IMG/VR virus record: IMGVR_UViG_3300044846_003573
Length of the DNA: 64,000 nt
Source: a virus
Taxonomy: Duplodnaviria; Caudoviricetes
Reading direction: 5' to 3' (one strand)
The notes beneath the pieces are model-generated. The model was not told the origin of the DNA. It did not search any database and saw nothing but the letters and a program-made list of their open reading frames with translations. A program made the translations under genes and the position numbers. This document shows, piece by piece, positions 1 to 64,000 of this stretch. How positions within the stretch are numbered: the first letter of the stretch is position 1; each line of letters starts with the position of its first letter.

Positions 1-72
1 ACCGACAGGTTCAAAGAGACTGGTAGAATTGAGAAAAGTTCAGACTCAAAACAAGAGTTTGAATCAGTTGTT

Positions 73-423
73 ATGAATTTTAATTCATTCCCATCACACT
101 ATTCAACATGGAGAATATTACCTTTGTCTGAAAAACCATTGACTGCAACAGAAGTGAATATTACACATTGTTCAAATTGTGGAACCAAGATAAAGAAATC
201 ATCTTGGAAATTCTGTCCTCAATGTGGTAAACAAATGGTTAGAACCAAAACTGAAATTCATTATACTATGGACACTAAAGTAAGTATTGATGGTAAACAT
301 TATGTTATGTTAACATATAATGACACTTTAGATAATTTCTTAAAGAGAAATGAAAATAAACTAATTTACATAAAATCAGATTCATTGACATCCTACTCGT
401 TGAGAGCTATTATCATTGACTAA
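73..423 (+). CDS. hypothetical protein with zinc-ribbon
   Basis: CSNCG...CPQCG double CxxC motif. Confidence 0.6.
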   Translation: MNFNSFPSHYSTWRILPLSEKPLTATEVNITHCSNCGTKIKKSSWKFCPQCGKQMVRTKTEIHYTMDTKVSIDGKHYVMLTYNDTLDNFLKRNENKLIYIKSDSLTSYSLRAIIID

Positions 424-447
424 AAAAATATCAACAAGGTTTCTTAA

Positions 448-473
448 AGCCCCTCCGATGTGAGGGGTTTTTT
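448..473. terminator. intrinsic terminator between convergent genes
   Basis: CCCCTC-cgatgt-GAGGGG then T-run. Confidence 0.75.
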
Positions 474-474
474 A

Positions 475-1218
475 TTATTCTTGATTTGATAAAAGTTGTA
501 AATGTTCAAATGCGTCAAAGACATCATCAGTTAATTTTGTGTAATCAATATCAAATGTTTTTGGCATCTTTGTGTAAACTGACTCAATATTGTACGGTTC
601 AAAACCAATCTTGTACCATTTTCTTTTTTGTCTCATCCATAGGTAGGACAGTACATAAGCGTTTGACTTTTGAGTGTATACCTCAGAATTTGCAACAAAT
701 TCTAAATCATATTTTTTAATCTTTTCGACGGTTCTTTTCTCACAATCCACCTCAACGGCAATACCTGATTTAATTTCTTCATCAATCTTATTAATGTCAA
801 TATCATCTGAGCCCTCAATCCATTTAAAAGTTTCCTCTAAACCTAATAAAGAATTGAACAATGGGTCATTTTCAATGAATTGGTCCATATGTGATGCTTC
901 GTGAAGTAAAATAAGTAACCATTTATTAAGTTCTTTTCCTGTTGCGCAAGCAAGAACTCGTCTATCTGGGTCAAAATATCCGTTTGTTTGAATATTTTCA
1001 CCTGGATATTGAACTCCGAGTGTGTTTGGGGTGAATAATGTTATATTATGTTCCAAACATTTTTCTTCTAAGTCGGATATAAACTTATCAATCTTTGATT
1101 TTTGTTCATCGGTTAAATTGGGTTCGTTTACATATATTGATTCATTAATCATATTTTCAGTATTAACCCCCATAATCTCTTTGATTCTACGAGTTTCAGT
1201 AATAATTTCTTTTTTCAT
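475..1218 (-). CDS. putative zincin metallopeptidase (tagged N-terminus)
   Basis: LLHEASH HExxH plus downstream E; start moved to MKKEIITE, which follows a TATTTAT motif. Confidence 0.55.
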   Translation of the reverse strand: MKKEIITETRRIKEIMGVNTENMINESIYVNEPNLTDEQKSKIDKFISDLEEKCLEHNITLFTPNTLGVQYPGENIQTNGYFDPDRRVLACATGKELNKWLLILLHEASHMDQFIENDPLFNSLLGLEETFKWIEGSDDIDINKIDEEIKSGIAVEVDCEKRTVEKIKKYDLEFVANSEVYTQKSNAYVLSYLWMRQKRKWYKIGFEPYNIESVYTKMPKTFDIDYTKLTDDVFDAFEHLQLLSNQE

Positions 1219-1310
1219 TCTGTCAATAAATATTTTATTTGGGCTAATATACAAAAAATTACATGTTCTAATACTTTAAAAAAAGAAAAACAATGTGATA
1301 TTTATTTGGT

Positions 1311-2210
1311 ATGAGGGATTTAATCAAAAAAATCATAAGAGAAGAAACAGAAGTTAAAGAGATGGGTCTCAGTATGGGTAAGCTACGAGCTTCCCAGCCA
1401 AAGAACTATCTTGTCAAATCTCTTATAGATAAAGAAAAGAGTGAAGAATCAAGAAGTGAGTTAAAGAAGATGGTTAAAAAATGTAATAACCTTTACTCCG
1501 AAATTGATAGTGAACTCCGAAATCTTAAATGGGAAGACATCAATTTTTATGAACCAAATAAGTTTTTTTATGTTATGTTACCAAAAAACATAACTAATAA
1601 AATGAAAGAGATGACTGAGTTGTATGAAGAATTAAATAAGAATGGTTATACAAACGGATTAAATCCTCTTAGTAAGATTGCTCAAATGGCTGCTGATTAC
1701 AGGGAGTTTATAGAAACAATATGGATTTACATGTACACTGACCAGCCAAGAAATAGAACTCACTTCCCGGTAGGACTACCTAAATCATTACTTGGGTATA
1801 ATCTCGGTGTTAAAATTTACAGGTCACTTCTTCATAAACTTGGATTTATACAATCAGCTGAAAATGCAACTAATGCGGTTCAGGAAGTTTTTAGACGATT
1901 ATTAGAAATGCCGGATGTTAACGCTGTGGTGTATAATGATACTGTTTTATTGATTGAAGATGGATTACCAAAAAGTAAAGTAATTGAAATTGTAACTGAT
2001 AGTATCTATGAAAGATACTTAACCAAGAAAAACACAAGAAAACTTGTTTTAAACAGAAGTATTATTGTTAGTAGTAAGTTATTAAAACTTATTGGGGAGA
2101 CAAGGTTACTCAATATGATGTATGAGTTATTTTATAGTGCTAAAAAAGAAAATAGAGAACCATTTGAAAAAATTGGTTATAAGAGCCCCAAGAGTGACGA
2201 ACCTGAGTAA
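1311..2210 (+). CDS. hypothetical protein, LREE-type N-terminal tag
   Basis: MRDLIKKIIREE; TATTTAT upstream. Confidence 0.7.
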   Translation: MRDLIKKIIREETEVKEMGLSMGKLRASQPKNYLVKSLIDKEKSEESRSELKKMVKKCNNLYSEIDSELRNLKWEDINFYEPNKFFYVMLPKNITNKMKEMTELYEELNKNGYTNGLNPLSKIAQMAADYREFIETIWIYMYTDQPRNRTHFPVGLPKSLLGYNLGVKIYRSLLHKLGFIQSAENATNAVQEVFRRLLEMPDVNAVVYNDTVLLIEDGLPKSKVIEIVTDSIYERYLTKKNTRKLVLNRSIIVSSKLLKLIGETRLLNMMYELFYSAKKENREPFEKIGYKSPKSDEPE

Positions 2211-2219
2211 GTATTATAA

Positions 2220-2549
2220 ATGAAATATATAATCACAGAATCACAATTAGACAGAGTCATCTTTAAATATTTGGATAACCAGGACTTCATTCAAATTGAA
2301 AAAGACGGTTATATATATTTTTTAAATTCAGAAAATGATACGTATTCTGAAATTGTATTTGATATCACTAAACATTATTGTTTTATTTCACCTGATTTGA
2401 TTAGGGAGATATGTGATTTTTTCACTATTGATAAAACTGTATCAAAAGATAATATAGGTATTTGGGTTGAAAACACACTTGGTGTCGATATATCTGAAAT
2501 TAATCCTAATATTTTGATGAAAAAGTATCCTTTTAAATTTTCTGATTAA
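2220..2549 (+). CDS. MKYxITESQL-tag family protein (IFKYLD domain)
   Basis: paralog of the 47079, 48733, 49081 and 50916 genes. Confidence 0.8.
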   Translation: MKYIITESQLDRVIFKYLDNQDFIQIEKDGYIYFLNSENDTYSEIVFDITKHYCFISPDLIREICDFFTIDKTVSKDNIGIWVENTLGVDISEINPNILMKKYPFKFSD

Positions 2550-2564
2550 ATCTATTTATAAGGT

Positions 2565-2936
2565 ATGAAAAAAATTATTAACTTAACTGAGAGTGATTTG
2601 GTTAGAATTATAAAAAGAGTTATTACCGAACAAACAAAGGATGGTCCTGTAGCAATTCCTAAAAATGCTGAAATTAATATTGATAATAATATTATTCAGG
2701 ACGCTAAAAAGATGGGTATTAATTTACTAAATAAAGAAACACCTAAAACTTTTTTAGAAAAGTTAAACAAAAGTAAGGTTGGTATAAATGCGTTCCATGT
2801 TAAACAAGATTATGAGTTCCCAATTTATCCAGTGTATGCTAACATAGGTGATTTTAGATTTAGTTTTGAACCATTTGACAAAGTTAATGGTCAGTATAGG
2901 TTAAAATGGACTAAAACAATTCCTTATAAAAAATAA
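2565..2936 (+). CDS. MKKIxxLTESDL-tag family protein
   Basis: shared N-terminal tag; TATTTAT upstream. Confidence 0.75.
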   Translation: MKKIINLTESDLVRIIKRVITEQTKDGPVAIPKNAEINIDNNIIQDAKKMGINLLNKETPKTFLEKLNKSKVGINAFHVKQDYEFPIYPVYANIGDFRFSFEPFDKVNGQYRLKWTKTIPYKK

Positions 2937-2971
2937 TTGACAATCCAAAGTTAATATTCTATAATTGGAAT

Positions 2972-3325
2972 ATGAAAAAATATCTTACACTTAAAAATTT
3001 GGGATGGTTGTTAACTGCAATCGTTACCTTTATGCTTGGAATGAGCGGACTAACAAAAATTGTTAGTGCTGAACAACAAGTCACTAATTTCACCGCAATG
3101 AACTTACTACCTTACATGGCACTTGTTGGTGTGATGGAAGTTGCCGGTGTTGTAGCTCTTTGTATTCCAAGAACATCAATTTACGGAGCAGTTATCTTGT
3201 CTTCAGTAATGTCAGGAGCAGTTGCTCTTCACTTAGCCCTTATGGGTGGTTCAGGTTTCTTGGTTCCAGTGGTTCTTGGTTGTTTAGCTTGGACCGCACA
3301 TTGTTTGAGAACTTATACCAAGTAA
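2972..3325 (+). CDS. DoxX-family membrane protein
   Basis: 4 TM segments, MSGLTKIV and GVMEVAG patterns. Confidence 0.7.
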   Translation: MKKYLTLKNLGWLLTAIVTFMLGMSGLTKIVSAEQQVTNFTAMNLLPYMALVGVMEVAGVVALCIPRTSIYGAVILSSVMSGAVALHLALMGGSGFLVPVVLGCLAWTAHCLRTYTK

Positions 3326-3344
3326 TCTTAAAACAAAAATTATT

Positions 3345-3373
3345 AAACCCTGTCGTAAATGATGGGGTTTTTT
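3345..3373 (+). terminator. intrinsic terminator
   Basis: AAACCCTGTC..GATGGGGTTT stem then T-run. Confidence 0.7.
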
Positions 3374-3398
3374 GTTTATATTTGTATTTATAAATTAT

Positions 3399-3953
3399 AT
3401 GACAAAGAAAGAACAAATATTGAGTAGTTTTTTAAAAACTAAAATGAACATCCCAAAGGATGTTAAATATGAGTTTGTTGATTTTGATAATAGACGAGCA
3501 TTGAAGGTTTATACTGATGTTGCCAAGACTGATAAAAACAGTGGACAATATGATGAAGAATACACCAAGTTTTTTAGACCCTCAACAAAAAAATTAACTG
3601 GAATCCCAAGGTTTACATATGATTGGTCAAGAAAGTTTGAAGGTGTATTTAATGAGTTTTTTAATTCAACAGGTTTACCAAAAGAATATTATAAAGTTTA
3701 TGATGAGTTCATTAATTATGATTACCTATCAGATATCAATGATAAAATTGAAGAGGCAATTAAGAGAACAAACTATCCTAATACAGAATTTAGTTGGGAT
3801 AGAGACAGCAATCCTGAACTAAAAATCTTATTTACTAATTTAACAAAGGAACAATTTGCCGATTATACAAATTTTAAAAATGAGTTACAAGATGAACTTA
3901 GAGGTTCCGTTGATTTAGATGAGTATAATCTTTCCTTTAGACAACCAAGATAA
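3399..3953 (+). CDS. hypothetical protein
   Basis: ORF downstream of a TATATTTG element. Confidence 0.6.
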   Translation: MTKKEQILSSFLKTKMNIPKDVKYEFVDFDNRRALKVYTDVAKTDKNSGQYDEEYTKFFRPSTKKLTGIPRFTYDWSRKFEGVFNEFFNSTGLPKEYYKVYDEFINYDYLSDINDKIEEAIKRTNYPNTEFSWDRDSNPELKILFTNLTKEQFADYTNFKNELQDELRGSVDLDEYNLSFRQPR

Positions 3954-3988
3954 TTTGATTATCTAAAAATTTCATCCTATATTTGTTA

Positions 3989-4327
3989 ATGAAATTGATT
4001 TTAGGAATGTTAGTGGGGTTACTTGCTCAAGTACTAACCTTCTTACAACTACAAGGAAGATGGAAGTATGATTGGATGAAAAACAACCAATGGTTGGTCG
4101 TACTAATGGGTATTCCGATTTCAATTTTATTTATGACATCAGTTGGTTTGATGGTTGAGCACTTCAACGGACAGTTGTGGCCATCAAGGTTGATAGGATT
4201 TGTGTTGGGAACAATTATGTTTACAATCTTATCTATTACATTGTTTGGTGAACCTATAACGGTTAAAACGGGAGTGTGTTTAGGTTTGAGTTTTTTGATA
4301 CTGATGGTTCAGTTGTTTTGGAAGTAA
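3989..4327 (+). CDS. small 4-TM membrane protein (DMT/SMR-like)
   Basis: four hydrophobic helices, LFGEPIT motif; TATATTTG at 3978-3985. Confidence 0.55.
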   Translation: MKLILGMLVGLLAQVLTFLQLQGRWKYDWMKNNQWLVVLMGIPISILFMTSVGLMVEHFNGQLWPSRLIGFVLGTIMFTILSITLFGEPITVKTGVCLGLSFLILMVQLFWK

Positions 4328-4328
4328 A

Positions 4329-4402
4329 GCGCCCTTAGCTCATTCGGTTAGAGCAACTGACTCATAATCAGTGGGTGACAGGTTCGATTCCTGTAGGGCG
4401 CA
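4329..4402 (+). tRNA. tRNA with CAT anticodon (Ile2 or elongator Met)
   Basis: acceptor GCGCCCT/AGGGCGC, anticodon arm ACTGA-CTCATAA-TCAGT, GGTTCGATTCC T-arm; CCA not encoded. Confidence 0.9.
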
Positions 4403-4408
4403 CTTGTT

Positions 4409-4493
4409 GGTTGGATGGTGGAACAGGTAGACACGCAAGACTTAAAATCTTGTGGACATTACGTCCGTGCGGGTTCGATTCCCGCTCCGACTA
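4409..4493 (+). tRNA. tRNA-Leu(TAA)
   Basis: acceptor GGTTGGA/TCCGACT, CAAGA-CTTAAAA-TCTTG, long variable arm, GCGGGTTCGATTCCCGC. Confidence 0.92.
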
Positions 4494-4496
4494 CTA

Positions 4497-4529
4497 AAAA
4501 GACCCTCTAATTTATTTAGGGGGTTTTTT
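4497..4529 (+). terminator. intrinsic terminator after tRNAs
   Basis: ACCCTCTAA..TTAGGGGGT then T-run. Confidence 0.7.
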
Positions 4530-4562
4530 GGTTTTATTAATATTTATCATTATATTCGTATT

Positions 4563-4709
4563 ATGAAAAATCCATTTGAAGGTTTTACAGAGGAACAGAT
4601 TAAGAAACTGATGTTTTCTACTGATTTATCTTTATACGAAAGGAATAAAGAATTATTTGAGAAAAATGTCCGTATCAAACAAACTGAAAATAAGAAACCT
4701 ACTTCGTGA
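4563..4709 (+). CDS. small hypothetical protein
   Basis: 3' part of the track ORF; the upstream part overlaps the tRNA so the start was moved to MKNPF. Confidence 0.45.
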   Translation: MKNPFEGFTEEQIKKLMFSTDLSLYERNKELFEKNVRIKQTENKKPTS

Positions 4710-5760
4710 AGCTGTAGGTGTTCCTTCTGATATTGAAATGATGACTTCGGTATTTGCTGAGGTCGTTAAAAAACTGCTCTATTCTTTCAAGTCATCCAAT
4801 GAACCATTAGAGGAGGTTGAGATTGATGTTAAAACCATTGGTGAAAGTGTTATGCGTAGGGGTGAGATTGAAATTGACGGTGATAAATCTTGGAACATGG
4901 TTAAGGAAACTCAAAGCTTTGATGAACAGGAGTGGGGTAAGTTTCCGATGTATAAAAACCCTATTGATATTAAGTTTGAAATCTTTGAAGAGGGTGTTTT
5001 ACAGGCGGTTTATAAAAGTAATCTTAATGTTGATGCGTCACATAGTTTTGATGCTGCTGACTTCAAGAGTGGTGATGTGTTTGATATTAGTATGTTTGAT
5101 TTCCATATTAGAATGGATGAGGAAACGTGGGATAATCTGGAATTGTTATCTCCAACGTTGGAGTCAGTTATTTCACATGAGTTATTACATGCTTATCAGT
5201 TGTATAAGAGATATACTAATAAGGGTCAGATAGGATTTGGTAAGGGACAGGCAACAAATGTATTGGTTAACGCTATTAAAAGTGAGTTCTTACCTGAATG
5301 GAATAATTTTTTACATTTGATTTATTTGACTTTGAACTTTGAGCAAGACGCTCGTATTCCACAGGTGTCACATATTTTAAGAAGGACTAAAATTGATAGT
5401 TATGAAGATTTCATTGAAGCTTTAAGGGGTACATCGGTTTTTAAAGAGATTAAAGAATTAAGAGATTTCTCAGCGGATGATTTATTTGAATCATTAAAAA
5501 AGATTAATAGTCTCCAAGATATGATATTTAAAGAGGTGGCGGTTGAGAAGGCTTATGAATGGATTTTTGAATGGAATGATATTTTGGAAAAGATTGTTGA
5601 ACATACGGTTGCGAATGGTGTTAGTCCATCGAAGATTGACGCAATACCATTGGCCGTTAGAAAAGACCCAAAGAAGTTTTTTGAATACTTTGAAAGAAAG
5701 TTTAAATTCACGGCTAATAATATGTTAAAGAGAGTTTCAAAACTTTATTCTTTAAGATGA
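4666..5760 (+). CDS. putative zincin metallopeptidase (LLRE tag)
   Basis: ISHELLHAYQ HExxH, later EQDARI; N-terminal KIRNLLRE. Confidence 0.55.
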   Translation: MSVSNKLKIRNLLREAVGVPSDIEMMTSVFAEVVKKLLYSFKSSNEPLEEVEIDVKTIGESVMRRGEIEIDGDKSWNMVKETQSFDEQEWGKFPMYKNPIDIKFEIFEEGVLQAVYKSNLNVDASHSFDAADFKSGDVFDISMFDFHIRMDEETWDNLELLSPTLESVISHELLHAYQLYKRYTNKGQIGFGKGQATNVLVNAIKSEFLPEWNNFLHLIYLTLNFEQDARIPQVSHILRRTKIDSYEDFIEALRGTSVFKEIKELRDFSADDLFESLKKINSLQDMIFKEVAVEKAYEWIFEWNDILEKIVEHTVANGVSPSKIDAIPLAVRKDPKKFFEYFERKFKFTANNMLKRVSKLYSLR

Positions 5761-6137
5761 AATATAAATTAACACCACATCAATATCAGAAACTTCAGAA
5801 CATGATTTATAATGTTATTGAGGATATGATGCCTGAACATATTAATGTTGAGTATGTTGATGGTTATTATCATAGTGATTTGAATGATGTGGATGATATA
5901 AATGAAATTGATTCGGTTTTATTTTATGACGCGGAAAGTTACGAAAATCTTTTTAAGATACGTATAAGACATCATTATGATAATACTGTTCCTAAAATAT
6001 TTATTGAGGATTTTATTAAAGAAAAACTTGATGGTTTATTTGGTGAGGGTAGATGGCATGAACAGTTAATCAAATGGATTGAATACAATCATCCTGAGGT
6101 TTCCACTTTATATGACAAAATTAAATCTGTTGTGTAA
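5757..6137 (+). CDS. MKY-tag variant hypothetical protein
   Basis: MKYKLTPHQYQKL N-terminus. Confidence 0.65.
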   Translation: MKYKLTPHQYQKLQNMIYNVIEDMMPEHINVEYVDGYYHSDLNDVDDINEIDSVLFYDAESYENLFKIRIRHHYDNTVPKIFIEDFIKEKLDGLFGEGRWHEQLIKWIEYNHPEVSTLYDKIKSVV

Positions 6138-6148
6138 TACTTATTAGT

Positions 6149-7303
6149 ATGGCTATCATATATAATAGTATTACTCCAAACAAAATTAAAATAGATTATA
6201 CCACACAAGGGTTTCCAAATACCTTTAATTACGACTCAAATTATTTAAACATTAATACATGGTATTTTGGTATTGATGTTAATAGACCTTACGGACCTTC
6301 TTCAGGTACTGGATGGTATCAGGGGGTTGATGCTCGTACAATAGATGAAGCGACCTACACCATTTATTATACAGGAACAACAATTGGTAATACAGGTAAT
6401 GCCAATGACAAATATAGATGTGTTCAATATGACAACCAATCAGATGTTATAAACTTTGTTAATAATGTAACCGCAGGTTTTCCTACTTTTGGTTCATTAC
6501 CGGATGCATTGAATTGGTTTAAAGATGATGGTTATACTAGAGGTGGTCTAGGTGAAATGGTCTGTGTTAATATGAATTATCCTAATATACCAACATCAGG
6601 ATTAACTTTTGGTGTCGATTCTGGGTTTGTTGCATCCTATCCATGGACAAACCCAACGTGGTATGATTTCGGAATGTCTACTATGAGTGGATTTTCAGGT
6701 AATTCAAGAATAATCCAACATTTTGACAACAGTTTATTTTTTGATTTTATAGATGATGGTTCCCCAACTGAATACTTTACGTCATCAAAACAGGAAAACT
6801 TAGGACAAGATTTTACTGTAATATTTTGGGGTTCACCGGCAGCAGTTGCTGATACTAGAACTCATTCAGTATTTTCAGTTAGGTCAAATAATCGTTCAAA
6901 CTATGTTGGTATTTACGATGATAAGTTTTCAATAACTTTTTATTTCACGGTTCGTGATACTACCGATGGTTTAAAAACTAGACAAGGTGCTACCAATTAC
7001 ACTTCAGGTGTTTGGGCTCAATTCTCATATGTTTTTGAAACCAATAGTGGTGGAACAACGACAACTAGTTTTTATTATAATGATAGTCTTGAAGAAACAA
7101 ATGAAGAAAGTTATTTAGTTGAATCATGGAACTCGGATATTGGTGAAGGATGGGTTATTGGACAGCTTGCTGGTGCAAAATCAGTTACTGAAAACTATTT
7201 TGGTGGTATGGCAGTTGTATTGGTTTATGATAGAGCTCTCAGCGCAACTGAAATTGCTGACATATACCAAAACTATCTTGAAACAAGAACGTTATTTCAG
7301 TGA
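6149..7303 (+). CDS. LamG/concanavalin A-like domain protein, possible virion component
   Basis: C-terminal WAQFSYVF..FYYN..WVIG..YFGG..YDRALSATEIADIY pattern. Confidence 0.65.
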   Translation: MAIIYNSITPNKIKIDYTTQGFPNTFNYDSNYLNINTWYFGIDVNRPYGPSSGTGWYQGVDARTIDEATYTIYYTGTTIGNTGNANDKYRCVQYDNQSDVINFVNNVTAGFPTFGSLPDALNWFKDDGYTRGGLGEMVCVNMNYPNIPTSGLTFGVDSGFVASYPWTNPTWYDFGMSTMSGFSGNSRIIQHFDNSLFFDFIDDGSPTEYFTSSKQENLGQDFTVIFWGSPAAVADTRTHSVFSVRSNNRSNYVGIYDDKFSITFYFTVRDTTDGLKTRQGATNYTSGVWAQFSYVFETNSGGTTTTSFYYNDSLEETNEESYLVESWNSDIGEGWVIGQLAGAKSVTENYFGGMAVVLVYDRALSATEIADIYQNYLETRTLFQ

Positions 7304-7405
7304 CAATTTGTCATACTTTTTTCTTTGGTACATTGTTTAATAATGGGGGTCGGACTTGACTCCATAAAAAATAATCAATATTATTAAACAAAATTAAATT
7401 AAACT

Positions 7406-9277
7406 ATGGGAAAAATTATAGGTATTGACCTTGGAACAACTAATTCATGTGTTGCCGTAATGGAAGGTAACGAACCAGTTGTAATTACAAACAGTGAAGG
7501 AAAAAGAACCACCCCTTCAATTGTGGGTTTCTTAAATGGTGGTGAGAGAAAGGTTGGCGACCCGGCTAAACGTCAGGCGGTTACTAATCCTGATAAGACT
7601 ATCTCATCTATCAAACGTTTCATGGGAACAAGTTTTGATGAAAGTAAGGGTGAGGTTAAACGTGTACCTTATAAAGTGGTTAAGGGTGATGGTGGAACTC
7701 CTCGTGTTGAGATTGAGGATAGAAAGTATTCACCACAAGAAATTTCCGCAATGGTTCTTCAAAAGATGAAACAAACTGCTGAGGACTATTTGGGAAGTGA
7801 AGTTACTGAAGCGGTTATCACCGTACCGGCATACTTCAACGATGCTCAACGTCAAGCTACAAAAGAAGCTGGTGAGATTGCGGGATTGAAGGTGATGAGA
7901 ATTGTTAACGAACCAACTGCGGCAGCACTTGCTTACGGATTGGACAAACAATCTAAAGATATGAAGATTGTTGTGTTTGACTGTGGTGGTGGAACACATG
8001 ACGTATCTGTGTTGGAACTTGGTGATGGTGTGTTTGAAGTATTGTCTACTGATGGTGATACACACCTTGGTGGTGATGACTTTGACCAAGCAATCATTGA
8101 CTGGTTGGTTACAGAGTTCAAAGATGAAAACGGAATTGACTTGACCAAAGATGCTATGGCTCTTCAACGTCTTCGTGAAGGAGCTGAGAAGGCGAAGATT
8201 GAATTATCTTCTTCACCATCTACGGAGATTAACTTACCATATATTATGCCTGTTGATGGTATACCGAAACACTTGGTAAGAACTTTAACTAAGGCTAAGT
8301 TTGAACAACTTGTTGATAGTTTGGTTGAAAGAACTATTGCTCCTTGTAAGTCGGCATTGAAGAACGCAGGAATTAAGACAAGTGATATTGACGAAATCAT
8401 TTTGGTTGGAGGAACAACACGTATTCCGGCAATTCAGGAAGCAGTTAAGAAGTTCTTCGGTAAGGAACCATCAAAGGGTGTTAACCCTGATGAGGTTGTT
8501 GCTCTTGGAGCAGCAATTCAGGCAGGTGTATTAGCAGGTGATGTTAAAGATGTATTGTTATTAGATGTAACACCACTATCACTTGGTATTGAAACTATGG
8601 GTGGAGTATTCACAAAGTTAATTGAGGCTAACACGACTATCCCGACTAAGAAGTCACAGGTATTCTCAACTGCGGTTGATAACCAACCTACCGTTGAAAT
8701 CCATGTATTACAAGGTGAGAGAGCGATGGCTAAAGACAACCGAAGTATTGGACGTTTCCACTTGGATGGTATCCCACCGGCACAAAGAGGTATTCCACAG
8801 GTTGAGGTAACATTTGATATTGATGCTAATGGTATCATCAATGTATCGGCATTAGACAAAGGAACTAACAAACAACAAAATATCCGCATTGAATCATCAT
8901 CAGGACTTTCGAAAGAAGAGATTGAAAAGATGAGACAAGAGGCGGAGATGAACGCTGAATCAGATAAGAAAGCAAAAGAAGATGCTGAGGTTATCAACCA
9001 AGCTGACACAACAATCTTCCAAGTGGAAAAGTCTTTAAAAGATATTGAAGATAAAATCACGGAAGAACAAAAGTCAGAGGTAACAACTGCTCTTGAAGAA
9101 TTGAAATCTGCTCATTCATCAAAGGACATTGAGAAGATTAAGGAAGGAATTGAGAACATTAATAACGTGTTTCAAGGGATTACCGCAAATCTTTATAGTC
9201 AATCGTCTGATATGAATGAAACCATGACTGATGATTCTGAAGTATCTGATGTAGATTTTGAAGAAGTTGGTAAGTAG
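7406..9277 (+). CDS. dnaK: Hsp70 chaperone DnaK
   Basis: [44 protein letters not shown]. Confidence 0.98.
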
Positions 9278-9296
9278 TTCATAACCAACTAATGTT

Positions 9297-9324
9297 AAAA
9301 CCCCTCACTTTGAGGGGTTTTTTT
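9297..9324 (+). terminator. intrinsic terminator
   Basis: AAAACCCCTCA-ctt-TGAGGGGTTTT. Confidence 0.8.
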
Positions 9325-9348
9325 ATTTAATAAAGGTATTTATGAAAT

Positions 9349-10620
9349 ATGACGAAAAATACAAAAATCTATTTACTTTTTTCTATTTTAATAATGTCTG
9401 TATTCTTTTTGGTTAAAACATCTGTTTTACTTGAAATACAGGAATCAACAAGAGTTACACGTGGTATTGAATACATTTGTTTTATTTTGTTAATTCCTAT
9501 ATCAATATTAATGATTAAAGACTTTATCAAATCTAATAAAAATTCAATATCTAAAGAATCTGTAGATAAGTTAATTAAATTAGAAAATGAACTTACTAAT
9601 AGAATGACCGCTATCAATAAATCTAATGCGGTTATTGAATTTGATTTAGAAGGTAATATTATTTTTGCCAATGATTTGTTTATAAAAACTATGGGATATC
9701 CATCACAGGATGAAATAGTTGGAAAACATCACAGAATTTTTGTGGAAGATGATTATGAGAAAAGTGAGGATTATTGTCTTTTTTGGGAAAAATTAAGAAG
9801 TGGTGTATTATTTTCAGGGGAAATTGTTAGAGTTAAAAAAGATGGGTCTTTAGTTTATTTACAAGCGACCTACAATCCTATTTTTGATACTGATGGTAAG
9901 ATTTATCGTGTTATGAAAATCGCTATTGATATCACGAATTCTTACGAACAGAAGAAAGAGATTGAAAGAAAGAATACATACTTGGAACATGCTGCTAAGA
10001 TATTGAGACACGATATGCATTCAGGTATTAATACCTATATACCAAGAGGTGTTAACTCGTTGGAGAGAAGATTAACTCAAGAAGATATTGTTAAACTTAA
10101 AATTGAGGCACCACTTAAAATGATTAAGGAAGGACTTAAGCATTCACAGAAAGTTTATAAAGGTGTTTATGAATTTACCAATCTGGTAAAGAAAGATGTT
10201 GTTCTTAATAAAACTGAATTTAACATCAAGGACATTCTCAAGGACTATTTGTCCTCGACGGCATACATTAGTCAGGTTATGTTGGATGATAACCTACCAA
10301 CGATTGAAGTTAATGAACCATTGTTTTGTACAGCATTGGATAACCTAATTAGGAATGGTTTAAAATATAATGATTCAGATACCAAGTTTGTTAAGATATA
10401 CTCTGAAGGTGATATGATATTCATACAGGATAATGGTAGAGGTATTACCCAAGAAGATTTTAATTATTTATCAAAACCATACACCAGAAAAGAAGGTCAA
10501 AAAGAATCGGGTACTGGTTTAGGATTGAATATCTGTGTTGCCATTTTAGAAGAACACGGATTTAAAATAACCTGTGAAAAAAATGAAACAGGAACTAAAA
10601 TGAAAATCAAATTTAAATGA
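9349..10620 (+). CDS. membrane PAS-domain sensor histidine kinase
   Basis: 2 TM, PAS (AVIEFDLEGNIIFAND..KKDGS..QATYNPI..KIAIDIT), H-box LRHDMHSG, N-box DNLIRNGLKY, DNGRG, GTGLGL. Confidence 0.92.
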   Translation: MTKNTKIYLLFSILIMSVFFLVKTSVLLEIQESTRVTRGIEYICFILLIPISILMIKDFIKSNKNSISKESVDKLIKLENELTNRMTAINKSNAVIEFDLEGNIIFANDLFIKTMGYPSQDEIVGKHHRIFVEDDYEKSEDYCLFWEKLRSGVLFSGEIVRVKKDGSLVYLQATYNPIFDTDGKIYRVMKIAIDITNSYEQKKEIERKNTYLEHAAKILRHDMHSGINTYIPRGVNSLERRLTQEDIVKLKIEAPLKMIKEGLKHSQKVYKGVYEFTNLVKKDVVLNKTEFNIKDILKDYLSSTAYISQVMLDDNLPTIEVNEPLFCTALDNLIRNGLKYNDSDTKFVKIYSEGDMIFIQDNGRGITQEDFNYLSKPYTRKEGQKESGTGLGLNICVAILEEHGFKITCEKNETGTKMKIKFK

Positions 10621-11234
10621 AAACATTACTAACTTTTATTTTCTTAACAATTTCTTTGTTTGGGTTTAGTCAAATTAAATACCCAATTCAAACAATCTAT
10701 AGAGGTGACTCTGTTGTTATCCTATCTGTTAAACAATCTGTTGATATTAATAAAGCAATTGAAACACAAAGAAGGATTATTAGAGAACAAGGTAAAAAAA
10801 TCACATCCTTAAATAATAAGATAGATAGTTTAAATAACATTGTTGAAAATATACCTAACATGTTAGATAGTATCAAATATGTAGCAGATACGACATATAA
10901 ATGGGCTGATGAATTGAATATGACTCTTTGGGAATACGCTACAAATGGAGCGTTCATATACACTATACCCCCATACAACAAGTTATATTTTGTGAATTTA
11001 GATGATTACAATCTTTACACTCATGAATACGGAAAAATTCTTGTTTTTGAAAAAATGACTAAAAGTGAGTATGAAGAATATAAAAAATTCAGAGAAGAGT
11101 TTGATATGCAGTTCGCACCAGCAACAAATTATTTTCACAATTTAAAGTTTCTTGATTTTAATGGTATAACTCGAAGATATGAATCATGGATTTGGAAAAA
11201 TAAAAGTTTATTAAAAGAAGAATTAAAAAAGTAA
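10617..11234 (+). CDS. exported coiled-coil protein
   Basis: signal peptide MKTLLTFIFLTISLFGFSQ; overlaps both kinase genes. Confidence 0.7.
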   Translation: MKTLLTFIFLTISLFGFSQIKYPIQTIYRGDSVVILSVKQSVDINKAIETQRRIIREQGKKITSLNNKIDSLNNIVENIPNMLDSIKYVADTTYKWADELNMTLWEYATNGAFIYTIPPYNKLYFVNLDDYNLYTHEYGKILVFEKMTKSEYEEYKKFREEFDMQFAPATNYFHNLKFLDFNGITRRYESWIWKNKSLLKEELKK

Positions 11235-12562
11235 TGAAAAAGATAATATTATTGATTTTAGTAACACTCGTATCGACAGGTTTACACTCACAAAATTTGA
11301 ATTACAACGATACATTAGTTGACGGAATTGACGTTTCATGGTCTAACGATAATTTACAGATTGATGGTGATACTAGTCAAGTTGCGGCTATGGATATACA
11401 AGAAATCGTTACAACTTGGATTCCACCTGAACCTGAACCAGTTGATGAAACTAAATTGTCTGAAAGTGATTTAGCAAGTATTGCTGAAGACTTACAGTTT
11501 TTAACTGACTTACCAAAATCGTATACTGATTTACCTAAAGAAGATTTAAAAAATGTATTAGTTCAAATTGATAACAAGATTAATAAACTTACCGCAGAAC
11601 GAGATTTATTATTAGCTCAAGCTATAAGAAATGAAGAACTTATAAAATCAAAAGAAAATACCATTACTTCGTTAAGTAAAGAAAAGAATATCATCGGTTT
11701 GACTTTGGAGACTGATGACTTAATGGATGAGAATGGAAATTTGATGACTGAAAAAACTGATTTGGAAAAACAAAGAGAGACCTTGAAGAAATACCTTTAT
11801 GGTGCTTTAGGTGTTGTTATACTGTTTGTTTTAATATTGGCGGTTGTCTTACAAAGAAAGAGAATACAAGTACAGGATGTTGAGATTGAACAACAGATTA
11901 GTGATATTGCTAAGAAGAATAGTTACTTGGAACACGCTGCAAGAATCATTAGACATGACATGCACTCAGGTATTAACACATACATGCCAAGAGGTATTAC
12001 ATCATTAGAAAAAAGATTAACCGTTGAGGACATCCAAAGATTAAAGATTGAAGGGGCACTTAAGATGGTTAAAGAAGGATTAAACCATACGCAAAAAGTT
12101 TATAAGAGTGTTTATGAGTTTACCAATCTTGTTAAACAAAATGTTGTGTTAAATAAATCTGTGGTTAATCTTAAAGATTTGATTTGGAAATACATTTCAC
12201 CAAATTCATATAGTTCACAGGTTGAGATATCTGACTTGGGTGATATGGAAGTGAATGAGACTTTATTCTGTAATGCGGTTGAGAACTTAATTAAGAATGG
12301 TTTATCATATAACGATAGTGAAGTTAAAAAAGTTAAGATATACAACGAAGAAGAATATTTAATAGTTGAGGATAACGGTAAAGGATTCTCACAAAAACAA
12401 CTTGAAAAACATTTAACAAAATACTCAAAGAAGGCTGATGTCACTGGTGAAGAGAAGGGTCTTGGGTTGAATATATGTGTTGCGATATTAGAAGAACATG
12501 GTTTTAAATTGAGTTGTGAAAAAATTGAAGGTGGAACCAAAATGAAAATAAAAATAAAATAA
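11234..12562 (+). CDS. second histidine kinase with exported coiled-coil N-domain
   Basis: signal peptide, single TM, IRHDMHSG H-box, ENLIKNGLSY, DNGKG, GLGLNIC; core paralogous to 9349. Confidence 0.9.
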   Translation: MKKIILLILVTLVSTGLHSQNLNYNDTLVDGIDVSWSNDNLQIDGDTSQVAAMDIQEIVTTWIPPEPEPVDETKLSESDLASIAEDLQFLTDLPKSYTDLPKEDLKNVLVQIDNKINKLTAERDLLLAQAIRNEELIKSKENTITSLSKEKNIIGLTLETDDLMDENGNLMTEKTDLEKQRETLKKYLYGALGVVILFVLILAVVLQRKRIQVQDVEIEQQISDIAKKNSYLEHAARIIRHDMHSGINTYMPRGITSLEKRLTVEDIQRLKIEGALKMVKEGLNHTQKVYKSVYEFTNLVKQNVVLNKSVVNLKDLIWKYISPNSYSSQVEISDLGDMEVNETLFCNAVENLIKNGLSYNDSEVKKVKIYNEEEYLIVEDNGKGFSQKQLEKHLTKYSKKADVTGEEKGLGLNICVAILEEHGFKLSCEKIEGGTKMKIKIK

Positions 12563-13285
12563 GTGGCATACGTTTACCAACATATTAGAAAAGACACTAA
12601 TGAACCTTTTTATATTGGGATTGGTAGTGATTTAAATTTTTATCGGGCTAATAAGTTCTCTGAAAGAAATGAAATATGGGAAAGAATTAAAAATAAAACT
12701 GAAATTTTAGTTGAAATATTACATAATAATATTGAATGGGATGAAGCTTGTGAAATTGAGATAGAACTAATAAAAAAATATGGTAGAATAAATAATAAAA
12801 CTGGTATTTTATCTAATATGACTGATGGAGGTGAAGGGACTTTGAATCGGGTGATTAATGAAGATACTAGGTATTTGTTAGGTAATGGAAATAGAGGGAA
12901 ACAAAGAACTGACGAATCTAGGTTAAAACAAAGTATTACTAATAAAGGTGTTAAAAAAACAAAAGAACATTGTGAAAAAATACGACAATATAGATTAGGA
13001 AAAAAAATGAGTGAGGAGAGCAAGAAAAAAATGTCGGAAAATTCAAAAGGAAGACAAACTTGGAATAAAGGGGTTAAATTTACAGAAGAATCTAAAATTA
13101 AAATGAGTAATTCAAAAAAAGGTAAAAAAACTTCAGGTAATAACCCAAATTCTAAAATAGTTTTAAATACTGAAAATGGTATTTATTATGATACTCTTAA
13201 AGATGCTGCGTTATCTGTTAATATAGGGTATTCAAATTTTAAACAAAAAATAAAAAAAAATAAAATAAATTTTAAATATGTGTAA
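12563..13285 (+). CDS. GIY-YIG-like/NUMOD3 homing endonuclease
   Basis: YVYQH..PFYIGIG, NMTDGGEG, SEESKKKMS repeats. Confidence 0.8.
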   Translation: MAYVYQHIRKDTNEPFYIGIGSDLNFYRANKFSERNEIWERIKNKTEILVEILHNNIEWDEACEIEIELIKKYGRINNKTGILSNMTDGGEGTLNRVINEDTRYLLGNGNRGKQRTDESRLKQSITNKGVKKTKEHCEKIRQYRLGKKMSEESKKKMSENSKGRQTWNKGVKFTEESKIKMSNSKKGKKTSGNNPNSKIVLNTENGIYYDTLKDAALSVNIGYSNFKQKIKKNKINFKYV

Positions 13286-13287
13286 AA

Positions 13288-13719
13288 ATGATTGATTCAA
13301 TTTTATTGGTTGATGATGAAGACCTTTTTCATCTAGTTTTTGAGGACTCTTGTTCATTACTTGACATTACATTGTCATTAAGAAGTTTGAACAGTTCGGA
13401 TGAAGCTGCTAAACTATTTGCTGGATGGCAAAAAGATACATCACAAAAACCTGAATGTGTGTTTGTGGATTTAAACATTATAGGTTCATCCTTTGATGGT
13501 ATTGAACTTATCCGTAAGATTAACTTTGAATATGGTAACCATGTAGTTATCGGTATCATATCTTCAAGTAACGAACCTGAAGAACAGGCTAAGGCAGTTC
13601 AGGCTGGTGCTCAGTTTTGGATTATCAAGTCGGATGACATTGAACCAAGACTTGAAGAGTTTAAGAAAGACTACGACGGATATAAGAACAGAACAAACCC
13701 TTTCAAAGTTTATAAATGA
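13288..13719 (+). CDS. single-domain response regulator (receiver)
   Basis: LLVDDED, VFVDLN phospho-Asp, IISSS, WIIKS. Confidence 0.9.
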   Translation: MIDSILLVDDEDLFHLVFEDSCSLLDITLSLRSLNSSDEAAKLFAGWQKDTSQKPECVFVDLNIIGSSFDGIELIRKINFEYGNHVVIGIISSSNEPEEQAKAVQAGAQFWIIKSDDIEPRLEEFKKDYDGYKNRTNPFKVYK

Positions 13720-14399
13720 TTGTTTTAGATAAAAATACAAAGAAGATATTAATGGAGACCTTTAAGACCAAGAACATTGGTCTTGAGGGTAACATTACTA
13801 AATTAATAGATGCTGAAGATGACCAAGAGTTTAAAGAGTATCTTAAAACTTGTATTGAAAAGGATACGACAACTAGACGTAAACGTTTAGAGATGACCAA
13901 ACAGGTTCAGGTTCAGAACAAAGACTTGACTGAACTTAACGAAGAAAACCAAAGAATACTTGAGGAACTCCAAAATACTTTAACAGGTATGGAGAACCAA
14001 AACAATCAGATTGAGAGTCAAAACTCTGAACTTCTTGAATGGAAATTAGAAAACGAAAAGATTAGTGCCGAACTTGTTGAGGCGATGAAACAATCTGAAC
14101 AAGCAAGAATAACTGCTGAAAACGCTAAAAACGAAGCGGAAAACAATTTGGATTTAATACAGAAGAAAACTCAATTTGAGTTGATTAATAATATTGTTAG
14201 AGTTGCTCTCTATGTAATCATAGGTGTTGGATTTATTACGACTGGTATATATGTTTATTCTATGTCAATAGGAATGGATACAGACATCATCGGCTCTACT
14301 TGGAGTAATATGTTTGGTATTCTATTAACAAATAGTTTCAGTATCGTGGGAACAATACTTGGGGTGAAGTATGGGGCAAGTCCTAACAAGGATAAATAA
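13716..14399 (+). CDS. coiled-coil protein with two C-terminal TM helices
   Basis: long Q/E/N coiled coil then two hydrophobic helices. Confidence 0.75.
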   Translation: MIVLDKNTKKILMETFKTKNIGLEGNITKLIDAEDDQEFKEYLKTCIEKDTTTRRKRLEMTKQVQVQNKDLTELNEENQRILEELQNTLTGMENQNNQIESQNSELLEWKLENEKISAELVEAMKQSEQARITAENAKNEAENNLDLIQKKTQFELINNIVRVALYVIIGVGFITTGIYVYSMSIGMDTDIIGSTWSNMFGILLTNSFSIVGTILGVKYGASPNKDK

Positions 14400-14415
14400 A
14401 TAAAAAAATAAAAAA

Positions 14416-14940
14416 ATGAGTAGATTTAAAAGAATGTTATTCGGTGAAACTCCGTATGTAAAGGTTGAAGATAAAAATAGATTTTATTACATGCTTCAAC
14501 AGATGCAGGCAAACAGATGGAAGATAACAATGATTGTATTGTTTTTATTCTTCTTTATCATTGCCGGTATAAACTCCGCAATATTTTTTGGTGTGTCCAT
14601 TGAAGAAAGTTGGAAAGAAATGTTATTGATATTATTTGGAGCGTTTGTTGGTAATCTTAATAAGGTTGTTGATTACTGGTTCAACTCTGAAGACAGAGAC
14701 AAGATGTTAATTCAAAAGGTTGACGAGGAAGATGGAACATCACTATCAAGTGCTGTGGAATACCCAATAACACCAAGACCACCACAACCACCAGTTGTTG
14801 TAGTTACACAAGTTAAAGAAGAAACTCCTGTGGTTGTTGAAGAACCAGTTGTTTATACTGAACCTGAAGTATATGAGGAACCAATCGTTGAGGAATACCC
14901 AACAGAGGAACCGACACAAGAAGGTGAAGAAAACGTATAA
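14416..14940 (+). CDS. 2-TM membrane protein with acidic Pro-rich tail
   Basis: LLILFGAFVGNLNKVVDYWF after TM1; E/P-rich C-terminus. Confidence 0.75.
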   Translation: MSRFKRMLFGETPYVKVEDKNRFYYMLQQMQANRWKITMIVLFLFFFIIAGINSAIFFGVSIEESWKEMLLILFGAFVGNLNKVVDYWFNSEDRDKMLIQKVDEEDGTSLSSAVEYPITPRPPQPPVVVVTQVKEETPVVVEEPVVYTEPEVYEEPIVEEYPTEEPTQEGEENV

Positions 14941-14955
14941 TAAGTTAACTTAATA

Positions 14956-14991
14956 TTGAAAACCCCACTTGAAAAGGTGGGGTTTTTGTTT
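14956..14991 (+). terminator. intrinsic terminator, copy 1 of a 36-bp direct repeat
   Basis: TTGAAAACCCCACTTGAAAAGGTGGGGTTTTTGTTT. Confidence 0.85.
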
Positions 14992-15025
14992 AACGGTGTA
15001 TTTATAAATAAAAAACTAAAAAATT

Positions 15026-15712
15026 ATGAAAAAAATTATTTTAAGTATTATTATGTCAACTATGTTATTTAGTTGTGATACAAGTACAAAAACTGAAAAT
15101 GCTGAAGACATTAAATCTGATAAAATTGTTAAGATACATGATGGGTCTTTTGCTTTTTGTGGTGCATCGGGAGCGATTCCAACCGGACGAAAGATTGTTG
15201 TTCAAGGTGTAGAATATGATGAGGGTTGTGCAATATGTCCTGTATTATCAGGGCCATCAATCTCCAATTTGGCGATGGAAGGTTTTAGTGAAACCTACGG
15301 AAAGTTTAATGTTAATGAATACTTCCAAAGTCCTGACGGAACCAATAATACTGTTTGGTCGTTATTTTGGTATTATGATTCAACTACGACTATTCCTCAA
15401 TTTAACCCTTCAACTAAAGAATGGGAAATGATGACACCTGTGAATAGAGCTTTTGTTGTGAATACAGATGAACCAAGTACAAGTGAAAGTAATATGTTCG
15501 CAATGCCAGGTATTATTTTTGATACAACATCTACAGGTATTGTGTTGGCAAAAGTATATGGCCCACTTAACGAGGCTGCGGTTCCACTACGTAAAGCAAT
15601 TCCTGTTAAAACAGGTATGACATCAATCACGGCAGCTAAGATTGGATTTCCTTATCCTGTGGGGACACCTGTACCTATTGCTGAGTATAGTAAAGAACTT
15701 CAAAAAAAGTAA
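15026..15712 (+). CDS. lipoprotein
   Basis: lipobox LFSC after a hydrophobic signal. Confidence 0.7.
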   Translation: MKKIILSIIMSTMLFSCDTSTKTENAEDIKSDKIVKIHDGSFAFCGASGAIPTGRKIVVQGVEYDEGCAICPVLSGPSISNLAMEGFSETYGKFNVNEYFQSPDGTNNTVWSLFWYYDSTTTIPQFNPSTKEWEMMTPVNRAFVVNTDEPSTSESNMFAMPGIIFDTTSTGIVLAKVYGPLNEAAVPLRKAIPVKTGMTSITAAKIGFPYPVGTPVPIAEYSKELQKK

Positions 15713-15728
15713 AAACAAATAAATATTG

Positions 15729-15764
15729 TTGAAAACCCCACTTGAAAAGGTGGGGTTTTTGTTT
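15729..15764 (+). terminator. intrinsic terminator, copy 2 of the 36-bp direct repeat
   Basis: identical to 14956-14991. Confidence 0.85.
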
Positions 15765-15772
15765 TACATTTG
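15765..15772 (+). promoter_or_regulatory. Bacteroidota-type -7 promoter element TAnnTTTG (also 3978, 16802, 19735, 21301, 25879, 54290, 55653, 60401; minus strand 45201-45208, 52075-52082)
   Basis: TACATTTG and variants recur in intergenic gaps just upstream of starts. Confidence 0.7.
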
Positions 15773-15776
15773 TATC

Positions 15777-16214
15777 AGTTACAAGAGTTCTTTGAAATAA
15801 ATAAAGAGATAATATTATGGAAACAACTTATTTTGTTTTAGGTATGCTCTCGGTTGTTGCTCTAATTTTCATTGGGGTAATTGCTTGGGGTATGGTTAAG
15901 ATTAGTAAACAACAAACAGAAATTGGAAATTTGAAAGAAGATATCCAAGGATTAGTGAGAACAATATCACAAGAAATAGAAGATACGACTCGTCGTATTG
16001 ATTATGAAAGACAAAACATTCAATCTGAGGTTAGAGGATATAGCGACAGATTGGAAAGACAAATTACAGATATTTGGAGAGGTATGACGGATTCTATTTC
16101 TGAATCCAACTCATATACTGACAAACGAATTGATAAATTAATTGATACCTATGATATCAAGAAAGAAAAAGACCTGTTAAAAGGATAAAATAAACATAAA
16201 GAACTCTTGTAACT
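15777..16214. repeat. 17-bp perfect inverted repeat enclosing one gene
   Basis: AGTTACAAGAGTTCTTT (15777-15793) / AAAGAACTCTTGTAACT (16198-16214). Confidence 0.85.
15817..16188 (+). CDS. membrane-anchored coiled-coil protein
   Basis: N-terminal TM then coiled coil. Confidence 0.7.
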   Translation: METTYFVLGMLSVVALIFIGVIAWGMVKISKQQTEIGNLKEDIQGLVRTISQEIEDTTRRIDYERQNIQSEVRGYSDRLERQITDIWRGMTDSISESNSYTDKRIDKLIDTYDIKKEKDLLKG

Positions 16215-16231
16215 TTTTAAAAAAATATATT

Positions 16232-16423
16232 ATGAAAACTTTCAAAAAAATAATAGGAATACTTCCCTTAATCGTTGCTCTTTACCTTTTTGTGGTATTG
16301 TTGATTTCAGCTTTTACAGGAACTAAAATTGAAGAATATGTTGATGTTAAGTGGTGGGGATTGTTCCTTTTAGTTGACCTTTGGGCTGAACAAAAAAATA
16401 AGAAGTTATATGAGGGTGAATAA
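16232..16423 (+). CDS. small membrane protein
   Basis: two hydrophobic segments. Confidence 0.55.
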   Translation: MKTFKKIIGILPLIVALYLFVVLLISAFTGTKIEEYVDVKWWGLFLLVDLWAEQKNKKLYEGE

Positions 16424-16796
16424 GTTAAGGTTTGCGGTTATCGCTCACGACAATAAGAAGGCCGACATGGTTGCCTTTATCATGAAGAGGTTGGACTTCT
16501 TCAAAGATAATGTTGAAATATTTGCAACAGGAACAACTGGTAAACATATTGAGTTTGCTGGTTTGGATGTTACAAGACTGAAGTCAGGACCGATGGGTGG
16601 TGATGCTCAGATTGCGGCAATGATTGTTGAAGATAAGATTGATTGTGTCATCTTCTTCATTGACCCTTTGTCTGCTCACCCTCACGAAGTTGACGTTCAA
16701 ATGTTAGTTCGTATATGTAATGTTACCGACACACCTATTTCTTGTAATTATGCTACGGCAAGTATGTTGATTAATTATTTTGAAAATCAAGAATAA
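16410..16796 (+). CDS. mgsA: methylglyoxal synthase
   Basis: IAHDNKK, ATGTTG, SGPMGGDAQI, PHEVDV..L.R.C. Confidence 0.95.
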   Translation: MRVNKLRFAVIAHDNKKADMVAFIMKRLDFFKDNVEIFATGTTGKHIEFAGLDVTRLKSGPMGGDAQIAAMIVEDKIDCVIFFIDPLSAHPHEVDVQMLVRICNVTDTPISCNYATASMLINYFENQE

Positions 16797-16813
16797 TATC
16801 ATATCTTTGTCCC

Positions 16814-17512
16814 ATGATTTTAAAGATTGAACAAGACATAAAAGGAATATTCCCAAACGTATGGATATGTTCTGACCCGCACTACAATCACAAGAACATT
16901 TGTAGAGGAACGACTAATTGGAGAACAACAGATAACGAAATCCCTGTTGACCAAACTCGTGACTTTGACACACTTGAACGAATGAACCAATCTATCGTTG
17001 ATGGTATCAATTGGAACGTTGGACAGGATGATGTATTGGTTTGTCTTGGTGACTGGTCCTTTGGTGGGTTTGAGTTCATTAAACAATTCAGAGATAGAAT
17101 TGTGTGTAAGAATGTTCACCTTGTATTAGGTAACCATGACCAACACGTTGAAAGAAACAAAGGGGACATACAATCAATCTTCAGTTCAGTATCCGAATAC
17201 CTACGACTTGTAGTTATGGAACCTGTTAAGAAGAACGAAGTAAAGAGACATGAGTTTGTATGTATGCACTACCCAATCCAAAGTTGGGACGGAATGAATA
17301 AAGGTATTCCTCACCTTCACGGACACGTTCACTTACCAAACAATAAAAAGTTTGGTAATGGAAAGAAAATGGACGTTGGGTTTGACGGACACCCTGAGTT
17401 CCGACCATACAACTTGTTGAGAGAAGTATTACCTTTGATGAAAAATCGTGAGCAGTTGTCGGATATGCCGAATGACCACCACCTTGAAAGATTATTAAAC
17501 GCTGATAAATAA
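16814..17512 (+). CDS. calcineurin-like metallophosphoesterase
   Basis: SDPHYNH, LGDWS, GNHD, HLHGHVH. Confidence 0.88.
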   Translation: MILKIEQDIKGIFPNVWICSDPHYNHKNICRGTTNWRTTDNEIPVDQTRDFDTLERMNQSIVDGINWNVGQDDVLVCLGDWSFGGFEFIKQFRDRIVCKNVHLVLGNHDQHVERNKGDIQSIFSSVSEYLRLVVMEPVKKNEVKRHEFVCMHYPIQSWDGMNKGIPHLHGHVHLPNNKKFGNGKKMDVGFDGHPEFRPYNLLREVLPLMKNREQLSDMPNDHHLERLLNADK

Positions 17513-17518
17513 AAATAC

Positions 17519-17968
17519 ATGAAAATCTATCTAGATGATATCCGAACACCTGTTGAAAAAGACTGGCAGGTTGTTAGAACTTTTTACGAACTATCTGATT
17601 TAATCCAAAAGGTTGGATTGAATGTTGTTGATGTTATATCATTAGACCACGACTTGGGTGATAGTGCTATGACTGAGTATCACACAAACGTTTCACCTAA
17701 CTATAAATTGAGTTATGAGAACATTGATGAGAAGACTGGATACGACGGTGCGAAGTTCTTGGTTGATGAGTTCTATAAACTAAACCCTGAAAGATTGGAG
17801 ATGAGCCGTTCCGACAAAAAGAAAGAACCAATTAAGTTCCCTGATGTTTATACCCACTCAGCTAATCCTATTGGTAGTGCTAACATCATGGGTTATATCA
17901 ATAACTTCTTGATGAATGAGGGTAAACCACAAAATTGTATCAGAGTTCAAATACCACACACAGTATGA
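17519..17968 (+). CDS. cyclic-phosphate-processing receiver-like domain protein
   Basis: IYLDDIRTP, ISLDHDLG, TGYD, HSANPIG. Confidence 0.75.
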   Translation: MKIYLDDIRTPVEKDWQVVRTFYELSDLIQKVGLNVVDVISLDHDLGDSAMTEYHTNVSPNYKLSYENIDEKTGYDGAKFLVDEFYKLNPERLEMSRSDKKKEPIKFPDVYTHSANPIGSANIMGYINNFLMNEGKPQNCIRVQIPHTV

Positions 17969-18174
17969 CAAGTAGAATAGTTTTTGATGTTGAATTAACG
18001 TTAGACCAAAGAATTGAGATTATTGAAAAGGTTGACCAACACTTTGATATTCTTGATTTTGGAATCAATAGTAATTTCAATAGAGATACTGAGGACAAGG
18101 ATTTACATACACAAATTGATGTGATGTATCCTGGTGTCCCAAGAAAAGTAACCGCTTATTACATAATTAATTAA
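17965..18174 (+). CDS. hypothetical protein
   Basis: overlapping stop/start in operon. Confidence 0.55.
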   Translation: MTSRIVFDVELTLDQRIEIIEKVDQHFDILDFGINSNFNRDTEDKDLHTQIDVMYPGVPRKVTAYYIIN

Positions 18175-18350
18175 TATGGGACACGCAATTGTTATTATAT
18201 TTTGTTGGGCATTTTTTATTAGTATTAGTGTCCTTTTAGTAGTAATTTTAGGAACTTATTTGGCAGATACGTTTAAAGATAGTAAATTTGACAAATGGTG
18301 GAGACGCCATATTATTGATGATATACCTGAAGAATTAGAAGATTAAAATT

Positions 18351-18740
18351 ATGAAAACATTATATATCGTAAGAGGAATACCAGGAAGTGGCAAAAGCAC
18401 ATTTGCACAATCATTGGATTGTCCTGTATTTGAGGCTGACCAATATTTTATTGATTCTGAAACAGGTGAATACAAATTTGACGGGTCAAAAATAAAACTG
18501 GCTCATAACTGGTGTAAATTACGTGTTGAGCAAAGTATGGAAGATGATTTTCAAAAGATTGCCGTTTCAAACACCTTTACACAAGAGTGGGAAATGGATG
18601 CTTACTATGAGTTAGCCAAACAATACGGATACAGAGTTTTTTCACTTATAGTGGAGAACAGACATGGTGGTGTAAATGAACATGGTGTGCCTGAAGACAA
18701 GTTAGAATTAATGAAAAACCGTTTTGAAGTAAAACTTTAA
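18351..18740 (+). CDS. polynucleotide-kinase-like P-loop kinase (AAA_33 type)
   Basis: IVRGIPGSGKST, EADQYF, VSNTF. Confidence 0.8.
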   Translation: MKTLYIVRGIPGSGKSTFAQSLDCPVFEADQYFIDSETGEYKFDGSKIKLAHNWCKLRVEQSMEDDFQKIAVSNTFTQEWEMDAYYELAKQYGYRVFSLIVENRHGGVNEHGVPEDKLELMKNRFEVKL

Positions 18741-18746
18741 CAAACA

Positions 18747-19346
18747 ATGATTGATAATATTGAATTAATAAAACCATTATTGAACTTTGAAAACGAGGGT
18801 GACTTCTATATGCTCTACGTATTCAAACGAAAGAAGGACCAACCTGAAGGTGAGAGAGACAATCACCAATCAGTTCGGACTATTAAAACTTATTGTGTTG
18901 AAAGTATTGAATACTTGGAGAAACGATACGATGAGATTAAACAACTCTGTGAGATGTTTAAAGCTCGGGCATATATCCACGTTCAAAAACAAAACCATAA
19001 GGATGTGTCTTTGGAAATGATGATTGGACTGGCTGAAAAGATTAAGAACGGACAACATAACCAAAAACATTTGTTTGACTCAGTTGTCGGACAGATTAAA
19101 ACTCATGAGAAGAGGTGGATTGTAGATTTGGATACTCAAGATGAAGACGAAGTGGTTAGAATGACAAAAGTTATCAATATCACTAGACCTGAAGGAGATA
19201 AGATTAAATGTATCATTCCAACCAAAAATGGTTATCATTTCATTACCGATAGATTTGATGTATCGCAATTTAGTAATGTATATCCTGACGTTGATATTCA
19301 GAAAAAAAATCCAACTTTGTTATTTTTACCTAATTCATTATGTTAA
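18747..19346 (+). CDS. hypothetical protein, possible AEP-like catalytic motifs
   Basis: WIVDLD (DxD) and TKNGYH (sxH). Confidence 0.45.
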   Translation: MIDNIELIKPLLNFENEGDFYMLYVFKRKKDQPEGERDNHQSVRTIKTYCVESIEYLEKRYDEIKQLCEMFKARAYIHVQKQNHKDVSLEMMIGLAEKIKNGQHNQKHLFDSVVGQIKTHEKRWIVDLDTQDEDEVVRMTKVINITRPEGDKIKCIIPTKNGYHFITDRFDVSQFSNVYPDVDIQKKNPTLLFLPNSLC

Positions 19347-19726
19347 TTTCATTTATTATTATCTTCATCCATTGGATTGCCGACTTTGTATTACAAACTG
19401 ACTGGCAAGCCCAAAACAAAAGTAAGAACAACTTTGCTTTATTAAGCCACACATCAAATTATTCAATGGTGTGGTTGTTACCTATGTGTTTTGTCTTTGG
19501 TATAATGAAACAAGGTGCGACAACTGAATGGATTGTTTGGTCTACTTTATATTTTAGTATGATTACTTTTGTTGTTCACACTATTACCGATTACTTTACT
19601 AGTCGTCTGAATAGTAAGTTATGGACGGGAGGTAAAGTTCATTACTTCTTTGTCAGTGTTGGTTTTGACCAAGTGTTACATTATGGTCAGTTATTTTTAA
19701 CATATCATTATTTGTTTAATCGTTAA
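19340..19726 (+). CDS. DUF3307-like membrane protein
   Basis: HWIADFVLQ, H..D, GFDQVLH. Confidence 0.75.
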   Translation: MLISFIIIFIHWIADFVLQTDWQAQNKSKNNFALLSHTSNYSMVWLLPMCFVFGIMKQGATTEWIVWSTLYFSMITFVVHTITDYFTSRLNSKLWTGGKVHYFFVSVGFDQVLHYGQLFLTYHYLFNR

Positions 19727-19746
19727 TTGTTTTGTATCTTTGTTAA

Positions 19747-20808
19747 ATGAACGAAGTGCTAAACAAATATTTTGAGGAAGGGTTGGTGTATAAACAATTA
19801 CATCCAACTCTTCCTTTGACTATATGGAACTACACTGAAAAGGTTCAGTATGAAGGTCTTTTTGATGATGTTACTTTACAAACTCGTGGGTTAGTTACTG
19901 ACAACAAAGGTAATGTTGTTGCTCGTCCATTTAGAAAGTTCTTCAACATAGAAGAAGAAAGACACACTCCGACTTCTGAGTTTGATGTTTATGAAAAGAT
20001 GGATGGTTCACTTGGTATATTGTTCAACTATGAGGGACAATGGGTGATAGCAACTCGTGGTTCATTTGCGTCTGACCAATCATTAAAAGGTTTCTTCATG
20101 TTACAAAAGTATGACTTTAAGAAACTTCACAAAGATTACACTTACCTGTTTGAAATAATATATGATGATAACCGTATAGTTGTTAAGTATGACTATGAGG
20201 ACTTGGTATTACTTGGTATGATAAATACTGAAACTGGGTATGAGGTTGATTTACATGGTGAAGGTAACGATGTTAGATTTAAGAACATGGTTAACAATCT
20301 TGGTTTCAAAGTTGTCAAAAAATACGATGGAATTCGGGATTATACCGAATTGAAGGATAAAGTTGAGCAAAACGCTGAAGGATTTGTTGTTCGTTTTTCT
20401 AATGGAGATAGAATGAAAGTTAAGGGTGTTAAGTATCTTCGTCTTCATAAACTTATGACTAATGTATCTACTACTTCTGTTTGGGAAATGTTGAGCGAGG
20501 ACAAAGATGTATTGGAAATACTGAAAGATGTTCCTGACGAATTCTATAAGAAGATAAAGATGTATGTTCAAGAGTTAAGATATAACCACTATCAGTTTGG
20601 AGAACGTGCTGGTAAGATATATCAGTATTTCAGATATGGTAAGTATGGGGACAGAGAAACTGAACCATCAAAGAAAGACTTTGCTTTACACTTACAAGAA
20701 TGTGAAACTCACCCAAAGATAAAGGCGTTATGTTTTATGATGTGGGATGGAAAGAGTACTGATAAAGTAATATGGAATTATTTAAAACCCGAATATAAAA
20801 AGTTATGA
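19747..20808 (+). CDS. T4 RNA ligase 1-like RNA ligase
   Basis: RGLV..RPFRKFFN, EKMDGS, EGFVV, MKVK. Confidence 0.9.
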   Translation: MNEVLNKYFEEGLVYKQLHPTLPLTIWNYTEKVQYEGLFDDVTLQTRGLVTDNKGNVVARPFRKFFNIEEERHTPTSEFDVYEKMDGSLGILFNYEGQWVIATRGSFASDQSLKGFFMLQKYDFKKLHKDYTYLFEIIYDDNRIVVKYDYEDLVLLGMINTETGYEVDLHGEGNDVRFKNMVNNLGFKVVKKYDGIRDYTELKDKVEQNAEGFVVRFSNGDRMKVKGVKYLRLHKLMTNVSTTSVWEMLSEDKDVLEILKDVPDEFYKKIKMYVQELRYNHYQFGERAGKIYQYFRYGKYGDRETEPSKKDFALHLQECETHPKIKALCFMMWDGKSTDKVIWNYLKPEYKKL

Positions 20809-21005
20809 AAAAAGAAACATTTGGACAAATAGACCAAACCAATCCTGTTACAAGAGGTAGTACCGCTTTGGTATATAAAGAAGAAACACTTGAAGATGCA
20901 GCACAATCTTACGCTGTAAATCAAAGAAATAGAACTTCTCATTATATGGGGTTTATTCAAGGTGCTAAATGGATGGAAAGACAACTGAAAAATAAAACTA
21001 AATAA
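20805..21005 (+). CDS. hypothetical protein
   Basis: GFIQGAKW motif common in small phage proteins. Confidence 0.55.
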   Translation: MKKETFGQIDQTNPVTRGSTALVYKEETLEDAAQSYAVNQRNRTSHYMGFIQGAKWMERQLKNKTK

Positions 21006-21009
21006 AACT

Positions 21010-21288
21010 ATGAAAAAAATTTTAATATCCCCTTGGACATTGTTCTTCGTGTTCGTCGCAACAGTAATGTCGTTAATTGTAATTGCGTCTTATGATAAAC
21101 AAAATGGTTATTATTATAGTGAGGCTCATTATGTTATAAAGGTTGAGAGACACCGACCACAGAATGTTCATGAAGAGATGAACTTGTATTATGATATCAC
21201 ACTTGAAAATGGTGTGGAGATGAAGTCGTTGAGACAGGTATCTGTTGGTGATACTATCTACTTTGATATGTATAAAGTTGGAAAGTAA
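21010..21288 (+). CDS. membrane-anchored hypothetical protein
   Basis: N-terminal TM. Confidence 0.6.
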   Translation: MKKILISPWTLFFVFVATVMSLIVIASYDKQNGYYYSEAHYVIKVERHRPQNVHEEMNLYYDITLENGVEMKSLRQVSVGDTIYFDMYKVGK

Positions 21289-21312
21289 GTAATTTATTCG
21301 TATATTTGTTAA

Positions 21313-21993
21313 ATGTTGAAAGTAACCCTAATATCAGACACGCACACTAAAGAACGAAATGTTCTTGTGAATGGTGGTGATTTGATTTTACATAGCGGTG
21401 ACGTTATGAACTCAGGTTATAATTGGGAAGATTTGTATGACTTCTTAAAATGGTTCAGTGAGTTACCATATAAGATGAAGGTATTCATTCCTGGTAATCA
21501 CGACAGATACATTGAGGACAAACCATTTGACGCTTGGAAGATGATTCGTGAGTTTAACGACAAAGGTGTTGTTTGTTTGATTGATGACTTCGTTGAGTTT
21601 GAGGGATTGAAAATCTATGGTAGTCCTTGGCAACCTGAGTTCTACAATTGGGCATTCAATCTACCACGTAATGGTAAGGAGTTGGAAGAGAAGTGGGCAA
21701 ACATTCCTGACGATACCGACATCTTATTGACACACGGACCGGCTTGGGGTATCTTGGATACTGTAGTCAATCGTCGTGATATGAACTTGGGTTGTGAGAT
21801 GTTAACCAAACGATTGGAGACATTACACCCACTAATCCATAGTTGTGGGCATATCCACACAGGTTATGGGTATGTTGAGAAGAACGGAACACACTTCTTC
21901 AACGCATCTATCTTGGATGAGCGTTACCGTCACAACCAAAAACCTTTTGATATCACAATTAATTTAGAAAATAAACAAATAGATATATTATGA
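21313..21993 (+). CDS. metallophosphoesterase (MPPED-like)
   Basis: ISDTH, HSGD, PGNHD, LLTHGP, CGHIH. Confidence 0.88.
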   Translation: MLKVTLISDTHTKERNVLVNGGDLILHSGDVMNSGYNWEDLYDFLKWFSELPYKMKVFIPGNHDRYIEDKPFDAWKMIREFNDKGVVCLIDDFVEFEGLKIYGSPWQPEFYNWAFNLPRNGKELEEKWANIPDDTDILLTHGPAWGILDTVVNRRDMNLGCEMLTKRLETLHPLIHSCGHIHTGYGYVEKNGTHFFNASILDERYRHNQKPFDITINLENKQIDIL

Positions 21994-22259
21994 AAAAATC
22001 AAATTTTTATGTGGTGATGTTATTCACATCACTAACAATTATGGCAACAATGGTATCTTGTACCGATGCTGAAAAGAGTAAACTAGGTGGATATGGTGAT
22101 ACGTTCACAGTTAAAGTATTAGGACCTGACACCATAATTACTTACCATTCAACAGGTAAGGTTATTAGTGAACAAAATTCTGATGGATATTATTTCACAA
22201 ACCGAGATAATGGTAAATTAGTTGAGGTAAGTGGAAATGTTATAATAGAACAAGAATAA
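21990..22259 (+). CDS. small lipoprotein
   Basis: MVSC lipobox. Confidence 0.6.
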   Translation: MKKSNFYVVMLFTSLTIMATMVSCTDAEKSKLGGYGDTFTVKVLGPDTIITYHSTGKVISEQNSDGYYFTNRDNGKLVEVSGNVIIEQE

Positions 22260-22260
22260 T

Positions 22261-22989
22261 ATGATTGAAAAATTAGTTAAAAACAGAACCCCGTACCTTG
22301 GGAAAATGGTATTGAAGTTTGAGAAATATCCATACTACACAAGTAGTCATAATGGTCAATTAAATAAAGTTCACCTTAATTTAGGGTTCACCAAATTGGT
22401 GACTAGGTTCATACCAAATCAGGTTATGACAGGTCACTCAAATATTGACCCCAAGAAAGTTGAGTTGATTGAGAAATATACTGGTGGTGTTATTGGAACT
22501 CACAAGTGGGATAATGATGAATTTGTTTTGGAGGATTCTTTCTTAACTAAAGACGGGAAATACATTGGTAACATTGAGACTGCTTGGTGGTATTTTCAAA
22601 ACGGAATGACTGTTTGTGAAGAATATCCAAACGGAGTTGCTATTGTTTGGAATACTGTAAACTCTGATAAAACATTGATGAGTGGGTGGGGTGGTATTAA
22701 AGGTTACTATGGTTACACACATCGTGGTGGAGGTCTATTCAAAATTGGTGACCGATTGTTTGATGAAAAATATAATCCAGTTGTTGAGGATTATGATGAG
22801 AAGGAATTTACAAAGTGGTGGAAAACATATATCAAGTCATATAAAAAGGGTGACGATTTTGATAGAAAACACATTTATAATGATGGAATTAAATCGGTAA
22901 TACCATTCAACAAGAGAGGTAAACATACGATTAAAAATTGGGAAGACGCAAGAACTGCGGCGATTAATATGTCAAAATATCTATCATAA
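22261..22989 (+). CDS. hypothetical protein
   Basis: 242-aa ORF in operon. Confidence 0.65.
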   Translation: MIEKLVKNRTPYLGKMVLKFEKYPYYTSSHNGQLNKVHLNLGFTKLVTRFIPNQVMTGHSNIDPKKVELIEKYTGGVIGTHKWDNDEFVLEDSFLTKDGKYIGNIETAWWYFQNGMTVCEEYPNGVAIVWNTVNSDKTLMSGWGGIKGYYGYTHRGGGLFKIGDRLFDEKYNPVVEDYDEKEFTKWWKTYIKSYKKGDDFDRKHIYNDGIKSVIPFNKRGKHTIKNWEDARTAAINMSKYLS

Positions 22990-23189
22990 TGACGGGTAAA
23001 GTATATAAAACAACAAAAGGTTGGTTCGTTGAAACTAAAAACAATGAAATCATACCTGTACATCCAAATAGTGAATTGGATGAAATGAATAGTGGTAATA
23101 AAGTTGACTTTGATATTGTTGAAGAAGACAATAATGGAATGGGTTACACCGAGACATATGAACTAATCAAATATGCAAAAATTGTATGA
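22989..23189 (+). CDS. hypothetical protein
   Basis: overlapping stop/start. Confidence 0.55.
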   Translation: MTGKVYKTTKGWFVETKNNEIIPVHPNSELDEMNSGNKVDFDIVEEDNNGMGYTETYELIKYAKIV

Positions 23190-23489
23190 AAATAATACCA
23201 TTTTTTGATATGACTTGGAGCAGTGACTTCAAACAGGTTGGACTAATCCCAACAATCTTCGTAACTAAAAGCTACGGAAATAGATATAACTTGTGTATAA
23301 ACTTTTTATGTTTTGATTTTGGACTATGGGTGATAAAAAGAAAATGACACAACAAGAAATCATTTCAAGGATTATTGTATTAGAATCAATTATAACAGAG
23401 GCAGTGTCTAAAGGACACAAAGCACATACACAAGATGAGTTTCAACCATATAGGGAAGAACTTAAAGTATTAAGAAAAAAATTAATGTT

Positions 23490-23765
23490 ATGAGTAAAGT
23501 AAGAGTTATTGAAGATTTAAGTAAGTATGAAGATTACCTTACCGTTGGTAAACTTAAAAAGTTTTTAGAGGAACACTCCGAACTACCTGATGATGCTTTG
23601 GTTCTAACACAACGAGTGGAAGACAGGTACTATGAGGAAAATGGTTGGGGTGTTGTATTAAAAGGTAGTGTTTGGTATGAGACGGAACAAGAACAATACC
23701 ATCCGGCTTGGTGTTGTGTAAAATATAAGGATGACGATAATCTTTATTTGGATTTACATTATTGA
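23490..23765 (+). CDS. hypothetical protein
   Basis: ORF in operon. Confidence 0.6.
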   Translation: MSKVRVIEDLSKYEDYLTVGKLKKFLEEHSELPDDALVLTQRVEDRYYEENGWGVVLKGSVWYETEQEQYHPAWCCVKYKDDDNLYLDLHY

Positions 23766-23766
23766 T

Positions 23767-24108
23767 ATGAAAAAGATTAACGGAGAAGTATTATCAGAGC
23801 ATCCATTTCCAGGTTCTGAGTTTGTTCAGGATATAATTTATTATGATGGGCCAATCCTATCATTGTATAAGTTTGAAGATAGATTGTTCTTGTGGTATTG
23901 GATGGACACCAACGAAATAATGAACCGATGGGGTGTTATTGAAACCACAATGGATAGATTACAAACATGGAAAGAAAAAGATTATGTTTGGGAATTTGTT
24001 GAAGATTGTGTTTTGAATGACCAAGTTTATTTCATAAATTTGGACACTGAAAAGAAGTTTGTTGTTGGGTGGAAGTGTGATGTTAAAGAGTTAGTTAACT
24101 ACGATTAA
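23767..24108 (+). CDS. hypothetical protein
   Basis: YYDGPILS..LWYWMD pattern. Confidence 0.6.
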   Translation: MKKINGEVLSEHPFPGSEFVQDIIYYDGPILSLYKFEDRLFLWYWMDTNEIMNRWGVIETTMDRLQTWKEKDYVWEFVEDCVLNDQVYFINLDTEKKFVVGWKCDVKELVNYD

Positions 24109-24127
24109 TAATTAAATAAATAAATAT

Positions 24128-24526
24128 ATGTTAAAAAAATCAGTTATTTTACCAGTCCTTGCGTCTGTTGTTCTTGTATTATTCTTATCATCATTTGGAC
24201 TTATGATATCCAAGATGTTGTATCAAGAAACCCCTGTTAGTAAAGAAACACCTAAGTTTGAAGCACCATCTTGTGAAGATGAATGTGATGAAGATGAGGA
24301 CAAAATTGAATTTCAAACATTGGATACCTGTTTGAGTAGTGAAGAGATGTATCCAGCGGTAGTCGTTGATATTCAAATTGACGAGTATTACGGTAAAGGA
24401 AAATACTATGCGGTTACTACACAAAATGGTATTCTTTATTATACTAAAAAGAAACCAAAAATTGGTGATACTGCTATGTTCGTGGATGATAACCACAACA
24501 TCATCAATTGTGATATGAATAAATAA
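24128..24526 (+). CDS. membrane-anchored hypothetical protein
   Basis: N-terminal TM. Confidence 0.6.
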   Translation: MLKKSVILPVLASVVLVLFLSSFGLMISKMLYQETPVSKETPKFEAPSCEDECDEDEDKIEFQTLDTCLSSEEMYPAVVVDIQIDEYYGKGKYYAVTTQNGILYYTKKKPKIGDTAMFVDDNHNIINCDMNK

Positions 24527-24534
24527 TAAGGATT

Positions 24535-24741
24535 ATGGATAATTGTTTTGAGGTTAAGAAAATTGCTTACGAAATTACAACAGCTCTAAAATATTTTGAG
24601 AAAGAAAGAACTGGATTTGAAAGTTGTAGTTTAACGGTTCTACCTGAGGTGGAACAATCAAATGATGAAATCATAATCCCTGTTATTACAAAAAATAATA
24701 AACAAATAAAAATATCTATATCAGTAAATGAAACTGTTTGA
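24535..24741 (+). CDS. hypothetical protein
   Basis: ORF in operon. Confidence 0.5.
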   Translation: MDNCFEVKKIAYEITTALKYFEKERTGFESCSLTVLPEVEQSNDEIIIPVITKNNKQIKISISVNETV

Positions 24742-25048
24742 TGTAAAATTAGGAAAATGTATTGTGGGGTTTTATTATAAAACTCTATGGACGGATAATA
24801 CTTTGAAGCAAAGTAATTATCGTCATGTTGGTGTCTTTACCTCAAGACACTTGGCTTATGTGTGGTATAAAGATGAAAAGACTGGTGAGAAGAAACGAGA
24901 GTCAACCTATAACTTTGGTTTGGACTTGGTTGTGGCTCGTCTTTGGATATCGTTTAACTTCAACAAGAAGAAAGGAGCTAAACCAAAAGAAGACAAACGA
25001 AAATTCGTTGAACCACTTTCAACTGAAGAAGTTGTTTGGGAACAATGA
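24728..25048 (+). CDS. hypothetical protein
   Basis: ORF in operon. Confidence 0.55.
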   Translation: MKLFDVKLGKCIVGFYYKTLWTDNTLKQSNYRHVGVFTSRHLAYVWYKDEKTGEKKRESTYNFGLDLVVARLWISFNFNKKKGAKPKEDKRKFVEPLSTEEVVWEQ

Positions 25049-25272
25049 AAAAGTATATCCACGTCAATCAACACAAGATAAGGTCCAACAAGAAGAATAA
25101 CGAGTTAGAACCTGTTATAACCATTAAAGAAGGTAAAAAGAACACCTATTGTTCCGAGGTTGAAATCTTGGGACCTAGTCGTGTTGTGTATGGTGGTAAT
25201 GAAAAGACATTGTTGTCCTGTGGGGCACGTGTGATAATTGAAACTGAATCGGAAATTAATATCATAAGATAA
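25045..25272 (+). CDS. conserved small phage protein
   Basis: IHVNQH.IRSN..PVITIK..CGARV pattern recalled from other large phages. Confidence 0.6.
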   Translation: MKKYIHVNQHKIRSNKKNNELEPVITIKEGKKNTYCSEVEILGPSRVVYGGNEKTLLSCGARVIIETESEINIIR

Positions 25273-25625
25273 TGGCAACACTTGAATCACAATATTGGAA
25301 GTTTTTGGAAGATAACCCTGGCTCAACTCTAACATTTGAAGAGTGGAATGTTGAGTTAGGTAAACGAATTAAAATGGGTTTTGAAAACAGGAAAAATAAT
25401 TTAGATGAACAACTTGAAGAGTTTGAAATGGTTCGTTATAGAATGGAGGCTGAAGGTTTCCATTACTGTTTCAAACATTACTCATCATTCAAAGAAGTTA
25501 AGGATGAAAAGTTTCACGAATTAAGAAATAAATATTTGGAGATATCTCACGAACTTGAGGAATATGTCCATTCAAAGATTAGCACATTGAGAGATGAAAT
25601 TGATGGATTGGAAGAAATCATTTAA
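25272..25625 (+). CDS. hypothetical protein
   Basis: ORF in operon. Confidence 0.6.
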   Translation: MATLESQYWKFLEDNPGSTLTFEEWNVELGKRIKMGFENRKNNLDEQLEEFEMVRYRMEAEGFHYCFKHYSSFKEVKDEKFHELRNKYLEISHELEEYVHSKISTLRDEIDGLEEII

Positions 25626-26303
25626 ATAAGTAACTGATATGAGAAGTAAAACGTTAGACAGAATCCTTAAAGAAATGGAGAACGACACTTGGCATGTTAA
25701 GTTAAGAAGGTGGTGGAGAGTGAGATTGTGGGTATGGACTTGTAGAACAAGATGGATTTGGGATTTAGAATATGAACGTAATATCTTTAGAAATAAGAAA
25801 AACAAATAAAGTTACAGTTTTGGGTGTTGTTGAATTAAATACGTAAAAATACGTATTGGGGGATTATGGAATTAGTTATATATTTGTAAAAGAAATAAAA
25901 ACAAAACTAAACAACTATGTTAGACACAATGATTTATATTTTATTATTCATGCTGGTAGTAATCTTTCCAGTGTCCTTTGTATTATACGTTGCTGTATGG
26001 ACTCCTAAACAGAAGATGAAAGGTCATGCAGGTAGAGGTAAATGTAAATGTTGTAATAACTAAAAAATAAATAACTATGGACAGAAGAGAAGGAATGCCT
26101 GTAGAAGCATTAGGACAAATACTATTTGTTATACTCACAATTTGGGGAATAGCTTATGGAGTGTCTTGGCTAATTGAATTAATCTAAAACTAAATAACTA
26201 TGGAAAACACCGATTTAAATTCTCAAAGAATTATTCAAGCATTGCGTCAACCAACAAACGAAATTGTTGAAAGCATTTTAATTTCACTAATTACTAAATA
26301 ACT

Positions 26304-26909
26304 ATGAAAAAACTATTTGTACTAGCTATGGTAAGCCTTTTATGTTTACCTGTATTTTCTCAAACTTCTAACTATTACATTGAAATAGTTAACAATGACT
26401 TTAACAACGATAGTTGTGGAATTATAAATATGAGTATTGACCCTGCTGCTAATTATACAGCTTGTGGTGTAGTAGTAAATGGGGTTGGTATTAAAAAAAG
26501 TGTAACATACCCTTTTACTATGACTGCTAATCACATATTCAATTTTACTCTACATTTTGAAACTACTTGTGGATGTGTCTATGATTTTATAATCTCAGAT
26601 ACAGTAACGTTTGTACCAAATACCACATATGCAAGAGTAATTTTTGCTGATGGGGATGATTGCAATGACTCAAGTACTTTTGTTCTAGGGACAGATGAAT
26701 TAGAAATTACTACGGTTTTAACAATTTATCCTAGCCCAGCAACTGAACAGATAACTTTAAGTAGAATAGGTGATGTGTTAATATATTCATCTAATGGAAA
26801 GTTAGTTAAAAATGTTAGGAATGAGAAAATAATTGATGTTAGTGATTTACCAAGTGGGTTATATCTTGGATTCATTAATGGGAAGAAGTTTAATTTTATT
26901 AAAAAGTAA
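26304..26909 (+). CDS. secreted protein with T9SS C-terminal sorting domain
   Basis: signal peptide; IYPSPA..IYSSNGKLV..IDVSDLPSGLY..FIKK. Confidence 0.85.
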   Translation: MKKLFVLAMVSLLCLPVFSQTSNYYIEIVNNDFNNDSCGIINMSIDPAANYTACGVVVNGVGIKKSVTYPFTMTANHIFNFTLHFETTCGCVYDFIISDTVTFVPNTTYARVIFADGDDCNDSSTFVLGTDELEITTVLTIYPSPATEQITLSRIGDVLIYSSNGKLVKNVRNEKIIDVSDLPSGLYLGFINGKKFNFIKK

Positions 26910-27074
26910 ATAATTATGGAAAAGAAAAAAACACTTGAAGATGCTCTTAAAAATTATGTGCAAGGTAAAGACACCGTTGCTAAAAATATACCTGTTTATT
27001 CTGAAAATGGGGAGAAACTATACTTTAATGAGCAAGGCTATTTAATCAAATTGTATCATGAAAACTAAATAACT

Positions 27075-27335
27075 ATGGAAAAGAAACAAACTGCGGTTGA
27101 ATGGTTGGTGGAACAACTCGATAAACTTGAATATGAGTATGATGTTGAAGGAATAAGCATATTAGATTTCGATAAAAGAAAAATAGAAATTGAAAACCAA
27201 GCCAAGCAAATGATGAAGGAGCAGATGAAAGATGTGTATCTAACTCACTGTGTTAAATCAGAGCGTTTGAGAAAAATCTTTGAGCAACAATTTGATGATT
27301 TTTACAACGAAACTTACGGACAAACTAAAAACTAA
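27075..27335 (+). CDS. MEKKQTAVEWL-family phage protein
   Basis: paralog of 27342. Confidence 0.7.
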   Translation: MEKKQTAVEWLVEQLDKLEYEYDVEGISILDFDKRKIEIENQAKQMMKEQMKDVYLTHCVKSERLRKIFEQQFDDFYNETYGQTKN

Positions 27336-27341
27336 ATAACT

Positions 27342-27587
27342 ATGGAAAAGAAAGAAACTGCGGTTGAATATCTTGTAGAGCAATTATTTAAAATACACAA
27401 CAATACTACTGATGTTAAAGAAATGAATAGCAAAAGTATTATTGAACAAGCCAAGCAAATGGAGAAGGAGCAACACGAAGAAACTTGGTTTAGTAGTAGA
27501 GATGAAGATATGGGTGATGAATTTAAGGTGGAGCAAAAGTCATTTGAGGACTACTACAACGAAACTTATGGAGAAACTAAAAACTAA
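27342..27587 (+). CDS. MEKKETAVEYL-family phage protein
   Basis: shares AKQM.KEQ and YNETYG.TKN with 27075. Confidence 0.7.
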   Translation: MEKKETAVEYLVEQLFKIHNNTTDVKEMNSKSIIEQAKQMEKEQHEETWFSSRDEDMGDEFKVEQKSFEDYYNETYGETKN

Positions 27588-27593
27588 ATAACT

Positions 27594-27794
27594 ATGGAAA
27601 ACCTCACAGTTTATTCTACAAATGGTAATCTTATTGAACATTCAAAACCTATCGTTACTATTGAGACGGAAGTAGAAATTGCAGGGCAAGGAGAACTACC
27701 AATTAAAATAATTGCAGATTTTACAGATATTCCTGAGCATAAGCATGAGCTGTTTTTTCAAGCATTCAAAATGATGTATAATATTAAATTTTAA
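27594..27794 (+). CDS. hypothetical protein
   Basis: cassette in junction array. Confidence 0.6.
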   Translation: MENLTVYSTNGNLIEHSKPIVTIETEVEIAGQGELPIKIIADFTDIPEHKHELFFQAFKMMYNIKF

Positions 27795-27805
27795 ACTAAA
27801 AAACT

Positions 27806-28408
27806 ATGAAAAAACTATTTGTATTAGCTGTAGCAAGTCTTTTATGGCTTCCCGTATTTTCTCAAACAACATATTACATTAATATTGTTAATAGTGACTT
27901 CAACAATGATAGTTGTGGAATCATTAACACCACAATTGACCCTCCTGGGGATTGGATAGCATGTGGTGTATTAGTAAATGGGGTTGTGTTTCAAAAAAGT
28001 GTAACCTATTCGTATAACGTAACATCTGACCATATATTTAATTCTACTTTACACATTGAAACCACTTGTGGATGTGTCTATGATTTTACAATCACCGATA
28101 CTGTGTTATTCGCATTGTTAAATAGCCATTATACTAGAATAATTTTCATTGATGGAAATGATTGCACTGATTATGGTACAATTGTTTTAGGTGTGGATGA
28201 ATTAACTAGTGATGCTTTAACAGTTTATCCAAATCCAGCAAATAGTCAAATAACTTTAAGTAAGATAGGTGATGTGTTAATATATTCATCTAATGGACGG
28301 TTGATTAAGACTATTAAAAATAAGAAGGTAATTGATGTTAGTGATTTACCAAGTGGGTTATATCTTGGGTTCATTAATGGAGAGAAGTTTAACTTTATTA
28401 AAAACTAA
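27806..28408 (+). CDS. second T9SS C-terminal-domain protein
   Basis: paralog of 26304; VYPNPA..IDVSDLPSGLY. Confidence 0.85.
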   Translation: MKKLFVLAVASLLWLPVFSQTTYYINIVNSDFNNDSCGIINTTIDPPGDWIACGVLVNGVVFQKSVTYSYNVTSDHIFNSTLHIETTCGCVYDFTITDTVLFALLNSHYTRIIFIDGNDCTDYGTIVLGVDELTSDALTVYPNPANSQITLSKIGDVLIYSSNGRLIKTIKNKKVIDVSDLPSGLYLGFINGEKFNFIKN

Positions 28409-28518
28409 ATAACTATGAATATTAAAAGAAAGATTTTAACATCAATTTTTAATTGGTTGGGAAAAAGATGGGATGACTATAATGAATCATTCAAAAACGG
28501 ATTTAATTATTAAAAATT

Positions 28519-28809
28519 ATGAATAACGAAATTGAAATAAAACCAGTATCCGAAATGGAAGCTGACACAAGACGACTTTGTGAAATACGATTTGATTGTA
28601 TGGTAACAATGCATGATGCTGCGTTTAAAAAGTATAAGGGAATGTGGGGTCAAGAAAACCAATCAAAGAAACCACAATGGTTTAAGTCCAACACTACTCT
28701 CACATTAGAGTTTATTAAAGATGCTGAACCTCAACTTATAGGTGAGCACATCAAACAAATGTTTCATCAATTAGAACAAACAATAGAACAATATGAATCT
28801 GTCAGATAA
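28519..28809 (+). CDS. hypothetical protein
   Basis: overlaps the thyA start. Confidence 0.6.
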   Translation: MNNEIEIKPVSEMEADTRRLCEIRFDCMVTMHDAAFKKYKGMWGQENQSKKPQWFKSNTTLTLEFIKDAEPQLIGEHIKQMFHQLEQTIEQYESVR

Positions 28810-29623
28810 ATACTATTTACAGAACATTCAAAAAATTATGTCAGAAGGTTCTTGGGATGAAAATCCTAGACCAAAATATTATGATGGAGTGACGGCTCAT
28901 TCAAAATTCATCACAGGAGTTTTTGAAGAGTATGATATCTCAAAAGGAGAGTTCCCAATACCAACATTAAGAAATACTGCAATAAAAACAGGTATTAAAG
29001 AAATATTATGGATTTATCAAAAACAAACTTCATCATTACGAGTTGCTCGTGAAATGGGAATTAATTGGTGGGAAGATTGGAACGTAGGTGATGATACTAT
29101 TGGTCAGAGATATGGAGCAACTATTGGTAGATATAATTTAATTGATAGATTATTAAAGGGTTTGATTGACGACCCATTTGGAAGAAGACATATAATCAAT
29201 ATGTTCCAATATCACGATTTGTTTGAAACAAATGGATTATACCCTTGTGCTTATGAAACATTGTGGTCAGTTAGAAAAGGTGACGATGGATTGATACTTG
29301 ATATGACATTGATTCAGAGAAGTAATGATTTTATTACCGCTGGTTATATTAACAAAATACAATACACCGCACTTTTAATGATGGTTGCAGGTCATTGTAA
29401 CTATAAAGTTGGTAAGTTTTGTCATTTAGTTCAGAACCTACACATATATGATAGACATTTTGATGCGGTTGCCGAATTATTAAACAAGGAGCCGTTAGAC
29501 ATCCAACCAAAAATAATTTTGAAAGAAAACAAAAACTTTTATGATTATACAATTGATGATTTTGAAATTGTTGGAATTGAAGGTATTACCAAAATAAATT
29601 CAAAATTAGAGTTAGCAATTTAA
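28793..29623 (+). CDS. thyA: thymidylate synthase
   Basis: EILWI, RRHI, LYPC, QRSND, NLHIYDRH. Confidence 0.93.
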   Translation: MNLSDKYYLQNIQKIMSEGSWDENPRPKYYDGVTAHSKFITGVFEEYDISKGEFPIPTLRNTAIKTGIKEILWIYQKQTSSLRVAREMGINWWEDWNVGDDTIGQRYGATIGRYNLIDRLLKGLIDDPFGRRHIINMFQYHDLFETNGLYPCAYETLWSVRKGDDGLILDMTLIQRSNDFITAGYINKIQYTALLMMVAGHCNYKVGKFCHLVQNLHIYDRHFDAVAELLNKEPLDIQPKIILKENKNFYDYTIDDFEIVGIEGITKINSKLELAI

Positions 29624-29667
29624 GATTTCCGTTGGTTTCCATATATTTATATAATATACGGAAACCT

Positions 29668-30492
29668 ATGGATTATTTAAAAATTTACAATAGTTTAGTT
29701 GAGAAAGGAAAAAACAGAAAACTAACAGGTTACACTGAAACTCATCATATTATTCCTAAATGTGTCGGTGGGACTAACGATAAATGGAATTTAGTTAAAC
29801 TAACGGCGAGAGAACATTTTATATGTCACTTATTATTATGTGAAATTTACCCCGAAAATATGAAATTAAGATTCGCATTATGGAATATGTGTAATGTTAA
29901 AAGAAACTATCAAAATAGATTTAAAGTTAACTCAAGATTATATGATTTAATTAGGAAAGAGTATTCAATAAATGTTTCAGGTGTTAACAATCCTAGATTT
30001 GGTAAAAAATTAACAGATGAACAAAAAAATCAAATCAGTTTGTCAAGGATTGGTAAATATGGAGGTGAAAAAAATTCATTTTACGGTAAAAAACATAGTG
30101 AAAGAACTAAAGAAATATTAAGAAAAAAAAGTTCAGAAAAAAAACATACCGAAGAAGCTAAAGAAAAAATGTCAATCTCACATAAACATAAATTATGGTA
30201 TTTTAATGACAATGGAAAACATTTACGAACATTCCCTGATGACCCAAGAATAATTAATGAAGGGTGGAAAAAAGGTAGAATTGGTGGTAAAGAACTATCA
30301 AGATTGGCGAATGAAAAAAGAAAAGAAAAATACTCAATTATTGAACCCCCAAAACCAAATTCAAAAAAGTGTGTCGTTGATGATTTGACTTTTGACTCAG
30401 CGGTTGAAGCTGCGAAACACTTTAATATCCCAGATAGTACTGTTAGAGACAGAATTAGAAATAAAAACTTCCCAAATTGGAGATGGGTTTGA
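29668..30492 (+). CDS. HNH/NUMOD3 homing endonuclease
   Basis: HHIIPKC.GG..NLVKLTAREHFICH; FYGKKHS, HTEEAKEKMS. Confidence 0.88.
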   Translation: MDYLKIYNSLVEKGKNRKLTGYTETHHIIPKCVGGTNDKWNLVKLTAREHFICHLLLCEIYPENMKLRFALWNMCNVKRNYQNRFKVNSRLYDLIRKEYSINVSGVNNPRFGKKLTDEQKNQISLSRIGKYGGEKNSFYGKKHSERTKEILRKKSSEKKHTEEAKEKMSISHKHKLWYFNDNGKHLRTFPDDPRIINEGWKKGRIGGKELSRLANEKRKEKYSIIEPPKPNSKKCVVDDLTFDSAVEAAKHFNIPDSTVRDRIRNKNFPNWRWV

Positions 30493-30680
30493 CAATTACA
30501 AATATAAAGATTAAGATTAACCTATGACCGCAACGTTAGAACCTGTAACTCATATTAACACATCAGATGTTTTATATGATACAAAAATGAAACATCTATG
30601 TGTTTATCCACAAGGTGTAGAGACCTTTGACGAGGAGTATATTAAAAATAATTGTTTAAAGATTGTAATCACAGAATAAT

Positions 30681-30875
30681 ATGGACAATTTCACACATAT
30701 ATTAAATCGTATTAAAACCCAATTGGATGAAGTTAATTACGATAACGGAGATATGTCTGATATCGGAAATGAGATTGGTATTGTGTTGGGTGATGTTATC
30801 ACAACTGAAAGTGAATTACAAGATTTTATTACAGGAATAAGACACGGAATGTCATTAACAAATGGAACACACTGA
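30681..30875 (+). CDS. hypothetical protein
   Basis: short ORF. Confidence 0.55.
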   Translation: MDNFTHILNRIKTQLDEVNYDNGDMSDIGNEIGIVLGDVITTESELQDFITGIRHGMSLTNGTH

Positions 30876-31329
30876 TGATTTATGGTGTCAGTACTCTGAT
30901 TTACCAAGCGTAATGTCTTACGATATGCCAAAAGAAAAGAAATACCCCGATAATGTTGTATGGAGTGAAGAACGTGGATACTACGCTCACCTGTTACCAT
31001 ACGCAACAAATGTCGGAGCACCTGTCATCATACCTGATAATGTATCAACATGGAAGAACGAAAAGATATTAAAGACAAACCATTACTTCCAAAAGAAATA
31101 TCAAGAAATCAAAGAACAATACGACGAATTACTCAAAGAGTTTGAATGGAATAGTGTTGTCTATGGTTCACATTATAACTTTCAACCAATAATTGGTGAA
31201 ACATATTACCTATATCGTAGACAAGATGGTGAATTATTCTTATCAATTATTAAACCAACAGAATGGAAACAAGAATATGTTGGTGAGTTTGAGTTGGACT
31301 CAGAAAATAAATGGATTAAAAAAGATTAG
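30862..31329 (+). CDS. DUF2452-like protein
   Basis: LPYATNVGAP, NFQPIIGETYYLY, LSIIKPTEW. Confidence 0.65.
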   Translation: MEHTDDLWCQYSDLPSVMSYDMPKEKKYPDNVVWSEERGYYAHLLPYATNVGAPVIIPDNVSTWKNEKILKTNHYFQKKYQEIKEQYDELLKEFEWNSVVYGSHYNFQPIIGETYYLYRRQDGELFLSIIKPTEWKQEYVGEFELDSENKWIKKD

Positions 31330-32196
31330 ATGAAAGGAATTATTTTAGCGGGTGGTTCAGGAACAAGACTACACCCTTTAACTATTTCAGTAACAAAACA
31401 ATTGTTACCAATTTACGATAAGCCGATGATATACTATCCCTTATCAACCCTGATGTCTTTGGGTATTAAAGATATATTAATCATCTGTACACCAAATGAT
31501 AAACATCTATTTGAACAACTATTAGGTGACGGCATTCAGTTTGGTATTAACTTAACATATAGAATACAACCATCACCTGATGGACTAGCACAAGCGTTTA
31601 TTATAGGTGAAGACTTCATCGGTGATGATAGTGTTGCGTTGGTTCTTGGTGATAATATATTCTCAGGATTAGATATTAAGAAGATAAAGAAATCAATTAA
31701 GAACATCTATGGTTCAATGATATTTGCATATCATGTTCATGACCCTGAAAGATATGGCGTAGTTGAGTTTGATGAGGAATGTAATGTAGTAAGTTTGGAT
31801 GAGAAACCAACACTTCCAAAATCAAATTATGCGGTACCAGGCTTATACTTCTACGACAATAATGTGATACAGATTGCCAAGAAGATTAAACCATCTTGGA
31901 GAGGTGAACTTGAGATTACTGATGTGAACCGAGATTATCTTGATAGAAATATGTTAAAGGTTCATATCCTTGAAAGAGGAACTGCATGGTTGGATACAGG
32001 GACATTTGAATCACTTATGCAAGCGTCAAACTATGTTCAGAGTATTGAGGAGAGACAAGGGTTAAAGATTGGATGTATTGAAGAGATTGCTTATCTAAAC
32101 AAGTGGATTAATAAAGGTGAACTTATTTATTTTGCTGAAAAATACCACAAGAACAATTACGGAAAATATCTTAAAGGTTTAATTGATAGAATTTAA
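31330..32196 (+). CDS. rfbA: glucose-1-phosphate thymidylyltransferase
   Basis: [43 protein letters not shown]. Confidence 0.96.
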
Positions 32197-32416
32197 CATT
32201 AACCTTTGACAAAAATAATACTTTATTTTATATTTTAACTATGAGTTTAAACAGTTCTGATTTTATTGAAGAAATAATACATGAAGCATATTCTAAAGAT
32301 ATGTACAAGGAGTTATTTGAACTTGCAAAAAAGTATAGAAATAGTGATGGAATACCATTTTACGATTCTTTTGAAAAAGCGTATTATGAACTCGGAATAC
32401 CTGAAATTGATAAAAT

Positions 32417-33436
32417 ATGATATATAAGTTAGAATACATTTGGTTAGACGGATATACCCCTGAACCAAAATTAAGAAGTAAAACAAAAGTTTTAACATTG
32501 GAAAATGAACCATTATTAGAATCAATTCCGATTTGGAATTTTGATGGCTCATCAACACAACAAGCTGAAGGTAATTTTTCAGATTGTTTATTAAAACCTG
32601 TTAAGATGATTCGAGACCCACAGAGAAAGAATGGTTATTTGGTATTGTGTGAGGTTCTTAACCCTGACATGACACCGCATAGTTCTAATACTCGCTCACA
32701 AATTAAAGACAATATGAATATGTGGGTTGGTTTTGAACAAGAGTATTTCATATATGATGGTGAACTACCATTGGGGCACACCAAAGGTAACATGAAACCA
32801 CAAGGTGAGTATTACTGTGGTATTGGAACTGATAATGTATCAGGACGTAATATCGTTGAACACCATTTAGATGTTTGTCTATCTGCAGGACTTAATCTTA
32901 CAGGTATTAACGCTGAAGTGGCTCTTGGACAATGGGAGTTCCAAGTGATGGGAAAAGGGACATTAGATTCTTGTGACCAATTGATTCTGTGTCGTTATCT
33001 ATTACAAAGAGTTGCTGAAACTTATAATGTTAAAATTGAATACCACCCAAAACCTTTACAGGGTGATTGGAATGGTTCAGGATTACACACGAACTTTTCA
33101 AACAAAAAGATGAGAGAAGTTGGAGGTAAAGAATACTTTGATTCAATCCTCAATGTGTTTGAATTAAATCATTCTAAACATATTGAAAATTACGGTTCAG
33201 ACAATGAATACAGATTAACTGGTAAACATGAAACACAATCTATTGATAAGTTTAGTTATGGTGTGTCAGATAGAGGTTCATCAATAAGAATACCGCAAGT
33301 AACAGTTAATAACGGATGGAAAGGATATGTTGAAGATAGACGACCAGCATCTAATGGTGACCCATATAGAATTATGAAAGTAATATCTGAGTCAGTAAAT
33401 CAGGCGGAAGCCAACTTATCCTTCAATACTATTTAA
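32417..33436 (+). CDS. glnII: glutamine synthetase type II
   Basis: LEYIWLDG, WNFDGSST, GFEQEY, NAEV..GQWEFQ, WNGSGLHTN, RLTGKHET, EDRRPASN. Confidence 0.93.
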   Translation: MIYKLEYIWLDGYTPEPKLRSKTKVLTLENEPLLESIPIWNFDGSSTQQAEGNFSDCLLKPVKMIRDPQRKNGYLVLCEVLNPDMTPHSSNTRSQIKDNMNMWVGFEQEYFIYDGELPLGHTKGNMKPQGEYYCGIGTDNVSGRNIVEHHLDVCLSAGLNLTGINAEVALGQWEFQVMGKGTLDSCDQLILCRYLLQRVAETYNVKIEYHPKPLQGDWNGSGLHTNFSNKKMREVGGKEYFDSILNVFELNHSKHIENYGSDNEYRLTGKHETQSIDKFSYGVSDRGSSIRIPQVTVNNGWKGYVEDRRPASNGDPYRIMKVISESVNQAEANLSFNTI

Positions 33437-33479
33437 TTTACTATATTTTGTTTGGTGGTATATTTATTAAATAAACACT

Positions 33480-34223
33480 ATGATAATTTATTTAACAACT
33501 AATTTAATTAACGGTAAAAAATATGTTGGACTTGATATGAATAATGATAAGAATTATTTAGGGTCAGGTGTTCATATTAAACGTGCAATAAAAAAATATG
33601 GTAAAGAAAATTTCATAAAAGAAATTTTAGAGGTTTGTGATAATAGACAAGAGTTATTATTATGTGAAAAAAAATGGATAGAAAACTTTAAAGCTGTTGA
33701 ATCTAAAGAATTTTATAATGTTCATATCGGTGGTATTGGTGGTGACATTACACAATATATGGATGAATCTAAAATTATTGAATGGAAACAAAATATTAGT
33801 AATGGTAAAAAGGGTAAAACTAAAGGAAAACCATTAACTGAACAAAATAAAAAAGGTATAAGTGAGTCATTGAGAAAATATTATGATAATGGTGGTGTTG
33901 CCCCATTACAAGGTAAAAAAAGAGATGATGAAACTAAAAGAAAAATAAGTGAGTCTAATAAAGGTAAAGAATTTACTAAAGAACATTTAGAAAATTTAAA
34001 AGAATCATTTAAGGGAAGAGATTATAATGGTGAAAAAAATCCATTCTACGGTAAGGGACATATGATTTCAGGTGAAAAAAACCCAATGTACGGTAAAAGT
34101 TTTTATGATGTATGGGTTGAAAAATATGGTAAAGAAGTTGCCGATATAAAGAAAAAAGAATGGTTAGATAAAAAAAGAAAAAAAAATGGAACTGATTACA
34201 ACAACAATAATGAAAAAATCTGA
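33480..34223 (+). CDS. GIY-YIG/NUMOD3 homing endonuclease
   Basis: IIYLTTNLINGKKYVG, YLGSG, NPFYGK/NPMYGK. Confidence 0.88.
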   Translation: MIIYLTTNLINGKKYVGLDMNNDKNYLGSGVHIKRAIKKYGKENFIKEILEVCDNRQELLLCEKKWIENFKAVESKEFYNVHIGGIGGDITQYMDESKIIEWKQNISNGKKGKTKGKPLTEQNKKGISESLRKYYDNGGVAPLQGKKRDDETKRKISESNKGKEFTKEHLENLKESFKGRDYNGEKNPFYGKGHMISGEKNPMYGKSFYDVWVEKYGKEVADIKKKEWLDKKRKKNGTDYNNNNEKI

Positions 34224-34629
34224 TGAGGGTGTTCACGGGAACATTTTCGGAGGAACTTTGATGTCTCTAATTGACGACTCAGCAGCATCTTACGCTGCTC
34301 AGATATGTGACACTTCAAGAATAGTTACAATTAAGATTGATGAGTTATTATTTAAAAGTCCTGTTAAGGTTGGAAGTTTACTAAAAATTTATGGTAAGGT
34401 AGAAAAGTTCGGAACAACATCAATCAAATTATATATTGAGGTAAGAAAACATAACGTCCACACTGGTAAACAAGAAGCGGTTACACAAACATATATAACA
34501 TTTGTAAGGATAGATGGTGATGGTAAAGCAATCCCTATTCATCAATATGTTAAGGACAGATACTACGAAAGATACGAAAAATTTGGTAAGGGATTACTTT
34601 CTTTAGACGAAAAACATAACAATGATTGA
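34210..34629 (+). CDS. hotdog-fold acyl-CoA thioesterase (YciA-like)
   Basis: HGNIFGG.LM..ID, F..PV.VG, G.TS, TFV.ID. Confidence 0.85.
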   Translation: MKKSDEGVHGNIFGGTLMSLIDDSAASYAAQICDTSRIVTIKIDELLFKSPVKVGSLLKIYGKVEKFGTTSIKLYIEVRKHNVHTGKQEAVTQTYITFVRIDGDGKAIPIHQYVKDRYYERYEKFGKGLLSLDEKHNND

Positions 34630-34930
34630 TTTGTTGAAGAAGAATGATTTATTCTTTCTCAAACAAGTTAAAGAAAATATTCTTACTAAATACAATCTTC
34701 CATTTGAATGTTTATCTATTGAATACATGGATGAGATTTATTTCAAGATTCATTTCATTATGAAGAAGATACCGTTTGAAGTTTATTTTCATAGATATGA
34801 AGTTTTAGAAGAGGTTGAAAATGATTTGAAAACCTTTTTAAAGATAATCAATCCTGAAAGACAGATTCATCATTTAAGGGTTTATGTTGACTATAGACCA
34901 CAAAATAAAAACTTATTAAATTTTGTTTGA
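34622..34930 (+). CDS. hypothetical protein
   Basis: ORF in operon. Confidence 0.55.
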   Translation: MIDLLKKNDLFFLKQVKENILTKYNLPFECLSIEYMDEIYFKIHFIMKKIPFEVYFHRYEVLEEVENDLKTFLKIINPERQIHHLRVYVDYRPQNKNLLNFV

Positions 34931-35258
34931 CATGAAGTATGATTACTATGGTTTAAAGTCTAAAATAGACGATTTTTTGGATTTACATGATGAGGAAATT
35001 GTTAAACAAGGTTGGACAATAACATCTAAACCATGTGATGATTGTAAAGATTATGATATTAATTTAAGGTTTAGTGATGTTAAATATTGTTACGAAACAA
35101 CAACAGGTAGTAAAAGTTACAATTTAGATTATCTATTTGTTGAAAAGATAGATAAAAATAAACAGAACAAAACGGTTTATAGTTCAGCTAAAAAGATGGG
35201 TTTAGAGATAAATGATAAAGGTTTAATTTATAATTTAAGCAATGTCAAACTTTCTTGA
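34923..35258 (+). CDS. hypothetical protein
   Basis: ORF in operon. Confidence 0.55.
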   Translation: MFDMKYDYYGLKSKIDDFLDLHDEEIVKQGWTITSKPCDDCKDYDINLRFSDVKYCYETTTGSKSYNLDYLFVEKIDKNKQNKTVYSSAKKMGLEINDKGLIYNLSNVKLS

Positions 35259-36146
35259 ATATTTCACTGCATTGTCTCTATGACTTGATACTCCACCACC
35301 AGCGTTGATATCTGCAAAATATTCAGCGGCTTGTTTCTTTGTTTCAAATTTTGGAAATCCTGACTTTTTACCTTTTGTGAAGAACATAATAGCCACTTGA
35401 GCTGCGGTAAATGGGTTATTAACTTCTTCAGGATTACCAACTAAATCTTTACCGATTAGACCACCATATTTTCTATAGTTCCCCATACCTGTTAACTGAT
35501 TAAATCCTCTACCTCTATATTTGTATCCATCATCGTCGGCAGTTCCATTCTTACCATTACCAACAGTATTGGCGTATATTAAATTATAAAACTTTTTATC
35601 ATCTTGTTTAAGTTGATTTATTTCAGAATCTGAAAGATGAGAAACTCTTTTCCCAAAAAGACTTCTTATTCTACCAACACCTGTATTAGAATAAGATGTT
35701 TCTGATTTTGGTATGTAATTACTTTCTTTACCAATTACGGATAATATACCAATTTGAGCCATTGGGTCTGTAATACCAAAATCATTCATGGCGTCAACCA
35801 ATAAATCAATGTTTCTTGCTTTTTTTCCTGAAAATTTGTGAATTAATTTACCTGAAAAATTATCTTCATTTCCGTATGTTAAATCTTCAAGTTTGGCATC
35901 TTGAAGTTTATCTTTAAGATATTTTTCTTCCTCACCTGTTAAATCTTCTTTATTATTTGTGATGTTATCAATAATTTTACTTACATCTGTTGTACCGAAA
36001 GTGTCTTCCGCGAACTTTTTAACTGCTTGACCAATCTCAGTTTGTTTTAAATAATCAACTGCGTCGTCTAAAAAACCTTCATTTAAATTATATAATTTTC
36101 TGATGTCATTTTTTTCTTGTTCTGAAATAATAAATCTTTTACTCAT
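35235..36146 (-). CDS. GH19 (chitinase/lysozyme-like) muramidase with tagged N-terminus
   Basis: KES, DDGYKYRGRGFNQLTG..NY; N-terminus MSKRFIISEQEK..LNE. Confidence 0.8.
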   Translation of the reverse strand: MSKRFIISEQEKNDIRKLYNLNEGFLDDAVDYLKQTEIGQAVKKFAEDTFGTTDVSKIIDNITNNKEDLTGEEEKYLKDKLQDAKLEDLTYGNEDNFSGKLIHKFSGKKARNIDLLVDAMNDFGITDPMAQIGILSVIGKESNYIPKSETSYSNTGVGRIRSLFGKRVSHLSDSEINQLKQDDKKFYNLIYANTVGNGKNGTADDDGYKYRGRGFNQLTGMGNYRKYGGLIGKDLVGNPEEVNNPFTAAQVAIMFFTKGKKSGFPKFETKKQAAEYFADINAGGGVSSHRDNAVKYSRKFDIA

Positions 36147-36334
36147 CGTATTGTTTTTATAATAAATATTATCTTATATTTGTTTGTAAACAAAACACAT
36201 GATTTTAGTATTATTTTGGGTAGTAATAGCAAGGTTTGTTAGGTTATTAACAACCAAAGAAAAACCAACATTCAAGGAAGAGTTGGGTGATTTTGTTTTT
36301 CATTACCTTTTCGCTTTGGTAATCTACGTTATTC

Positions 36335-36691
36335 TTATCTCAATTTTCTGAGTTCCCTTTTGATTGACTCTTCTATCAAATCGTCTGATTGTTCTATATT
36401 AAGATATATAGTGTCGTATTTGTAATTAAGTGAGTCCATTGCGTTGGAAATAAGATTGGTCAAAAAAGATTTAAGTTTACCCATTCTACCATCTTTAATA
36501 TCAACACTTATATCGGCAAAGACACTTCCAAAAACAATATTACCTCTCATCCATTCCTGTTTAGACGGATAAGCCTCAATACGATTAATCCTAATATTAG
36601 GTAGATTAAAACCTTTATCCTGTTCAAACTTTGATAGGGCTTTAGGTAATATCCTTTCAATATGATTTTTTAAGTGTTCTCCGTATGTCAT
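36335..36691 (-). CDS. hypothetical protein
   Basis: TATTTAT-type motif upstream. Confidence 0.6.
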   Translation of the reverse strand: MTYGEHLKNHIERILPKALSKFEQDKGFNLPNIRINRIEAYPSKQEWMRGNIVFGSVFADISVDIKDGRMGKLKSFLTNLISNAMDSLNYKYDTIYLNIEQSDDLIEESIKRELRKLR

Positions 36692-36730
36692 TTCTAATTA
36701 TATAAATACTTATAGTAAAACAAATATACT

Positions 36731-37327
36731 ATGAGTTACACGAAAGAACAAATTGAAACTGCGGTAAAATCAAAAGGTTATGTATGGTTTGAAGATACTG
36801 CTAATAAAGGTTACGATGTTAACATCGTTGGAATCAGAAACACTGCAACTGGACAAAAGGTTACAAATGCTTTTGATGATTATTTAACTATTTCTTACAA
36901 AGAGAATGGACAATGGAAGTGTCACGTTTGGCCGGCAACAACTGACCCAGGTAAGAAAGGTGTAATGGAATACCACAACAAAGATGGTGTTGCTCGTTTG
37001 GTTGAGGGACAGTATCGTGGTTCACATATCATCAGATTACATCAGGGTAAGTATGAAGCGTTAGGACAAGATAGAGCGGTTAAAGTTTATCGTGATGCCA
37101 ATAAAGATATGACTTATGATGAGAACAAAATCACTGAAGGTGTTTATGGTATTAACATTCACAAAGCAGGTGCTAATTCAACATATGTTGAGAATTGGTC
37201 TGAAGGATGTCAAGTATTCAAGATGTCGGCTGACTTTGAAGAGTTTATGAAGATTTGTCGTAAGTCAAAAGACATTCACGGAAATCGTTTTACATACACA
37301 TTAATTGAAACAAAAGATATTGTATAA
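36731..37327 (+). CDS. YkuD-like (L,D-transpeptidase fold) putative cell-wall enzyme
   Basis: GINIH..WSEGCQV His/SxGC motif. Confidence 0.55.
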   Translation: MSYTKEQIETAVKSKGYVWFEDTANKGYDVNIVGIRNTATGQKVTNAFDDYLTISYKENGQWKCHVWPATTDPGKKGVMEYHNKDGVARLVEGQYRGSHIIRLHQGKYEALGQDRAVKVYRDANKDMTYDENKITEGVYGINIHKAGANSTYVENWSEGCQVFKMSADFEEFMKICRKSKDIHGNRFTYTLIETKDIV

Positions 37328-37368
37328 TAGATTTATCACAATTTAGGTTCATCCAAATATTTATTGGT

Positions 37369-37668
37369 ATGACAAAACTAACAGAACAACTTGGAAAAAT
37401 TAGACAGATGATGGGAGTTATCAGAGAGTCTAAAGATGTGTCAGAACCTTACGATGAGAAGGCTGATACTGATTACAACGACGATGTTCATGGGGATGAT
37501 ATGAAAGACCACCCATCCTTCAAACAGAAGTTTGACTATATTGATGAGTTGGAACAAATCATGGAGAAGTGGACAGATGAATACAAGAGAAGTATTAACT
37601 GTAACGCTCCAAGAGGATTCAGTCAGAGAGCCCATTGTGATGGAAGAGCTAAGAAGAAAAGAAAATAA
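37369..37668 (+). CDS. tagged hypothetical protein
   Basis: MTKLTEQLGKIRQMM..IRE; TATTTAT upstream. Confidence 0.65.
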   Translation: MTKLTEQLGKIRQMMGVIRESKDVSEPYDEKADTDYNDDVHGDDMKDHPSFKQKFDYIDELEQIMEKWTDEYKRSINCNAPRGFSQRAHCDGRAKKKRK

Positions 37669-37674
37669 ACATTA

Positions 37675-37701
37675 AAAAACCCCTAATTCAAGGGGTTTTT
37701 T
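37675..37701. terminator. bidirectional intrinsic terminator
   Basis: AAAAACCCCT..AGGGGTTTTT between convergent genes. Confidence 0.75.
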
Positions 37702-37734
37702 ATTTATTGTTATCGTTTCAGGACGAATACGTTT

Positions 37735-37947
37735 TTATAGACCGTAGACTGATTTGTATTTTGTCCCAAGTAACGACAAACATTTTTCAACTGCTTCTTC
37801 TTTCTGTTTTAAACCTTTAGCCACCAATTTCTTTGAATGGTAAATAACGAATTCTACTGAACCACCTTTTGGACTTGGTAAAGTTTTGTAAATGTCATAG
37901 AAACCTACTTTAGAGGTGTAGATACCTTTTGATGAACCTTTTGCCAT
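37735..37947 (-). CDS. small basic hypothetical protein
   Basis: 70-aa ORF. Confidence 0.6.
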   Translation of the reverse strand: MAKGSSKGIYTSKVGFYDIYKTLPSPKGGSVEFVIYHSKKLVAKGLKQKEEAVEKCLSLLGTKYKSVYGL

Positions 37948-38000
37948 TTTGTTTTATTTTTTATTTGTTTGTATAAGTTTAGTAGTAAAAATTGATATAA

Positions 38001-38318
38001 TCAATTGGGGAATGGTATTTCTAAATTGGCGATGAACTTATAAATTGGTGAACCTAAAAATATAACACCCTTCAATTCGTTATTAAATTGTGATTGTACC
38101 CATTCATTAAACACTTCAATTACCAATGCTTTTGGGACAGAGTGTAAGGTTGAAATTGTTTTAATGAATTCTTTATTACCGTAAGCGTATTTAGTTGAGT
38201 TTACTACACAAATAGGTAATTCCAAAGATGGAACTTTTAAAAAATGGTAACTACCATCATTTAATATTTCAACATTTTGGACTTCAATAAATTTCTTTAT
38301 TTGTTCTTTTATTAACAT
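38001..38318 (-). CDS. hypothetical protein
   Basis: ORF. Confidence 0.55.
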   Translation of the reverse strand: MLIKEQIKKFIEVQNVEILNDGSYHFLKVPSLELPICVVNSTKYAYGNKEFIKTISTLHSVPKALVIEVFNEWVQSQFNNELKGVIFLGSPIYKFIANLEIPFPN

Positions 38319-38435
38319 CCTATAAAAATCATTGATACAACTGCAACCAAGGCAACAAGTGTAAAGATTACGGATTCTATTTTGTCGCTCTTTTTCATTA
38401 CTACAAATGTAATGATAAAAACTTATACTGACAAA

Positions 38436-38954
38436 TTATTTTCTCTTATTTGGTGAAAATTCTTTTATAGTTCCCCAAAGTACATTAACTTCTTGAATTT
38501 CAGAATCGGTAATAATATCACTAACTTCTTTTCCATAGTAATAATCAAAATTACCATCATTTTGTGAAAGTTCTATAATTGGTGTCACAGAATGTTTTGA
38601 ATAACTGGTTATCGTATTTCTATATACCGTTTCAACATATTGAACACGATTTTCAGAAACATCATAAGTATATTCTTTAGGTTCAGGTATTGTTAAATCA
38701 GCAAAAGCTTTATTTGTGGTGATTTTATCAACATTTAATACATAAAGATTAAAAATGAAATCTATATCAATATAATCTAAATTTTTTCTTCCTGTTCCAA
38801 TTACAGAATTAATTGCTGATTCAAAATTTTCCACAACATATGAATGTTCTATATCGTTTAATACAACTTTTTCACCATCAAATGATTTTTTCGCCATATA
38901 CAGAATTGTATATAATAACTTTTGACTTAATGATTCTAAAAATGAGTTATCCAT
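38436..38954 (-). CDS. hypothetical protein
   Basis: ORF. Confidence 0.6.
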   Translation of the reverse strand: MDNSFLESLSQKLLYTILYMAKKSFDGEKVVLNDIEHSYVVENFESAINSVIGTGRKNLDYIDIDFIFNLYVLNVDKITTNKAFADLTIPEPKEYTYDVSENRVQYVETVYRNTITSYSKHSVTPIIELSQNDGNFDYYYGKEVSDIITDSEIQEVNVLWGTIKEFSPNKRK

Positions 38955-39032
38955 GTGATTAAATATATAACATAAATATATAAAATAAAAGTATTTATAT
39001 TATAATGAATTTGAAGGACAAATTCTATAAAT

Positions 39033-39368
39033 TTGAATATGATTTTAACTGATAAAGTATTAAATAAACTTTTCAATTCGGAATATATTAAAAATATATA
39101 TCCGATGATTGATAATATTGATGTTAATGTTGATTGGGATGGTGATGATGCTTTTCCTTTTTATAAACTTCATGTTACTGTTAAGTTAAATGACCCAACG
39201 ATTAATGAATATAACATTTATGAAAAAGGATTTGACCCACATTATCTTTATGATTATCATCTGAAATACCTTCTTAACTTTTTAAATATTAATTTAAACA
39301 CGGCACTTATTGAACAAGTTTTTATTAAAGTGTTAAATCCTGATGGGGAAGAGATAGTCAAATATTAA
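39033..39368 (+). CDS. hypothetical protein
   Basis: ORF. Confidence 0.6.
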   Translation: MNMILTDKVLNKLFNSEYIKNIYPMIDNIDVNVDWDGDDAFPFYKLHVTVKLNDPTINEYNIYEKGFDPHYLYDYHLKYLLNFLNINLNTALIEQVFIKVLNPDGEEIVKY

Positions 39369-39372
39369 TTAT

Positions 39373-39720
39373 ATGAACCTACAAGAACACATAAAAAAAG
39401 TATTAAAAGAGGAGACGGGTGAAAGAACCAAACTTGAAAAGGTTATCACTAATGTTATCAACAGGTCATTAGATGGAAAAGAATTACCTGAAAACTTCCA
39501 TAGTGTTGTTGTTGATGTCTACGGAACAAAATACGGAGATGGTTGTATGATAACTTTATTGATGAAAAGGCCTTATAGTGAAGAAGAATCTGAAATGTTG
39601 TTTGATGTTAGTAGAGATGCTAAAAATTTAATTAAATCGTTCTTCAAAGAACATTTTCTTTATGGTATTAGTATTTCAACATCAACTATAGAAAATTACA
39701 TGAAGATGACAAGTGATTGA
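39373..39720 (+). CDS. MNLQE..LREE-tag family protein
   Basis: MNLQEHIKKVLKEE. Confidence 0.75.
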   Translation: MNLQEHIKKVLKEETGERTKLEKVITNVINRSLDGKELPENFHSVVVDVYGTKYGDGCMITLLMKRPYSEEESEMLFDVSRDAKNLIKSFFKEHFLYGISISTSTIENYMKMTSD

Positions 39721-39731
39721 ATATTAATTAT

Positions 39732-40040
39732 ATGAACTTACAAGAACACATAAGAAGAGTATTAAAAGAGGAAACTGAAAAGTTTGATAAGATAGAACAT
39801 TTTATGAAAACTGCTAATACATTATTCAGCAAACTAAAATTTAAGGCTGTTAAACGTGTTGAGTTTGATTATGACGAAAGGATTGAAGGGTTTATTGTTA
39901 ATGTATTTTATGATAGACAATATGCGATAGATAATCCAAAAAATTTCAATCAAGTAAAACAAAACTTTATTAAAGAAATTGGTTCAATCATTACAAGGTT
40001 TTTCCCATTCAAATTTTATATTTATTTATATGACGACTAA
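39732..40040 (+). CDS. MNLQE..LREE-tag family protein
   Basis: MNLQEHIRRVLKEE. Confidence 0.75.
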   Translation: MNLQEHIRRVLKEETEKFDKIEHFMKTANTLFSKLKFKAVKRVEFDYDERIEGFIVNVFYDRQYAIDNPKNFNQVKQNFIKEIGSIITRFFPFKFYIYLYDD

Positions 40041-40049
40041 TTATATATT

Positions 40050-40685
40050 ATGAACTTACACGAACACATAAAAAAAGTATTAAGAGAAGAGGTTAACAAG
40101 AAGTATTTGAAACCGAGTGAAAAATCCGAGAAATTTATTTTGGATAGATTGAATAGTATGGCTTCAGGTGCTGAAATATACCACGTTGAAAGTTATAAAA
40201 CAAGACACGATTTTGAGTTTTGTAAAAATGGAAAACAAATAATGAATCTCGCATTGTTCTTTGAAGAAACTGACGATAACACCCCAACGTCTGAAAGGAA
40301 ATTTGACTCTTCAACATTATCAGTACAAGAAGATTTTGTTGGTGGATTATTAGGGGCTTTTCCTGTTAGAAGAAATTATCTTTATTATATAATTGAAGAA
40401 TGGTTTGAAGATACTTTTTTAAGTAAAATCTCAAATATGATGGGTAGAAATGATATATCTGTTGAAGAATTATCATTTAATGATAGGTCATATACGTGTG
40501 TTCCACCAATTAATGAAGTACCTGAAGGAGTTACTCAAGACGAGATGATTAAGGTTATTATGAACAATACATTATGGCGTAAAAAAGATTTATTGGCGTT
40601 AGAAGAAAGAGAGCCTGGGTCTTTAGAATGGATGTATTTGAATAAACTTCGTAATAATGAGGTTAATAGATTAGATAATAGATAA
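40050..40685 (+). CDS. MNLQE..LREE-tag family protein
   Basis: MNLHEHIKKVLREE. Confidence 0.75.
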   Translation: MNLHEHIKKVLREEVNKKYLKPSEKSEKFILDRLNSMASGAEIYHVESYKTRHDFEFCKNGKQIMNLALFFEETDDNTPTSERKFDSSTLSVQEDFVGGLLGAFPVRRNYLYYIIEEWFEDTFLSKISNMMGRNDISVEELSFNDRSYTCVPPINEVPEGVTQDEMIKVIMNNTLWRKKDLLALEEREPGSLEWMYLNKLRNNEVNRLDNR

Positions 40686-40686
40686 T

Positions 40687-40968
40687 ATGAACCTACAGGA
40701 ACAAATAAGAATAGTATTAAGGGAAGTAGTTAATGAATCCAAAGGTTGGAGTGATTCAAAGCAAAAATTAGAAAGAACTTTTAAATTCAAAGATTTTAAT
40801 GAATCAATGGGATTTGTTAATAAAGTTGCGAAGATTGCCGAATCACAAAATCATCATCCCGATATTAAAATAAATTACAACAAAGTAAAATTATCAATAA
40901 CTGACCACGAAAAGGGTGGGGTATCTGAAAAATGTCATAAATTGGTAAAGGCTATTGATAAACTCTAA
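40687..40968 (+). CDS. phhB: pterin-4-alpha-carbinolamine dehydratase fused to MNLQE tag
   Basis: LERTFKFKDF..FVNKVA.IAE..NHHPDI..YNKV..L..H..GG.S. Confidence 0.88.
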   Translation: MNLQEQIRIVLREVVNESKGWSDSKQKLERTFKFKDFNESMGFVNKVAKIAESQNHHPDIKINYNKVKLSITDHEKGGVSEKCHKLVKAIDKL

Positions 40969-40972
40969 CAAT

Positions 40973-41455
40973 ATGAACCTACAAGAGAACATACAAAGGA
41001 TTAGAGAAATGATGGACATGCCTGATATGAATATATTAGATAAACCATTACAAATATGTAGTAAAAACCCAATGACAGGATATTACAGGGATGGGTATTG
41101 TAAGACGGATAGTTCAGATAAAGGAACACACACCGTTTGTAGTGAAGTAGATGATGAATTTCTTGAGTTTACAATGTCAAAAGGAAATGATTTATCTATG
41201 TTAAAAAGTGGGGACAGATGGTGTTTATGTGCAAATAGATGGAAAGAAGCGTATGATGCGGGTAAAGCACCAAAAGTAATTAAAAATGCGACAAACAAAA
41301 AAACATTAGATGTTATTGGTGATGATATTAAAGATGAAGAACTAACAGAATACGCAAGAACATTAAAAAACGCAAGACAACAGGGGGTTGGGTTAAGATT
41401 TCCGAAGTCAGCAATAAAAGCAAATCCAGCAAGGTTTAGACCTTACAACAGGTAA
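40973..41455 (+). CDS. DUF2237 protein fused to MNLQE tag
   Basis: CS.NPMTGYYRDGYC, HTVC, GNDLS, GDRWCLCA.RW. Confidence 0.85.
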   Translation: MNLQENIQRIREMMDMPDMNILDKPLQICSKNPMTGYYRDGYCKTDSSDKGTHTVCSEVDDEFLEFTMSKGNDLSMLKSGDRWCLCANRWKEAYDAGKAPKVIKNATNKKTLDVIGDDIKDEELTEYARTLKNARQQGVGLRFPKSAIKANPARFRPYNR

Positions 41456-41456
41456 T

Positions 41457-41939
41457 ATGAAAAAAATAATAAGACTAACAGAATCACAACTTATTTCATT
41501 AGTTAAAAGAGTGATTAATGAAAGTGACCCGAAAGATGGGACTGGTAAAAAACCAAAAGGGTCTGACAGAAGATTATATACTGATGAAAACCCAAAGGAT
41601 ACTGTATCGGTTAAGTTCAGAACAAAAGAAGACATTGTTGATACTTTAAACAAAGAAAGTTTCAAATCTAAATCACACGCTCGTCAGTCTCAGATTATAA
41701 ATCTTATACATCAGAGATTACGAGTTGCTTTGGAAAGAGCAAAAGACCCTGAGGTTAAGAAAAGATTAAGAACTGCCTTTGAATATATTGAGTCCAAAAA
41801 AGAACAATCTAAAAAGAAAACTCAGGAGATGAAAGAAAGTGAATTAACTGAAAGATGTTGGAAAGGATATACTCAAAAAGGAATGAAAACTATGTTTGGT
41901 AAGAGATACCCTAACTGTGTTAAAAATACAAAGAAATGA
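41457..41939 (+). CDS. LTESDL-tag protein with C-terminal CWKGY..GMK..PNCV motif
   Basis: tag plus a motif recalled from myophage proteins. Confidence 0.7.
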   Translation: MKKIIRLTESQLISLVKRVINESDPKDGTGKKPKGSDRRLYTDENPKDTVSVKFRTKEDIVDTLNKESFKSKSHARQSQIINLIHQRLRVALERAKDPEVKKRLRTAFEYIESKKEQSKKKTQEMKESELTERCWKGYTQKGMKTMFGKRYPNCVKNTKK

Positions 41940-42367
41940 ACCTACAAGAAACAATAAGACGAATATTAAGGGAAGAACTATATTCTCCATCAGGAGATGA
42001 AATGACACCTAATAAGTTTGTGGTCCATAAATCAAATCCGGTATGGAGAAAGAATATACGACTTAATGGGTTGTTGACATCGGTAGGGGAATGTTATGAG
42101 AATCACGCAATGGATTTATATGGTGAATGGTATACGGAATGTCAACCAGCAATTTTTGCCACAGATTCATTGGATAAAGAAGATATGTTTAGTGATGGTT
42201 ATGATGATGACACATGGTTAATAGATACAGAATGTGCTGGGGTTACTTGGTATAGAGATGCACATTTCGAAGGTGGAGATTATGAACATCATATTGTGAC
42301 ATTTGAGAATATATCATCTAACTGTATAAAATTAATCAATAAAGGAACAGGTAAAAGTATTTGGTAA
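41936..42367 (+). CDS. MNLQE-tag protein, possible ADP-ribosyltransferase-like fold
   Basis: VHKS..I..NGL and AIFAT pattern. Confidence 0.45.
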   Translation: MNLQETIRRILREELYSPSGDEMTPNKFVVHKSNPVWRKNIRLNGLLTSVGECYENHAMDLYGEWYTECQPAIFATDSLDKEDMFSDGYDDDTWLIDTECAGVTWYRDAHFEGGDYEHHIVTFENISSNCIKLINKGTGKSIW

Positions 42368-42368
42368 G

Positions 42369-42989
42369 ATGAACCTACAGGAACACATAAGAAGAGTATT
42401 AAGGGAAGATAAAAAGAGTAAATTCATTATGGATATTGTTGATAAACATGGTGTTTATAAGACGGCAGAAATGATGGGTGTAACTATTACCTATTTATAC
42501 AAAATGTCTGATTTAAAAATTGATGAATTTGTTGCTAAAGAACTATTGGCTGAAAATATTGAAAATGGTAATTTACCTGCAAAATATAAAGGATTTGAAA
42601 TTGAAATAAGTAGTGATGATGTGTTTTATTGGGCAAGGCAGTTTAAATCGGGACACTATCCACCTAATGTATTAGAAAAAATATGGGTAATGGCAACACC
42701 TTTTTTCGCAACTGCTGATTATACACCCGTTGAACTTGATTGGTATGGATTAGAAGATGACTCAAAGAAACCTAATGTAGGAATATACGATACAAGTGGT
42801 GATGGTGATTATTTTGTGGAACTTACACATAATACACATAATGGTAATTATTTTTTTAATAGTGTTGATAATTTATTTGATTGGTATAATACGTTTTACT
42901 TACCAGAAGTGTATGAAATAATCTTGGATAGATTCATACCTGAAGTCCAAGAAGACACAGATGAAAGACTTAGAGATAAAAATACTTAA
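42369..42989 (+). CDS. MNLQE..LREE-tag family protein
   Basis: MNLQEHIRRVLRED. Confidence 0.75.
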   Translation: MNLQEHIRRVLREDKKSKFIMDIVDKHGVYKTAEMMGVTITYLYKMSDLKIDEFVAKELLAENIENGNLPAKYKGFEIEISSDDVFYWARQFKSGHYPPNVLEKIWVMATPFFATADYTPVELDWYGLEDDSKKPNVGIYDTSGDGDYFVELTHNTHNGNYFFNSVDNLFDWYNTFYLPEVYEIILDRFIPEVQEDTDERLRDKNT

Positions 42990-43026
42990 GATACGGACTT
43001 AGGACCGTTGTAGTTTAGGCTACATT

Positions 43027-43059
43027 AACCCCATTGAATTCGCTACTCAGTGGGGTTTT
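43027..43059. terminator. bidirectional terminator overlapping the end of the array-gene operon
   Basis: AACCCCATTGA..TCAGTGGGGTTTT. Confidence 0.7.
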
Positions 43060-43777
43060 CATTTAAGACATCTTCCACCACTGGTGAATTACATGTACGT
43101 GATGTGTGTGTTGTAGTTACCTTATGATTTAGGACTTCTTTCACCTCACTGAGAACAATAGTGGGTCTACAATAGGTTTTAGACACCTTATGATTTAATA
43201 CCTTCTCCACCATATTCGGAAACGGCGGTGTATTGAATGATATTGTAGACACCTTATGATTTAATGCCTTTTCCACCAAAACCACTTGTTCCGCATTCGT
43301 CGTTTGTGTTGTAGATACCTTATGATTTAATACATCTTCCACCAAGAAACCTTCGTTACCGATATCGTTTTGCGTTGTGAATACCTTATAATTTAATACC
43401 TCTTCCATCTTCACATTTGCCTTCATGCCCATATAAACAGTTGTAGATACCTTATGATTTAATACCTCTTCCACCTCATCATACTTTTTCTCCGCACACA
43501 ATTCAGTTGTGGGCACCTTATGATTTAATACCTCTTCCACCCAAGAAGCGAGTATTGGTTCAAAATCTTTGGGTTCCAATGAGAAAATGGTAAAAAAACT
43601 ATTAAAGAAATAATATCTCCACCACAAACGACCACTCTTTTCAAATTCAAAATACCAATGCTCCTTTTCTCGGTCAATTAACCATATAGAATCTTTATAT
43701 GGGATTATCTCCACATTACCTAATTCTTTGTATAGTTGTTTGAATACAACCTGTTTTAATCTATCAGTTACTTTCAT
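43043..43777 (-). CDS. array gene A: about 80-aa domain plus in-frame repeat-spacer array (7 spacers)
   Basis: VEEVLNHKVSTT + 10 variable aa, period 22 aa. Confidence 0.85.
   Translation of the reverse strand: MKVTDRLKQVVFKQLYKELGNVEIIPYKDSIWLIDREKEHWYFEFEKSGRLWWRYYFFNSFFTIFSLEPKDFEPILASWVEEVLNHKVPTTELCAEKKYDEVEEVLNHKVSTTVYMGMKANVKMEEVLNYKVFTTQNDIGNEGFLVEDVLNHKVSTTQTTNAEQVVLVEKALNHKVSTISFNTPPFPNMVEKVLNHKVSKTYCRPTIVLSEVKEVLNHKVTTTHTSRTCNSPVVEDVLNENPTE
43044..43541 (-). repeat. CRISPR-like 36-nt repeat / 30-nt spacer array A
   Basis: repeats start at 43506, 43440, 43374, 43308, 43242, 43176, 43110 (period 66) plus a truncated terminal copy. Confidence 0.9.
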
Positions 43778-44507
43778 TTTCTTTTTTGTTGTTTAATGCC
43801 TCATCTACCGATTCCGCTCTTCTTGAGATGAATTCTTCCGTTTTGGATACCTTACGATTCAATATATCTTCCACCAAAAAGTTTCCTTCACCTACGTCAC
43901 GGACTGTTTTGGATACCTTAATATCCAATACCTCTTCCATCTCAAGATTACCTCTTGGGTGGAGATACTCCGTTGTAGATACCTTACGATTCAATACCTG
44001 TTCCACCAAATAGTTGTTAGATAAGGTCATGTTTTTTGTTGTGGATACCTTACTATTCAATACCTCTTCCATCATATCATTCGAAGTGAAACTGAATTGC
44101 TGAGTTGTGGATACCTTACTATTCAATACCTCTTCCACCCCTTGCTTAAAACTTCTGAAACGGCTTGCAGTTGTGGATACCTTACTATTCAATACCTCTT
44201 CCACCCCACCATCCATGACATATTGCGTGCTATCTGTTGTGGATACCTTACTATTCAATACCTCTTCCACCCAAGATGAAATAATTGGTTCAAAATCTTT
44301 GGACTCCAAAGAGAAAAAAGAAAAGAAAGATTTGAAATAATCATATCTCCAATATAAACATCCACTTTCAGTTAGTTGGAAATACCAGTATTTTTCTTCT
44401 CTATCAATAAACCAATAACTGTATTGGGTAGGGATAATTTCCACATTACCTAATTCTTTGTATAGTTGTTTGAATATGAGTTGTTTTAATCTATCCGTTA
44501 CTTTCAT
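43764..44507 (-). CDS. array gene B (7 spacers)
   Basis: VEEVLNSKVSTT repeats; start overlaps stop of gene C. Confidence 0.85.
   Translation of the reverse strand: MKVTDRLKQLIFKQLYKELGNVEIIPTQYSYWFIDREEKYWYFQLTESGCLYWRYDYFKSFFSFFSLESKDFEPIISSWVEEVLNSKVSTTDSTQYVMDGGVEEVLNSKVSTTASRFRSFKQGVEEVLNSKVSTTQQFSFTSNDMMEEVLNSKVSTTKNMTLSNNYLVEQVLNRKVSTTEYLHPRGNLEMEEVLDIKVSKTVRDVGEGNFLVEDILNRKVSKTEEFISRRAESVDEALNNKKENESN
43774..44271 (-). repeat. CRISPR-like array B
   Basis: repeats at 44236, 44170, 44104, 44038, 43972, 43906, 43840; the first three are identical GTTGTGGATACCTTACTATTCAATACCTCTTCCACC. Confidence 0.9.
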
Positions 44508-45195
44508 TTTCTTTTTTATTGTTTAATGCCTTTTTCACCCAAACACTATTTAATACTTCTTCCACTGACCTTTCGGAAAACAAGGAATTATTTTTAGTTG
44601 TAGATACCCTACTATCTAATACTTTTTTTACCTTTCTTTTTTGGGCGGCGTCTACTTCAAAAGTTTCGGATACCTTATGATTTAAGACCTCTTCCACCCA
44701 CTTTGCTGTTACAGTAGTTTTCTCTTCAGTTGTGGATACCTTATGATTTAATACCTCTTCCACCAGAGGAAATTCGTCAATTACAAACATTTTTGTTGTG
44801 GATACCTTATGATTTAAGACCTCTTCCACCTGAAGTAAGCGGTGGGCCAATGTATTACCTGTTGTGGATACCTTATGATTTAATACCTCTTCCACCTTAT
44901 TGTCTCGGCGTACGGAAGGTATACGAGTTGTGGATACCTTATGATTTAAGACCTCTTCCACCCAAGAAGATATTATTGGTTCAAACTCACTCTGTTCCAA
45001 AGAGAAAATGCTGAAAAACGATGGGAAGAATGAGTATCTCCAAAATAAACATCCCTCTTTAGACAACTGAAAATACCAATAACAATTTTCCCTATCAATG
45101 AACCATACAGAGTCTTTATATGGGATTATCTCCGCATTACCTAACTCTTTGTATAGGTGTTTGAATATGAGTTGTTTTAGCTTATCTGTAACCAT
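44491..45195 (-). CDS. array gene C (6 spacers)
   Basis: ATG at 45195, 5 nt after TATCTTTG. Confidence 0.85.
   Translation of the reverse strand: MVTDKLKQLIFKHLYKELGNAEIIPYKDSVWFIDRENCYWYFQLSKEGCLFWRYSFFPSFFSIFSLEQSEFEPIISSWVEEVLNHKVSTTRIPSVRRDNKVEEVLNHKVSTTGNTLAHRLLQVEEVLNHKVSTTKMFVIDEFPLVEEVLNHKVSTTEEKTTVTAKWVEEVLNHKVSETFEVDAAQKRKVKKVLDSRVSTTKNNSLFSERSVEEVLNSVWVKKALNNKKENESNG
44531..44962 (-). repeat. CRISPR-like array C
   Basis: repeats at 44927, 44861, 44795, 44729, 44663, 44597. Confidence 0.9.
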
Positions 45196-45231
45196 AAGCA
45201 CAAAGATACAAAAAAACTTTGAAAATACAAA

Positions 45232-45570
45232 TTAATTTTCAGACGGTAATTTTAACGACCATTGGGAGCTCATTATCTTGTTGGACATTTGACCCTCCAA
45301 ATTCAGTTTTTTCTTAACCCATTGTCCAATAATTCTGGTAGATTGATAACTGTTAAGAGAAAAGAAGGAAGAAATTGCTTCAATTAAACCTTTATAGATA
45401 AAACACAATTCATTATTGGAATGATTACCACCATATTGAATTTGAGCAGACTCATCTTTAGGATATGAAAAATATATACTGGCACCAGTTTTAGTTATAT
45501 TGAAATCCTGACTATCAAGATACCTGAATATTACTTTATCTAATTGTGATTCTGTGATTAAATATTTCAT
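45232..45570 (-). CDS. MKYxITESQL-tag protein (IFRYLD domain)
   Basis: shared tag and domain. Confidence 0.8.
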   Translation of the reverse strand: MKYLITESQLDKVIFRYLDSQDFNITKTGASIYFSYPKDESAQIQYGGNHSNNELCFIYKGLIEAISSFFSLNSYQSTRIIGQWVKKKLNLEGQMSNKIMSSQWSLKLPSEN

Positions 45571-45938
45571 GATAATGTTATACTTCTAACTGATTTAACT
45601 TCATAGTCAGGAAAGAACTCATTAAATACATCTGACATAATGAATTTGCCGTGAACTAACCAAATAGGATGAGGAAACGCTGTACCATATACATCGTCAA
45701 AGTTCCTATTATAGTATAAATCACCACTTGGTTTATTATAAACCATTACGGCGTTTTGGTCACTATCAAATAAGTTAAGTCTTAAATCATTTTCAGAATG
45801 TGAATCAACCAAATTTTCAAAATAACGAATCATTTTAGGTTTGAGTCTATTGTATTGTTCCGTATATTCAGAATCTCTCCAAGTTCTTTCAAGTTCGGAT
45901 ATTAAATTATATTGTGACTCGGTAATAATATACTTCAT
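45567..45938 (-). CDS. MKYxITESQ-tag protein
   Basis: shared tag. Confidence 0.75.
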   Translation of the reverse strand: MKYIITESQYNLISELERTWRDSEYTEQYNRLKPKMIRYFENLVDSHSENDLRLNLFDSDQNAVMVYNKPSGDLYYNRNFDDVYGTAFPHPIWLVHGKFIMSDVFNEFFPDYEVKSVRSITLS

Positions 45939-45970
45939 GTAATAATAAATATAATTATATTTATAATATT

Positions 45971-46294
45971 ATGAACCTACAAGAGAATATAAAAAAAGTA
46001 TTAAGGGAAGAAACAGATTTTTCACCACAGTTCAAAAGAAGACTGAATAGATTTAAATCGTTTGTATGGGATAATAATGTAACTAATTATCCATGTGATT
46101 TTGAAAACTTTGAAGCGTTCATGCGTGGTATACAACATGAAATTATGGACATGATTACAGATGGTTCTGATACCGATGGCCCGTTGTCTGATTGGTTAAC
46201 ATATAAAGATGGTGTTACGTATGTAGAAAACTACATGAGGGATGACTTAGAAAAGTTTTATAATAAGCAATGTGTTGATGTCTTATACGTATAA
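45971..46294 (+). CDS. MNLQE..LREE-tag protein
   Basis: shared tag; TATTTAT upstream. Confidence 0.75.
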   Translation: MNLQENIKKVLREETDFSPQFKRRLNRFKSFVWDNNVTNYPCDFENFEAFMRGIQHEIMDMITDGSDTDGPLSDWLTYKDGVTYVENYMRDDLEKFYNKQCVDVLYV

Positions 46295-46639
46295 ATCAAG
46301 AAATTGTTCAATTGATATTCCAAGACCTGAGATACCAAAAAAGTTCATAAAGTCGGATTCATCCCAAGTATCACATCCGTTATTAATAATCCAAGATTGA
46401 CCTGTGGCATAATTCATCTGATAAAGTAAATCATAACTATTATCTAATTTTATCAGATACATCGGACCATAATTGTCCATATTAAATCTTCTTTGCATAC
46501 TATTATAACTAATACACTCATCAAAAATTATCATTACATCAGTTAAATCTGGGTCAAACTCAACACGACCTGTCAGGTCAATATTAAACTTGTCTTTAAT
46601 GAATGTTTTTAATTTAGATTCGGTGATAAGATATTTCAT
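46283..46639 (-). CDS. MKYxITES-tag protein
   Basis: shared tag. Confidence 0.75.
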   Translation of the reverse strand: MKYLITESKLKTFIKDKFNIDLTGRVEFDPDLTDVMIIFDECISYNSMQRRFNMDNYGPMYLIKLDNSYDLLYQMNYATGQSWIINNGCDTWDESDFMNFFGISGLGISIEQFLDLYV

Positions 46640-46655
46640 TATATATAAATATTAG

Positions 46656-47066
46656 TTAACAATTTCCTGTATTATAAACCTCAATATTGTGAACACTAAT
46701 TAGACCGCCACCGAACTGATATAAAGCCTTAGAAATAACATCTCTATACATACTTCTTGTACCTTCCTCATAGATATACCTTCCCACATTTGCAGGAGCT
46801 GGCTTAGGTATGTAGACGACCAAATTCATAGAGTCACGAGTGGGGATGATATTATAACTACAATACATCAAGACGGTTGAGATATCATTTTCAAGTATAG
46901 TTTTTGTTAGAAAGATAATATCTTCTCTTGTTCCTTTAAGACCAATCTCATCAATAATATCTTCAGGTTCCTTATCAGTCATTTTACACAGAGTACGCAT
47001 ACCAAATTTCTCTAATAAGGGTTTAAGAGTTTTGTTATATTGATTCTCAGTGATTAAGTATTTCAT
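46656..47066 (-). CDS. MKYxITEN-tag protein
   Basis: shared tag. Confidence 0.75.
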   Translation of the reverse strand: MKYLITENQYNKTLKPLLEKFGMRTLCKMTDKEPEDIIDEIGLKGTREDIIFLTKTILENDISTVLMYCSYNIIPTRDSMNLVVYIPKPAPANVGRYIYEEGTRSMYRDVISKALYQFGGGLISVHNIEVYNTGNC

Positions 47067-47078
47067 TATATGTAAATA

Positions 47079-47411
47079 TTAGTTATAGTGAACCTTCAAA
47101 ACTTCGGACTTGCTAAAGACAACCCATTGTGAGTAACTGACTTCCATTTGTAGGGTATTTCCAACCCAATTACCAATAATCTTTTTAGAGCGGACTTCAT
47201 CTAAAGAAAATAATACAGAGATGTCCTCAATTAAATTTAAGTTTATCTGACAAACACCATTTTTTTTATTATATCTAATTTGGGCATGTTCATCTTCTTC
47301 TGAATTAACAAAGAATATATTACTACTTGTTTCAATCTGAATAAAGTTCTGGCTATCCAAATATCTAAAGATTACTCTGTCTAATTGTGATTCGGTGATA
47401 AGGTATTTCAT
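47079..47411 (-). CDS. MKYxITESQL-tag protein (IFRYLD domain)
   Basis: shared tag and domain. Confidence 0.8.
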   Translation of the reverse strand: MKYLITESQLDRVIFRYLDSQNFIQIETSSNIFFVNSEEDEHAQIRYNKKNGVCQINLNLIEDISVLFSLDEVRSKKIIGNWVGNTLQMEVSYSQWVVFSKSEVLKVHYN

Positions 47412-47414
47412 ATA

Positions 47415-47735
47415 TTAATAATCAAAAAACATAACATCAACATCAAATGCTTTACTAAACCAATCAGAAATGAATTTACCTGATTGCTCTTTATCAAGTG
47501 GATACATGGATGAAAACTTATCTAAAAAAGATTCATCAATATATAATCTACCATCGCTGTGGTCAAACTCCATTAAAATAAAAAAATCAGGGCCTCTTTC
47601 AGGGCTATATATATTAATGAAATCACTATCTGATGTTCTATCATAATCTAATAATTTATTTAACTCAGATATCATTAAATTATTTATTACCGATTTGACT
47701 TTATCTAATTGTGATTCGGTGATGAGGTATTTCAT
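47415..47735 (-). CDS. MKYxITESQL-tag protein
   Basis: start moved to MKYLITE. Confidence 0.75.
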   Translation of the reverse strand: MKYLITESQLDKVKSVINNLMISELNKLLDYDRTSDSDFINIYSPERGPDFFILMEFDHSDGRLYIDESFLDKFSSMYPLDKEQSGKFISDWFSKAFDVDVMFFDY

Positions 47736-47768
47736 ATAAAATATAAATATAATCATATTTATAATAAT

Positions 47769-48098
47769 ATGAACTTAAAAGAATCTATAAAAAGAATACT
47801 GAGGGAAGAACTATCGGCGAGAATTAAAAGAAGACTTTCTAATGATGAAATGGAAAATGAGTTTCTTGAATCTTTTGAAGGCGCTTATCGTCTTACAAAA
47901 GACAGAAAGGTTTTAAGTTCACATTTTTTAGATGAGTTAGTCTACACAACAATAACCTTTATGATGGATGGGGTACATTGGAGATTTGTTAGTACATTAC
48001 CTGAAGATGAATTTTGGTATGATGATATACACCAAGGATTAGAAAATCATTATAGAAAAAGAATTACACGGATGTATAATGAAAGAAAAGGTTTTTAA
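47769..48098 (+). CDS. MNLxE..LREE-tag protein
   Basis: MNLKESIKRILREE. Confidence 0.75.
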   Translation: MNLKESIKRILREELSARIKRRLSNDEMENEFLESFEGAYRLTKDRKVLSSHFLDELVYTTITFMMDGVHWRFVSTLPEDEFWYDDIHQGLENHYRKRITRMYNERKGF

Positions 48099-48101
48099 AG
48101 A

Positions 48102-48380
48102 TTAATTAGAGTTTAAGAATTTGAGTAACGCTCTAATATATTCGGAACGTTTATTATAGAATTCAGTATCATCATCATATTGAAAAAACTCTTCACCTCT
48201 ATGTCTATCAACGAACTTTTCAATTAATTCATAAGCGTAGTCATCTCTGTCGGCGGAATCTTCAAAATCTTCTTCATCCATAATGTAGTTATAATCATCC
48301 CTAAGTGATTCCAATTCATCCATTGTAAACCTCCTAAGTAAAAATGCTTCTAACTGTGATTCTGTAATTAAGTATTTCAT
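48102..48380 (-). CDS. MKYxITESQL-tag protein
   Basis: shared tag; acidic body. Confidence 0.75.
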   Translation of the reverse strand: MKYLITESQLEAFLLRRFTMDELESLRDDYNYIMDEEDFEDSADRDDYAYELIEKFVDRHRGEEFFQYDDDTEFYNKRSEYIRALLKFLNSN

Positions 48381-48733
48381 TATTCGTTAACCATTAATCT
48401 GTAATCATATGGACCATCCCAAACCGTACTATCACTAATACCCAAAGTATTATTAACCCATGCTTTGATTATATCCAAACAATCCGATTTATCAATGGAG
48501 AAGAAGGTAGATAATTTATCAGTCAAATCAGAATTTACAAACACCCAATTCCTAACTTCACCAAAAGCGTTATTAGTATAAACACTAATCTGTGATTCCC
48601 TATCTGACTCACTGTTTAAGAAATATATATAATTGCTGAATTTCTTCTTGTTGTCATACATCACAAAGTCCTGAATATCAAGATACTTAAAGATTACTTT
48701 CTCTAATTTTGATTCGGTGATAAGGTATTTCAT
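48380..48733 (-). CDS. MKYxITES-tag protein (IFKYLD domain)
   Basis: shared tag and domain. Confidence 0.8.
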   Translation of the reverse strand: MKYLITESKLEKVIFKYLDIQDFVMYDNKKKFSNYIYFLNSESDRESQISVYTNNAFGEVRNWVFVNSDLTDKLSTFFSIDKSDCLDIIKAWVNNTLGISDSTVWDGPYDYRLMVNE

Positions 48734-49068
48734 TATATATAAATATTCTTAGGTATTTTCAACCAAGACTGGGTCATCAAACCAGCCTTGGTGGTATTTG
48801 TAACTTTCATTTGTAGGGTATTCCCAACCCACCTACCAATAGCCGATTCAGAATCAGATTTGTCCAAAGAAAATAACGATGAGATGTTCTTGATTAATTC
48901 GGGACTTATTACGCAACCAAAATTACCATTTTTGATTTGAGCATATTCATCATCTTCAGAGTTAACGAAGTATACTAAAAGACCTATTTTAATTTGAATA
49001 AAATCTTGATGGTTCAAGTAAATAAAGATTGCTCTATCTAATTGTGATTCGGTGATAAGGTATTTCAT
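48733..49068 (-). CDS. MKYxITESQL-tag protein (IFxYL domain)
   Basis: shared tag and domain. Confidence 0.8.
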   Translation of the reverse strand: MKYLITESQLDRAIFIYLNHQDFIQIKIGLLVYFVNSEDDEYAQIKNGNFGCVISPELIKNISSLFSLDKSDSESAIGRWVGNTLQMKVTNTTKAGLMTQSWLKIPKNIYI

Positions 49069-49080
49069 TATATATAAGTA

Positions 49081-49395
49081 TTAGTTAGGTGCTCTCAATC
49101 GTTCAGTGGGTAGGGTGTAAGAAATCTTTATTTGGAGAGTATCACTAACCCAACTACCAATAACTTCTTTTGAATCTAAATAATGTAAAGAAAATAAAGA
49201 AGAAATCTCATCAATTAATTTAGTGGATATATAACACCATTCATTAGTTATACTAGATTTAATTTGAGCGTATTCGTCACCTTCTGAATTAATAAAGTAT
49301 ACACCACCATTTTTCTCAATCTGAATAAAATCCTGATTATCCAAGTACTTAAAGATTACCTGATTTAATTTAGATTCTGTTATAAGGTATTTCAT
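49081..49395 (-). CDS. MKYxITES-tag protein (IFKYLD domain)
   Basis: start moved to MKYLITE. Confidence 0.8.
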   Translation of the reverse strand: MKYLITESKLNQVIFKYLDNQDFIQIEKNGGVYFINSEGDEYAQIKSSITNEWCYISTKLIDEISSLFSLHYLDSKEVIGSWVSDTLQIKISYTLPTERLRAPN

Positions 49396-49502
49396 TATAT
49401 ATAAATACAAAGATACACATAAAACTGAACAATACATATTGGGTTAATAATTTAATAAGAATATGATAATATGGTTTGAGGTTGTTTTTAATACTTATTA
49501 TT

Positions 49503-50210
49503 ATGGATTTATCAAAGTTTTTAACCATAGTAATCCCTTGTAAGAACGAGGGCAAGATAATAGAACAAACGTTGTCCTTATTAAACTTTCAAAAGGGAAT
49601 ACAAGATGTTAGAGTTATTGTTTGTGATTCATCGGATGATGATTATACATCCTATTCTTTGGAAAATAGGAGAACAGATTATTTTAATCTACAGATTATT
49701 TCAGGAGGACTTCCGTCTGTTGCAAGAAATAAGGGGGCTGAGAATGTGGAAACACCTTATGTTTTATTTTTGGATGCTGACATATTCTTATTGGATTTCA
49801 ACATATTAAACAATTGTATATGGGAGTTCTTATTACATAATACAGATTTGATTACATGTAAGGTAAGGTCAACGACAGGTGAGTATAATAGTATATTCAG
49901 ATTGTTTGATACAATACAAAAGGTATTTAAACCAATCACGCCATTTTGTCTTGGTGGGTTCATGATGGTAAAGAAAGAAGTATATGATACAATCGGTGGG
50001 TTTGATGAAAACGCAAGAGTTGCCGAGGATTATCTATTCTCCAAACAAGTTAAACCAAGCAAGTTTTATATCATGAATACGACGGTATTCACAAGTCCAA
50101 GAAGGTTCAAACAGAAAGGGGTGTGGTATATGTTAAAACTTATGGTTAGTTCATTCTTCAACAGAAACAATAAAAATCATTTTGAGGATGATAAAGGATA
50201 CTGGGAATGA
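49503..50210 (+). CDS. family 2 glycosyltransferase
   Basis: IVIPCKNE, VIVCDSSDD, ARNKG, LFLDAD, EDY. Confidence 0.9.
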   Translation: MDLSKFLTIVIPCKNEGKIIEQTLSLLNFQKGIQDVRVIVCDSSDDDYTSYSLENRRTDYFNLQIISGGLPSVARNKGAENVETPYVLFLDADIFLLDFNILNNCIWEFLLHNTDLITCKVRSTTGEYNSIFRLFDTIQKVFKPITPFCLGGFMMVKKEVYDTIGGFDENARVAEDYLFSKQVKPSKFYIMNTTVFTSPRRFKQKGVWYMLKLMVSSFFNRNNKNHFEDDKGYWE

Positions 50211-50923
50211 ATAATTGGAAAACAATAATCATGAGTGATTTACACTTAGGAGCAAGACAATCACAGACAGATAAGATAATAAGTTTCTTGGATAATAACA
50301 CAACAGAAAAACTAATACTGAACGGTGATATTATAGATGGTTGGGCTCTTAAAGGTAATGGTAAATGGACGAAGGATTGTACCAAGATATTCAGGAAGTT
50401 CATGAAGATGTCTGAGAAGAATACAAAGGTAATTTATATAAGAGGAAACCACGATGACTTCCTAAAAGATTTTATTCCATTTAAATTAAACAACATTAGG
50501 ATTGTAAGAAAGTATATACATAATGGTATTGACGGAAGAAAGTATTTTTGTTTTCACGGGGATGTATTGGATTTCGTTATAATGGAAGCGAGGTGGTTAG
50601 CAGTAATCGGTGGATGGTCATATGATATTGTCATTAAGTTTAATACTCTATATAACAAAATAAGAAAGTGGTTTAACTTACCATATCATTCATTGGCAAA
50701 CACAATAAAACAATCAGTAAAAGGGGCAATTAACTTTGTATCTGATTTTGAACAAAACGCGAAAGGTCTAACAAAACAAAAGGGATATGATGTTGCGGTG
50801 TGTGGACATATTCATCACCCGAAGATAGAGAATGACTATATGAACTCAGGAGACTTTTGTGAGAACTCTACATGTCTTGTAGAAGATTATAACGGGGAGT
50901 GGAAGATTATTACTATTAGTTAG
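50207..50923 (+). CDS. LpxH-like (UDP-2,3-diacylglucosamine diphosphatase family) metallophosphoesterase
   Basis: SDLHLG, NGDIIDGW, GNHDD, HGD, CGHIH, NSGD. Confidence 0.85.
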   Translation: MNNWKTIIMSDLHLGARQSQTDKIISFLDNNTTEKLILNGDIIDGWALKGNGKWTKDCTKIFRKFMKMSEKNTKVIYIRGNHDDFLKDFIPFKLNNIRIVRKYIHNGIDGRKYFCFHGDVLDFVIMEARWLAVIGGWSYDIVIKFNTLYNKIRKWFNLPYHSLANTIKQSVKGAINFVSDFEQNAKGLTKQKGYDVAVCGHIHHPKIENDYMNSGDFCENSTCLVEDYNGEWKIITIS

Positions 50924-51245
50924 GTATTTTAAACAAATTGTTCACATCGTGAAAGACCAAACGGGTATAAGTAACCCTCATTTGTAGAGTATTTTCAACC
51001 CATCTACCGATAACTTCCTTAGAATCATATATGTCCAAAGAAAAGAAAGAAGAAATTTCGTAAATTAATCCATGGCGTATATAACACCAACCATCGTTTC
51101 TATCATATCTGATTTGGGCATATTTATCATCTTCCGAATTAACAAAGTATATTGCGTTTCCTCTTTTAATCTGAATAAAGTTCTTAATATCCAAATATCT
51201 AAAGATTACTCTGTCTAATTGTGATTCTGTGATAAGATATTTCAT
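50916..51245 (-). CDS. MKYxITESQL-tag protein (IFRYLD domain)
   Basis: shared tag and domain. Confidence 0.8.
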   Translation of the reverse strand: MKYLITESQLDRVIFRYLDIKNFIQIKRGNAIYFVNSEDDKYAQIRYDRNDGWCYIRHGLIYEISSFFSLDIYDSKEVIGRWVENTLQMRVTYTRLVFHDVNNLFKIPN

Positions 51246-51275
51246 TACATATAAATATCATAAAGATAATAACTA

Positions 51276-51834
51276 TTATTGATTTAAGACCTGTTCCATC
51301 ACATAGTTCATAACAGACATTTCTACATCCGTTGTACATTCCTTATGATTTAATACCTCTTCCACCCCTCTTGTGAAGGGTCCAGAATATGCTTCCAATG
51401 TTGATACCTTATGATTTAATACCTCTTCTACCTCAATTTTTCCAACGTAATCAAGTGAATCGGTTGTAGATACCTTATGATTTAATACTTCTTCCACCAA
51501 TGAATGTTCGGGGTATTTGAGAATGGTAGTTGTAGACACCTTAACATTATGACTTAATACATCTTCCACCCGTGTTCGGATATGAGCATTGTGAGTATTA
51601 GTTGTGGATACCTTACTATTCAATACCTCTTCCACCTTCCAAGGAACACGAACTTTAACATCGCACGTTGTGGATACCTTATGATTTAATACATCTTCCA
51701 CCATCATGCTTTCAACACCGCTACCTGTCACGGTTGTAGATACCTTATGATTTAAGACCTCTTCCACCTTGTCCGTTGTAATTGGAAGTGGAATGAAGGT
51801 TGTGGATACCTTATGATTTAAGACCTCTTCCACC
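51276..51834 (-). repeat. CRISPR-like array D
   Basis: repeats at 51799, 51733, 51667, 51601, 51529 (6-nt insertion), 51463, 51397, 51331. Confidence 0.9.
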
Positions 51835-52070
51835 CAAGAAGATAGAACAGGACAAAAATCATCCAAACTCATGGAGAATATTTGAAAAAACGAATTAAAA
51901 AAATCGTATCTCCACCATAAAGTACCTGACTCATCAAGTTCAAAGTACCAGTATTTATTATCCCTATTAATAAACCATATAGACCCATTATAAGGAATAA
52001 TCTCACAATCACCCAACTCTTTATATAGGTGTTTAAAAATAAGTTGTTTTAATCTATCTGTAATAACCAT
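51276..52070 (-). CDS. array gene D (8 spacers)
   Basis: paralog of A-C; ATG 4 nt after TATATTTG. Confidence 0.85.
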   Translation of the reverse strand: MVITDRLKQLIFKHLYKELGDCEIIPYNGSIWFINRDNKYWYFELDESGTLWWRYDFFNSFFQIFSMSLDDFCPVLSSWVEEVLNHKVSTTFIPLPITTDKVEEVLNHKVSTTVTGSGVESMMVEDVLNHKVSTTCDVKVRVPWKVEEVLNSKVSTTNTHNAHIRTRVEDVLSHNVKVSTTTILKYPEHSLVEEVLNHKVSTTDSLDYVGKIEVEEVLNHKVSTLEAYSGPFTRGVEEVLNHKECTTDVEMSVMNYVMEQVLNQ

Positions 52071-52089
52071 AGAGCAAATATAGTAAGAA

Positions 52090-52880
52090 ATTATGAACTA
52101 AACAAACTCATTCCCCCATTCCACTATCGTGTCGTTCCATTCCCCTTCGGGTCATTACACTAATGGGTTCATTCATTTGTTTACTTCCTAATTTCATCAG
52201 GTCAAGAACTTCCTAATTTCCCCTATTGTATGAATCTATAATTAACGTACAACACTAATCTATAATAATCCCCCATAATGAAAGACACATACTATGAAGG
52301 GACATAACATATTACTGTTAATGGTATTGTACCCCATCGGGATAATGAAATACCCTAAAGGGTATATAAGATGATATTAGTATACCTGTTAGGGTATAAA
52401 ATATATGGTGGAATGTGAAAGGGACAATGTTCTTTATAGGGAACATAACCCTACAGGGTTATCCCTTATATAACACATTATGTCCCACTTTTTACCACCA
52501 CTATAATTGTCCATATCATGTGTCTATATGGTAAGGGGAAATCTTAAAAACCCCCTTGAAGACACTATAAAATACACTTTTCGTTGAAGGATTTAAACAA
52601 CTAAAGTCTGTCCACGCCACTTTATTGTTACATCCTATTTTTAGCTGGAAAATGTATATAGTTAAAAAAACCCTTCTCACACTATCAGGAGGACCACTTT
52701 TTTCACTTTTCATATAACCAAAAACCCCTCTCACATATACGTCAGTGGTAAAAAGTGGGAACATTTACCTATGGACAATATACATAATATACACTATATT
52801 TATAGTTGTTAATATGTCTAAAACCCGTCAAGGGGATTATCCCTTATCTGACGCTCCCCTGACATTTTGACAAAATCAAG
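52090..52880. other. long, largely non-coding palindrome-rich region
   Basis: three ACCCT/AGGGT-type palindromes (52350, 52381, 52445) and a 16-bp inverted repeat 52483-52498/52745-52760. Confidence 0.6.
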
Positions 52881-52885
52881 AAAAA

Positions 52886-53182
52886 ATGAATAATAATTTA
52901 TCAACAATTCCCCCTGACGATATGTCTAACCCCATTTCCATACCTGACATACTGAAAAATTTAAGGGTTGTAACTGACCCTTTACGGGATGTTGTTGCTG
53001 TGACCCTATATTATAATGGGGAAAAGGTGGGTAAGATGGAGTATAGGAAGGCTTCATCTACGTATCAGGGGGATATGAAGATATTAACATTGTATTCTCT
53101 GACCCCTGAGTTCATGGAGTTATTCAAGGGACATGAAAATCCCATACGTGTTTTGGACAACCATGTTAAAGTGTTTGTTTAA
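52886..53182 (+). CDS. hypothetical protein
   Basis: ORF. Confidence 0.5.
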   Translation: MNNNLSTIPPDDMSNPISIPDILKNLRVVTDPLRDVVAVTLYYNGEKVGKMEYRKASSTYQGDMKILTLYSLTPEFMELFKGHENPIRVLDNHVKVFV

Positions 53183-53552
53183 ACTGTTTCCAAATAACAC
53201 TCTTGTACTTTGTTTCATTCCCCCGAGCTTCTACTTCAAAGGGGCAGTCCCAATAACCATGTCTTGTTTGTGATGATGCGTAGTTACGTTTGATACCCCT
53301 TTGTATGTGGTGGGTGTATTCGTGTATGATTGTTTTAACAAACTTATCAACAGTCTCACATGTGGATGGGTTAATAACTAATGCTTCATAATCGTATTGA
53401 CCATAGAGATTTGTTAACCCGTTTCTAATTTTCAGTTTCGGGGATGGTTTGTTTCCATGACCGAGTGTCTTTCTAACTATGGTTATAAGTTGTAACCCCA
53501 TCTTACGAAGTTCGGTGGTTGTGTATGTATCTAATCTATCTTTGAGTTTCAT
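53166..53552 (-). CDS. small zincin-like protein
   Basis: IIHEYTHHIQ + PFEVEA; start moved to MKLKDRL. Confidence 0.6.
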   Translation of the reverse strand: MKLKDRLDTYTTTELRKMGLQLITIVRKTLGHGNKPSPKLKIRNGLTNLYGQYDYEALVINPSTCETVDKFVKTIIHEYTHHIQRGIKRNYASSQTRHGYWDCPFEVEARGNETKYKSVIWKQFKQTL

Positions 53553-53553
53553 A

Positions 53554-53976
53554 TTAGTCGATGAATTTGTAGGTGATGTTCCCGATGATTTCGTCATTGT
53601 GTCTTGGTAATGGGATAGAGGCAGCTTTGAAGAAGGTTGGGATGATTGTGTTGTTGATAAGTTTCTGTGCTCCGTTGTTAGCTGACCACTTTCTGCTCTT
53701 GAAGTAACTTGCTCTGTGATGACTACGCCAAGAGTTAACACTTGGGATTGATGACTCGGCGTAACGGTGACCTTCTCTCTTTAGGGTTACCTCTATGTTA
53801 ATCACACGACCATAAGAATTGGTGTTCCAATTCCACTTGTCTGTCTCACCCACAGATACAATACGAACCGACACCTCACCGAAGTGGTTCCATGTGTCAG
53901 TCATAACAACAAGGTTCTGCTTCTTGATGAATCTCATTAACAATTTGGTTGATAGTTTGTCTTGGGTGATTTTCAT
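53554..53976 (-). CDS. hypothetical protein
   Basis: ORF. Confidence 0.6.
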   Translation of the reverse strand: MKITQDKLSTKLLMRFIKKQNLVVMTDTWNHFGEVSVRIVSVGETDKWNWNTNSYGRVINIEVTLKREGHRYAESSIPSVNSWRSHHRASYFKSRKWSANNGAQKLINNTIIPTFFKAASIPLPRHNDEIIGNITYKFID

Positions 53977-54302
53977 AGTGGTTGTTTATTGTTCTACAAA
54001 TATACAACAATTTTCTTCCCCCACAAAAAAAATCTTCTTTTTTTTTAAAAGCAGGGTGGAGTATACACTCCAAGCATTAACCGTGCCAGCCCTTTATCCC
54101 CTTATCGTTATAAGGTACACTTACGGGGCTAAGTTACAACGAAAATAATTAATAAAAAATTAGGATATTAACTTTCTTCGCCGTATCTTTGTGTTGACGC
54201 TCTTCTTATAAAAAAAAATATATAAGGCACCAAGCTAAGTTACGGCGGATTTTTTAAATAAACAAATATATTATCACATAATAAATCCCTACCTTTGTAG
54301 TA

Positions 54303-54605
54303 ATGAGACAGAAGATATATACCATTAAAGACTTTGACTTCAAACCCCACGGTGTGGTAAAGGGTGCGGTACAAGGTTTACTTACACTCCCCAACAATAT
54401 CACAGTATCTATTGTCGGTGGTGGTCTTCAATCTATTGTCGGTGGGATGAATATGTTACGTGGTGATGGAGTGGATACCTTTGAAGTAGCCGCTTGGTGG
54501 GGTGACCAAGGTGATTGGATTAAACTATCTGACTACGATGATGTGTTATCATATGTTGATAAAGATAGACTACCAATCATACTACTTGATTTATCTAAGA
54601 AATAA
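54303..54605 (+). CDS. hypothetical protein
   Basis: TACCTTTG 5 nt upstream. Confidence 0.6.
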   Translation: MRQKIYTIKDFDFKPHGVVKGAVQGLLTLPNNITVSIVGGGLQSIVGGMNMLRGDGVDTFEVAAWWGDQGDWIKLSDYDDVLSYVDKDRLPIILLDLSKK

Positions 54606-54650
54606 TTTGTATATATAAAACCTTTGAACTATATTTGTAGTCTATACATT

Positions 54651-54839
54651 ATGAAGAAATACATACTACCCCTAATCATGTTAGTCGTTATACTAACATC
54701 TTGTTCTACCCCACAACATGGGTACAACTACAAGAAACATTCTAACACACAACAGAAGATGTACAAACAAACTAAACGTGTGAACAAAGGGAAGAACCAA
54801 CTACAACATCAGTGTACCCCTAAGAAACACAGACGATAA
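54651..54839 (+). CDS. small basic lipoprotein-like protein
   Basis: ILTSC lipobox. Confidence 0.55.
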   Translation: MKKYILPLIMLVVILTSCSTPQHGYNYKKHSNTQQKMYKQTKRVNKGKNQLQHQCTPKKHRR

Positions 54840-54939
54840 GATGAAACGATTTACCATCACACCCAATCAGGCAATCATCCTATACTGTCTACTAATGGTT
54901 ACCATAGTAGCAGTGGTAAAAGGATGTGACCTAATGTAA

Positions 54940-55160
54940 AGGGGAGGGGATACTTATTAAAAGTTATCAACACCCCCTACTACCCCCTCCTATACCCCTA
55001 CCTATGGGGTCCCCCCTCCCGTATCCCCCCTTATATAGGGGGTTTTTTGGTCATATAGGGGGGATAATCCCCTCGAAAAAATCCTGGAAAATTTTTTTAG
55101 AAAAGCGACCCTTTGTTTTAAAATGTTCCCTATATGTAAAAAATAAATTTTGGGAAATTT
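54940..55160. other. G/C homopolymer palindromic region at an apparent strand-composition switch (origin/terminus candidate)
   Basis: C-runs then G-runs; A/C-rich plus strand before, G/T-rich after (visual impression). Confidence 0.4.
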
Positions 55161-55185
55161 TTTGGAAAATTGGTATTTATAAAAT

Positions 55186-55527
55186 ATGAAAAAGATTGTA
55201 ACACTTACGGAATCTGATTTAACTAATATTGTTAAACGTGTGATTAATGAAGATAAGAAAAAATCTTTTAGTCGTAATATGATAAAATTTATAGATAAGA
55301 TTCTTGGTCAGGTAATACCTGGGTTAAAACCTAATGATTATGATGCGGAAGATTACGATGAATATAAGGAGGAGATTGTTTGGACAACTTTGGGGTGTAT
55401 GGCTTATGAAATGGATTATGACTTACCACGAGAGAAAGTGGAGGAATTATTTTCATTAATGGAGACACCTGAATTTAATGAAAAAATTAAGAAAGGATAT
55501 TCTAAGTATAAGAAGATGAAAAATTAA
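55186..55527 (+). CDS. LTESDL-tag protein
   Basis: MKKIVTLTESDL; TATTTAT upstream. Confidence 0.75.
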   Translation: MKKIVTLTESDLTNIVKRVINEDKKKSFSRNMIKFIDKILGQVIPGLKPNDYDAEDYDEYKEEIVWTTLGCMAYEMDYDLPREKVEELFSLMETPEFNEKIKKGYSKYKKMKN

Positions 55528-55554
55528 CCTCTCCAATGATAGTATTGTTGGACC

Positions 55555-55584
55555 GACCCCTTTGATTTATTCAAGGGGTTTTTT
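55555..55584 (+). terminator. intrinsic terminator
   Basis: ACCCCTTTGA..TCAAGGGGT then T-run. Confidence 0.7.
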
Positions 55585-55674
55585 ATTTCATTTTTTTTTC
55601 TTATTATTGATATATGTAAAAAATAAATTTTGGTAAATTAGTATTATTGTTTTATCTTTGTAAAAAAAATATAT

Positions 55675-56175
55675 ATGGAACCTGAAGAAGAGAATATTGG
55701 TATGATGAATATTTTAGGAGATAATGTTTTGTTAACAAGGGATTATGGTAATTATACTATAACTAATGGTGGAATGACTGTTAATCCGTATATTGATAAT
55801 GATTATCGTGTTTCTTCAATGAACAACAGAACGTATAATAAGGATGGTGAATTTGTTTTTCCTGAATTATTATTCAAGGTTCTTAAGAAGAGTTTACCTG
55901 GTATTAATTCAATTGTTATTAATAAGTTTGAAACTAAATTTACATATACTGTTGATAGTTTTGAATCTACTCCAACGTATTTGGTATATGTTGATGTTAG
56001 ATACAATTGGGATTCAAGTGAGGTATTATCTCCTGAGAAGTTGGGTGATAAAATCAACATGTCATTTCCTATGATATATACTGATGTTAAGTTTGTTAAG
56101 TTTCAGGTAAACACCGTTAAGGTTGAGAGACGTGATTACGAAAAAGAGTTTATGAATATCTTTGGGAAAAAATAA
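55675..56175 (+). CDS. hypothetical protein
   Basis: TATCTTTG upstream. Confidence 0.6.
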   Translation: MEPEEENIGMMNILGDNVLLTRDYGNYTITNGGMTVNPYIDNDYRVSSMNNRTYNKDGEFVFPELLFKVLKKSLPGINSIVINKFETKFTYTVDSFESTPTYLVYVDVRYNWDSSEVLSPEKLGDKINMSFPMIYTDVKFVKFQVNTVKVERRDYEKEFMNIFGKK

Positions 56176-56237
56176 TTTTTTTCTTTGTTGTTCAATCCCC
56201 CCTACCCCCTTTTTTGTTTTGATGTATTTATTGTAAT

Positions 56238-56597
56238 ATGAAATACGTTATAACTGAAAACCAATCTTCCGAGTTAATTTCAAAAACTCTTAAAAAACTT
56301 AATATCACATTTTATATTTCGTATATGAGTGATAATGGACGTGATAGTATAACTGCGACGGTATATTTTTATAAAGACGGGAAAATATTCGGATATAATA
56401 ATGGGTATGATTTTATTTTTAAATATGATTCCCTATTTAATCGGTTAATACCTGATGGTCGTTTTCCACACCTTGAACGTAGGGGTGAATTTCAATTTAT
56501 GCCACCAAAAATGGTTATTGAATTTTTTACAGATAAGGTTGAAACTTATTTGAAGAATTATATTGATAAAGGATATACTAACCTTAAAAGAAAATAA
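56238..56597 (+). CDS. MKYxITEN-tag protein
   Basis: shared tag. Confidence 0.75.
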   Translation: MKYVITENQSSELISKTLKKLNITFYISYMSDNGRDSITATVYFYKDGKIFGYNNGYDFIFKYDSLFNRLIPDGRFPHLERRGEFQFMPPKMVIEFFTDKVETYLKNYIDKGYTNLKRK

Positions 56598-56598
56598 T

Positions 56599-56991
56599 AT
56601 GAAATACAAAATCACAAAGGAACAATATTCTAAACTTGTCTATAAGTTAATTGATGCATTTTTTAAGGATGTTAAATTTAACAAAGATGAAGGTGGGGGT
56701 TATTTGACTTATGATATTACTGTTGATGGTGAGGAAGTTGCTTATATTAACACAAAAAAAAGTCCTAATATCGATAAGGGATGTGAATATGAACTTGTAA
56801 TATATGAGGTTACTATATTAAAGATAACAGACTTTGTTCCGATTTTTAGGAAGAAGATATTCTCAAAAATACTCATTAAATATTTTTCTGATATTATTGG
56901 TGAAGATATTGATTGTATTGATTTTGATATGAAACATCATGAAAGTGAAGATACAATTACATATAGAAAAAAATTCAAAAAGAAAAAATAA
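56599..56991 (+). CDS. MKY-tag variant protein
   Basis: MKYKITKEQ. Confidence 0.7.
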   Translation: MKYKITKEQYSKLVYKLIDAFFKDVKFNKDEGGGYLTYDITVDGEEVAYINTKKSPNIDKGCEYELVIYEVTILKITDFVPIFRKKIFSKILIKYFSDIIGEDIDCIDFDMKHHESEDTITYRKKFKKKK

Positions 56992-57051
56992 TTTTTTTTC
57001 CGTTGTTCCAATTCCCCCTACCCCCTTTTTTGTTTTTAGATACTTATTTAT

Positions 57052-57249
57052 ATGAAAGAATTTTTAAAATATCTTATCATATGGATTGCTGAGAATCTAT
57101 CTATTCCATTTTGGGTTGTTGGTCATGTCCATCTATCACTTAATATTTATAACGACATTTATGAGGTTATTGCGTCTTTTGGAATGAATATAATTGTTGG
57201 TGTAGGTTTTTATTTTGGTTGGAAAGAATCATTAAAAAATAAAATTTAA
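57052..57249 (+). CDS. small 2-TM membrane protein
   Basis: hydrophobic segments. Confidence 0.55.
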   Translation: MKEFLKYLIIWIAENLSIPFWVVGHVHLSLNIYNDIYEVIASFGMNIIVGVGFYFGWKESLKNKI

Positions 57250-57274
57250 GTATTTATAGTAAACATTATATATT

Positions 57275-57847
57275 ATGAAAAAAGTTGTAAGATTAACTGA
57301 ATCAGATTTGGTTAAAATAGTTAAAAGAGTTGTTAAAGAAGAGTCTTCTCCAAAAGAAAAAGGAAAAGATTTATATACATTATTACATTCGTTGAGAAAT
57401 TCAATTAATGATGAAGATAAGAAAGAAGCGTTATCTAAACTTGAGGATGTATTTTCTATTGTTAGAGATATGGATAATAAAGATAAACCAAAACGTAAAG
57501 TTAATGAAAATAGACATGAAGAAAAGGATATTTTCATATCTAAAGGTTTCAAGGGAGTTAGAATGGAATTTGGAGGTGAATCGGCATCACCAAGTGATAT
57601 TATTGAGTTATATAATGCTTATGTTGAAGAGGGTATACCATTGGTTAAGTATCTTGGTCGTGATATCTTTTTAAATGCTAATGACGATGAGATTGATAAG
57701 TATTCTGTTCTTGACGAATTGAACTATGCTATTGTTGGTGAAGAAGATGAGGAGGAAGAAGATTATGATGATAATAATCGTCAAAGTTTTGAGGATACCG
57801 GTAGACATCTTGGATGGTTTAATCCCAAACGTTGGAATGATATGTAA
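57275..57847 (+). CDS. LTESDL-tag protein
   Basis: MKKVVRLTESDLVKIVKRVVKEE. Confidence 0.75.
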   Translation: MKKVVRLTESDLVKIVKRVVKEESSPKEKGKDLYTLLHSLRNSINDEDKKEALSKLEDVFSIVRDMDNKDKPKRKVNENRHEEKDIFISKGFKGVRMEFGGESASPSDIIELYNAYVEEGIPLVKYLGRDIFLNANDDEIDKYSVLDELNYAIVGEEDEEEEDYDDNNRQSFEDTGRHLGWFNPKRWNDM

Positions 57848-57865
57848 AACAAAATTAAATTATAC

Positions 57866-57890
57866 AACCCCTCCATGTGAGGGGTTTTTT
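57866..57890 (+). terminator. intrinsic terminator
   Basis: AACCCCTC..GAGGGGTT then T-run. Confidence 0.75.
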
Positions 57891-57898
57891 ATTTGGTA

Positions 57899-57906
57899 TA
57901 TATTTA
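57899..57906 (+). promoter_or_regulatory. recurrent TATTTAT motif 5-10 nt before tagged-gene starts (putative phage late promoter; over 25 copies on both strands)
   Basis: e.g. TATTTATTGTAATATG at 56238, 57914, 58586, 59634; mirrored as CATTATATATAAATA for minus-strand genes. Confidence 0.65.
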
Positions 57907-57913
57907 TTGTAAT

Positions 57914-58570
57914 ATGAAAAAGATTGTAAGATTAACTGAATCAGATTTGGTTAAAATAGTTAAAAGAGTTATAGAAGAAGAACAGTCGTTCTCAGATAAA
58001 TTGAAGCAGAAGATGTTATTCTTTAAACCTTTAAAGTTAACGGATGATAGAAAACTGAAGTTGTTTGAGTTTGTTGTTGATTCTATTGATTCTGGTGATT
58101 TTAGTACAGATGCTCGTAGAACACATCAAAAGGATGTAAACCTTGTAATTTATTCTAAGGGTGAGATAGTCATTGATGGTATCAAGACAACTGCAAGTGT
58201 TGTTGTGTTTAATGTTAGAAAAAATATGGATGTTGGTCGTATTCCATCTTCTGATGTTATTGTTCAGATTCCAAAACATACAAAGGGTTATGGTGATATG
58301 GGTTTTATGGATGAAAATAACCCTCTGTTTCAGAAGTTTGTCGGGTTATGTAAAAATATATTTGAAACCGACAAAAAATTACATATGGAGTTGGAAAAAG
58401 CTCAAATTAATTTATCTCGTGTTTCACCACATAAGAAGAAAGAAGACGAACCAATTCCCCGTTATGGAGTTTATTATGATTTTGATGATGATGATTACAC
58501 CAACAATAATGGTTTTGGGGGATTTGGTGGAGGTAGTTTCGGAGGTGGTGGAGCTGGTAGTGATTTCTAA
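57914..58570 (+). CDS. LTESDL-tag protein with Gly-rich tail
   Basis: ends GFGGFGGGSFGGGGAGSDF. Confidence 0.75.
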   Translation: MKKIVRLTESDLVKIVKRVIEEEQSFSDKLKQKMLFFKPLKLTDDRKLKLFEFVVDSIDSGDFSTDARRTHQKDVNLVIYSKGEIVIDGIKTTASVVVFNVRKNMDVGRIPSSDVIVQIPKHTKGYGDMGFMDENNPLFQKFVGLCKNIFETDKKLHMELEKAQINLSRVSPHKKKEDEPIPRYGVYYDFDDDDYTNNNGFGGFGGGSFGGGGAGSDF

Positions 58571-58585
58571 AGTATTTATTGTAAT

Positions 58586-59293
58586 ATGAAAAAGATTGTA
58601 AAATTAACAGAATCTGATTTGACAAGAATTGTTAAACGTATTATTCGTGAAAACGAGGAACAACAAATAACTGACGAGGTAACCAATATAATTCTTAATA
58701 ACATATCAAAAGAAGATTTGTTAACTCTTGGGAAACTATACAACTCTATTGGGGAAGATGAATTTAAAGACGTTGCTGAAGATGTTGTTGATAGTGTTAT
58801 TGAAGGTGATACGGTTAGTGAATCAATAGGGTTTTCTAGAAGGGGTATCACTGTTGATACCGAAGCTGAAAAAAATAAACTTGAGCTTACAAAAATAATC
58901 ACACGATTTGCAACTACAGTATTGTCTCTTATGACAGGAGCAGTTACTATTAATACCTTGAATCCACAACACCAAGACATTGATAGCGCAATGGTTGCTG
59001 GTATAATTACCGCAGCATTAGTAGGAACAAACTTATTAACAAGAATACCACATAAGATTGGTACTAAACCACTACCTAAAAAATTAAAAGATTCAAGAAT
59101 GGCTAAATTGGTTGATTCTGAATTGAAAAATTTTGATGACCCAAGAAACACATTAATTCAAGACGCAATTGAACATTTAATGGATAAACGAATTCCTGAA
59201 ACAGTTGCAAGACAATTTATTGAGGATTGGGAAGAAACAAATAATATTAAATTTGTAAGACCTCCTGAAAAAAGGGTGAAAAGGGCTAAATAA
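58586..59293 (+). CDS. LTESDL-tag protein with internal hydrophobic hairpin
   Basis: tag; two hydrophobic segments. Confidence 0.75.
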   Translation: MKKIVKLTESDLTRIVKRIIRENEEQQITDEVTNIILNNISKEDLLTLGKLYNSIGEDEFKDVAEDVVDSVIEGDTVSESIGFSRRGITVDTEAEKNKLELTKIITRFATTVLSLMTGAVTINTLNPQHQDIDSAMVAGIITAALVGTNLLTRIPHKIGTKPLPKKLKDSRMAKLVDSELKNFDDPRNTLIQDAIEHLMDKRIPETVARQFIEDWEETNNIKFVRPPEKRVKRAK

Positions 59294-59306
59294 TATTAGG
59301 TAGAAT

Positions 59307-59618
59307 ATGAAATACATTATCACCGAGTCTCAGAATTTACAAATGAGGAAAGTTAATTTCTTTAAAGAATATCTTGAGAACCTATTATCTAAATACGAAT
59401 GGTTTAATGGTGATGTCTCGATAGAAACAAAAAATTGGAAAGTTAAAGATAAGACATATCCTGTATATCAAATTATACTAAATACAGGTGGTCGTAGTTA
59501 TCACGCTTATGACGAGGGTACAGAGATTGATGATAATATTGACACTATGTTTAAATTATTATTCCCTAAAGATAAGAACGGAGATTCCACTGCGGTGTGG
59601 GATGTTATTTTTATATAA
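59307..59618 (+). CDS. MKYxITESQ-tag protein
   Basis: shared tag. Confidence 0.75.
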   Translation: MKYIITESQNLQMRKVNFFKEYLENLLSKYEWFNGDVSIETKNWKVKDKTYPVYQIILNTGGRSYHAYDEGTEIDDNIDTMFKLLFPKDKNGDSTAVWDVIFI

Positions 59619-59633
59619 AATATTTATTGTAAT

Positions 59634-59945
59634 ATGAAATATATTATTACCGAGAGTAAGTTAAATGAGGTTATTAAGAGGTACATGGAGGCTACCTATG
59701 GTGATGTTGAAATGAACATTGACAAAGATGATGGGTATATTCATTTCTTTAGTAGGAAAGACGTTGATAGTGATGGTCACCCTGTAAGAATTGCCCACAG
59801 AAATAATCACGGGACATTATGGATTGATTATTCTTTTTTTGAAAAGATGCGTGTTTTATTTGGAAATTCAGTTGGTGAAGGTATTGAGAAATATTATAAA
59901 GATAAGTTTGGAATAGAGATTAAGAGAATTAACATGCAGTTTTAG
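59634..59945 (+). CDS. MKYxITES-tag protein
   Basis: shared tag. Confidence 0.75.
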   Translation: MKYIITESKLNEVIKRYMEATYGDVEMNIDKDDGYIHFFSRKDVDSDGHPVRIAHRNNHGTLWIDYSFFEKMRVLFGNSVGEGIEKYYKDKFGIEIKRINMQF

Positions 59946-60008
59946 TATTTTACTAGAATATTTGACTAGTAAAATCATTATTAGTATTATTATAAAAAAT
60001 ATAATACT

Positions 60009-60392
60009 ATGGAAAAATTACAACAACTTATTGAAACATGTCCTGATGAGCTTTTTGATATAGTTAATAAACTATATGACGAAAAGTTTCCAAAAAAGAA
60101 AAAGAATTCTAAAACCATTTTTAAATTTAAAGTATTAGGTAAAAATTACGATAGTACTATTACAACCAAGAATTACGTATCATTTATTTCTGATATTTCT
60201 AAGATTCATCCTTTTGAAATGTTTAAAGAATGTATACATGAATATTATCTTTCTAACAATGACTTGGTATTAAAACAATCACAAAAAATTAATGATAACT
60301 TTTATATTAGTGGGTATAGTTCTACTGAAGTTAAAGTAAGACATGTTATGAATATATGTGAATTACTTGGAATTAATTTGGAAATACTATAA
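60009..60392 (+). CDS. hypothetical protein
   Basis: ORF. Confidence 0.6.
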   Translation: MEKLQQLIETCPDELFDIVNKLYDEKFPKKKKNSKTIFKFKVLGKNYDSTITTKNYVSFISDISKIHPFEMFKECIHEYYLSNNDLVLKQSQKINDNFYISGYSSTEVKVRHVMNICELLGINLEIL

Positions 60393-60436
60393 TTTTTATT
60401 TATCTTTGTCGTTCAACATTAAACCCCTACTCTACT

Positions 60437-60985
60437 ATGTTAAATTTTCTTAAATTAGCAAAACAAAAATACATTGACAATAAAGACGTTGATTTTGGAT
60501 TAGACTTAATTGATTTTTTATGTTATTGTTATATTAATTTGAATCCTTGTTCATACGGTGGTAAAATTCAGGCTAAATTAATTAAAGAATTAGGTATATT
60601 ATCTATTTCTGCATCTTTGGATAGAGGTGATGCTTTTTTTGGTAAATTTTTTGCTGAAATGAAATGTACGTTTCTTGATAAGAAAAATTCTTATCATTTA
60701 ACTCACTTAAGACAATGGCAAAATTTTGATTTTTATATTTTATGTTTCATTGATTGTGAAAATGATTTTATTCCTGAGTTTTTTGTATTAAATAAAAAAG
60801 TTTTAGATAAAATTAAGACAACCGCTATGAACGGAACCAAGGAATCTAACCTTAATAACGATAAGGTTTCTTTACGAGCAACAGTTAAGAAGAATGGAGA
60901 GGTACATAAAATGTTTAAAAAGAAAAACAAATTATCAGGTACATCATTCTCTGATTTAAAAAAGTTTATTGATACTTTAAAATAA
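60437..60985 (+). CDS. possible PD-(D/E)xK nuclease
   Basis: RGDAF..AEMK..QW..FDFY spacing. Confidence 0.4.
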   Translation: MLNFLKLAKQKYIDNKDVDFGLDLIDFLCYCYINLNPCSYGGKIQAKLIKELGILSISASLDRGDAFFGKFFAEMKCTFLDKKNSYHLTHLRQWQNFDFYILCFIDCENDFIPEFFVLNKKVLDKIKTTAMNGTKESNLNNDKVSLRATVKKNGEVHKMFKKKNKLSGTSFSDLKKFIDTLK

Positions 60986-60993
60986 TTTTTTAT

Positions 60994-61494
60994 ATGGATT
61001 TATCTAATTACACAATCGAACAACTTGTTGAATTGAAAGACAAGATTAGTAATCAAATTTATTCTTTTGAAGACGGATATTTTTATATCTGTAAAGTTCA
61101 TTCCTATGGAAGAAGTTGGGAAGATAAAGGTATAACAAACCCATATACTCTTCAGGAGTTATGTAATCAGTATGATGGTGATGAGGGTATTCTTAATGTT
61201 TATACAAACAACCCTGATTTGAATATTTATAACTATGGTGACGTTAAATTTGTTCCCACACGTGAGGACTACGAGAAGTGGTACAAATATTCATATGTAA
61301 AACGACAAATTCCTAATATTGAAAAAGAATTGGAAGAATGGGAAAACCGAGATAATGTCCCATTTAATCGTCGTCCATTATTTGCTCCCATCTATTCAGT
61401 TGAAACTTTAGATGAGTATAGACAAGAAATGTCCGAACTTGAGGGGACATTTGTGGAACCTGTTAATCTTGGTAGATATCTTGACGAAGAATAA
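60994..61494 (+). CDS. hypothetical protein
   Basis: ORF. Confidence 0.6.
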   Translation: MDLSNYTIEQLVELKDKISNQIYSFEDGYFYICKVHSYGRSWEDKGITNPYTLQELCNQYDGDEGILNVYTNNPDLNIYNYGDVKFVPTREDYEKWYKYSYVKRQIPNIEKELEEWENRDNVPFNRRPLFAPIYSVETLDEYRQEMSELEGTFVEPVNLGRYLDEE

Positions 61495-61515
61495 TTTTTG
61501 TTAATATTTATTATT

Positions 61516-62133
61516 ATGAGTAAACAAATGAGAGAAATGATAAACAAATTTGGTAATGTACTGAATGAGTCATCTTTAAACCGTGTACATTCATTTATTC
61601 AAAAACATGATTGTTCAATTATTACTGCGTTTAGAAGTTCTCTTATAAATTGTATTGATAATGAGGACGGAAAAAAACTTAATATTAGAGATAATAAATC
61701 TCGTAATAAACATTTGAAATCAACTCTTATTTCTTTGGGGTATGGTGTAACAAATGTTAAGGGAACTTACATTGAGAACTTTTTGTCTGACAATCAAATT
61801 GAAGTTAGTGAGGATAGTTATTTTGTTGTTAATCTTCCTAACGACCCATCTTTTACTGATAAGATAAAAAAACTTGGTGAGATGTTCTGTCAAGATAGTG
61901 TTTTAATTTTAGAGAAAGGTGGTGATGTAAATTATTTGTTCGGTACAAACAATTCTGATTTTCCTGGATATGGTGAGACAATACCTGTTGGAAATTTTAA
62001 ACCTGGAATTGAATCTGAGTTTATGACAAAGGTTGGTGGTCGTCCATTTGCTCTTGAGTCGTTTGATTTACTTCAAATTAATTCAAAACGAATTGTTAAG
62101 GAATTTGCAAAACCCGTCATTGATTTATTATAA
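61516..62133 (+). CDS. DUF3293-like conserved phage protein with tagged N-terminus
   Basis: LNESSL, IITAFR, N..L...L, E.SY.V, F.QDSVL. Confidence 0.5.
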   Translation: MSKQMREMINKFGNVLNESSLNRVHSFIQKHDCSIITAFRSSLINCIDNEDGKKLNIRDNKSRNKHLKSTLISLGYGVTNVKGTYIENFLSDNQIEVSEDSYFVVNLPNDPSFTDKIKKLGEMFCQDSVLILEKGGDVNYLFGTNNSDFPGYGETIPVGNFKPGIESEFMTKVGGRPFALESFDLLQINSKRIVKEFAKPVIDLL

Positions 62134-62142
62134 TCAAATATT

Positions 62143-62170
62143 AACTCCATTCATCTGAGTGGGGTTTTTT
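62143..62170 (+). terminator. intrinsic terminator
   Basis: AACTCCATTCA-tc-TGAGTGGGGTT then T-run. Confidence 0.7.
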
Positions 62171-62193
62171 GTTTTGTAATGTATTTATCTTAT

Positions 62194-62703
62194 ATGTCTG
62201 ATAATTTTTCACAAAAAGTAATTGGTTTAATCGATAAGGGGGGGTCTGTTTTGGATATTGCCAAGTTTTTCGGTGGTTTGGGACAATTTATCCAAAAAGT
62301 TTCCCAATATCCATATCTAAAAGCATTAGTTGATTCAAAGTTAGGAGGTAATATTGAGTTCTATCTTGACGATTTGTCCAAAAGGTACCGACTTCCTGTT
62401 CAAATAAAAGCTGTTGAAGAGGCAGATGACTACTTTGGAGAAATGTATGACGTTTATGTTGATGTAATAATACCTGAAGTTACTGATGAAGTTGATATTG
62501 CAATCTTATATAATTATTTGAAAATGTATGAGGATGATACTGCGGATGAATGGGCATTACTTAGTGATAAAAAACTTAATTCAGGTATGACAATGGTACA
62601 TATTCTATCAATCAATGGTATTGATTGGAGAGATATGAAACGAGTGATTAATACAACAGAAGAAGACGTTGAAGAAATAATTCCTGACGAATACGAAATA
62701 TAA
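62194..62703 (+). CDS. hypothetical protein
   Basis: TATTTAT upstream. Confidence 0.6.
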   Translation: MSDNFSQKVIGLIDKGGSVLDIAKFFGGLGQFIQKVSQYPYLKALVDSKLGGNIEFYLDDLSKRYRLPVQIKAVEEADDYFGEMYDVYVDVIIPEVTDEVDIAILYNYLKMYEDDTADEWALLSDKKLNSGMTMVHILSINGIDWRDMKRVINTTEEDVEEIIPDEYEI

Positions 62704-62706
62704 TAT

Positions 62707-63411
62707 ATGAGTAATTTACCTTCCAAATACAAGGCGTTTTCTAAAGTAATGTCCGTTTATTTTAAGTCAAAAGAGATTCACGGATTAATAATTTATCATG
62801 ATGATGAATATACTAAAGTTCCTTTGTATAATGAAATGGTTACAGTTCCAATCTTAAAGATAAAAAATCCAAATAACATTCCGTTTTCATACAATGCACT
62901 CAGCTCTTTACTTGATGATGAATTAGATACTGTTGGAAATTTTGCCAATGTATCAATTAAATCATATCAACGTCCATCACTTATAGTATTAAATGATTTC
63001 AATAAAGGAGAGTTTTATATTCCTAAAGAAAATGAAAAAAAATTAAGGAAATGTTTAAATACAGATACCGTTGAGATAAAATACAGAGATAATAACAGCA
63101 TAATATATACAATATATGGAAAATATATTGTTGATGATAACTTTGAAATGTATTGGGAAAGTAGTGAATCTTTTAGAATAGACATCACTTTTGAAATTGA
63201 AAAAATATTTGTTGATGACCTTGTTAGAAAGGTTCATCATTTTATGAAAAACTATGATGAAATGGTTCACTTGGTTTATGACATAAAGTATGATAATGAT
63301 GAATTGTTTGAAAACCCTGTATGGGATTGTATTATAGAAAATTTGAGTCAATATAAAACAATGATAAACAGAGACTGGCAATATGTTGATGTGAACATTA
63401 TTGTATCTTGA
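62707..63411 (+). CDS. hypothetical protein
   Basis: ORF. Confidence 0.65.
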   Translation: MSNLPSKYKAFSKVMSVYFKSKEIHGLIIYHDDEYTKVPLYNEMVTVPILKIKNPNNIPFSYNALSSLLDDELDTVGNFANVSIKSYQRPSLIVLNDFNKGEFYIPKENEKKLRKCLNTDTVEIKYRDNNSIIYTIYGKYIVDDNFEMYWESSESFRIDITFEIEKIFVDDLVRKVHHFMKNYDEMVHLVYDIKYDNDELFENPVWDCIIENLSQYKTMINRDWQYVDVNIIVS

Positions 63412-63424
63412 TATATTTATTAGT

Positions 63425-64000
63425 ATGAAAAAAGTAATAAGACTAACTGAATCAGACTTAATTAACATTGTTAAAAGAGTTATTAATGAAAGTGATGAAA
63501 AATCAACTTTTGAACTTAAAATTGAGACAACTCATGATGACCAACTTGGCCCTGTAATTGAAAATTTCTTTGCAACTAAAACTGAATCTGAAATTAAACA
63601 ATATTTCATGGAACTTAGTAACAGAAACCCAAAACCAAAATGGATACAAAAATTAATAAAATTTTTTAAAAATGATAAAAACAAAAATAAAAAAATAAAC
63701 ACAAAAAGTATTGGGAAAGCACTTATGGGTTATTCTATACTATTCATGTTACAACAAATTTTTAAAATACCTTTACCTTTACCATCAAACCCTGTTAACG
63801 AACAAAAAAGACCTCATAGCAGTGACCCAAATTTCACACAAAGTAATACTAAAAATGTTGGTGAAGAACTAAAAAACCGTAACTTCAAAATAGACTCAGC
63901 AGACAAAAATGGTAAAACATACGTTGGAGAGAGTAAAACTATAAATACAATATTCCACCTTAATATTAATGGAACGTATCGTGCGGTTGCAAGGAATGGG
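63425..64000 (+). CDS. LTESDL-tag protein, truncated by the window end
   Basis: ATGAAAAAAGTAATAAGACTAACTGAATCAGAC; frame appears open to the window end. Confidence 0.7.
   Translation, partial: MKKVIRLTESDLINIVKRVINESDEKSTFELKIETTHDDQLGPVIENFFATKTESEIKQYFMELSNRNPKPKWIQKLIKFFKNDKNKNKKINTKSIGKALMGYSILFMLQQIFKIPLPLPSNPVNEQKRPHSSDPNFTQSNTKNVGEELKNRNFKIDSADKNGKTYVGESKTINTIFHLNINGTYRAVARNG

Follow-up and report, generated by a model that had tools for sequence, protein, structure and literature searches.

How does a virus read the state of the cell that it has infected, and by what route does it act on what it reads? To our knowledge, this is understood for lytic phages in only a few cases, namely the lysis inhibition of T4 and ICP1, arbitrium, and phage quorum-sensing receptors. 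The locus discussed here, found in a window of 64,000 nucleotides (the whole stretch of DNA that was analysed), raises the question anew, and if our reading of it is true, it adds a virus-owned classical His-Asp phosphorelay to the ways in which phages do so. The operon spans 9349-14940 on the plus strand and consists of seven genes (HK1, O2, HK2, a homing endonuclease, the receiver, O6 and O7), whose junctions vary between overlaps of 4 nt and gaps of 16 nt. Every element listed in the original prediction is present in the sequence where it had been placed; the prediction omitted the seventh ORF (12563-13285), a GIY-YIG-type homing endonuclease gene between HK2 and the receiver. The features are as follows.

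9297..9321, plus strand: intrinsic terminator (11-bp stem, 5 G-C pairs, T run)
9336..9343, plus strand: GTATTTAT motif, 5 nt upstream of the HK1 ATG
9349..10620, plus strand: HK1, membrane-anchored PAS histidine kinase (2 TM, PAS, divergent DHp, CA)
10617..11234, plus strand: O2, exported protein (signal peptide ending ..FSQ, conserved YPIQTI..GDSVVIL, long helix)
11234..12562, plus strand: HK2, paralogous kinase (signal peptide, ~170-aa extracytoplasmic helical region, one TM, DHp-CA core)
12563..13285, plus strand: free-standing GIY-YIG/NUMOD3 homing endonuclease, between the last kinase (HK2) and the receiver
13288..13719, plus strand: stand-alone receiver, 143 aa (conserved 25-aa C-terminal tail, no output domain)
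13716..14399, plus strand: O6, membrane protein, 227 aa (TM segments at residues 156-174 and 199-217)
14416..14940, plus strand: O7, membrane protein (basic N-terminus, TM 40-58, weaker second TM, acidic Pro-rich tail)
14958..14988, plus strand: G+C-rich, terminator-like hairpin at the 3′ end of the operon

The terminator closes the upstream dnaK/Hsp70 gene and forms the 5′ boundary of the operon, and the hairpin at its other end has a 100% identical copy at 15730-15761 that is called as a terminator. The GTATTTAT motif occurs 16 times in the window versus 8.0 +/- 2.9 times in shuffled sequences, with several copies (9336, 14998, 55173, 56224 and 58572) located 13-28 nt upstream of ORF starts, and is a possible candidate for a promoter or leader element. 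A scan for sigma-70 promoters found 43 instances as compared to 42.6 expected from shuffles, and hence no excess.

The window belongs to a phage, an uncultured giant T4-like (jumbo) phage. Its genes include RNA ligase, thymidylate synthase, homing endonucleases and an endolysin, and complete relatives of 294-322 kb carry a terminase and a T4-type (Gp23) capsid gene. These relatives, being complete jumbo T4-like phage genomes, bear out the earlier description of the operon as phage-borne and complete; one IMG/VR contig (G001) is 97% identical over the operon. The host is probably a member of the Bacteroidota, and the Gln that immediately follows the signal peptide in both O2 and HK2 agrees with the signal-peptide Q-rule of Bacteroidetes (PMC5837995). 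Across most of approximately 170 viral and metagenome loci (GC 0.28-0.67), the conserved unit is one or more kinases followed by the receiver and O6, with the receiver and O6 genes overlapping or abutting; O2 together with HK2, O7 and the endonuclease are lineage-specific additions. Relatives of the receiver are present on 456 IMG/VR contigs.

A different origin would be the recent capture of a Bacteroidota operon that has an ordinary cellular role, or that persists in the phage as decaying cargo. This finds some support in a single chromosomal kinase-receiver pair (L091; 56% and 62% identity, respectively), which a Bacteroidetes MAG carries on a contig of 967 kb, among cellular genes and without O6; in the midpoint-rooted receiver tree, the receivers of L091 and L089 form a separate pair, on a long branch. 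However, a scan of 185,579 species genomes for the H-box motif found just eight loci, one of them with chromosomal context, and three of the four MAG contigs with neighbours tested (L085, L087 and L088) show phage genes beside the module by PHROG matches. Gp23 was not found in any of the five MAGs with module copies. No further receiver match at E <= 1e-12 was present in 400 genomes sampled across the phylum. Furthermore, hundreds of phage contigs keep the module with its motifs intact and under strong purifying selection, and O6 is virus-only. The genome scan and the 400-genome sample thus largely refute recent capture, which we consider very improbable. As to whether homologs of the operon are restricted to phages, a question that the original prediction had raised, bacterial chromosomes are essentially free of the module, and the widespread Bacteroidota operon that it had named as the case against itself did not turn up in the genome scans.

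In the full-text literature, we found no published description of the module; a survey of jumbo phages mentions only a different receiver, cREC, which is not linked to a kinase (PMC7824862). When the operon was compared by blastn with 50,697 phage records, no match was obtained; tblastn with HK1 gave only partial and distant matches, and viral scans with P0226 and P0221 as single sequences were empty. Unlike these single-sequence scans, an alignment-based metagenome scan did return matches; the genomic contexts of distant kinase representatives were taken from the related-loci search. Since PADLOC returned zero matches to defence-system models for all seven proteins, the operon does not belong to the known defence systems.

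Can the proteins be expected to work as a relay? HK1 carries two N-terminal TM segments, a PAS_3 domain (PF08447, E 1e-12) and a HATPase_c domain (E 9.5e-15; both Pfam), and HK2 likewise matches HATPase_c (Pfam, E 1.2e-12) in a core that is 60% identical to that of HK1. The unusual H-box RHDMHSGINTY, to which attention had been drawn earlier, is read directly in both proteins and is part of a near-invariant extended H-box of the family, LEHAAKI[IL]RHDMHSGINTY.P. It is kept in approximately 90 kinase clusters (50% identity) with variable N-terminal regions (PAS, GAF, TPR, TM or none recognised). When the kinase core is aligned with HK853 (3dge/2c2a), the His of RHD falls on the phospho-His, and the N-box Asn, DNGxG and GLGL motifs are present, with HK2 lacking the first Gly of the G2 box. 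Moreover, sets of 18 and of 59 diverse members show no variation at R-H-D, S-G-I-N, P-R-G, the N-box Asn or D-N-G-x-G. Pfam HisKA matched no kinase member despite the alignment of the phospho-His, which argues for a divergent DHp. By their H-box His and their N, G1 and G2 boxes, HK1 and HK2 can be classed as HisKA-type sensor kinases with predicted activity. The reading of the two kinases as inactive was rejected because the catalytic motifs of both are conserved.

The receiver matches PF00072 with 36.4 bits versus a cut-off of 30.2, and none of 19 relatives deviates at D9, D10, D61, S92-94 or K114. Its mean column identity is 83% across phages of hosts with GC contents of 0.30-0.67. Beyond PF00072 there is just the 25-aa tail, with no other family match and hence no output domain, such that the earlier view of a stand-alone receiver with intact D-D/D/S/K residues and no DNA-binding output is upheld. 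The module is very probably a functional phage relay, in which HK1 and HK2 would be two sensors with one common transmitter core, and both would phosphorylate or dephosphorylate the single receiver at Asp61. Such an arrangement resembles PleC/DivJ-DivK and CheA-CheY (class I kinases with a single-domain receiver) in the DHp-CA core with its aligned phospho-His, in the CheY-like receiver with all phospho-site residues, and, as we infer here, in that several kinases converge on a single receiver working through protein contact. It differs from them in that it is phage-encoded, that its DHp lies beyond Pfam HisKA and carries the near-invariant extended H-box, and that the fixed partner is a phage-only membrane protein.

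What might the two kinases sense? The closest solved structure to the HK1 PAS domain is MmoS (3ewk, E 2.5e-14), and the best solved relatives are named MmoS, Aer, NifL and LOV, which we take to be flavin-binding sensors. HK1 may read a cytoplasmic signal through this domain, and the earlier guess of a redox-sensing PAS domain gains some support from the names of these relatives. HK2 and the exported O2, for their part, would read an envelope or periplasmic signal. O2 occurs in 20 of 88 loci, every time directly upstream of the second kinase, and its Q19, which follows the signal peptide, is invariant. Profile searches gave no family match for O2, and its AF2 model is of low confidence (pLDDT 66, pTM 0.27); it is probably a periplasmic co-sensor.

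For the output, O6 is a likely candidate. It is a phage-only protein and the fixed partner of the receiver: in 83 of 88 loci its gene comes directly after that of the receiver, with a start codon no more than a few nt from the receiver stop (here the two overlap in ATGA), and the same order is seen in most marine and estuarine loci that were found via a distant kinase subfamily. Its clusters in the Atlas are 96-100% viral and without Pfam annotation. O6 begins with a small conserved cytoplasmic domain at its N-terminus, continues as a long helix whose length varies, and ends in a C-terminal TM hairpin that is nearly invariant in the alignment (..STWSNMFGILLTN.FSIVGTI.GVKY). The AF2 model (pLDDT 82) has helices at 37-185 and 190-220, essentially one long helix plus hairpin, and Foldseek found nothing in the PDB at E <= 0.001. 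O7, which is present in 23 of 88 loci and always right after O6, in nine of them followed by two small ORFs and then an endolysin, is a lineage-specific neighbour that appears holin-like in shape only. Neither O6 nor O7 has significant matches in Pfam, PHROG or NCBIfam, where there are only weak ones far below curated cut-offs. The receiver, lacking a DNA-binding part, would contact the co-translated O6 with its cytoplasmic head and stalk and its TM hairpin, and we deem it rather likely that O6 is the direct target of the receiver. Of the proposal that the operon signals to membrane effectors and not to transcription, the part concerning O6 agrees with the fixed, translationally coupled pair, and the part concerning O7 is unsupported, O7 being a lineage-specific neighbour.

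The same structure of O6 can be fitted to indirect control of gene expression. Its small conserved N-terminal domain on a long stalk could bind another protein, and O6 might keep a transcription factor, of phage or host origin, bound to the membrane until the phosphorylated receiver frees it, as part of a developmental switch such as a late programme or a pseudolysogeny-like delay; the possibly common GTATTTAT motif before several genes would agree with this. However, searches of O6 and the neighbouring genes found no DNA-binding or anti-sigma-like domains, and no candidate factor is conserved beside the module, which makes such a switch quite unlikely.

A hint to the function of O6 as the end point of the relay comes from its neighbourhood. 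An endolysin is directly adjacent to the module in 36 of 87 related loci and lies within 3 kb in 51 of 87, counts that do not represent independent events because the loci are related. This endolysin (PG_binding_1+GH19; phrog_181, E 3.5e-68) is found in at least six different arrangements, e.g., following O6, preceding the kinase in divergent or in the same orientation, or following O7 and small ORFs. It is lacking in 19 loci that have at least 3 kb on both flanks. There is none near the module in the window, G001, L005 and L016; a family-3 endolysin lies ~30 kb upstream in G001 and ~22 kb away in the L005 contig, and in the window the GH19-like gene is found on the opposite strand, 21 kb downstream. 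Because O6 sits directly beside an endolysin in many related phages, the most likely output would be the control of hole formation, and we put the chances that lysis timing is the output of the relay a little short of even. O6 would then be a holin or antiholin, and the relay would decide when lysis happens. O6 has a TM hairpin and, in the adjacent relatives though not in the window, lies next to an endolysin; at 227 aa, with a 150-aa cytoplasmic stalk that is unusual for a holin, it would be an atypical one, and similarity to any known holin or antiholin family was not found in Pfam, PHROG, NCBIfam or by PDB fold. A small one-TM ORF that lies across the endolysin from the module in many relatives could be the true holin. 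The Pfam T-holin model had no match in five relatives, and the control matched nowhere either.

It is also conceivable that the relay is real but has an output other than lysis. Single-domain receivers such as CheY and DivK act on varied protein targets, and the receiver, alone or with O6, may be a takeover device that acts on a host machine or two-component pathway (e.g., motility, secretion, envelope stress or metabolism), with O6 only as an anchor or scaffold, or as a phosphatase or sink. The far stronger conservation of the receiver relative to its partners would fit multiple binding partners, and in the window the module lies behind dnaK, with 20-30 kb between it and either endolysin. On the other hand, this would require very different hosts to have kept the target conserved, the polar TM hairpin of O6 is near-invariant and looks functional rather than like a passive anchor, and the repeated endolysin adjacency in several arrangements would be left unexplained; overall, we find this reading doubtful.

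Our best explanation is a phage-owned phosphorelay that makes contact with O6 and probably sets lysis timing, and we give this combined reading an even chance. A more specific form, to which we attach only tentative belief, is that the relay gates lysis directly: the phosphorylated receiver would bind the O6 stalk, making O6 a new type of holin or antiholin, and cytoplasmic redox or energy signals (via the HK1 PAS domain) would be combined with envelope or superinfection signals (via HK2 and O2). Sensor kinases would then be swapped freely among phage lineages, matching host and habitat. The module, which hundreds of jumbo-phage contigs from freshwater and marine sources keep, would have interchangeable sensor domains and a membrane-bound, non-transcriptional output. 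With its three or four small proteins, it is a directly testable system in which to learn what phages sense and how this sets lysis timing, on which burst size and phage ecology depend. With it come a phage-specific subfamily of kinases and a new family of membrane proteins, both without annotation.

Several known systems invite comparison. In Firmicutes, LytSR exerts two-component control over the holin-like proteins LrgAB/CidAB, with LytR being a DNA-binding LytTR regulator that acts on transcription. The likeness lies in the coupling of a two-component system to holin/antiholin-like membrane proteins; however, LytSR is cellular, its LytR has the LytTR domain whereas the phage receiver has no output domain, and the kinase sensor architecture is unrelated. 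Lysis inhibition in T4 involves the holin T and the antiholins RI/RIII, and in ICP1 TeaA/ArrA (PMC11413866, PMC7182436). As with T4, this is a T4-like phage that may tune lysis time to a sensed condition, the periplasmic arm of HK2 and O2 could take the role of RI, and the membrane proteins adjoin lysis genes in relatives. Nonetheless, there is no sequence relation to the module, and where T4 and ICP1 use periplasmic holin-antiholin contact, the signal here would run via phosphorylation and cytoplasmic contact. Phage N4 has the lysis regulator and pinholin pair gp62/gp63, in which “Receiver domain” is merely the name of a gp63 region (PMC12642591). The role proposed here for O6 resembles this pair in that N4 has a two-TM lysis regulator with cytoplasmic termini, and in that control of the pinholin is proposed to come from the cytoplasmic side, but gp62/gp63 have no homology to the module, and N4 is without a kinase or CheY-type receiver.

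Within the operon, the gene between HK2 and the receiver stands apart. The tight coupling of the genes that had been described holds, but the operon is not uninterrupted, since this mobile endonuclease gene sits inside it. The protein matches NUMOD3 (Pfam, 32 bits vs a cut-off of 20.4) and phrog_314 (E 7.8e-22), and its N-terminus reads ..YVY..(10)..YIG.., with no match to the Pfam GIY-YIG model at E 0.01. It is probably a selfish insertion with no part in signalling. The gene is missing from the 97%-identical G001, which has ~14 nt of spacer instead, and it is found at the same site in only three other loci (L017, L020 and L047). In its GIY-YIG N-terminus and NUMOD3 motif, its intergenic position, and its presence or absence between near-identical genomes, it resembles the Seg-type free-standing GIY-YIG endonucleases of T4-like phages. 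What is new in comparison to these is the insertion site, directly after the stop codon of the last kinase and within a signalling operon.

The operon at 9349-14940 (plus strand) consists of seven tightly packed ORFs. By the comparisons below it is a functional-looking, phage-owned relay in which many kinases would feed one receiver with a fixed, phage-only membrane partner. Its parts and boundaries in the window are as follows.

9297-9321, plus: dnaK terminator, 5′ of the operon
9336-9343, plus: GTATTTAT motif, between the dnaK terminator and HK1
9349-10620, plus: HK1, histidine kinase, 423 aa; two N-terminal hydrophobic segments, ~15-aa loop, PAS, HATPase_c
10617-11234, plus: O2, exported protein, 205 aa; signal peptide
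11234-12562, plus: HK2, paralogous kinase, 442 aa; signal peptide, ~170-aa extracytoplasmic, mostly helical region, one TM segment, transmitter core
12563-13285, plus: ORF 4, free-standing homing endonuclease, 240 aa; NUMOD3 32 bits, phrog_314 E 7.8e-22
13288-13719, plus: receiver, 143 aa; PF00072 above cut-off
13716-14399, plus: O6, membrane protein, 227 aa
14416-14940, plus: O7, membrane protein, 174 aa
14958-14988, plus: G+C-rich hairpin, 3′ of the operon

Neighboring genes overlap by 4 nt (HK1/O2 and receiver/O6) or 1 nt (O2/HK2), or are separated by 0 nt (HK2/endonuclease), 2 nt (endonuclease/receiver) and 16 nt (O6/O7). All genes described in the original prediction of a phage two-component operon are present in the sequence, though it had missed the homing endonuclease. 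Copies of GTATTTAT are twice as frequent in the window as in shuffles (16 vs 8.0); plus-strand copies include those at 9336, 14998, 38991, 55173, 56224, 57250 and 58572. The motif often lies 13-28 nt, and in one case 42 nt, 5′ of an ORF start, and could serve the phage as promoter or leader sequence.

The order kinase(s)-receiver-O6 was found in 83 of 88 loci fetched via the receiver or the H-box, the other five being truncated or exceptions such as the O6-less chromosomal copy L091, and O6 starts only a few nt from the receiver stop. A metagenome scan seeded by a distant subfamily of short kinases (34-45% core identity, different N-terminal domain) again returned mostly kinase(s)-receiver-O6 loci, from marine and estuarine samples with a GC of 0.28-0.52. 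The accessory genes have fixed places: O2, which had zero family matches, occurs in 20 loci, each time immediately 5′ of the second kinase, and O7 in 23, each time immediately 3′ of O6. The homing endonuclease, found in only four loci and always directly 3′ of the last kinase's stop in place of a short A-rich spacer, is a selfish insertion.

In the O6 alignment, the head is conserved, the stalk varies in length (35-42 residues are absent in some), and a polar, Gly-rich TM hairpin is almost invariant. An AF2 model (pLDDT 82) predicts a small cap, a single helix (37-185) and a return helix (190-220), with no fold match in the PDB. Relatives of O6 in the Atlas come from viruses only. The receiver, which matched no family besides PF00072, retains D9, D10, D61, S92-94 and K114, and its conservation is unusually high (83% mean column identity), the C-terminal tail included.

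The HK1 core aligns end to end with Thermotoga HK853, whose H-box His is matched by the RHD His, and it has N, G1 and G2 boxes; HATPase_c matched at E 9.5e-15. HK2 has the same transmitter core immediately after its TM segment (HATPase_c E 1.2e-12). R-H-D, S-G-I-N, P-R-G, the N-box Asn and D-N-G-x-G do not vary in sets of 18 and 59 diverse kinases, and the H-box LEHAAKI[IL]RHDMHSGINTY.P is nearly constant over ~90 clusters (50% identity). Judged by sequence, the module kinases are a separate, divergent DHp subfamily, because Pfam HisKA matched none of those examined, and the kinases and receiver of the operon look active. The N-terminal parts vary (PAS in 25 of 59, GAF in five, TPR in one, the remainder TM or unrecognised). 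MmoS, Aer, NifL and LOV have flavin-binding PAS domains. The HK1 PAS (PF08447 E 1e-12, PF13426 E 1.8e-12) is nearest to MmoS (3ewk, E 2.5e-14), Aer, NifL and phototropin LOV domains, and carries a His at the LOV cysteine position; it could plausibly sense a redox-type signal.

The window is phage DNA. It contains genes for an RNA ligase, thymidylate synthase and an endolysin, along with two tRNA genes and more homing endonucleases, and over the operon an 85.6-kb IMG/VR contig, G001 (CheckV completeness 29%), matches it at 97% identity. Receiver relatives are found on 456 IMG/VR contigs; among these are complete records, 294-322 kb long and in one case bearing terminal repeats, that carry terminase and a T4-type Gp23 capsid gene. 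The host of this lineage is likely to belong to the Bacteroidota, since a Gln directly follows the signal peptide in both O2 (Q19, invariant) and HK2, which fits the Bacteroidetes Q-rule (PMC5837995).

An operon of Bacteroidota chromosomes was considered and rejected. The phage restriction of the homologues was checked by scanning 185,579 species genomes for the H-box pattern, which occurred at eight loci only, all in MAGs assigned to six phyla; of the four MAG contigs whose neighbors were tested, three have phage genes beside the module (T4-type topoisomerase II, virion structural protein, strong PHROG-only families). The only chromosomal copy found, L091 (G006 contig C1, ~503.9-520.6 kb), lies on a 967-kb Bacteroidetes MAG contig, where its neighbors are genes for TauE, cytochrome c, TetR and ABC1. 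At this locus a multi-PAS kinase (56% identity) stands with a receiver (62%), and a TetR-like gene takes the place of O6. Apart from L091's own genome, a 400-genome sample spanning its phylum had no receiver match at E <= 1e-12. Two ORFs (5727-7274 and 7416-8693) may make up the L091 kinase.

As to the output, the reading with most support is control of lysis timing, and for the window's genome it is suggested by the relatives, not by local linkage. The family most often seen 3′ of the module is a PG_binding_1 plus GH19 endolysin (phrog_181 E 3.5e-68), found in 53 of 87 fetched stretches, within 3 kb of the module in 51 and adjacent to it in 36. In 22 loci it follows O6, and in nine it comes after O7 plus two small ORFs; elsewhere it precedes the kinase, divergently in 11 loci and co-oriented in three, or is placed in other ways. 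Nineteen loci with ample flanks have no such endolysin, the window's nearest relatives among them; in G001 it is ~30 kb upstream of HK1, outside the window limits, and the GH19-like gene that the window does contain (35235-36146, minus strand) shares just 31% identity and is 21 kb off. Three ORFs follow O7.

15026-15712: lipoprotein-like ORF
15817-16188: ORF with N-terminal TM and coiled coil
16232-16423: small TM ORF

Their shapes recall spanins or holins; family searches gave no significant match, only weak ones (E ~5e-4). We found no description of the kinase(s)-receiver-O6 module in the literature; the systems nearest to it in function are lysis inhibition in T4 and ICP1 (PMC11413866, PMC7182436) and gp62/gp63 of phage N4 (PMC12642591).

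The lipoprotein-like gene is flanked by an identical hairpin pair, GAAAACCCCACTTGAAAAGGTGGGGTTTTTG (14958-14988 and 15730-15761, plus strand), which the hairpin at 9297-9321 resembles. Within a 380-bp stretch missing from G001 lies an MGS-like ORF (PF02142; 16374-16796, plus strand), and G001 in turn has an extra 715 bp after O7, absent from the window. Directly upstream of the operon is a full-length Hsp70/DnaK gene (7406-9277, plus strand; PF00012 E 5e-260), which shares ~70% identity with DnaK genes from "uncultured phage" records of 635-735 kb (LR745206, LR756502, LR756501); in relatives dnaK can precede or follow the module. A gene run at 16814-22989 (plus strand) resembles RNA repair or counter-defence, and further features lie elsewhere.

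16814-17512 and 21313-21993, plus: Metallophos genes
17519-17968, plus: cREC_REC cyclic-phosphate receiver, PF20274
18351-18740, plus: AAA_33 kinase-like gene
19747-20808, plus: RNA ligase, phrog_562
22261-22989, plus: Tad6 Thoeris inhibitor, PF25188
29632-30492, plus: homing endonuclease, phrog_655, right after thymidylate synthase (28793-29623)
33480-34223, plus: homing endonuclease, phrog_314
4329-4494, plus: adjoining tRNA-Met (CAT) and tRNA-Leu (TAA)

Follow-up and report, generated by a model that had tools for sequence, protein, structure and literature searches.

Four paralogous genes of a lake-water phage encode a short folded domain followed by a CRISPR-like array that is translated in frame, and this build points to a mechanism, not described before, by which new peptide cassettes are written into a gene. 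All four are found on the minus strand of the window, which is the whole 64,000-nt stretch analyzed here (IMG/VR record IMGVR_UViG_3300044846_003573), and each encodes an 85-aa domain and then 6 to 8 units of a 36-nt repeat and a 30-nt spacer; the tail peptide alternates 12 conserved residues (VEEVLNHKVSTT) with 10 residues of essentially random sequence. The initial annotation, made from the letters alone, had described this geometry in four paralogs, and a fuzzy repeat search of the plus strand confirmed it, recovering 28 repeats in four groups and, with the spacer after each last repeat included, 28 spacers (6 + 7 + 7 + 8). Within arrays, 23 of the 24 gaps were 30 nt and the other was 36 nt, the result of a 6-nt in-frame insertion inside one repeat of gene D. 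The 36 + 30 nt unit is constant in every array of the window and in 19 IMG/VR loci.

The array genes and their carrier

Array gene A (44491..45195, minus strand; N-terminal domain and 6 units, repeats at 44597-44962) heads an A-B-C operon and ends in degenerate terminal repeats. Its stop codon overlaps the start of gene B (43764..44507, minus strand; 7 units, repeats at 43840-44271), and gene C (43043..43777, minus strand; 7 units, repeats at 43110-43541) completes the operon. Gene D (51276..52070, minus strand; 8 units, repeats at 51331-51834) carries, besides the insertion, a unit with a B-type repeat. Homologues of gene A vary in length by steps of 22 aa. Just before genes A and D are TATCTTTG (45201..45208, minus strand; 5 nt before the gene A ATG) and TATATTTG (52075..52082, minus strand; 4 nt before the gene D ATG), putative elements of the same type, which we take from established knowledge to be Bacteroidota-type -7 promoter elements. 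The ORF scan frame for gene A spans 44491-45201 on the minus strand, but we rejected the GTG at 45201 as a start codon because it falls within the promoter-like TATCTTTG, and we place the start at the ATG at 45195. A single-unit paralog of the MKYLITE family at 50916..51245 (minus strand) contains a homologous 36-nt segment, 29 variable nucleotides, and a partial copy of the segment start, and this layout recurs in the single-unit paralogs at 48733-49068 and 47079-47411. A Pfam scan of the array neighbours recovered small paralogs, a GT2 glycosyltransferase, and a metallophosphoesterase.

AlphaFold2 modeled the N-terminal domain of gene A (44920..45195, minus strand) as an alpha/beta fold with a mean pLDDT of 94.6. 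In this model the first repeat contributes the last part of helix 3 and a short strand to the domain, and the domain is homologous to the MKYLITE paralogs, repeat segment included. A Foldseek comparison of the model with the PDB and AFDB clusters gave no informative match. In the full-length model of protein A the array part has a pLDDT of 30 to 40, and we therefore regard it as lacking a defined repeat fold. Our guess would be that this is a cytoplasmic early protein presenting a changeable set of short peptides in conflict with host defences.

The carrier is a large (~294-kb) lake-water phage of Bacteroidota, a lytic-type jumbo phage, with the host phylum assigned on the basis of T9SS sorting domains in two phage proteins. 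The same build is present in ~16 IMG/VR contigs and in at least 864 metagenomic proteins (lake metagenomes, 18 runs), the array protein family comprises 310 clusters at 50% identity, and contigs holding domain, repeat, and spacer were recovered from two metatranscriptome runs. Neither the locus nor protein A had a match among GenBank phages (blastn and tblastn), Pfam, PHROGs, and the ESM Atlas hold no family for the array proteins, and our search of the literature found no description of translated CRISPR-like arrays. The other tandem repeats of one relative (G002) are ordinary Pro/Thr-rich or acidic linkers unrelated to the arrays.

Spacers are kept as peptides and exchanged as whole blocks

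Existing blocks are kept by purifying selection as peptide. No in-frame stop occurs in the 28 window spacers together with three from a relative, whereas ~19 were expected from shuffles (none of 20,000 shuffles of these 31 spacers had zero stops) and the other five frames of the same spacers contain 8 to 31. With relatives included, 89 unique spacers hold 0 stops in 801 in-frame codons, compared to 27 to 89 in the other frames. Changes between orthologous spacers are synonymous in 20 cases and nonsynonymous in 17 (dN/dS of ~0.24), 21 of the 37 fall at codon position 3, and substitutions in the repeats, as in the spacers, track codon positions. The absence of stops and the low dN/dS bear out the earlier suggestion that translation is under selection and, unlike CRISPR arrays, which are non-coding, these arrays have a frame that is open through all spacers and substitutions that are codon periodic. 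Moreover, the repeat motif is kept as peptide in distant relatives despite diverged DNA, and diverged members of the family have periods of 21 to 25 aa. An excess of open frames had also been considered as a mark of origin from real genomic fragments (z = 4.7), but we set this test aside because codon-periodic composition confounds it.

The borders of the unit are set by nucleotides, not codons, and the repeat is constrained as DNA as well as peptide. Its register is offset from the codon frame such that repeat base 1 falls at the wobble position of the last spacer codon; 76 of 80 distinct repeat variants have a G there, and the last decapeptide residue is encoded almost only by NNG codons across 191 decapeptide clusters. 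The base following ACA-AC is free (A 24, C 18, G 14, T 33). A DNA-level definition of the unit, with a fixed wobble base on one side and a free one on the other, had been proposed from the window alone and extends to these larger sets. The repeat uses the rare codons GTG, GAG, AAG, and TCC, and synonymous-codon identity between diverged paralogs is 0.74 to 0.85 in the repeats versus 0.55 to 0.61 in the N-domain.

Comparison with relatives shows that spacers turn over in whole 30-nt blocks, be it by gain, loss, or replacement. The window and a 95%-identical relative (G001) have 14 spacers in common that are almost unchanged, and the differences between them are whole units; all seven spacers of gene C are common to both and differ by point changes only. 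Mismatches between distinct spacers are bimodal (1 to 6 or ≥12; only one pair, with 9, falls in between), and pairwise identity among unique spacers is close to shuffle expectation. The initial annotation had named gradual divergence by point mutation, with no polarised gain, as the scenario that would count against it, but the relatives instead show whole-block turnover with novelty at the domain end. An ordinary tandem-repeat protein with fast-evolving linkers is likewise at odds with the bimodal mismatches, the near-shuffle identities, and the non-phage composition of the spacers.

This turnover is polar, with novelty adjoining the domain and old, decayed units at the far end. Singleton spacers amount to 38% at the position adjoining the domain versus 9% at the far end, common spacers hold a fixed distance from the far end of the array, and spacer order shows only 4 conflicts in 703 ordered pairs. 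Domain-end novelty, a conserved order and far end, and a decayed last repeat are the pattern of polar growth in CRISPR arrays. Growth of the arrays in place is indicated by their repeats: a variant peculiar to one array recurs throughout it although the spacers are unrelated (for instance, 16G and 21G in every repeat of gene B), and a private 24G change is confined to three domain-proximal repeats of loci L020/L026, where the 24G repeats flank spacers found in that lineage only. We infer that units are gained, rather than lost, at the domain end, with the qualification that every array difference among the genomes at hand is also explicable by loss from longer ancestors.

The blocks do not have the phage's own composition. 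As had been noted from a few counts, spacer GC (0.40 to 0.41) lies above the AT-rich background of the window (0.32). Spacers have a GC of 0.411, a rho(CG) of 0.90, and a rho(GC) of 0.88, compared to 0.32, 0.66, and 0.57 for the phage genome, and control 30-mers without stops, sampled from the phage genome, have a GC of 0.333 (sd 0.011); GC3 is 0.37 in spacers versus 0.26 in phage genes. The composition of the spacer peptides fits random 41%-GC DNA (r = 0.85), and H, C, R, W, and P greatly exceed their levels in the phage proteome. Position-specific composition of the decapeptides is flat, with no residue pattern, and every spacer position varies among all four bases. The newest spacer positions have a GC of ~0.44 and a GC3 of ~0.42, and spacer GC against age shows a trend toward amelioration that is not significant.

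Possible origins of the spacers

The initial annotation had pointed to a likeness to Bacteroidota repeats of 36/30 geometry, and this likeness holds against published Flavobacterium columnare sequences. In register with the type VI-B repeat of F. columnare (PMC5395568), the array repeat is identical at 23 to 24 of 36 positions (64 to 67%; shuffle P of 2.5e-6), with matches at 7 of 10 positions at the start, 5 of 14 in the middle, and 12 of 12 at the leader-distal end. Third codon positions match that repeat at 9 to 10 of 12 sites, compared to 2 to 5 of 12 in the single-unit paralogs, and the sense and leader side of the arrays are those of the F. columnare VI-B array. The middle of the repeat is without the VI-B inner stem, and the predicted repeat hairpin is weak (-5.4 to -6.3 kcal/mol). 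The resemblance stems in part from protein-coding ancestry, because an older phage protein family has a C-terminal helix to which the repeat is homologous. The F. columnare VI-B array lacks its own cas1/cas2 and receives spacers from type II-C Cas1-Cas2 acting in trans, and the leader-distal GTTGT motif of the array repeat is the one common to the II-C and VI-B repeats that one Cas1-Cas2 serves (PMC8092290). Comparison with further CRISPR repeats recovered nothing closer: a pattern scan of GTDB representative genomes for the phage-type repeat ends found only the known VI-B arrays of F. columnare and F. covae, a search of 401 Flavobacteriaceae for the repeat ends at ≤3 mismatches gave 2 single matches (control level), and an Rfam scan of positions 42800-52300 at a permissive E-value produced only chance matches and no CRISPR-DR.

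Block insertion of some kind is probable. We consider the chances about even that units are added by a repeat-duplicating insertion adjoining the domain, and we put forward host type II-C Cas1-Cas2 acting in trans as the inserting agent only tentatively. The array genes are translated, probably early, genes of the phage, and a CRISPR-type event at the domain-repeat junction would bring in 30 bp of non-phage DNA and duplicate the 36-bp repeat. Recombination between repeats would lose units or move them among paralogs, and selection would purge insertions with a stop or a broken frame, with approximately half of random 30-mers surviving the stop filter. The likeliest integrase would be host type II-C Cas1-Cas2 in trans, as on the cas1-less VI-B arrays in F. 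columnare, because the repeat ends and synonymous sites match the II-C/VI-B repeat class. The most far-reaching form of this reading, possible although doubtful in its entirety, is that the phage uses the host enzyme in trans, that the repeat evolved as an integration substrate within the limits set by its peptide, and that a heritable decapeptide repertoire grows at one end, presumably against host defences.

The initial proposal that an integrase inserts foreign 30-mers stands in part: the DNA-defined unit, the block turnover, and the domain-end novelty support it, while its source sequences and enzymes did not emerge from our searches. Spacers compared with the fetched loci and with relative G002 (240 kb) had only 13- to 17-nt chance matches outside arrays; two array regions gave chance matches only among GenBank phages (permissive blastn); five spacers searched in IMG/VR and two in JGI metagenomes returned the arrays themselves or nothing; and array DNA matched the genomes of F. 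columnare, F. covae, Owenweeksia, and one Bacteroidota MAG at chance level. The external protospacers and shared PAM sought at the outset were thus not found in the relatives, GenBank phages, Flavobacterium genomes, and metagenomic sets covered. Among related phage records, five for each family, Cas1 (PF01867) was not found in G002-G006, Cas2 (PF09827) was not found in G001-G004 and G006, and reverse transcriptase (RVT_1) was likewise not found; completeness of the records searched for cas1/cas2 was 29 to 82%. Since these searches recovered no protospacer or PAM, no cas1/cas2 or RT, and no closer bacterial repeat, the Cas1-Cas2 step is something we can only infer. Two counterpoints also bear on the host enzyme: Cas1-Cas2 active during infection would be expected to take up pieces of the replicating phage frequently, yet none of the 89 spacers matches the phage, and the spacer GC of 0.41 to 0.44 exceeds the expectation for a low-GC host.

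Recombination alone, in which an old pool of cassettes is shuffled, deleted, and imported via the repeats and rare new cassettes arise by duplication and divergence without insertion machinery, is an unlikely source of this diversity. Cassettes do shift among paralogs and positions (CDV(K/E)VRVPWK occurs in both A-type and D-type genes, and TFGGGGHSK occurs twice within one protein), contigs from lake metagenomes end at repeats that are flanked by alternative spacers on both sides, and the B-type repeat inside array D is of the same kind. A few distant spacer pairs look homologous (21/30), the 21- to 25-aa periods of diverged members resemble ordinary coding evolution, and degenerate distal repeats would recombine less, which could alone yield polarity. 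Such shuffling, however, leaves unexplained the origin of ~200 mutually unrelated blocks, which show no continuum of divergence, are without the phage's base, dinucleotide, or synonymous-site composition, and encode peptides that resemble translated random DNA; it also sits poorly with private repeat variants confined to the proximal repeats of one lineage.

These features could be accommodated by a new diversity generator encoded by the phage itself, which would write 30-nt blocks by non-templated synthesis or with a new integrase, without host CRISPR proteins. The near-random composition of the spacers, most evident in the GC and GC3 of the newest positions, and the failure to find a spacer source in the genomes and databases searched are consistent with such a device, and the age and wide spread of the build in the phage group, reflected in its 310 clusters, would fit a self-contained phage trait. 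We nevertheless give it little credence, as no candidate enzyme adjoins the arrays, no RT, Cas1, or Cas2 was found in the related records, and the match of the repeat ends and synonymous sites to a host CRISPR repeat class would go unexplained.

We consider it quite improbable that RNA is the product, with the genes serving as cas-less arrays or decoys that load or soak up host Cas13b or Cas9 and the open frame only keeping the transcript translated and intact. The codon-position pattern of substitutions in spacers and repeats is not one that a guide or decoy RNA would impose, and it disfavours the mainly RNA or decoy role that the initial annotation had also entertained; retention of the repeat as peptide in distant relatives with diverged DNA argues in the same direction. 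Geometry, sense, and leader side do match VI-B arrays, a putative promoter directly precedes the leader-like domain, domain-repeat-spacer contigs occur in the two metatranscriptome runs, and known phage repeat mimics block CRISPR (PMC10651486), but the nearest known repeat is just 64 to 67% identical and has an inner stem that is missing here, the predicted hairpin is weak, and no targets were found in the spacer searches. A multi-core peptide precursor of cyanobactin-type layout, in which the domain would be a leader, the 12-mers recognition sequences, and the decapeptides cut out, would account for a leader followed by conserved flanks around fixed-length hypervariable cores, for purifying selection on each core, and for flanks conserved even at synonymous sites, but it is highly improbable given that no maturation enzyme or protease was recognised in the Pfam scan of neighbours, that the cores are patternless like random DNA, that a DNA rule (NNG) and not a cleavage site fixes the last core residue, and that the first “recognition sequence” is, in the AlphaFold2 model, a helix integral to the folded domain.

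Significance and comparison with known systems

If the insertion reading is true, these genes would be the first CRISPR-type repeat-spacer architecture with spacers expressed as peptides, a CRISPR memory read as protein and not as guide RNA. Protein diversification would then include whole-cassette insertion with a 30-nt ruler as a new natural mode, in contrast to the point mutagenesis of diversity-generating retroelements (DGRs), and the cross-talk of CRISPR adaptation would extend from cas-less arrays of the same cell to the genome of an invader; how a phage benefits from a changeable display of short peptides would be a question raised in turn. Even under the most conservative rival, this is an unusual hypervariable protein family with nucleotide-set borders and cassettes unlike the composition of the genome. 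The family is present in many lake metagenomes, and that it has gone undescribed reflects a blind spot: programs that search for CRISPRs and repeat mimics screen out arrays overlapping ORFs, by masking or discarding them.

DGRs depend on a reverse transcriptase together with a template repeat, and the changes they make are limited to adenine positions. The array genes resemble those of the Bordetella phage BPP-1 type in that a delimited segment of a phage protein is diversified at the DNA level and within sharp borders, but the array genes replace whole 30-nt blocks in which all four bases vary, no RVT_1 was found in five related records, and no second copy of any spacer was found in 240 kb of relative G002. 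Cyanobactin RiPP precursors of the PatE type have multiple hypervariable core cassettes. They share with the array genes cassettes of fixed length between flanks conserved at the nucleotide level; the array genes differ in having nucleotide-set borders, patternless cores of flat position-specific composition, and no maturation genes recognised among their Pfam-scanned neighbours.

Cas-less viral CRISPR elements, among them mini-arrays, solitary repeat units, and RNA anti-CRISPRs, do not code for protein and have ≥90% identity to a host repeat (PMC10651486). Like them, the array genes are phage-borne CRISPR-type repeats without cas genes behind a promoter (putative here), but they have 6 to 9 units with spacers that turn over, are translated, and carry repeats inside an ORF at ~65% identity. 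The published finder of such cas-less viral repeats masks ORFs before its search (PMC10651486), and translated arrays of this kind would therefore go unseen.

The F. columnare VI-B array is a close parallel in layout. In both systems a 36-nt repeat of constant length separates unique, mutually unrelated spacers of near-constant length, transcription enters the array from the leader side, and novel units lie at that end; spacer order is conserved and the terminal repeat has decayed. Repeat variants peculiar to single arrays and an identical leader-distal 12 nt are also common to the two. The phage arrays differ in that they lie within an ORF and are selected as protein, their “leader” is a folded protein domain, their spacers are always exactly 30 nt (29 to 31 in F. 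columnare), the middle of their repeat is unrelated, and they are borne by a lytic-type jumbo phage, with no cas genes or protospacers found in the records searched. Finally, the CRISPR-like locus in vlpC of Helicobacter pylori also places a repeat-spacer pattern within an ORF without cas genes, but its spacers are 16 to 69 bp, position-identical across strains, and vary by duplication and deletion only (PMC6330956), whereas the phage arrays combine an exact spacer length with hundreds of unrelated spacers and polar novelty.

Architecture and translation of the arrays

The four array genes, all on the minus strand, have one architecture: an 85-aa domain, then six to eight units of a 36-nt repeat and a 30-nt spacer, and a truncated, decayed repeat at the array end. 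Genes A (44491-45195), B (43764-44507), and C (43043-43777) overlap start to stop with a single TAnnTTTG element upstream of all three, and gene D (51276-52070) has its own; we take these to be Bacteroidota-type promoter elements. The 36/30 geometry described in the initial annotation extends to relatives. A pattern scan of IMG/VR recovered 19 loci on about 16 contigs, with inter-repeat gaps all exactly 30 nt, and a protein search recovered at least 864 homologues with lengths in 22-aa steps (among the best 120, the gap measures exactly 10 aa in 432 of 441 cases). A period of 22 aa still predominates among more distantly related members, which form 310 clusters at 50% identity, and drifts to 21 to 25 aa where the repeats have decayed. 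This translated 36/30 build is real and general beyond the window.

The earlier proposal that translation is under selection is borne out by 89 unique spacers, whose 801 in-frame codons include no stops, compared to 27 to 89 stops in the other five frames. Versions of one spacer carried by different phages differ by 20 synonymous and 17 nonsynonymous changes (dN/dS about 0.24), with codon position 3 taking 21 of the 37. Repeat variation also lies mainly at third positions, and the hydrophobic pattern is kept even in decayed copies. Domain, repeat, and spacer are joined on contigs in two metatranscriptome runs, which is weak evidence since DNA carry-over is possible. These coding signatures indicate that the arrays are translated and that the peptides matter.

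The repeat begins with the wobble base of the final spacer codon and ends on the second position of a Thr codon. G occupies its first position in 76 of 80 distinct variants, as the view of a unit defined in DNA had held; NNG codons supply nearly every last spacer residue, and the wobble base right after ACA-AC is random. Several codons of the repeat are rarely used by the phage (GTG, 10%; GAG, 25%; AAG, 33%; TCC, 6%), and synonymous-codon conservation between diverged paralogs is 0.74 to 0.85 in repeats versus 0.55 to 0.61 in the adjoining domain. Judged by these sequence patterns, the repeat-spacer unit is defined at the DNA level.

The N-terminal domain has a predicted fold of a helix, four strands, two helices, and a strand (pLDDT 94.6), to which the first repeat contributes the end of helix 3 together with the last strand. 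Comparison of this model with the PDB gave no informative match, and its AlphaFold DB matches were only two uncharacterised clusters. The array part may be flexible, since it is predicted with very low confidence.

Spacer origin and turnover

Spacers are richer in GC than the AT-rich phage background, as first noted (0.41 versus 0.32; GC3, 0.37 versus 0.26), and have rho(CG) of 0.90 and rho(GC) of 0.88, for which the phage genome has values of 0.66 and 0.57, respectively. In 300 sets of stop-free 30-mers from the phage genome, GC was never above 0.36. The amino acid make-up of the decapeptides is what random DNA of 41% GC would give on translation; His, Cys, Arg, Trp, and Pro are far more frequent than in the phage proteome. 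By composition, the spacers do not look like phage sequence. Searches for the foreign source proposed for them gave no match: none of the 89 matches the 240-kb genome of a relative (G002), and a search of relatives, GenBank phages, IMG/VR (five spacers), JGI metagenomes (two spacers), and two Flavobacterium genomes returned no protospacer.

Mismatches between distinct spacers are bimodal (1 to 6, or at least 12) and replacement is polar and in blocks, so gradual divergence by point mutation, the scenario that the initial annotation had set against its reading, does not hold. The window and G001, an IMG/VR relative about 95% identical to it, have in common all seven spacers of gene C, four distal spacers of A, and three of B; the differences are whole units, domain adjacent and at one internal place. 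Among 120 proteins, the best of at least 864 homologues, only 4 of 703 ordered spacer pairs conflict in their order, and common spacers lie at a constant distance from the array far end. Unique spacers become less frequent away from the domain, from 38% at the adjacent position to 9% at the far end. Within an array, unrelated spacers are separated by an array-specific repeat variant, and the private change 24G is confined to the three domain-proximal repeats of a single lineage, where it flanks lineage-unique spacers, a pattern expected from first-repeat copying at each insertion. Units have also moved between paralogs.

The data fit a translated array in which non-phage 30-bp blocks would be inserted next to the domain, the repeat being duplicated each time, with recombination shrinking arrays or exchanging units. 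Of the candidate integrating agents, a host II-C Cas1-Cas2 working in trans is the most specific, albeit unproven; an unknown phage mechanism is a live alternative, as is pure recombination within an old cassette pool. The search for cas1, cas2, or RT suggested earlier found none in related phage records. Cassette turnover, together with a host-type promoter element immediately upstream of the start codon, would fit a role in conflict with host defences, which is our guess.

The phage and the array neighbourhood

The window (32% GC; small, densely packed genes) comes from a large phage. It encodes two tRNAs, an RNA ligase, an endolysin, and a DnaK/Hsp70 (7406-9277, plus strand) with 60 to 70% identity to its counterparts in uncultured phages of very large size (480 to 735 kb). 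Two proteins have type IX secretion C-terminal sorting domains (Por_Secre_tail; 26304-26909 and 27806-28408, plus strand; E values of 3e-9 and 5e-10), which places the host in Bacteroidota and suggests that the phage supplies cargo to a secretion system specific to that phylum. IMG/VR relatives are 209 to 241 kb (completeness rating, 71 to 82%), contigs of about 294 kb carry homologous proteins, and the array locus was found in at least 18 lake-water metagenome runs.

GC and CG dinucleotides are both strongly depleted in the phage genome (rho(GC) 0.57, rho(CG) 0.66; G002 and window), compared to rho(GC) of about 1.0 to 1.2 in sampled Bacteroidota genomes, and restriction-site avoidance may be the cause. 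G002 also has a repetitive stretch of ∼13 kb (C1:169400-183000, loci L063-L064; periods of 54, 63, and 81 nt), probably a single giant repeat protein, that is unrelated to the 36/30 arrays.

Two large families of small paralogous genes with near-identical N-termini occupy 39373-51245 (MKYLITESQL..., minus strand; MNLQE..., plus strand). At the end of the single-domain MKYLITE paralogs (47079-47411, 48733-49068, and 50916-51245, minus strand) lies a 36-nt segment with homology to the array repeat; 29 variable nt come next, and then a partial copy of the segment start that encodes LK(I/V)P in another reading frame. These paralogs resemble relics of the arrays with one spacer, or their forerunners. 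A MKYIITE leader precedes the array domain in some distant array proteins (P0122, P0213, and P0224). A GT2 glycosyltransferase and a calcineurin-like (LpxH-type) phosphoesterase (49476-50923, plus strand) lie among the paralogs, adjoining array gene D.

Relation to Flavobacterium CRISPR arrays

Literature searches found no published description of translated CRISPR-like arrays. The likeness to CRISPR repeats proposed in the initial annotation stands in part: Rfam had no match for the array region, and no closer bacterial repeat was found among GTDB representatives and 401 Flavobacteriaceae, but the Flavobacterium columnare type VI-B repeat (PMC5395568) is identical to the phage repeat at 23 to 24 of 36 positions in register (shuffle P of 2.5e-6). 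Against CRISPR membership, besides these null results and those for cas1, cas2, RT, and protospacers, the phage repeat shares homology with the final helix of a domain family that is older in phages. Its third codon positions match the CRISPR repeat at 9 to 10 of 12, versus only 2 to 5 of 12 in the homologous segment of the single-unit paralogs, which suggests that its synonymous sites are tuned towards CRISPR-type sequence.

At the far end of the Flavobacterium covae VI-B array (L045:5376-5500), the last repeat is interrupted by a ∼50-nt insertion; the array in the F. columnare locus (L038) closes with CA-rich sequence and a truncated repeat. Seen in place in its locus, the F. columnare VI-B array has the same repeat length, spacer length, leader side, and sense as the phage array. 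By segment, the two repeats agree at 7 of 10 positions at the start, 5 of 14 in the middle, and 12 of 12 at the leader-distal end (T variant of the phage repeat), and leader-distal GTTGT is the one feature common to the F. columnare II-C and VI-B repeats, both of which are served by a single Cas1-Cas2 (PMC8092290).

Follow-up and report, generated by a model that had tools for sequence, protein, structure and literature searches.

The question raised by genes A to D of this uncultured lake jumbo phage is how a protein-coding array comes to be built from a constant repeat and from inserts that have no kinship to one another. The window, that is the whole stretch of 64,000 nucleotides, was compared with related phages and with metagenomic relatives. 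Each of the four proteins consists of an alpha/beta domain of about 80 amino acids followed by 7-9 in-frame units of 66 nt (22 residues); one unit is made up of a 36-nt repeat and a 30-nt insert, and their borders at the DNA level stand 1 nt off the codons. The four genes point to a mode of protein diversification that has not been described, and on balance we regard it as probable that polar, unit-wise insertion together with recombination builds this hypervariable phage protein.

The arrays lie on the minus strand, where the earlier note had placed them (Table 1), and the end of gene C overlaps the start of gene B, just as the stop of gene B overlaps the start of gene A. Every array is closed by a half repeat, as had been noticed before (VEDVLN-, VDEALN-, VEEVLN-/VKKALN- and MEQVLN-), and the peptides between the repeats are exactly 10 amino acids long in 723 of about 760 cases. 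Gene C has orthologues in related phages. The neighbouring single-unit paralogues, which have their fold in common with the domain of the array proteins, end in one repeat-like stretch of 36 nt, about 29 nt and then an out-of-frame echo of the half repeat. The family comprises at least 867 homologues in metagenomes with several paralogues per genome, and it is limited to related jumbo phages, themselves with many uncharacterised genes.

Table 1. Array genes, the copied repeat and the single-unit paralogues in the window
Feature	Coordinates	Strand	Description
Gene A	43043..43777	-	N-terminal domain 43541-43777; array 43043-43540, 7 full units and half repeat VEDVLNENPTE
Gene B	43764..44507	-	N-terminal domain 44271-44507; array 43764-44270, 7 full 66-nt units starting at 44270, 44204, 44138, 44072, 44006, 43940 and 43874, then the last half repeat at 43808
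First DNA-level repeat of gene B	44236..44271	-	36 nt, G of the Trp codon plus 35 nt; leader-distal end CCACAAC; the repeat copied on unit addition
Gene C	44491..45201	-	array 44491-44961, 6 full units and two half repeats; N-terminal domain reaching 44962; likely start ATG at 45195
Gene D	51276..52070	-	fourth paralogue, 6 kb from A-C; 8 units and half repeat
Single-unit paralogues (MKYLITESQ family, same domain)	45232-45570, 47079-47411, 48733-49068, 50916-51245 (run 45232..51245)	-	

Only inserts with an open frame are present, and those retained evolve under purifying selection. There was no in-frame stop in 76 inserts, whereas each of the other five frames had stops in 17-45 of them; the 412 distinct insert peptides were likewise free of stops, and all 252 repeat matches, in 50 loci, stood in frame within long ORFs. 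The dN/dS ratio was about 0.2 (24 synonymous vs 17 nonsynonymous changes, p 5e-7), and orthologous inserts were stable between strains. In the model of the domain (pLDDT 84.5) the last helix continues into the first repeat; the full-length AlphaFold model was poor over the array part (pLDDT <50). Fold searches with the domain returned uncharacterised relatives alone from PDB, BFVD and AFDB and no match from the ESM Atlas, and neither the array proteins nor their domain nor the neighbouring paralogues could be assigned to a family with Pfam, PHROGs or PADLOC. Judging from these sequence data, the genes are real, and it is as translated peptides that the arrays are under selection. Our best guess for the role of the protein is that it displays numerous short peptides kept by selection, which would serve in binding or as decoys in phage-host conflict, and the array locus likely sits at the interface of this conflict.

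The unit is nevertheless also marked out at the level of DNA. The 35-nt repeat had 18 matches at no more than 3 mismatches in the window and none in shuffled sequences. Information content was high at unit positions 1-35 and 66 (G in 91/96), while position 36, the Thr wobble, was random, and the wobble entropy at the GTG, GAA and AAT codons of the repeat was 0-0.3 bits vs 0.9 bits in the domain. The skeleton GGTGGAAGA..TAAAT..TAAGGT..CAAC was retained in lineages whose protein identity is as low as about 31%; between lineages the repeat peptides are conserved and the middle of the DNA repeat is altered. The pairwise identity of inserts was bimodal, either at chance level or at least 24/30, with no intermediates, and adjacent inserts were no more alike than expected by chance. 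The pool holds at least 340 unrelated cassettes (Chao1 about 1050). An ordinary tandem-repeat protein evolving by unequal crossover does not agree with these data, the 30-nt parts being at chance identity even between neighbours.

It had been proposed that the repeats are pristine next to the domain and decay towards the distal end. This gradient was confirmed across 41 arrays of the window and of related phages (Spearman rho 0.47, p 1e-15, terminal unit left out), and the correlation was positive in 37/40 arrays. In gene B the first three repeats (44270, 44204, 44138) were identical over 35 nt with the Thr wobble alone differing, and the later ones drifted as described: scored, like every repeat, against the consensus of its own array, the fourth differed by 1 nt and repeats 5-7 by 3-4, and the terminal half repeat reached 17 mismatches (series 0,0,0,1,3,4,4,17). 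Gene A was indeed more diverged along its whole array (3,0,4,1,4,4,5). The same gradient had been expected in genes C and D: gene C rises to 15 (1,0,1,0,3,9,15,15), but gene D follows weakly (1,2,1,3,11,2,4,3, where the 11 belongs to a repeat with a 6-nt insertion). The AGT/TTG variant, which had been taken as specific to gene B, is not strictly so, for the fourth repeat of gene D (51601-51635) is identical to the B-type repeat.

Comparison of strains demonstrated that the arrays differ by whole 66-nt units. Most novel units are found where the array adjoins the domain, and they come with an exact copy of the first repeat. Inserts unique to one array made up 72/145 (50%) at position 1 vs 167/602 (28%) elsewhere among 155 distinct arrays (p 9e-7), and against the nearest relative private units were 58 leading, 28 internal and 16 trailing (28/102 internal), the novel ones among them 51 leading vs 3 trailing (p 3e-12); since the compared arrays are phylogenetically related, the p-values overstate independence. 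Regarding the identical-repeat flanks of novel inserts, all inserts score as novel in poorly sampled lineages. The order of units was broken in only 2/69 array pairs. The metagenomic L103 array corresponds to the L102/L104 type with one extra proximal unit, the repeat of which matches the next one at 36/36 positions, in line with the suggestion that a new unit copies the first repeat.

The composition of the inserts changes along the array in the same direction: GC3 was 40.4% at position 1 vs 31.6% at position 4 and beyond (p 0.006), with GC1 and GC2 flat, thus the proximal units look young and foreign. Phage 30-mers that pass a no-stop filter have 33% GC, and the amino-acid composition of the inserts correlated with r 0.85 to random translation vs r 0.73 to phage proteins. 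The distal units are accordingly the older ones, with decayed repeats, GC3 nearer to the phage's own composition and inserts common to strains. The view that the domain-adjoining end is young and growing and the distal end old is therefore borne out by the proximal novelty, the GC3 gradient and the extra unit of L103, and the comparison that the earlier note had called for gave shared distal units and novelty concentrated at position 1. The signs that it had named against itself coexist with this polarity: units are gained internally, some are lost or replaced, and strains as well as paralogues exchange them; about a quarter of the novel units lie inside the array, and variation extends to the most distal unit. 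The same cassettes were met in several paralogues and at differing positions (CDV[KE]VRVPWK, DVEMSVMNYV, and TFGGGGHSK[EK], which occurs twice in P0026), so recombination alone accounts for part of the pattern, and internal replacements between strains were seen, e.g. DGYD/EYGF/QTTN.

In the mechanism that we favour, an integrase-like step would duplicate the first repeat and add 30 nt of non-phage sequence, and because 36 + 30 = 66 nt correspond to 22 codons, such insertion is always in frame; the loss, replacement and exchange of units would most simply proceed via recombination within the repeats. It could be argued that recombination is sufficient, namely that an old modular family merely shuffles, duplicates and deletes a standing pool of cassettes via the 36-nt repeats and nothing is inserted de novo. 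Polarity would then arise because only the still-identical proximal repeats recombine and the decayed distal ones are frozen. The cassettes found at different positions and in different paralogues, replacements of the DGYD/EYGF/QTTN kind and the B-type repeat within gene D all fit this explanation, as does the conserved cassette order, which crossover would keep, and neither an insertion enzyme nor a protospacer was found in the searches given below. Crossover predicts, however, symmetric differences at the leading and trailing ends, in conflict with the strong excess of leading novel units, and it cannot make at least 340 unrelated cassettes without intermediates. Furthermore, neither the GC3 gradient and the non-phage composition of the proximal inserts, nor the sharp codon-offset borders with their fixed G and free Thr wobble, are predicted by it. 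We consider recombination without insertion possible, though rather unlikely.

If units are inserted, a writing enzyme is needed for which two sources come into question. Cas1 was absent from the records of five related phages, of which two are 100% complete, as was reverse transcriptase (RVT_1) from five related phage genomes, two of them complete; since the phages are without both, the leading candidate is a type II-C Cas1-Cas2 of the host acting in trans. T9SS sorting domains encoded in the window indicate a Bacteroidota host. VI-B arrays use II-C Cas1-Cas2 in trans, and a leader-distal GTTGT motif is common to II-C and VI-B repeats (PMC8092290); the phage repeat carries this motif as well. 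New arrays can be founded by off-target integration, according to Nivala et al. 2018 as cited in 10.1101/148544. By analogy with the VI-B arrays we put forward, tentatively, that the Bacteroidota host's II-C Cas1-Cas2 might write the units in trans. The complete scenario, in which the jumbo phage uses this II-C-type machinery as the writer of its own genes by way of captured 30-nt fragments and a duplicated 36-nt repeat, in frame, is somewhat more doubtful. Insertion at the domain-repeat junction would then provide a heritable and selectable repertoire of peptide cassettes, and adaptation may be drawn off the host's own arrays. Among GTDB representatives no host array carrying the phage repeat turned up, the best host VI-B repeats were 64-67% like it (23-24/36), where chance 36-mers of the window reach 22-23/36, and the leader-proximal end of the repeat and the flanking 'leader' had no likeness to Flavobacterium leaders.

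Alternatively, a diversifier encoded by the phage, neither Cas1 nor reverse transcriptase, might write 30-nt segments at the repeat ends, the likeness to CRISPR being convergent. The conservation of the repeat skeleton and of the wobble positions in all lineages is in line with such an enzyme, as are the confinement of the family to related jumbo phages rich in uncharacterised genes, the lack of a matching host array in GTDB representatives, and the single-unit paralogues with their identical layout of repeat, about 29 nt and half repeat. We hold it for improbable: no candidate gene was found in these phages, and arrays of the phylum inferred for the host agree with those of the phage in their 36 + 30 geometry, in orientation and in the GTTGT end.

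Polar acquisition at the leader end with decay at the trailer is the hallmark of CRISPR adaptation, and on this ground the arrays had been read as CRISPR-like with the coding domain acting as the leader. The polar growth stood; CRISPR itself was not established, since the arrays are translated and neither Cas1, reverse transcriptase nor a protospacer was found. In geometry the arrays conform to CRISPR, where repeats of 23-47 nt alternate with unique spacers of similar length, and leader-end acquisition, shared trailer units and a degenerate terminal repeat were all observed, with a polarity that is not absolute. A CRISPR array is non-coding and yields crRNA, in contrast to the phage units, which are in frame with 0 stops, a dN/dS of 0.2 and a continuing helix. 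No cas gene matched in the 64-kb window, and Rfam gave chance matches only. Arrays excepted, no protospacers were found in the window and the loci, in five related phage genomes, in cultured phages at E up to 5, in four Flavobacterium/Sphingobacterium genomes, in exact scans of IMG/VR and JGI metagenomes with a handful of inserts each, or, one match to rpmF apart, in 401 Bacteroidota genomes. This weak match, to antisense rpmF, covers a block of 24 nt that begins 9 nt into the insert and extends across 3 nt of the repeat; its chance probability was estimated at about 2% and its status as a protospacer is unproven.

Genuine CRISPR or mini-CRISPR arrays, or RNA decoys of Cas13b/Cas9, with incidental ORFs or spurious translations (ORFs of this latter kind, over spaced CRISPR repeats, are described in PMC7673337), would explain the 36 + 30 nt layout, the degenerate terminal repeat with polar growth, and the fact that the coding strand is the one that yields spacer-DR transcripts as in type VI-B. 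This is very improbable. Every repeat is in frame and 412 inserts are free of stops, the substitution ratio is that of a selected peptide, the repeat prolongs the helix of a folded domain, and lineages that differ in the middle of the DNA repeat keep the repeat peptide; on the frame, stop and dN/dS data together a CRISPR array translated by accident and free of peptide selection was rejected. In addition, the stable hairpin closed by GUUG...CAAC of type VI-B was not formed: the repeat of the main phage lineage folded at -5.4 kcal/mol (z -1.3) vs -10 to -11 (z -2.5 to -3) for host VI-B repeats, and the repeats of two other phage lineages tested had no fold. Since the hairpin is absent, mimicry of Cas13b crRNA was rejected as the main function. 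Diversification by a retroelement or by local hypermutation, with units duplicated and their 30-nt part then mutated past recognition, would account for hypervariable segments between constant flanks in several paralogues per genome, but has a negligible chance of being right, being effectively refuted by the absence of reverse transcriptase from five related genomes (two complete), the lack of a template repeat, mutually unrelated inserts with bimodal identities and dissimilar neighbours, and the stability of orthologous inserts between strains.

Should polar unit-wise insertion be real, nature would possess a means of writing short, mutually unrelated stretches into a protein in frame and of keeping those that prove useful, an analogue, at the level of proteins, of the memory of CRISPR; no description of such in-frame polar writing into a protein was found in the literature searched. 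It would also be the first coding use of the geometry of a CRISPR type (36 + 30 nt = 22 codons) and would connect the adaptation machinery of the host to the evolution of phage genes in a way open to test. Even if recombination alone is at work, the arrays constitute an unstudied hypervariable locus of freshwater Bacteroidota jumbo phages, with its hundreds of homologues and an estimated 1000 cassettes at least.

Among known systems, cyanobactin-type multi-core precursors have a constant N-terminal part and near-identical DNA flanks around short hypervariable cassettes, and by analogy the phage proteins resemble them in this layout. Polar growth is, to our knowledge, not known for such precursor genes. 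No maturation enzymes were seen near the phage arrays, in difference from these precursors, no residues are conserved within the cassettes, and 80 residues at the N-terminus form a folded domain. In hypervariable tandem-repeat proteins and polar minisatellites the units are copies of one another. Modular repeat systems have been surveyed (PMC10392669), and the phage arrays have in common with all of these the gain, loss and shuffling of units by recombination, the diverged edge units and the several paralogues per locus; unlike theirs, the 30-nt part is unrelated among units and the borders are set at the level of DNA, not of codons.

The known viral mini-CRISPR arrays carry a host repeat near unchanged, are non-coding and have spacers against competing viruses. 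The phage arrays are similar to them and to neo-CRISPR arrays in belonging to a mobile element without own adaptation genes and in being presumably extended by the host. However, the phage arrays are protein-coding, no target was found, and the host repeats found resemble theirs at only about 65%, a scan of the genome collection having given none closer. As with neo-CRISPR arrays (Nivala et al. 2018, as cited in 10.1101/148544), they may arise where a site merely resembles the repeat.

The VI-B/II-C arrays of Flavobacterium columnare, F. covae and Flavobacterium sp. J27 come nearest in dimensions, with a 36-nt repeat, spacers of 30 nt (29-31) and a 66-nt period. The phage arrays differ from them in sitting in translated genes selected as peptides, with a coding domain as 'leader', in lacking a repeat hairpin, cas genes and found protospacers, in the leader-proximal half of the repeat and in an insert length of exactly 30 nt. 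On the other hand, the VI-B repeats have the same orientation as the phage repeat, 23-24 of their 36 bases are identical to it, and read from the 'leader' both end in ..GGTATC(T/C)ACAAC with the leader-distal GTTGT motif. Addition at the leader-proximal repeat, a degenerate terminal repeat and old shared units at the far end are likewise common to both.

The four array genes follow a common plan, in which an N-terminal domain of ~80 residues precedes 7-9 units of 22 residues, each composed of 12 constant (VEEVLNHKVSTT) and 10 unique residues. The end of gene C overlaps the start of B, and that of B the start of A; the stop-start junction was copied along with the gene during duplication, and the three genes are probably translated in a coupled manner, so that stops in the arrays would face additional selection. 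Both junctions read ..AAAGAAAATGAAAGTAAC[T/G]GA... No family match was obtained for the array proteins in Pfam, PHROG or PADLOC. The domain modelled alone gave a confident fold (pLDDT 84.5) of a helix, four strands and two helices, with the first half repeat predicted to continue the last helix. Fold searches with the domain retrieved only uncharacterised phage relatives, including the adjacent small MKYLITESQ paralogues, which have a common fold with it (BFVD TM 0.6-0.8); several of their genes finish with a single repeat-like stretch of 36 nt that is followed by about 29 nt and then by an out-of-frame echo of a half repeat. A weak, sub-threshold Rfam match to the twister-P5 ribozyme (15.5 bits, E 5) just downstream of the gene A stop is most likely due to chance.

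Coordinates of the array genes and associated features (window positions unless a related locus is named)
Feature	Position	Strand	Content
Gene A	43043-43777	minus	N-terminal domain and unit array
Gene B	43764-44507	minus	N-terminal domain and unit array
Gene C	44491-45201	minus	N-terminal domain and unit array
Gene D	51276-52070	minus	N-terminal domain and unit array
Overlap B/A	43764-43777		gene ends
Overlap C/B	44491-44507		gene ends
Small-paralogue run	45232-51245	minus; plus	dense; MKYLITESQ family (minus), MNLQE..LRE family (plus)
MKYLITESQ gene	48733-49068	minus	repeat-like end
MKYLITESQ gene	50916-51245	minus	repeat-like end
MKYLITESQ gene	45232-45570	minus	repeat-like end
Twister-P5 match	42993-43052		Rfam, sub-threshold
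rpmF match	43077-43100		gene A insert 7
L024 paralogue	L024:6829-7474		decayed repeats
L029 paralogue	L029:6461-6992		decayed repeats
L049 array	L049:5985-7311		longest array seen

None of the 76 distinct inserts of close relatives carries an in-frame stop (the other five frames have 17-45/76 each), nor does any of the 412 distinct insert peptides from 155 arrays; all 252 repeat-skeleton matches are in frame within long ORFs, and no array runs on beyond a stop. Since near-identical inserts differ by 24 synonymous and 17 nonsynonymous changes, against 22% synonymous expected under neutrality, their dN/dS is about 0.2 (p 5e-7). These counts argue that the array genes are translated and under selection as peptides, and the locus is not a CRISPR array: it encodes a hypervariable phage protein, translated and selected, whose DNA resembles CRISPR in architecture and growth.

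The unit itself is defined at the DNA level although it is translated. Among 96 distinct units, positions 1-35 and position 66 are conserved (the latter, the wobble base of the last variable codon, is G in 91) and the Thr wobble, position 36, varies at random. The true repeat therefore has 36 nt and the insert has 30 nt, with borders one base off the codon borders. The skeleton GGTGGAAGA..TAAAT..TAAGGT..CAAC is kept by every lineage, even where protein identity falls to about 31%, while the mid-repeat peptide differs between them; wobble entropy is 0-0.3 bits at the conserved GTG, GAA and AAT codons versus 0.9 bits at equally conserved domain residues.

Along the arrays the repeats decay away from the domain, as the earlier note had described. 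In gene B the first three are identical save the Thr wobble, and mismatches to the array's own consensus run 0,0,0,1,3,4,4,17 from proximal to distal (1,0,1,0,3,9,15,15 in gene C). Gene A is indeed diverged throughout, but the gradient also claimed for gene D is weak. Averaged over 41 arrays taken from the window and 50 related loci, mismatches number 2.0 at unit 1 and climb to 7-8 at units 7-8 (Spearman rho 0.47, p 1e-15, terminal unit excluded), the slope being positive in 37/40. A half repeat closes all arrays of genes A-D, as was noticed before; the AGT variant thought specific to gene B is not, since repeat 4 of gene D matches the B-type repeat exactly. In two related loci (L024, L029) the repeats of array-gene paralogues are decayed nearly past recognition with the frame still open, and these look like old arrays whose growth stopped. 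The longest array seen (L049; 442 aa, about 16 units), from a lineage whose repeat peptide is VEDTLNCKVDST, contains the unit VSINKFIPRD twice.

The suggestion that the domain end is the growing end, with shared distal and unique proximal units to be sought between strains, was borne out by 155 distinct arrays, whose inserts fall into 340 clusters (Chao1 about 1050). Orthologous arrays differ in whole units. Inserts confined to one array make up 72/145 at position 1 and 167/602 elsewhere (p 9e-7), and the place of widespread inserts is constant when counted from the distal end but not when counted from the domain. Relative to the nearest relative, private units are leading in 58, internal in 28 and trailing in 16 cases, and novel ones in 51, 17 and 3; because crossover predicts leading/trailing symmetry, this asymmetry (p 3e-12) argues that novelty has a polar source. 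Order is broken in only 2/69 array pairs. The metagenomic array L103 has the insert order of L102 plus one extra domain-adjacent unit, whose repeat is 36/36 identical to the next, including the private variant of the latter; the other 562 nt differ at 5 sites. The GC3 of inserts, an independent clock agreeing with this polarity, falls from 40.4% at position 1 to 31.6% from position 4 onwards (p 0.006, 163 clusters), GC1 and GC2 being flat, and thus proximal inserts look like recent arrivals and distal ones ameliorated.

Growth at the leader end does not hold in its pure form. The same cassettes occur at differing positions and in differing paralogues (a D-type insert in C-type arrays, the gene D tail on C-type genes, one insert twice in P0026), the unit behind the conserved FEVDAAQKRK anchor is also variable, and internal units are replaced between otherwise identical arrays; recombination within repeats therefore acts besides polar growth. 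The data agree with a shuffled-cassette reading of gene D as to the shuffling, and add to it polar novelty, the GC3 clock and selection on the peptides.

Duplication plus divergence, hypermutation and diversity-generating retroelements (DGRs) are excluded, since insert-insert identity is bimodal (chance level, <=18/30, or near identity, >=24/30), adjacent inserts are no more alike than by chance, and a search of five related phage records, two complete, gave no reverse transcriptase. The inserts are foreign to the phage in composition: those of the close clade have 43% GC versus 31% for the genome and 33% for phage 30-mers surviving a no-stop filter, and insert amino-acid content correlates better with random translation (r 0.85) than with phage proteins (r 0.73). 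No protospacers were found in the phage itself, its relatives, cultured phages and 401 Bacteroidota genomes, nor, for a handful of inserts, in IMG/VR or JGI metagenomes. The sole possible protospacer lead is a 24-nt exact match (35/39 overall) of gene A insert 7 to antisense rpmF (ribosomal protein L32) in one Bacteroidota family (G297 and relatives), which begins 9 nt inside the insert, extends 3 nt into the repeat and is probably fortuitous; its chance probability is estimated at about 2%.

The window, AT-rich at 31% GC, encodes Hsp70, histidine kinases, RNA ligase, thymidylate synthase and two tRNAs; no cas genes were found in it, nor Cas1 in the five related records. The contigs of the relatives come from uncultured freshwater jumbo phages and reach up to 326 kb. 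Single matches among the 118 ORFs scanned concern Tad6 (a Thoeris inhibitor), a cyclic-phosphate receiver domain and a CARF-like PADLOC model. Two proteins bear the C-terminal sorting domain of type IX secretion (Por_Secre_tail), which is a hallmark of Bacteroidota and points to these as the host phylum.

No description of a comparable system was met in the literature searched. For the insertion enzyme, Cas1-Cas2 of a host II-C-type system working in trans is the leading but unproven candidate. II-C Cas1-Cas2 extends VI-B arrays in trans (PMC8092290), and new arrays can be founded by off-target integration (Nivala et al. 2018, as cited in 10.1101/148544). An insertion of 36 + 30 nt equals 22 codons and therefore never shifts the frame; host spacers that are 29 or 31 nt long would be eliminated from a phage array, and in the single-unit paralogues a half repeat lies out of frame after about 29 nt. 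The VI-B hairpin is absent from the phage repeats, so a Cas13b crRNA role is unlikely. The phage repeat is identical to Flavobacterium VI-B repeats at 23-24/36 bases in the same orientation, where background window 36-mers reach 22-23, and the leader-distal GTTGT motif common to II-C and VI-B repeats also closes it. With 36-nt repeats and spacers of 29-31 nt in the Flavobacterium VI-B arrays, the architecture of the phage arrays matches that of arrays in the inferred host phylum.

What the first reader, a model, noticed from the sequence alone, without database searches (positions are those of the whole stretch)
47079..51245. Single-unit relatives: tagged paralogs carry repeat + 29-nt variable segment + frameshifted half-repeat
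Seen: the MKYLITESQL/IFKYLD family ends in WVENTLQMRVTYT, in register with WVEEVLNHKVSTT. In the 48733 gene, a 36-nt block (48794-48829, GGTTGGGAATACCC..) is followed by 29 variable nt and then GGTTGAAAATACCTAA. This echoes the start of the block but is read in another frame as LKIP. The 50916 gene is the same (GGTTGAAAATACTCTA..29 nt..TGTTTAAAATACCTAA). The genes at 47079 and 2220 keep the 29-nt spacing, and 49081 has 14 nt. Inference: the same repeat-spacer-half-repeat architecture exists as a one-spacer version, linking the arrays to a larger family with a hypervariable C-terminal cassette.
Basis: partly seen in the sequence, partly recalled or inferred. Interest (0 to 1): 0.72.

Follow-up and report, generated by a model that had tools for sequence, protein, structure and literature searches.

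The report
One-spacer CRISPR-like arrays in phage genes
Several small genes of a giant lake-water phage end in a miniature CRISPR-style unit (a 36-base repeat, a captured insert of 29 to 31 bases, then a partial repeat) that is read as protein, so each captured piece of foreign DNA rewrites the protein's tail; I found no paper that describes this.

Summary
The MKYLITESQL genes share their domain with the array genes (hhalign 94%; same predicted order of helices and strands). At 48733 and 50916 a 36-nt repeat is followed by 29 nt and a partial repeat. Among relatives the next repeat lies 65, 66 or 67 nt on (96 of 97 cases). A 29-nt insert makes the repeat read +1 (LKIP, LRIPSN, LKIPYK-stop). 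A 30-nt insert reads in frame (VENT...). A 31-nt insert stops at GT-TGA. Three other lineages with different repeats show the matching shifted tails. Full repeats and older inserts often lie untranslated after the stop. Two natural alleles differ by exactly one 65-nt unit next to the domain, and that unit's 29-nt insert is an exact copy of a gene segment in an unrelated phage. Insert lengths match Bacteroidota type VI-B arrays, and the repeat shares their conserved core. Five related phage records, three of them complete, lack Cas1, Cas2 and RVT_1-type reverse transcriptase. In-frame stops are 20-fold depleted. Best reading: one-spacer versions of translated, Cas-less phage CRISPR-type arrays, probably written by host machinery. 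The function is open. Earlier agents of this scan had already noted the long arrays on this and other DNA.

The parts
50916..51245 (-). Single-unit gene (109 aa): MKYLITESQL domain, repeat, insert, partial repeat
   Evidence: ORF. AlphaFold pLDDT 91.6. Orthologues in L001-L003 and P0002-P0007.
50964..50999 (-). 36-nt repeat of gene 50916, read as VENTLQMRVTYT
   Evidence: It is 20/36 identical to published Flavobacterium VI-B repeats (shuffle P about 2e-4).
50935..50963 (-). 29-nt insert (spacer) of gene 50916, read as RLVFHDVNN plus two bases
   Evidence: It is identical (0/29 differences) in orthologues whose domain DNA differs by 13-14%. It shows no variation in the contigs of 4 lake runs.
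50919..50934 (-). Truncated terminal repeat of gene 50916, read +1 as (L)FKIPN, followed by the stop at 50916-50918
   Evidence: 12/16 to the start of its own repeat at offset 65.
48733..49068 (-). Single-unit gene (111 aa)
48793..48828 (-). 36-nt repeat of gene 48733 (VGNTLQMKVTNT)
   Evidence: It is 21-22/36 identical to Flavobacterium VI-B repeats.
48764..48792 (-). 29-nt insert of gene 48733 (TKAGLMTQS..)
48748..48763 (-). Terminal partial repeat of gene 48733, read +1 as LKIPK; its first 11 bases (12 with the preceding G) are identical to the repeat start of gene 50916
47079..47411 (-). Single-unit gene with a fixed old insert: repeat 47130-47165, 29-nt insert 47101-47129, decayed terminal element 47085-47100 (LKVHY)
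   Evidence: The tail QWVVFSKS.. is kept across orthologues and evolves at the domain's rate.
49081..49395 (-). Single-unit gene with a shortened insert: repeat 49114-49149, 14-nt insert 49100-49113, terminal element 49084-49099 (LRAPN)
   Evidence: the tail LPTERLRAPN is conserved in P0079, P0091, P0101, P0107 and P0116.
45232..45570 (-). Family member with a decayed tail (..SLKLPSEN); no recognisable repeat copy at the DNA level
48380..48733 (-). Family member with no recognisable unit (tail ..YRLMVNE)
2220..2549 (+). Distant copy of the family elsewhere in the window; the half repeat cannot be demonstrated
51276..52070 (-). Neighbouring eight-unit array gene (context): homologous N-domain plus 36+30-nt units
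   Evidence: AlphaFold: domain pLDDT about 72, array part below 50. Unit-sized gains and losses appear in lake contigs.
43043..45201 (-). Three tandem array genes (context)

Best explanation
The MKYLITESQL genes are minimal, one-spacer versions of the phage's translated CRISPR-type arrays. A roughly 82-residue alpha/beta domain plays the part of the leader. Its last 12 codons are a 36-nt repeat. After the repeat comes a captured piece of foreign DNA of 29, 30 or 31 nt, and then the next repeat, which in the last unit is truncated after about 18 nt. The ribosome reads straight through. The newest insert is always translated in frame as about 10 residues. What follows depends on insert length: 29 nt gives LRIPSN, LKIPYK or LKIP then stop; 30 nt gives VENT... 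and the next unit; 31 nt gives an immediate stop at GT-TGA. Older units behind an out-of-frame insert become silent DNA. Shown: this anatomy, its presence in several lineages, the unit-sized difference next to the domain, one insert copied from another phage, the depletion of in-frame stops, and the absence of Cas1, Cas2 and RVT_1-type reverse transcriptase in related phage genomes. Inferred: new units are written at the domain-proximal repeat by the Cas1-Cas2 integrase of a Bacteroidota host acting in trans, as it does on Cas1-less type VI-B arrays. Also inferred: selection then keeps only inserts that let translation run on. I cannot yet decide whether the useful product is an RNA guide or decoy for host Cas proteins, with translation merely protecting or tolerating the array, or the variable peptide itself. 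I lean slightly towards the peptide being a passenger.
For: Anatomy: offsets of 65, 66 and 67 nt only. The three tail classes are seen in 161 unique tails: 108 read +1, 13 read in frame, 10 read +2. Other lineages covary: VEEHYK gives WRNITN, VEQHLE gives WNNI-stop, and the GAT and AAC variants are mirrored in the terminal copy. Full second repeats and silent older inserts lie after the stop in L026, L032, L078-L080, L166 and L168. Unit turnover: proteins with 100% identical domains carry unrelated inserts, and tail identity is bimodal. L078, L079 and L080 equal L075 and L076 plus one 65-nt unit next to the domain, with everything else identical. Foreign origin: that unit's 29-nt insert matches 29/29 inside an ORF of an unrelated phage contig of about 40% GC (L160: tail fibre, small terminase, sigma factor), where it is not flanked by repeats. 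Insert GC is 40-42% against 32% for the phage, with no codon-position pattern. CRISPR likeness: insert lengths of 21, 165 and 15 (29, 30 and 31 nt) do not differ from the 32, 197 and 12 in 25 Bacteroidota arrays (P = 0.40). The repeat is 22/36 identical to published F. columnare and F. branchiophilum VI-B repeats (PMC5395568 Table 4; shuffle P about 1e-5). The 20 shared positions used as a pattern hit only Bacteroidota CRISPR arrays in 185,579 species genomes. The duplicated block starts one base earlier relative to the codons in the long-array lineage than in the single-unit lineage, and in each it coincides with the block that aligns to the bacterial repeat. No Cas1, Cas2 or RVT_1 in 5 related phage records, 3 of them complete. 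In-trans filling of VI-B arrays by II-C Cas1-Cas2 is experimentally known (PMC8092290). Translation: 4 stops in 1320 in-frame insert codons against 6.2% expected, and 9% of inserts hold a stop in frame against 28-60% in the other five frames. Later units are 92% 30 nt long, while first units split 30/49/21% (P = 4e-8).
Against: No integrase has been tied to these units, and the host is unknown. Only 1 of 6 single-unit inserts tested had an outside match. The one-unit difference could be a loss rather than a gain; I call it a gain only because the older insert also stands first in several diverged genes (P0025, P0042, P0102). The repeat of the single-unit lineage does not fold like a VI-B repeat (-2.5 against -11 to -12 kcal/mol), and it matches those near-palindromic repeats about as well in reverse. 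So use as a Cas13b guide is doubtful, and the strand cannot be assigned for this lineage. Outside the 20 positions shared by construction, bacterial repeats match the phage repeat at chance level. First inserts of single-unit genes are far richer in 29 and 31 nt than bacterial arrays (P = 3e-7), which needs an extra selective explanation. Inserts lack the 3-base periodicity seen in bacterial spacers and in genome fragments (0.006 +/- 0.005 against 0.016).
Confidence: 0.6

Rival explanations
1. This is a protein-diversification system. The useful product is the variable 10-residue C-terminal peptide on a small, possibly injected, phage protein. DNA capture is the phage's way of generating new tails, and the CRISPR likeness reflects only the borrowed writing mechanism or shared ancestry.
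For: In-frame stops are strongly depleted and frame is kept in the long arrays. The newest insert is always translated, whatever its length. Residue usage departs modestly from random: G, F, N, D and E are up; L, I and C are down (chi2 98, df 19). Some old tails are kept across diverged orthologues. AlphaFold places the start of the tail of gene 50916 as a strand with pLDDT 84-89.
Against: Residue composition is close to that of random DNA (most ratios 0.8-1.4). The array part is predicted to be disordered (pLDDT 25-50). Out-of-frame inserts that silence all older units are common and tolerated. A peptide read in an arbitrary frame from another phage's gene has no evident specificity.
Confidence: 0.25
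2. This is only a tandem-repeat protein family whose cassettes are shuffled by homologous recombination within the repeats. No spacer-integrating enzyme is involved, and the CRISPR resemblance is convergent.
For: The same insert occurs behind different domains and with different end motifs (P0044 and P0104; P0025, P0042 and P0102). The unit difference could arise by unequal crossing-over. Contigs of lake runs join paralogues and array units in alternative ways.
Against: Recombination cannot create the hundreds of unrelated inserts of 29-31 nt. It also cannot explain an exact 29-nt copy of another phage's gene, the length spectrum shared with bacterial arrays, unit boundaries that follow the bacterial repeat rather than the codons, or the foreign base composition.
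Confidence: 0.08
3. These are accidental 'neo-CRISPR' scars. A gene end that happens to resemble the host repeat is an off-target for host Cas1-Cas2. The units have no function and are merely tolerated when they do not stop translation too early.
For: The phage has no cas genes. The peptides look random and the tails are predicted to be disordered. Out-of-frame inserts and silent units are frequent.
Against: The architecture is kept in at least four repeat lineages and in several paralogues per genome, across phages from many lakes. Arrays reach 8-9 units and remain open. A harmful off-target site would be expected to mutate away.
Confidence: 0.07

Closest known systems
Cas-less compact CRISPR arrays of huge phages (Al-Shayeb et al. 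2020, PMC7162821)
   Same: Both are jumbo phages. Both lack Cas1, Cas2 and Cas4, and often lack an effector. Both have host-like repeats, compact arrays, and spacers that match other phages (here).
   Different: Here the array is the 3' part of a protein gene and is kept readable as protein. The leader is a coding domain. One-spacer forms end in a repeat that is read out of frame.
Type VI-B (Cas13b) arrays of Bacteroidota, filled in trans by type II-C Cas1-Cas2 (Hoikkala et al. 2021, PMC8092290; repeats in PMC5395568 Table 4)
   Same: Both have a 36-nt repeat and spacers of 29-31 nt in the same proportions. They share the conserved repeat core (GTTG, CCCT, TGAAGG, ACA.C). Neither has Cas1 next to the array. 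New units appear at the leader-like end, and the terminal repeat is degenerate.
   Different: The array sits in a phage, inside an ORF. The repeat hairpin is weak (long-array lineage) or lost (single-unit lineage). Inserts are 40-42% GC against 34% in bacterial spacers. No Cas13b is linked to it.
Viral solitary repeat units and mini-arrays: RNA anti-CRISPRs (Racr, PMC10651486) and phage crRNA-like regulators (bioRxiv 10.1101/2024.10.29.618823)
   Same: In both, a phage carries one or two host-like repeats, with at most one spacer and a degenerate second repeat (abstracts only).
   Different: Those are non-coding RNAs with fixed or regulatory spacers. Here the unit is translated and the spacer is hypervariable and captured from other DNA.
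Diversity-generating retroelements (from my own knowledge)
   Same: Both give targeted hypervariation at the C-terminus of phage proteins.
   Different: Here there is no RVT_1-type reverse transcriptase, no template/variable repeat pair, and no adenine-specific changes. Whole 29-31-nt blocks are replaced.
Off-target 'neo-CRISPR' formation by Cas1-Cas2 in E. coli (Nivala et al. 2018, recalled from memory, not read)
   Same: A spacer is integrated and a repeat-like sequence is duplicated at a non-CRISPR site.
   Different: That was a laboratory observation in a bacterial chromosome. Here the result is a conserved, multi-lineage natural gene architecture in phages.

Membership tests
CRISPR array | Direct repeats of constant length separated by unique spacers of near-constant length | tested here: met
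   36-nt repeat. Inserts of 29, 30 and 31 nt (21, 165 and 15 among 201 sense inserts). All inserts are unrelated to each other.
CRISPR array | Spacers are copies of foreign DNA (protospacers) | tested here: inconclusive
   One of 6 single-unit inserts has a 29/29 match in an unrelated phage contig, L160. The other five matched only their own arrays. There were no matches in 1.16 Mb of related loci, in 5 phage records, in 802 Bacteroidota genomes or in GenBank phages.
CRISPR array | Polarised growth at the leader end with duplication of the first repeat; degenerate terminal repeat | tested here: inconclusive
   One allele pair differs by one unit next to the domain, with a perfectly duplicated repeat. 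Terminal repeats are truncated after about 18 nt. Gain against loss is inferred only by parsimony.
CRISPR array | Adjacent cas genes, or cas genes in the same genome | tested here: not met
   No Cas1 (PF01867) or Cas2 (PF09827) in 5 related phage records, 3 of them complete. The Cas9_REC search had no working control.
CRISPR array | Non-coding, AT-rich leader and a non-coding array | tested here: not met
   The 'leader' is a conserved protein domain, and the array is open in frame.
Type VI-B (Cas13b) direct repeat | 36-nt repeat with conserved GTTG...CAAC ends and a stable two-tier hairpin | tested here: not met
   Sequence identity is 22-24/36, P about 1e-5. Folding energy is -2.5 kcal/mol (single-unit lineage) and -6.5 (array lineage), against -10.9 and -12.2 for the bacterial repeats.
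Type VI-B (Cas13b) direct repeat | Processing into crRNA by Cas13b | not testable with these tools
   No RNA runs hold this DNA.
MKYLITESQL / array N-domain protein family (no Pfam entry) | Shared domain of about 85 residues ending in W-V-E-x-x-L...V-x-x-T | tested here: met
   hhalign 94%, E 1e-7. Both AlphaFold models give the same order of secondary-structure elements. There is no Pfam match and no PDB fold match.
Diversity-generating retroelement | Reverse transcriptase plus a template/variable repeat pair | tested here: not met
   No RVT_1 in 5 phage records. Inserts are replaced as whole blocks.

The most novel reading that the evidence does not exclude
A CRISPR-type spacer integrase, most likely the host's, is used by giant phages as a writing device. 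It inserts 29-31-nt pieces of foreign DNA at the 3' end of small protein genes, and the resulting random 10-residue tails (always including the newest one) are the selected product. That would be a repertoire of variable phage proteins generated by DNA capture.
Probability: 0.25. Interest if true: 0.95.

Novelty: new variant of a known kind. Interest (0 to 1): 0.8.

Why it matters
Phage-borne arrays without cas genes are known. An array fused in frame to a protein gene has not been described in the papers I searched, nor has one in which insert length (29, 30 or 31 nt) decides how the protein ends and which older units fall silent. The one-spacer genes are the simplest form of this system. They are numerous: 2826 relatives were found in the protein search. 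They also give natural before-and-after alleles. Together these make three questions directly testable: who writes the units, where the inserts come from, and whether RNA or peptide is the product. If host Cas1-Cas2 writes into phage genomes, CRISPR adaptation would also be a source of heritable variation for the virus.

Tried and rejected
- Pfam gave nothing for the small genes.
- Rfam gave no CRISPR-repeat or other family in 42900-52200.
- Foldseek against the PDB gave no fold match for the domain.
- The window region has no match in GenBank phages, even at E 10.
- Exact-match scans for five inserts found only their own arrays or nothing.
- None of the 137 inserts matched elsewhere in 1.16 Mb of related loci. 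None of the 288 entries of the two-strand insert list matched the L160 contig.
- Spacers of 25 bacterial VI-B arrays do not match the phage loci.
- The window's arrays, searched against about 800 Flavobacteriales and Chitinophagales genomes, gave only short noise. Only two candidates per genome were scored, so sensitivity was limited.
- The claim in earlier notes that inserts copy host chromosome could therefore not be reproduced here.
- Contigs of 4 lake runs show no variation in the 29-nt segments of the single-unit genes. No raw reads were on hand.
- The Cas9_REC search had no positive control.
- A syn/nonsyn comparison in the 47079 clade was uninformative, because the domain itself evolves almost neutrally.
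- A general test for nucleotide-level conservation of old inserts was negative: 8% against 11.5% for the domain, with a biased selection of pairs.
- The host of L160 could not be inferred.
- I rejected a programmed frameshift, because the shifted reading follows simply from insert length.
- I rejected the idea that the tail motif echoes the next gene's start codon region, because the motif covaries with the repeat in other lineages.

Full report
What is there. The window is part of an uncultured lake-water jumbo phage. This rests on earlier notes of this scan and on 24 lake or freshwater runs that hold the stretch. Between 45.2 and 51.3 kb on the minus strand lie six small paralogues that start with MKYLITESQ. 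A seventh lies at 2220 on the plus strand. Four longer genes (43043-45201 and 51276-52070) have a related N-terminal domain followed by seven or eight units of 36 constant plus 30 variable nucleotides.

Check of the observation.
- In gene 48733 the last 12 domain codons form a 36-nt block at 48793-48828. After it come 29 unrelated nucleotides, then a copy of the block's first 12-16 nt, read one base out of register as LKIPK.
- Gene 50916 has the same layout (repeat 50964-50999, insert 50935-50963, partial repeat 50919-50934, read as FKIPN).
- Gene 47079 keeps the 29-nt spacing, but its end element has decayed.
- Gene 49081 has a 14-nt insert.
- For gene 2220 I could not show a half repeat at the DNA level.
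- Genes 45232 and 48380 have no recognisable unit.

Homology of the two groups. A profile of the seven paralogues aligns end to end with a profile of the four array N-domains (hhalign probability 94%, E 1e-7). This puts WVENTLQMRVTYT on WVEEVLNHKVSTT. AlphaFold models give the same order of elements for gene 50916 (pLDDT 91.6) and for the domain of array gene 51276 (pLDDT about 72): helix, four strands, helix, helix. The array part of the longer protein is predicted to be disordered. Neither Pfam nor the PDB holds a relative.

The wider family settles what the tail motif is. A profile search found 2826 relatives, and 73 related viral loci were fetched. The commonest form is WVENTLQM(K/R)VTNT, then ten hypervariable residues, then LRIPSN, LRIPSK or LKIPYK and a stop. 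LKIPYK-stop and LRIPSK-stop are exactly the +1 reading of the repeat, whose shifted frame ends at a TGA. Other members end in frame with VENT, VENTP or VENTL. Members of 105 residues end with G, S or C, because a 31-nt insert puts GT-TGA in frame. Proteins of 131-132 residues carry two units. At the DNA level the next repeat starts 65, 66 or 67 nt after the first in 96 of 97 cases.

Three further lineages use different repeats and show the matching shifted tails. VEEHYK gives WRNITN. VEQHLE gives WNNI-stop. Variants such as GTTGAT or GTTGAAC at the repeat start recur in the terminal copy. So the C-terminal motif is not an independent peptide motif. It is a DNA copy of the repeat, read in whichever frame the insert length dictates.

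The array is a DNA entity that extends beyond the open reading frame. In several relatives the second repeat is a full, identical 36-nt copy. It is followed by another insert and a truncated terminal repeat, all after the stop codon (L026, L032, L166, L168). Terminal repeats keep roughly their first 18 nt and then run into the conserved spacer before the next gene. The duplicated block begins at the base before the Val codon in the long-array lineage. There the preceding wobble G is fixed and the last Thr base varies. In the single-unit lineage the block begins at the Val codon itself. In each case it is the block that aligns with positions 1-36 of the bacterial repeat.

Turnover. Tail identity is bimodal between proteins: the tails are either nearly identical or unrelated. 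Three proteins with 100% identical domains carry three unrelated inserts. Their DNA shows that L078, L079 and L080 equal L075 and L076 plus one 65-nt unit (repeat plus 29-nt insert) directly after the domain. All other positions over several hundred bases are identical. Because the extra insert is 29 nt long, the protein now ends in LRIPSK and the former insert lies silent downstream. This could formally be a loss. I read it as a gain because the older insert stands first in several more diverged genes.

Origin of inserts. The extra 29-nt insert has an exact 29/29 match in an unrelated viral contig, L160. That contig has about 40% GC and genes for a tail fibre, a small terminase and a sigma factor. 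The match lies inside the 3' end of an ORF, with no repeats beside it. Five other inserts gave only self matches. Inserts as a class have 40-42% GC against 32% for the phage loci, and GC is flat over the three codon positions. In the domain it is 0.35, 0.25 and 0.26. They lack the three-base periodicity that bacterial spacers, bacterial genome fragments and phage fragments show at the same sample size, though the difference is only about two standard deviations. No insert matched elsewhere in related phage genomes. I could not reproduce the earlier notes' claim of host-chromosome sources.

Likeness to bacterial arrays. The repeat of the single-unit lineage is 22/36 identical to the published type VI-B repeats of Flavobacterium columnare and F. 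branchiophilum (PMC5395568 Table 4; shuffle P about 1e-5). A pattern made of the 20 shared positions hit 25 stretches among 185,579 species genomes. All hits were CRISPR arrays of Bacteroidota with periods of 65-67 nt. The remaining positions match only at chance level. Because these repeats are near-palindromes, the reverse strand matches about as well for this lineage. Insert lengths over all phage units (21, 165 and 15) do not differ from those of the bacterial arrays (32, 197 and 12; P = 0.40). The phage repeats do not keep the stable hairpin of the bacterial repeat. Five related phage records, three of them complete, lack Cas1, Cas2 and RVT_1-type reverse transcriptase. In F. columnare the Cas1-less VI-B array is filled in trans by the II-C adaptation genes (PMC8092290). 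Huge phages with Cas-less, host-like arrays that target other phages are also known (PMC7162821).

Translation matters. In-frame stops are about 20-fold depleted (4 in 1320 codons, against 6.2% expected). The other five frames hold stops in 28-60% of inserts. Later units of arrays are 92% 30 nt long. First units split 30/49/21% over 29, 30 and 31 nt (P = 4e-8). Residue usage is close to that of random DNA, with fewer L, I and C and more G, F, N, D and E.

Two readings fit these facts. In the first, the peptide is the product. In the second, ribosome transit is what is needed, for example to keep an untranslated array from premature transcription termination. Bacteria solve that problem with boxA antitermination (Stringer et al. 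2020, as cited in PMC7862264). I lean slightly to the second reading but cannot decide.

Population data. Only assembled contigs of the lake runs were on hand. In four runs the single-unit genes are invariant, including their 29-nt segments. The neighbouring array gene shows unit-sized gains, losses and replacements.

Novelty. Five full-text searches found phage mini-arrays, solitary repeats and Cas-less phage arrays, but nothing on arrays read as protein or on repeats read in alternative frames. Earlier agents of this scan described the long arrays on this and other genomes. This report adds the one-spacer forms, the rule that insert length sets the reading frame, the silent units, the allele pair, and a phage protospacer.

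Noticed in passing
window 50935-50963; L170, L171: The 29-nt insert of gene 50916 is identical (0/29 differences) in two orthologues whose domain DNA differs by 13-14% and whose flanking repeat and terminal element also differ. This hints at nucleotide-level constraint on this one insert. It is not a general feature of old inserts.
   Followed up: partly
window 47085-47129 and orthologues in L008, L017, L025, L030: In the 47079 clade the insert-derived tail (QWVVFSKS..) is fixed and evolves at the same rate as the domain. It looks like a captured insert that became a permanent part of the protein.
   Followed up: partly
Family-wide: First inserts of single-unit genes are much richer in 29 nt (and 31 nt) than bacterial arrays or the phage's own long arrays, and 108 of 161 unique tails are of the +1 type. 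This is either selection for out-of-frame endings or a search bias. It is unexplained.
   Followed up: partly
window 47000-51245 (table 5): Low-depth contigs in lake runs join paralogues (for example 49088 to 50970 and 49089 to 51037). These would delete the glycosyltransferase and phosphoesterase genes between them. They may be recombinant genomes or assembly artefacts at the repeated gene starts.
   Followed up: no
window 49476-50923 (+): A family-2 glycosyltransferase and a calcineurin-like phosphoesterase sit on the opposite strand in the middle of the paralogue cluster. The phosphoesterase stop overlaps the stop of gene 50916. A phosphoesterase gene also follows a single-unit gene on the opposite strand in L166.
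   Followed up: no
P0001 (204 aa): This is a natural fusion of two tandem family members. The tail of the first runs in frame into the start of the second (..LKLSKLQIDKIVFKFLD..).
   Followed up: no
L166 379-407 (the second, untranslated insert; positions derived from the layout): The silent older insert contains an internal 11-nt direct duplication (CATTACGAGCA twice). This is unusual for a captured spacer.
   Followed up: no
window, many genes (for example 45232-49437, 56238, 59307, 59634): Many unrelated small genes begin with MKY(L/I)ITE. If so, the variable-tail proteins might be packaged and injected.
   Followed up: no
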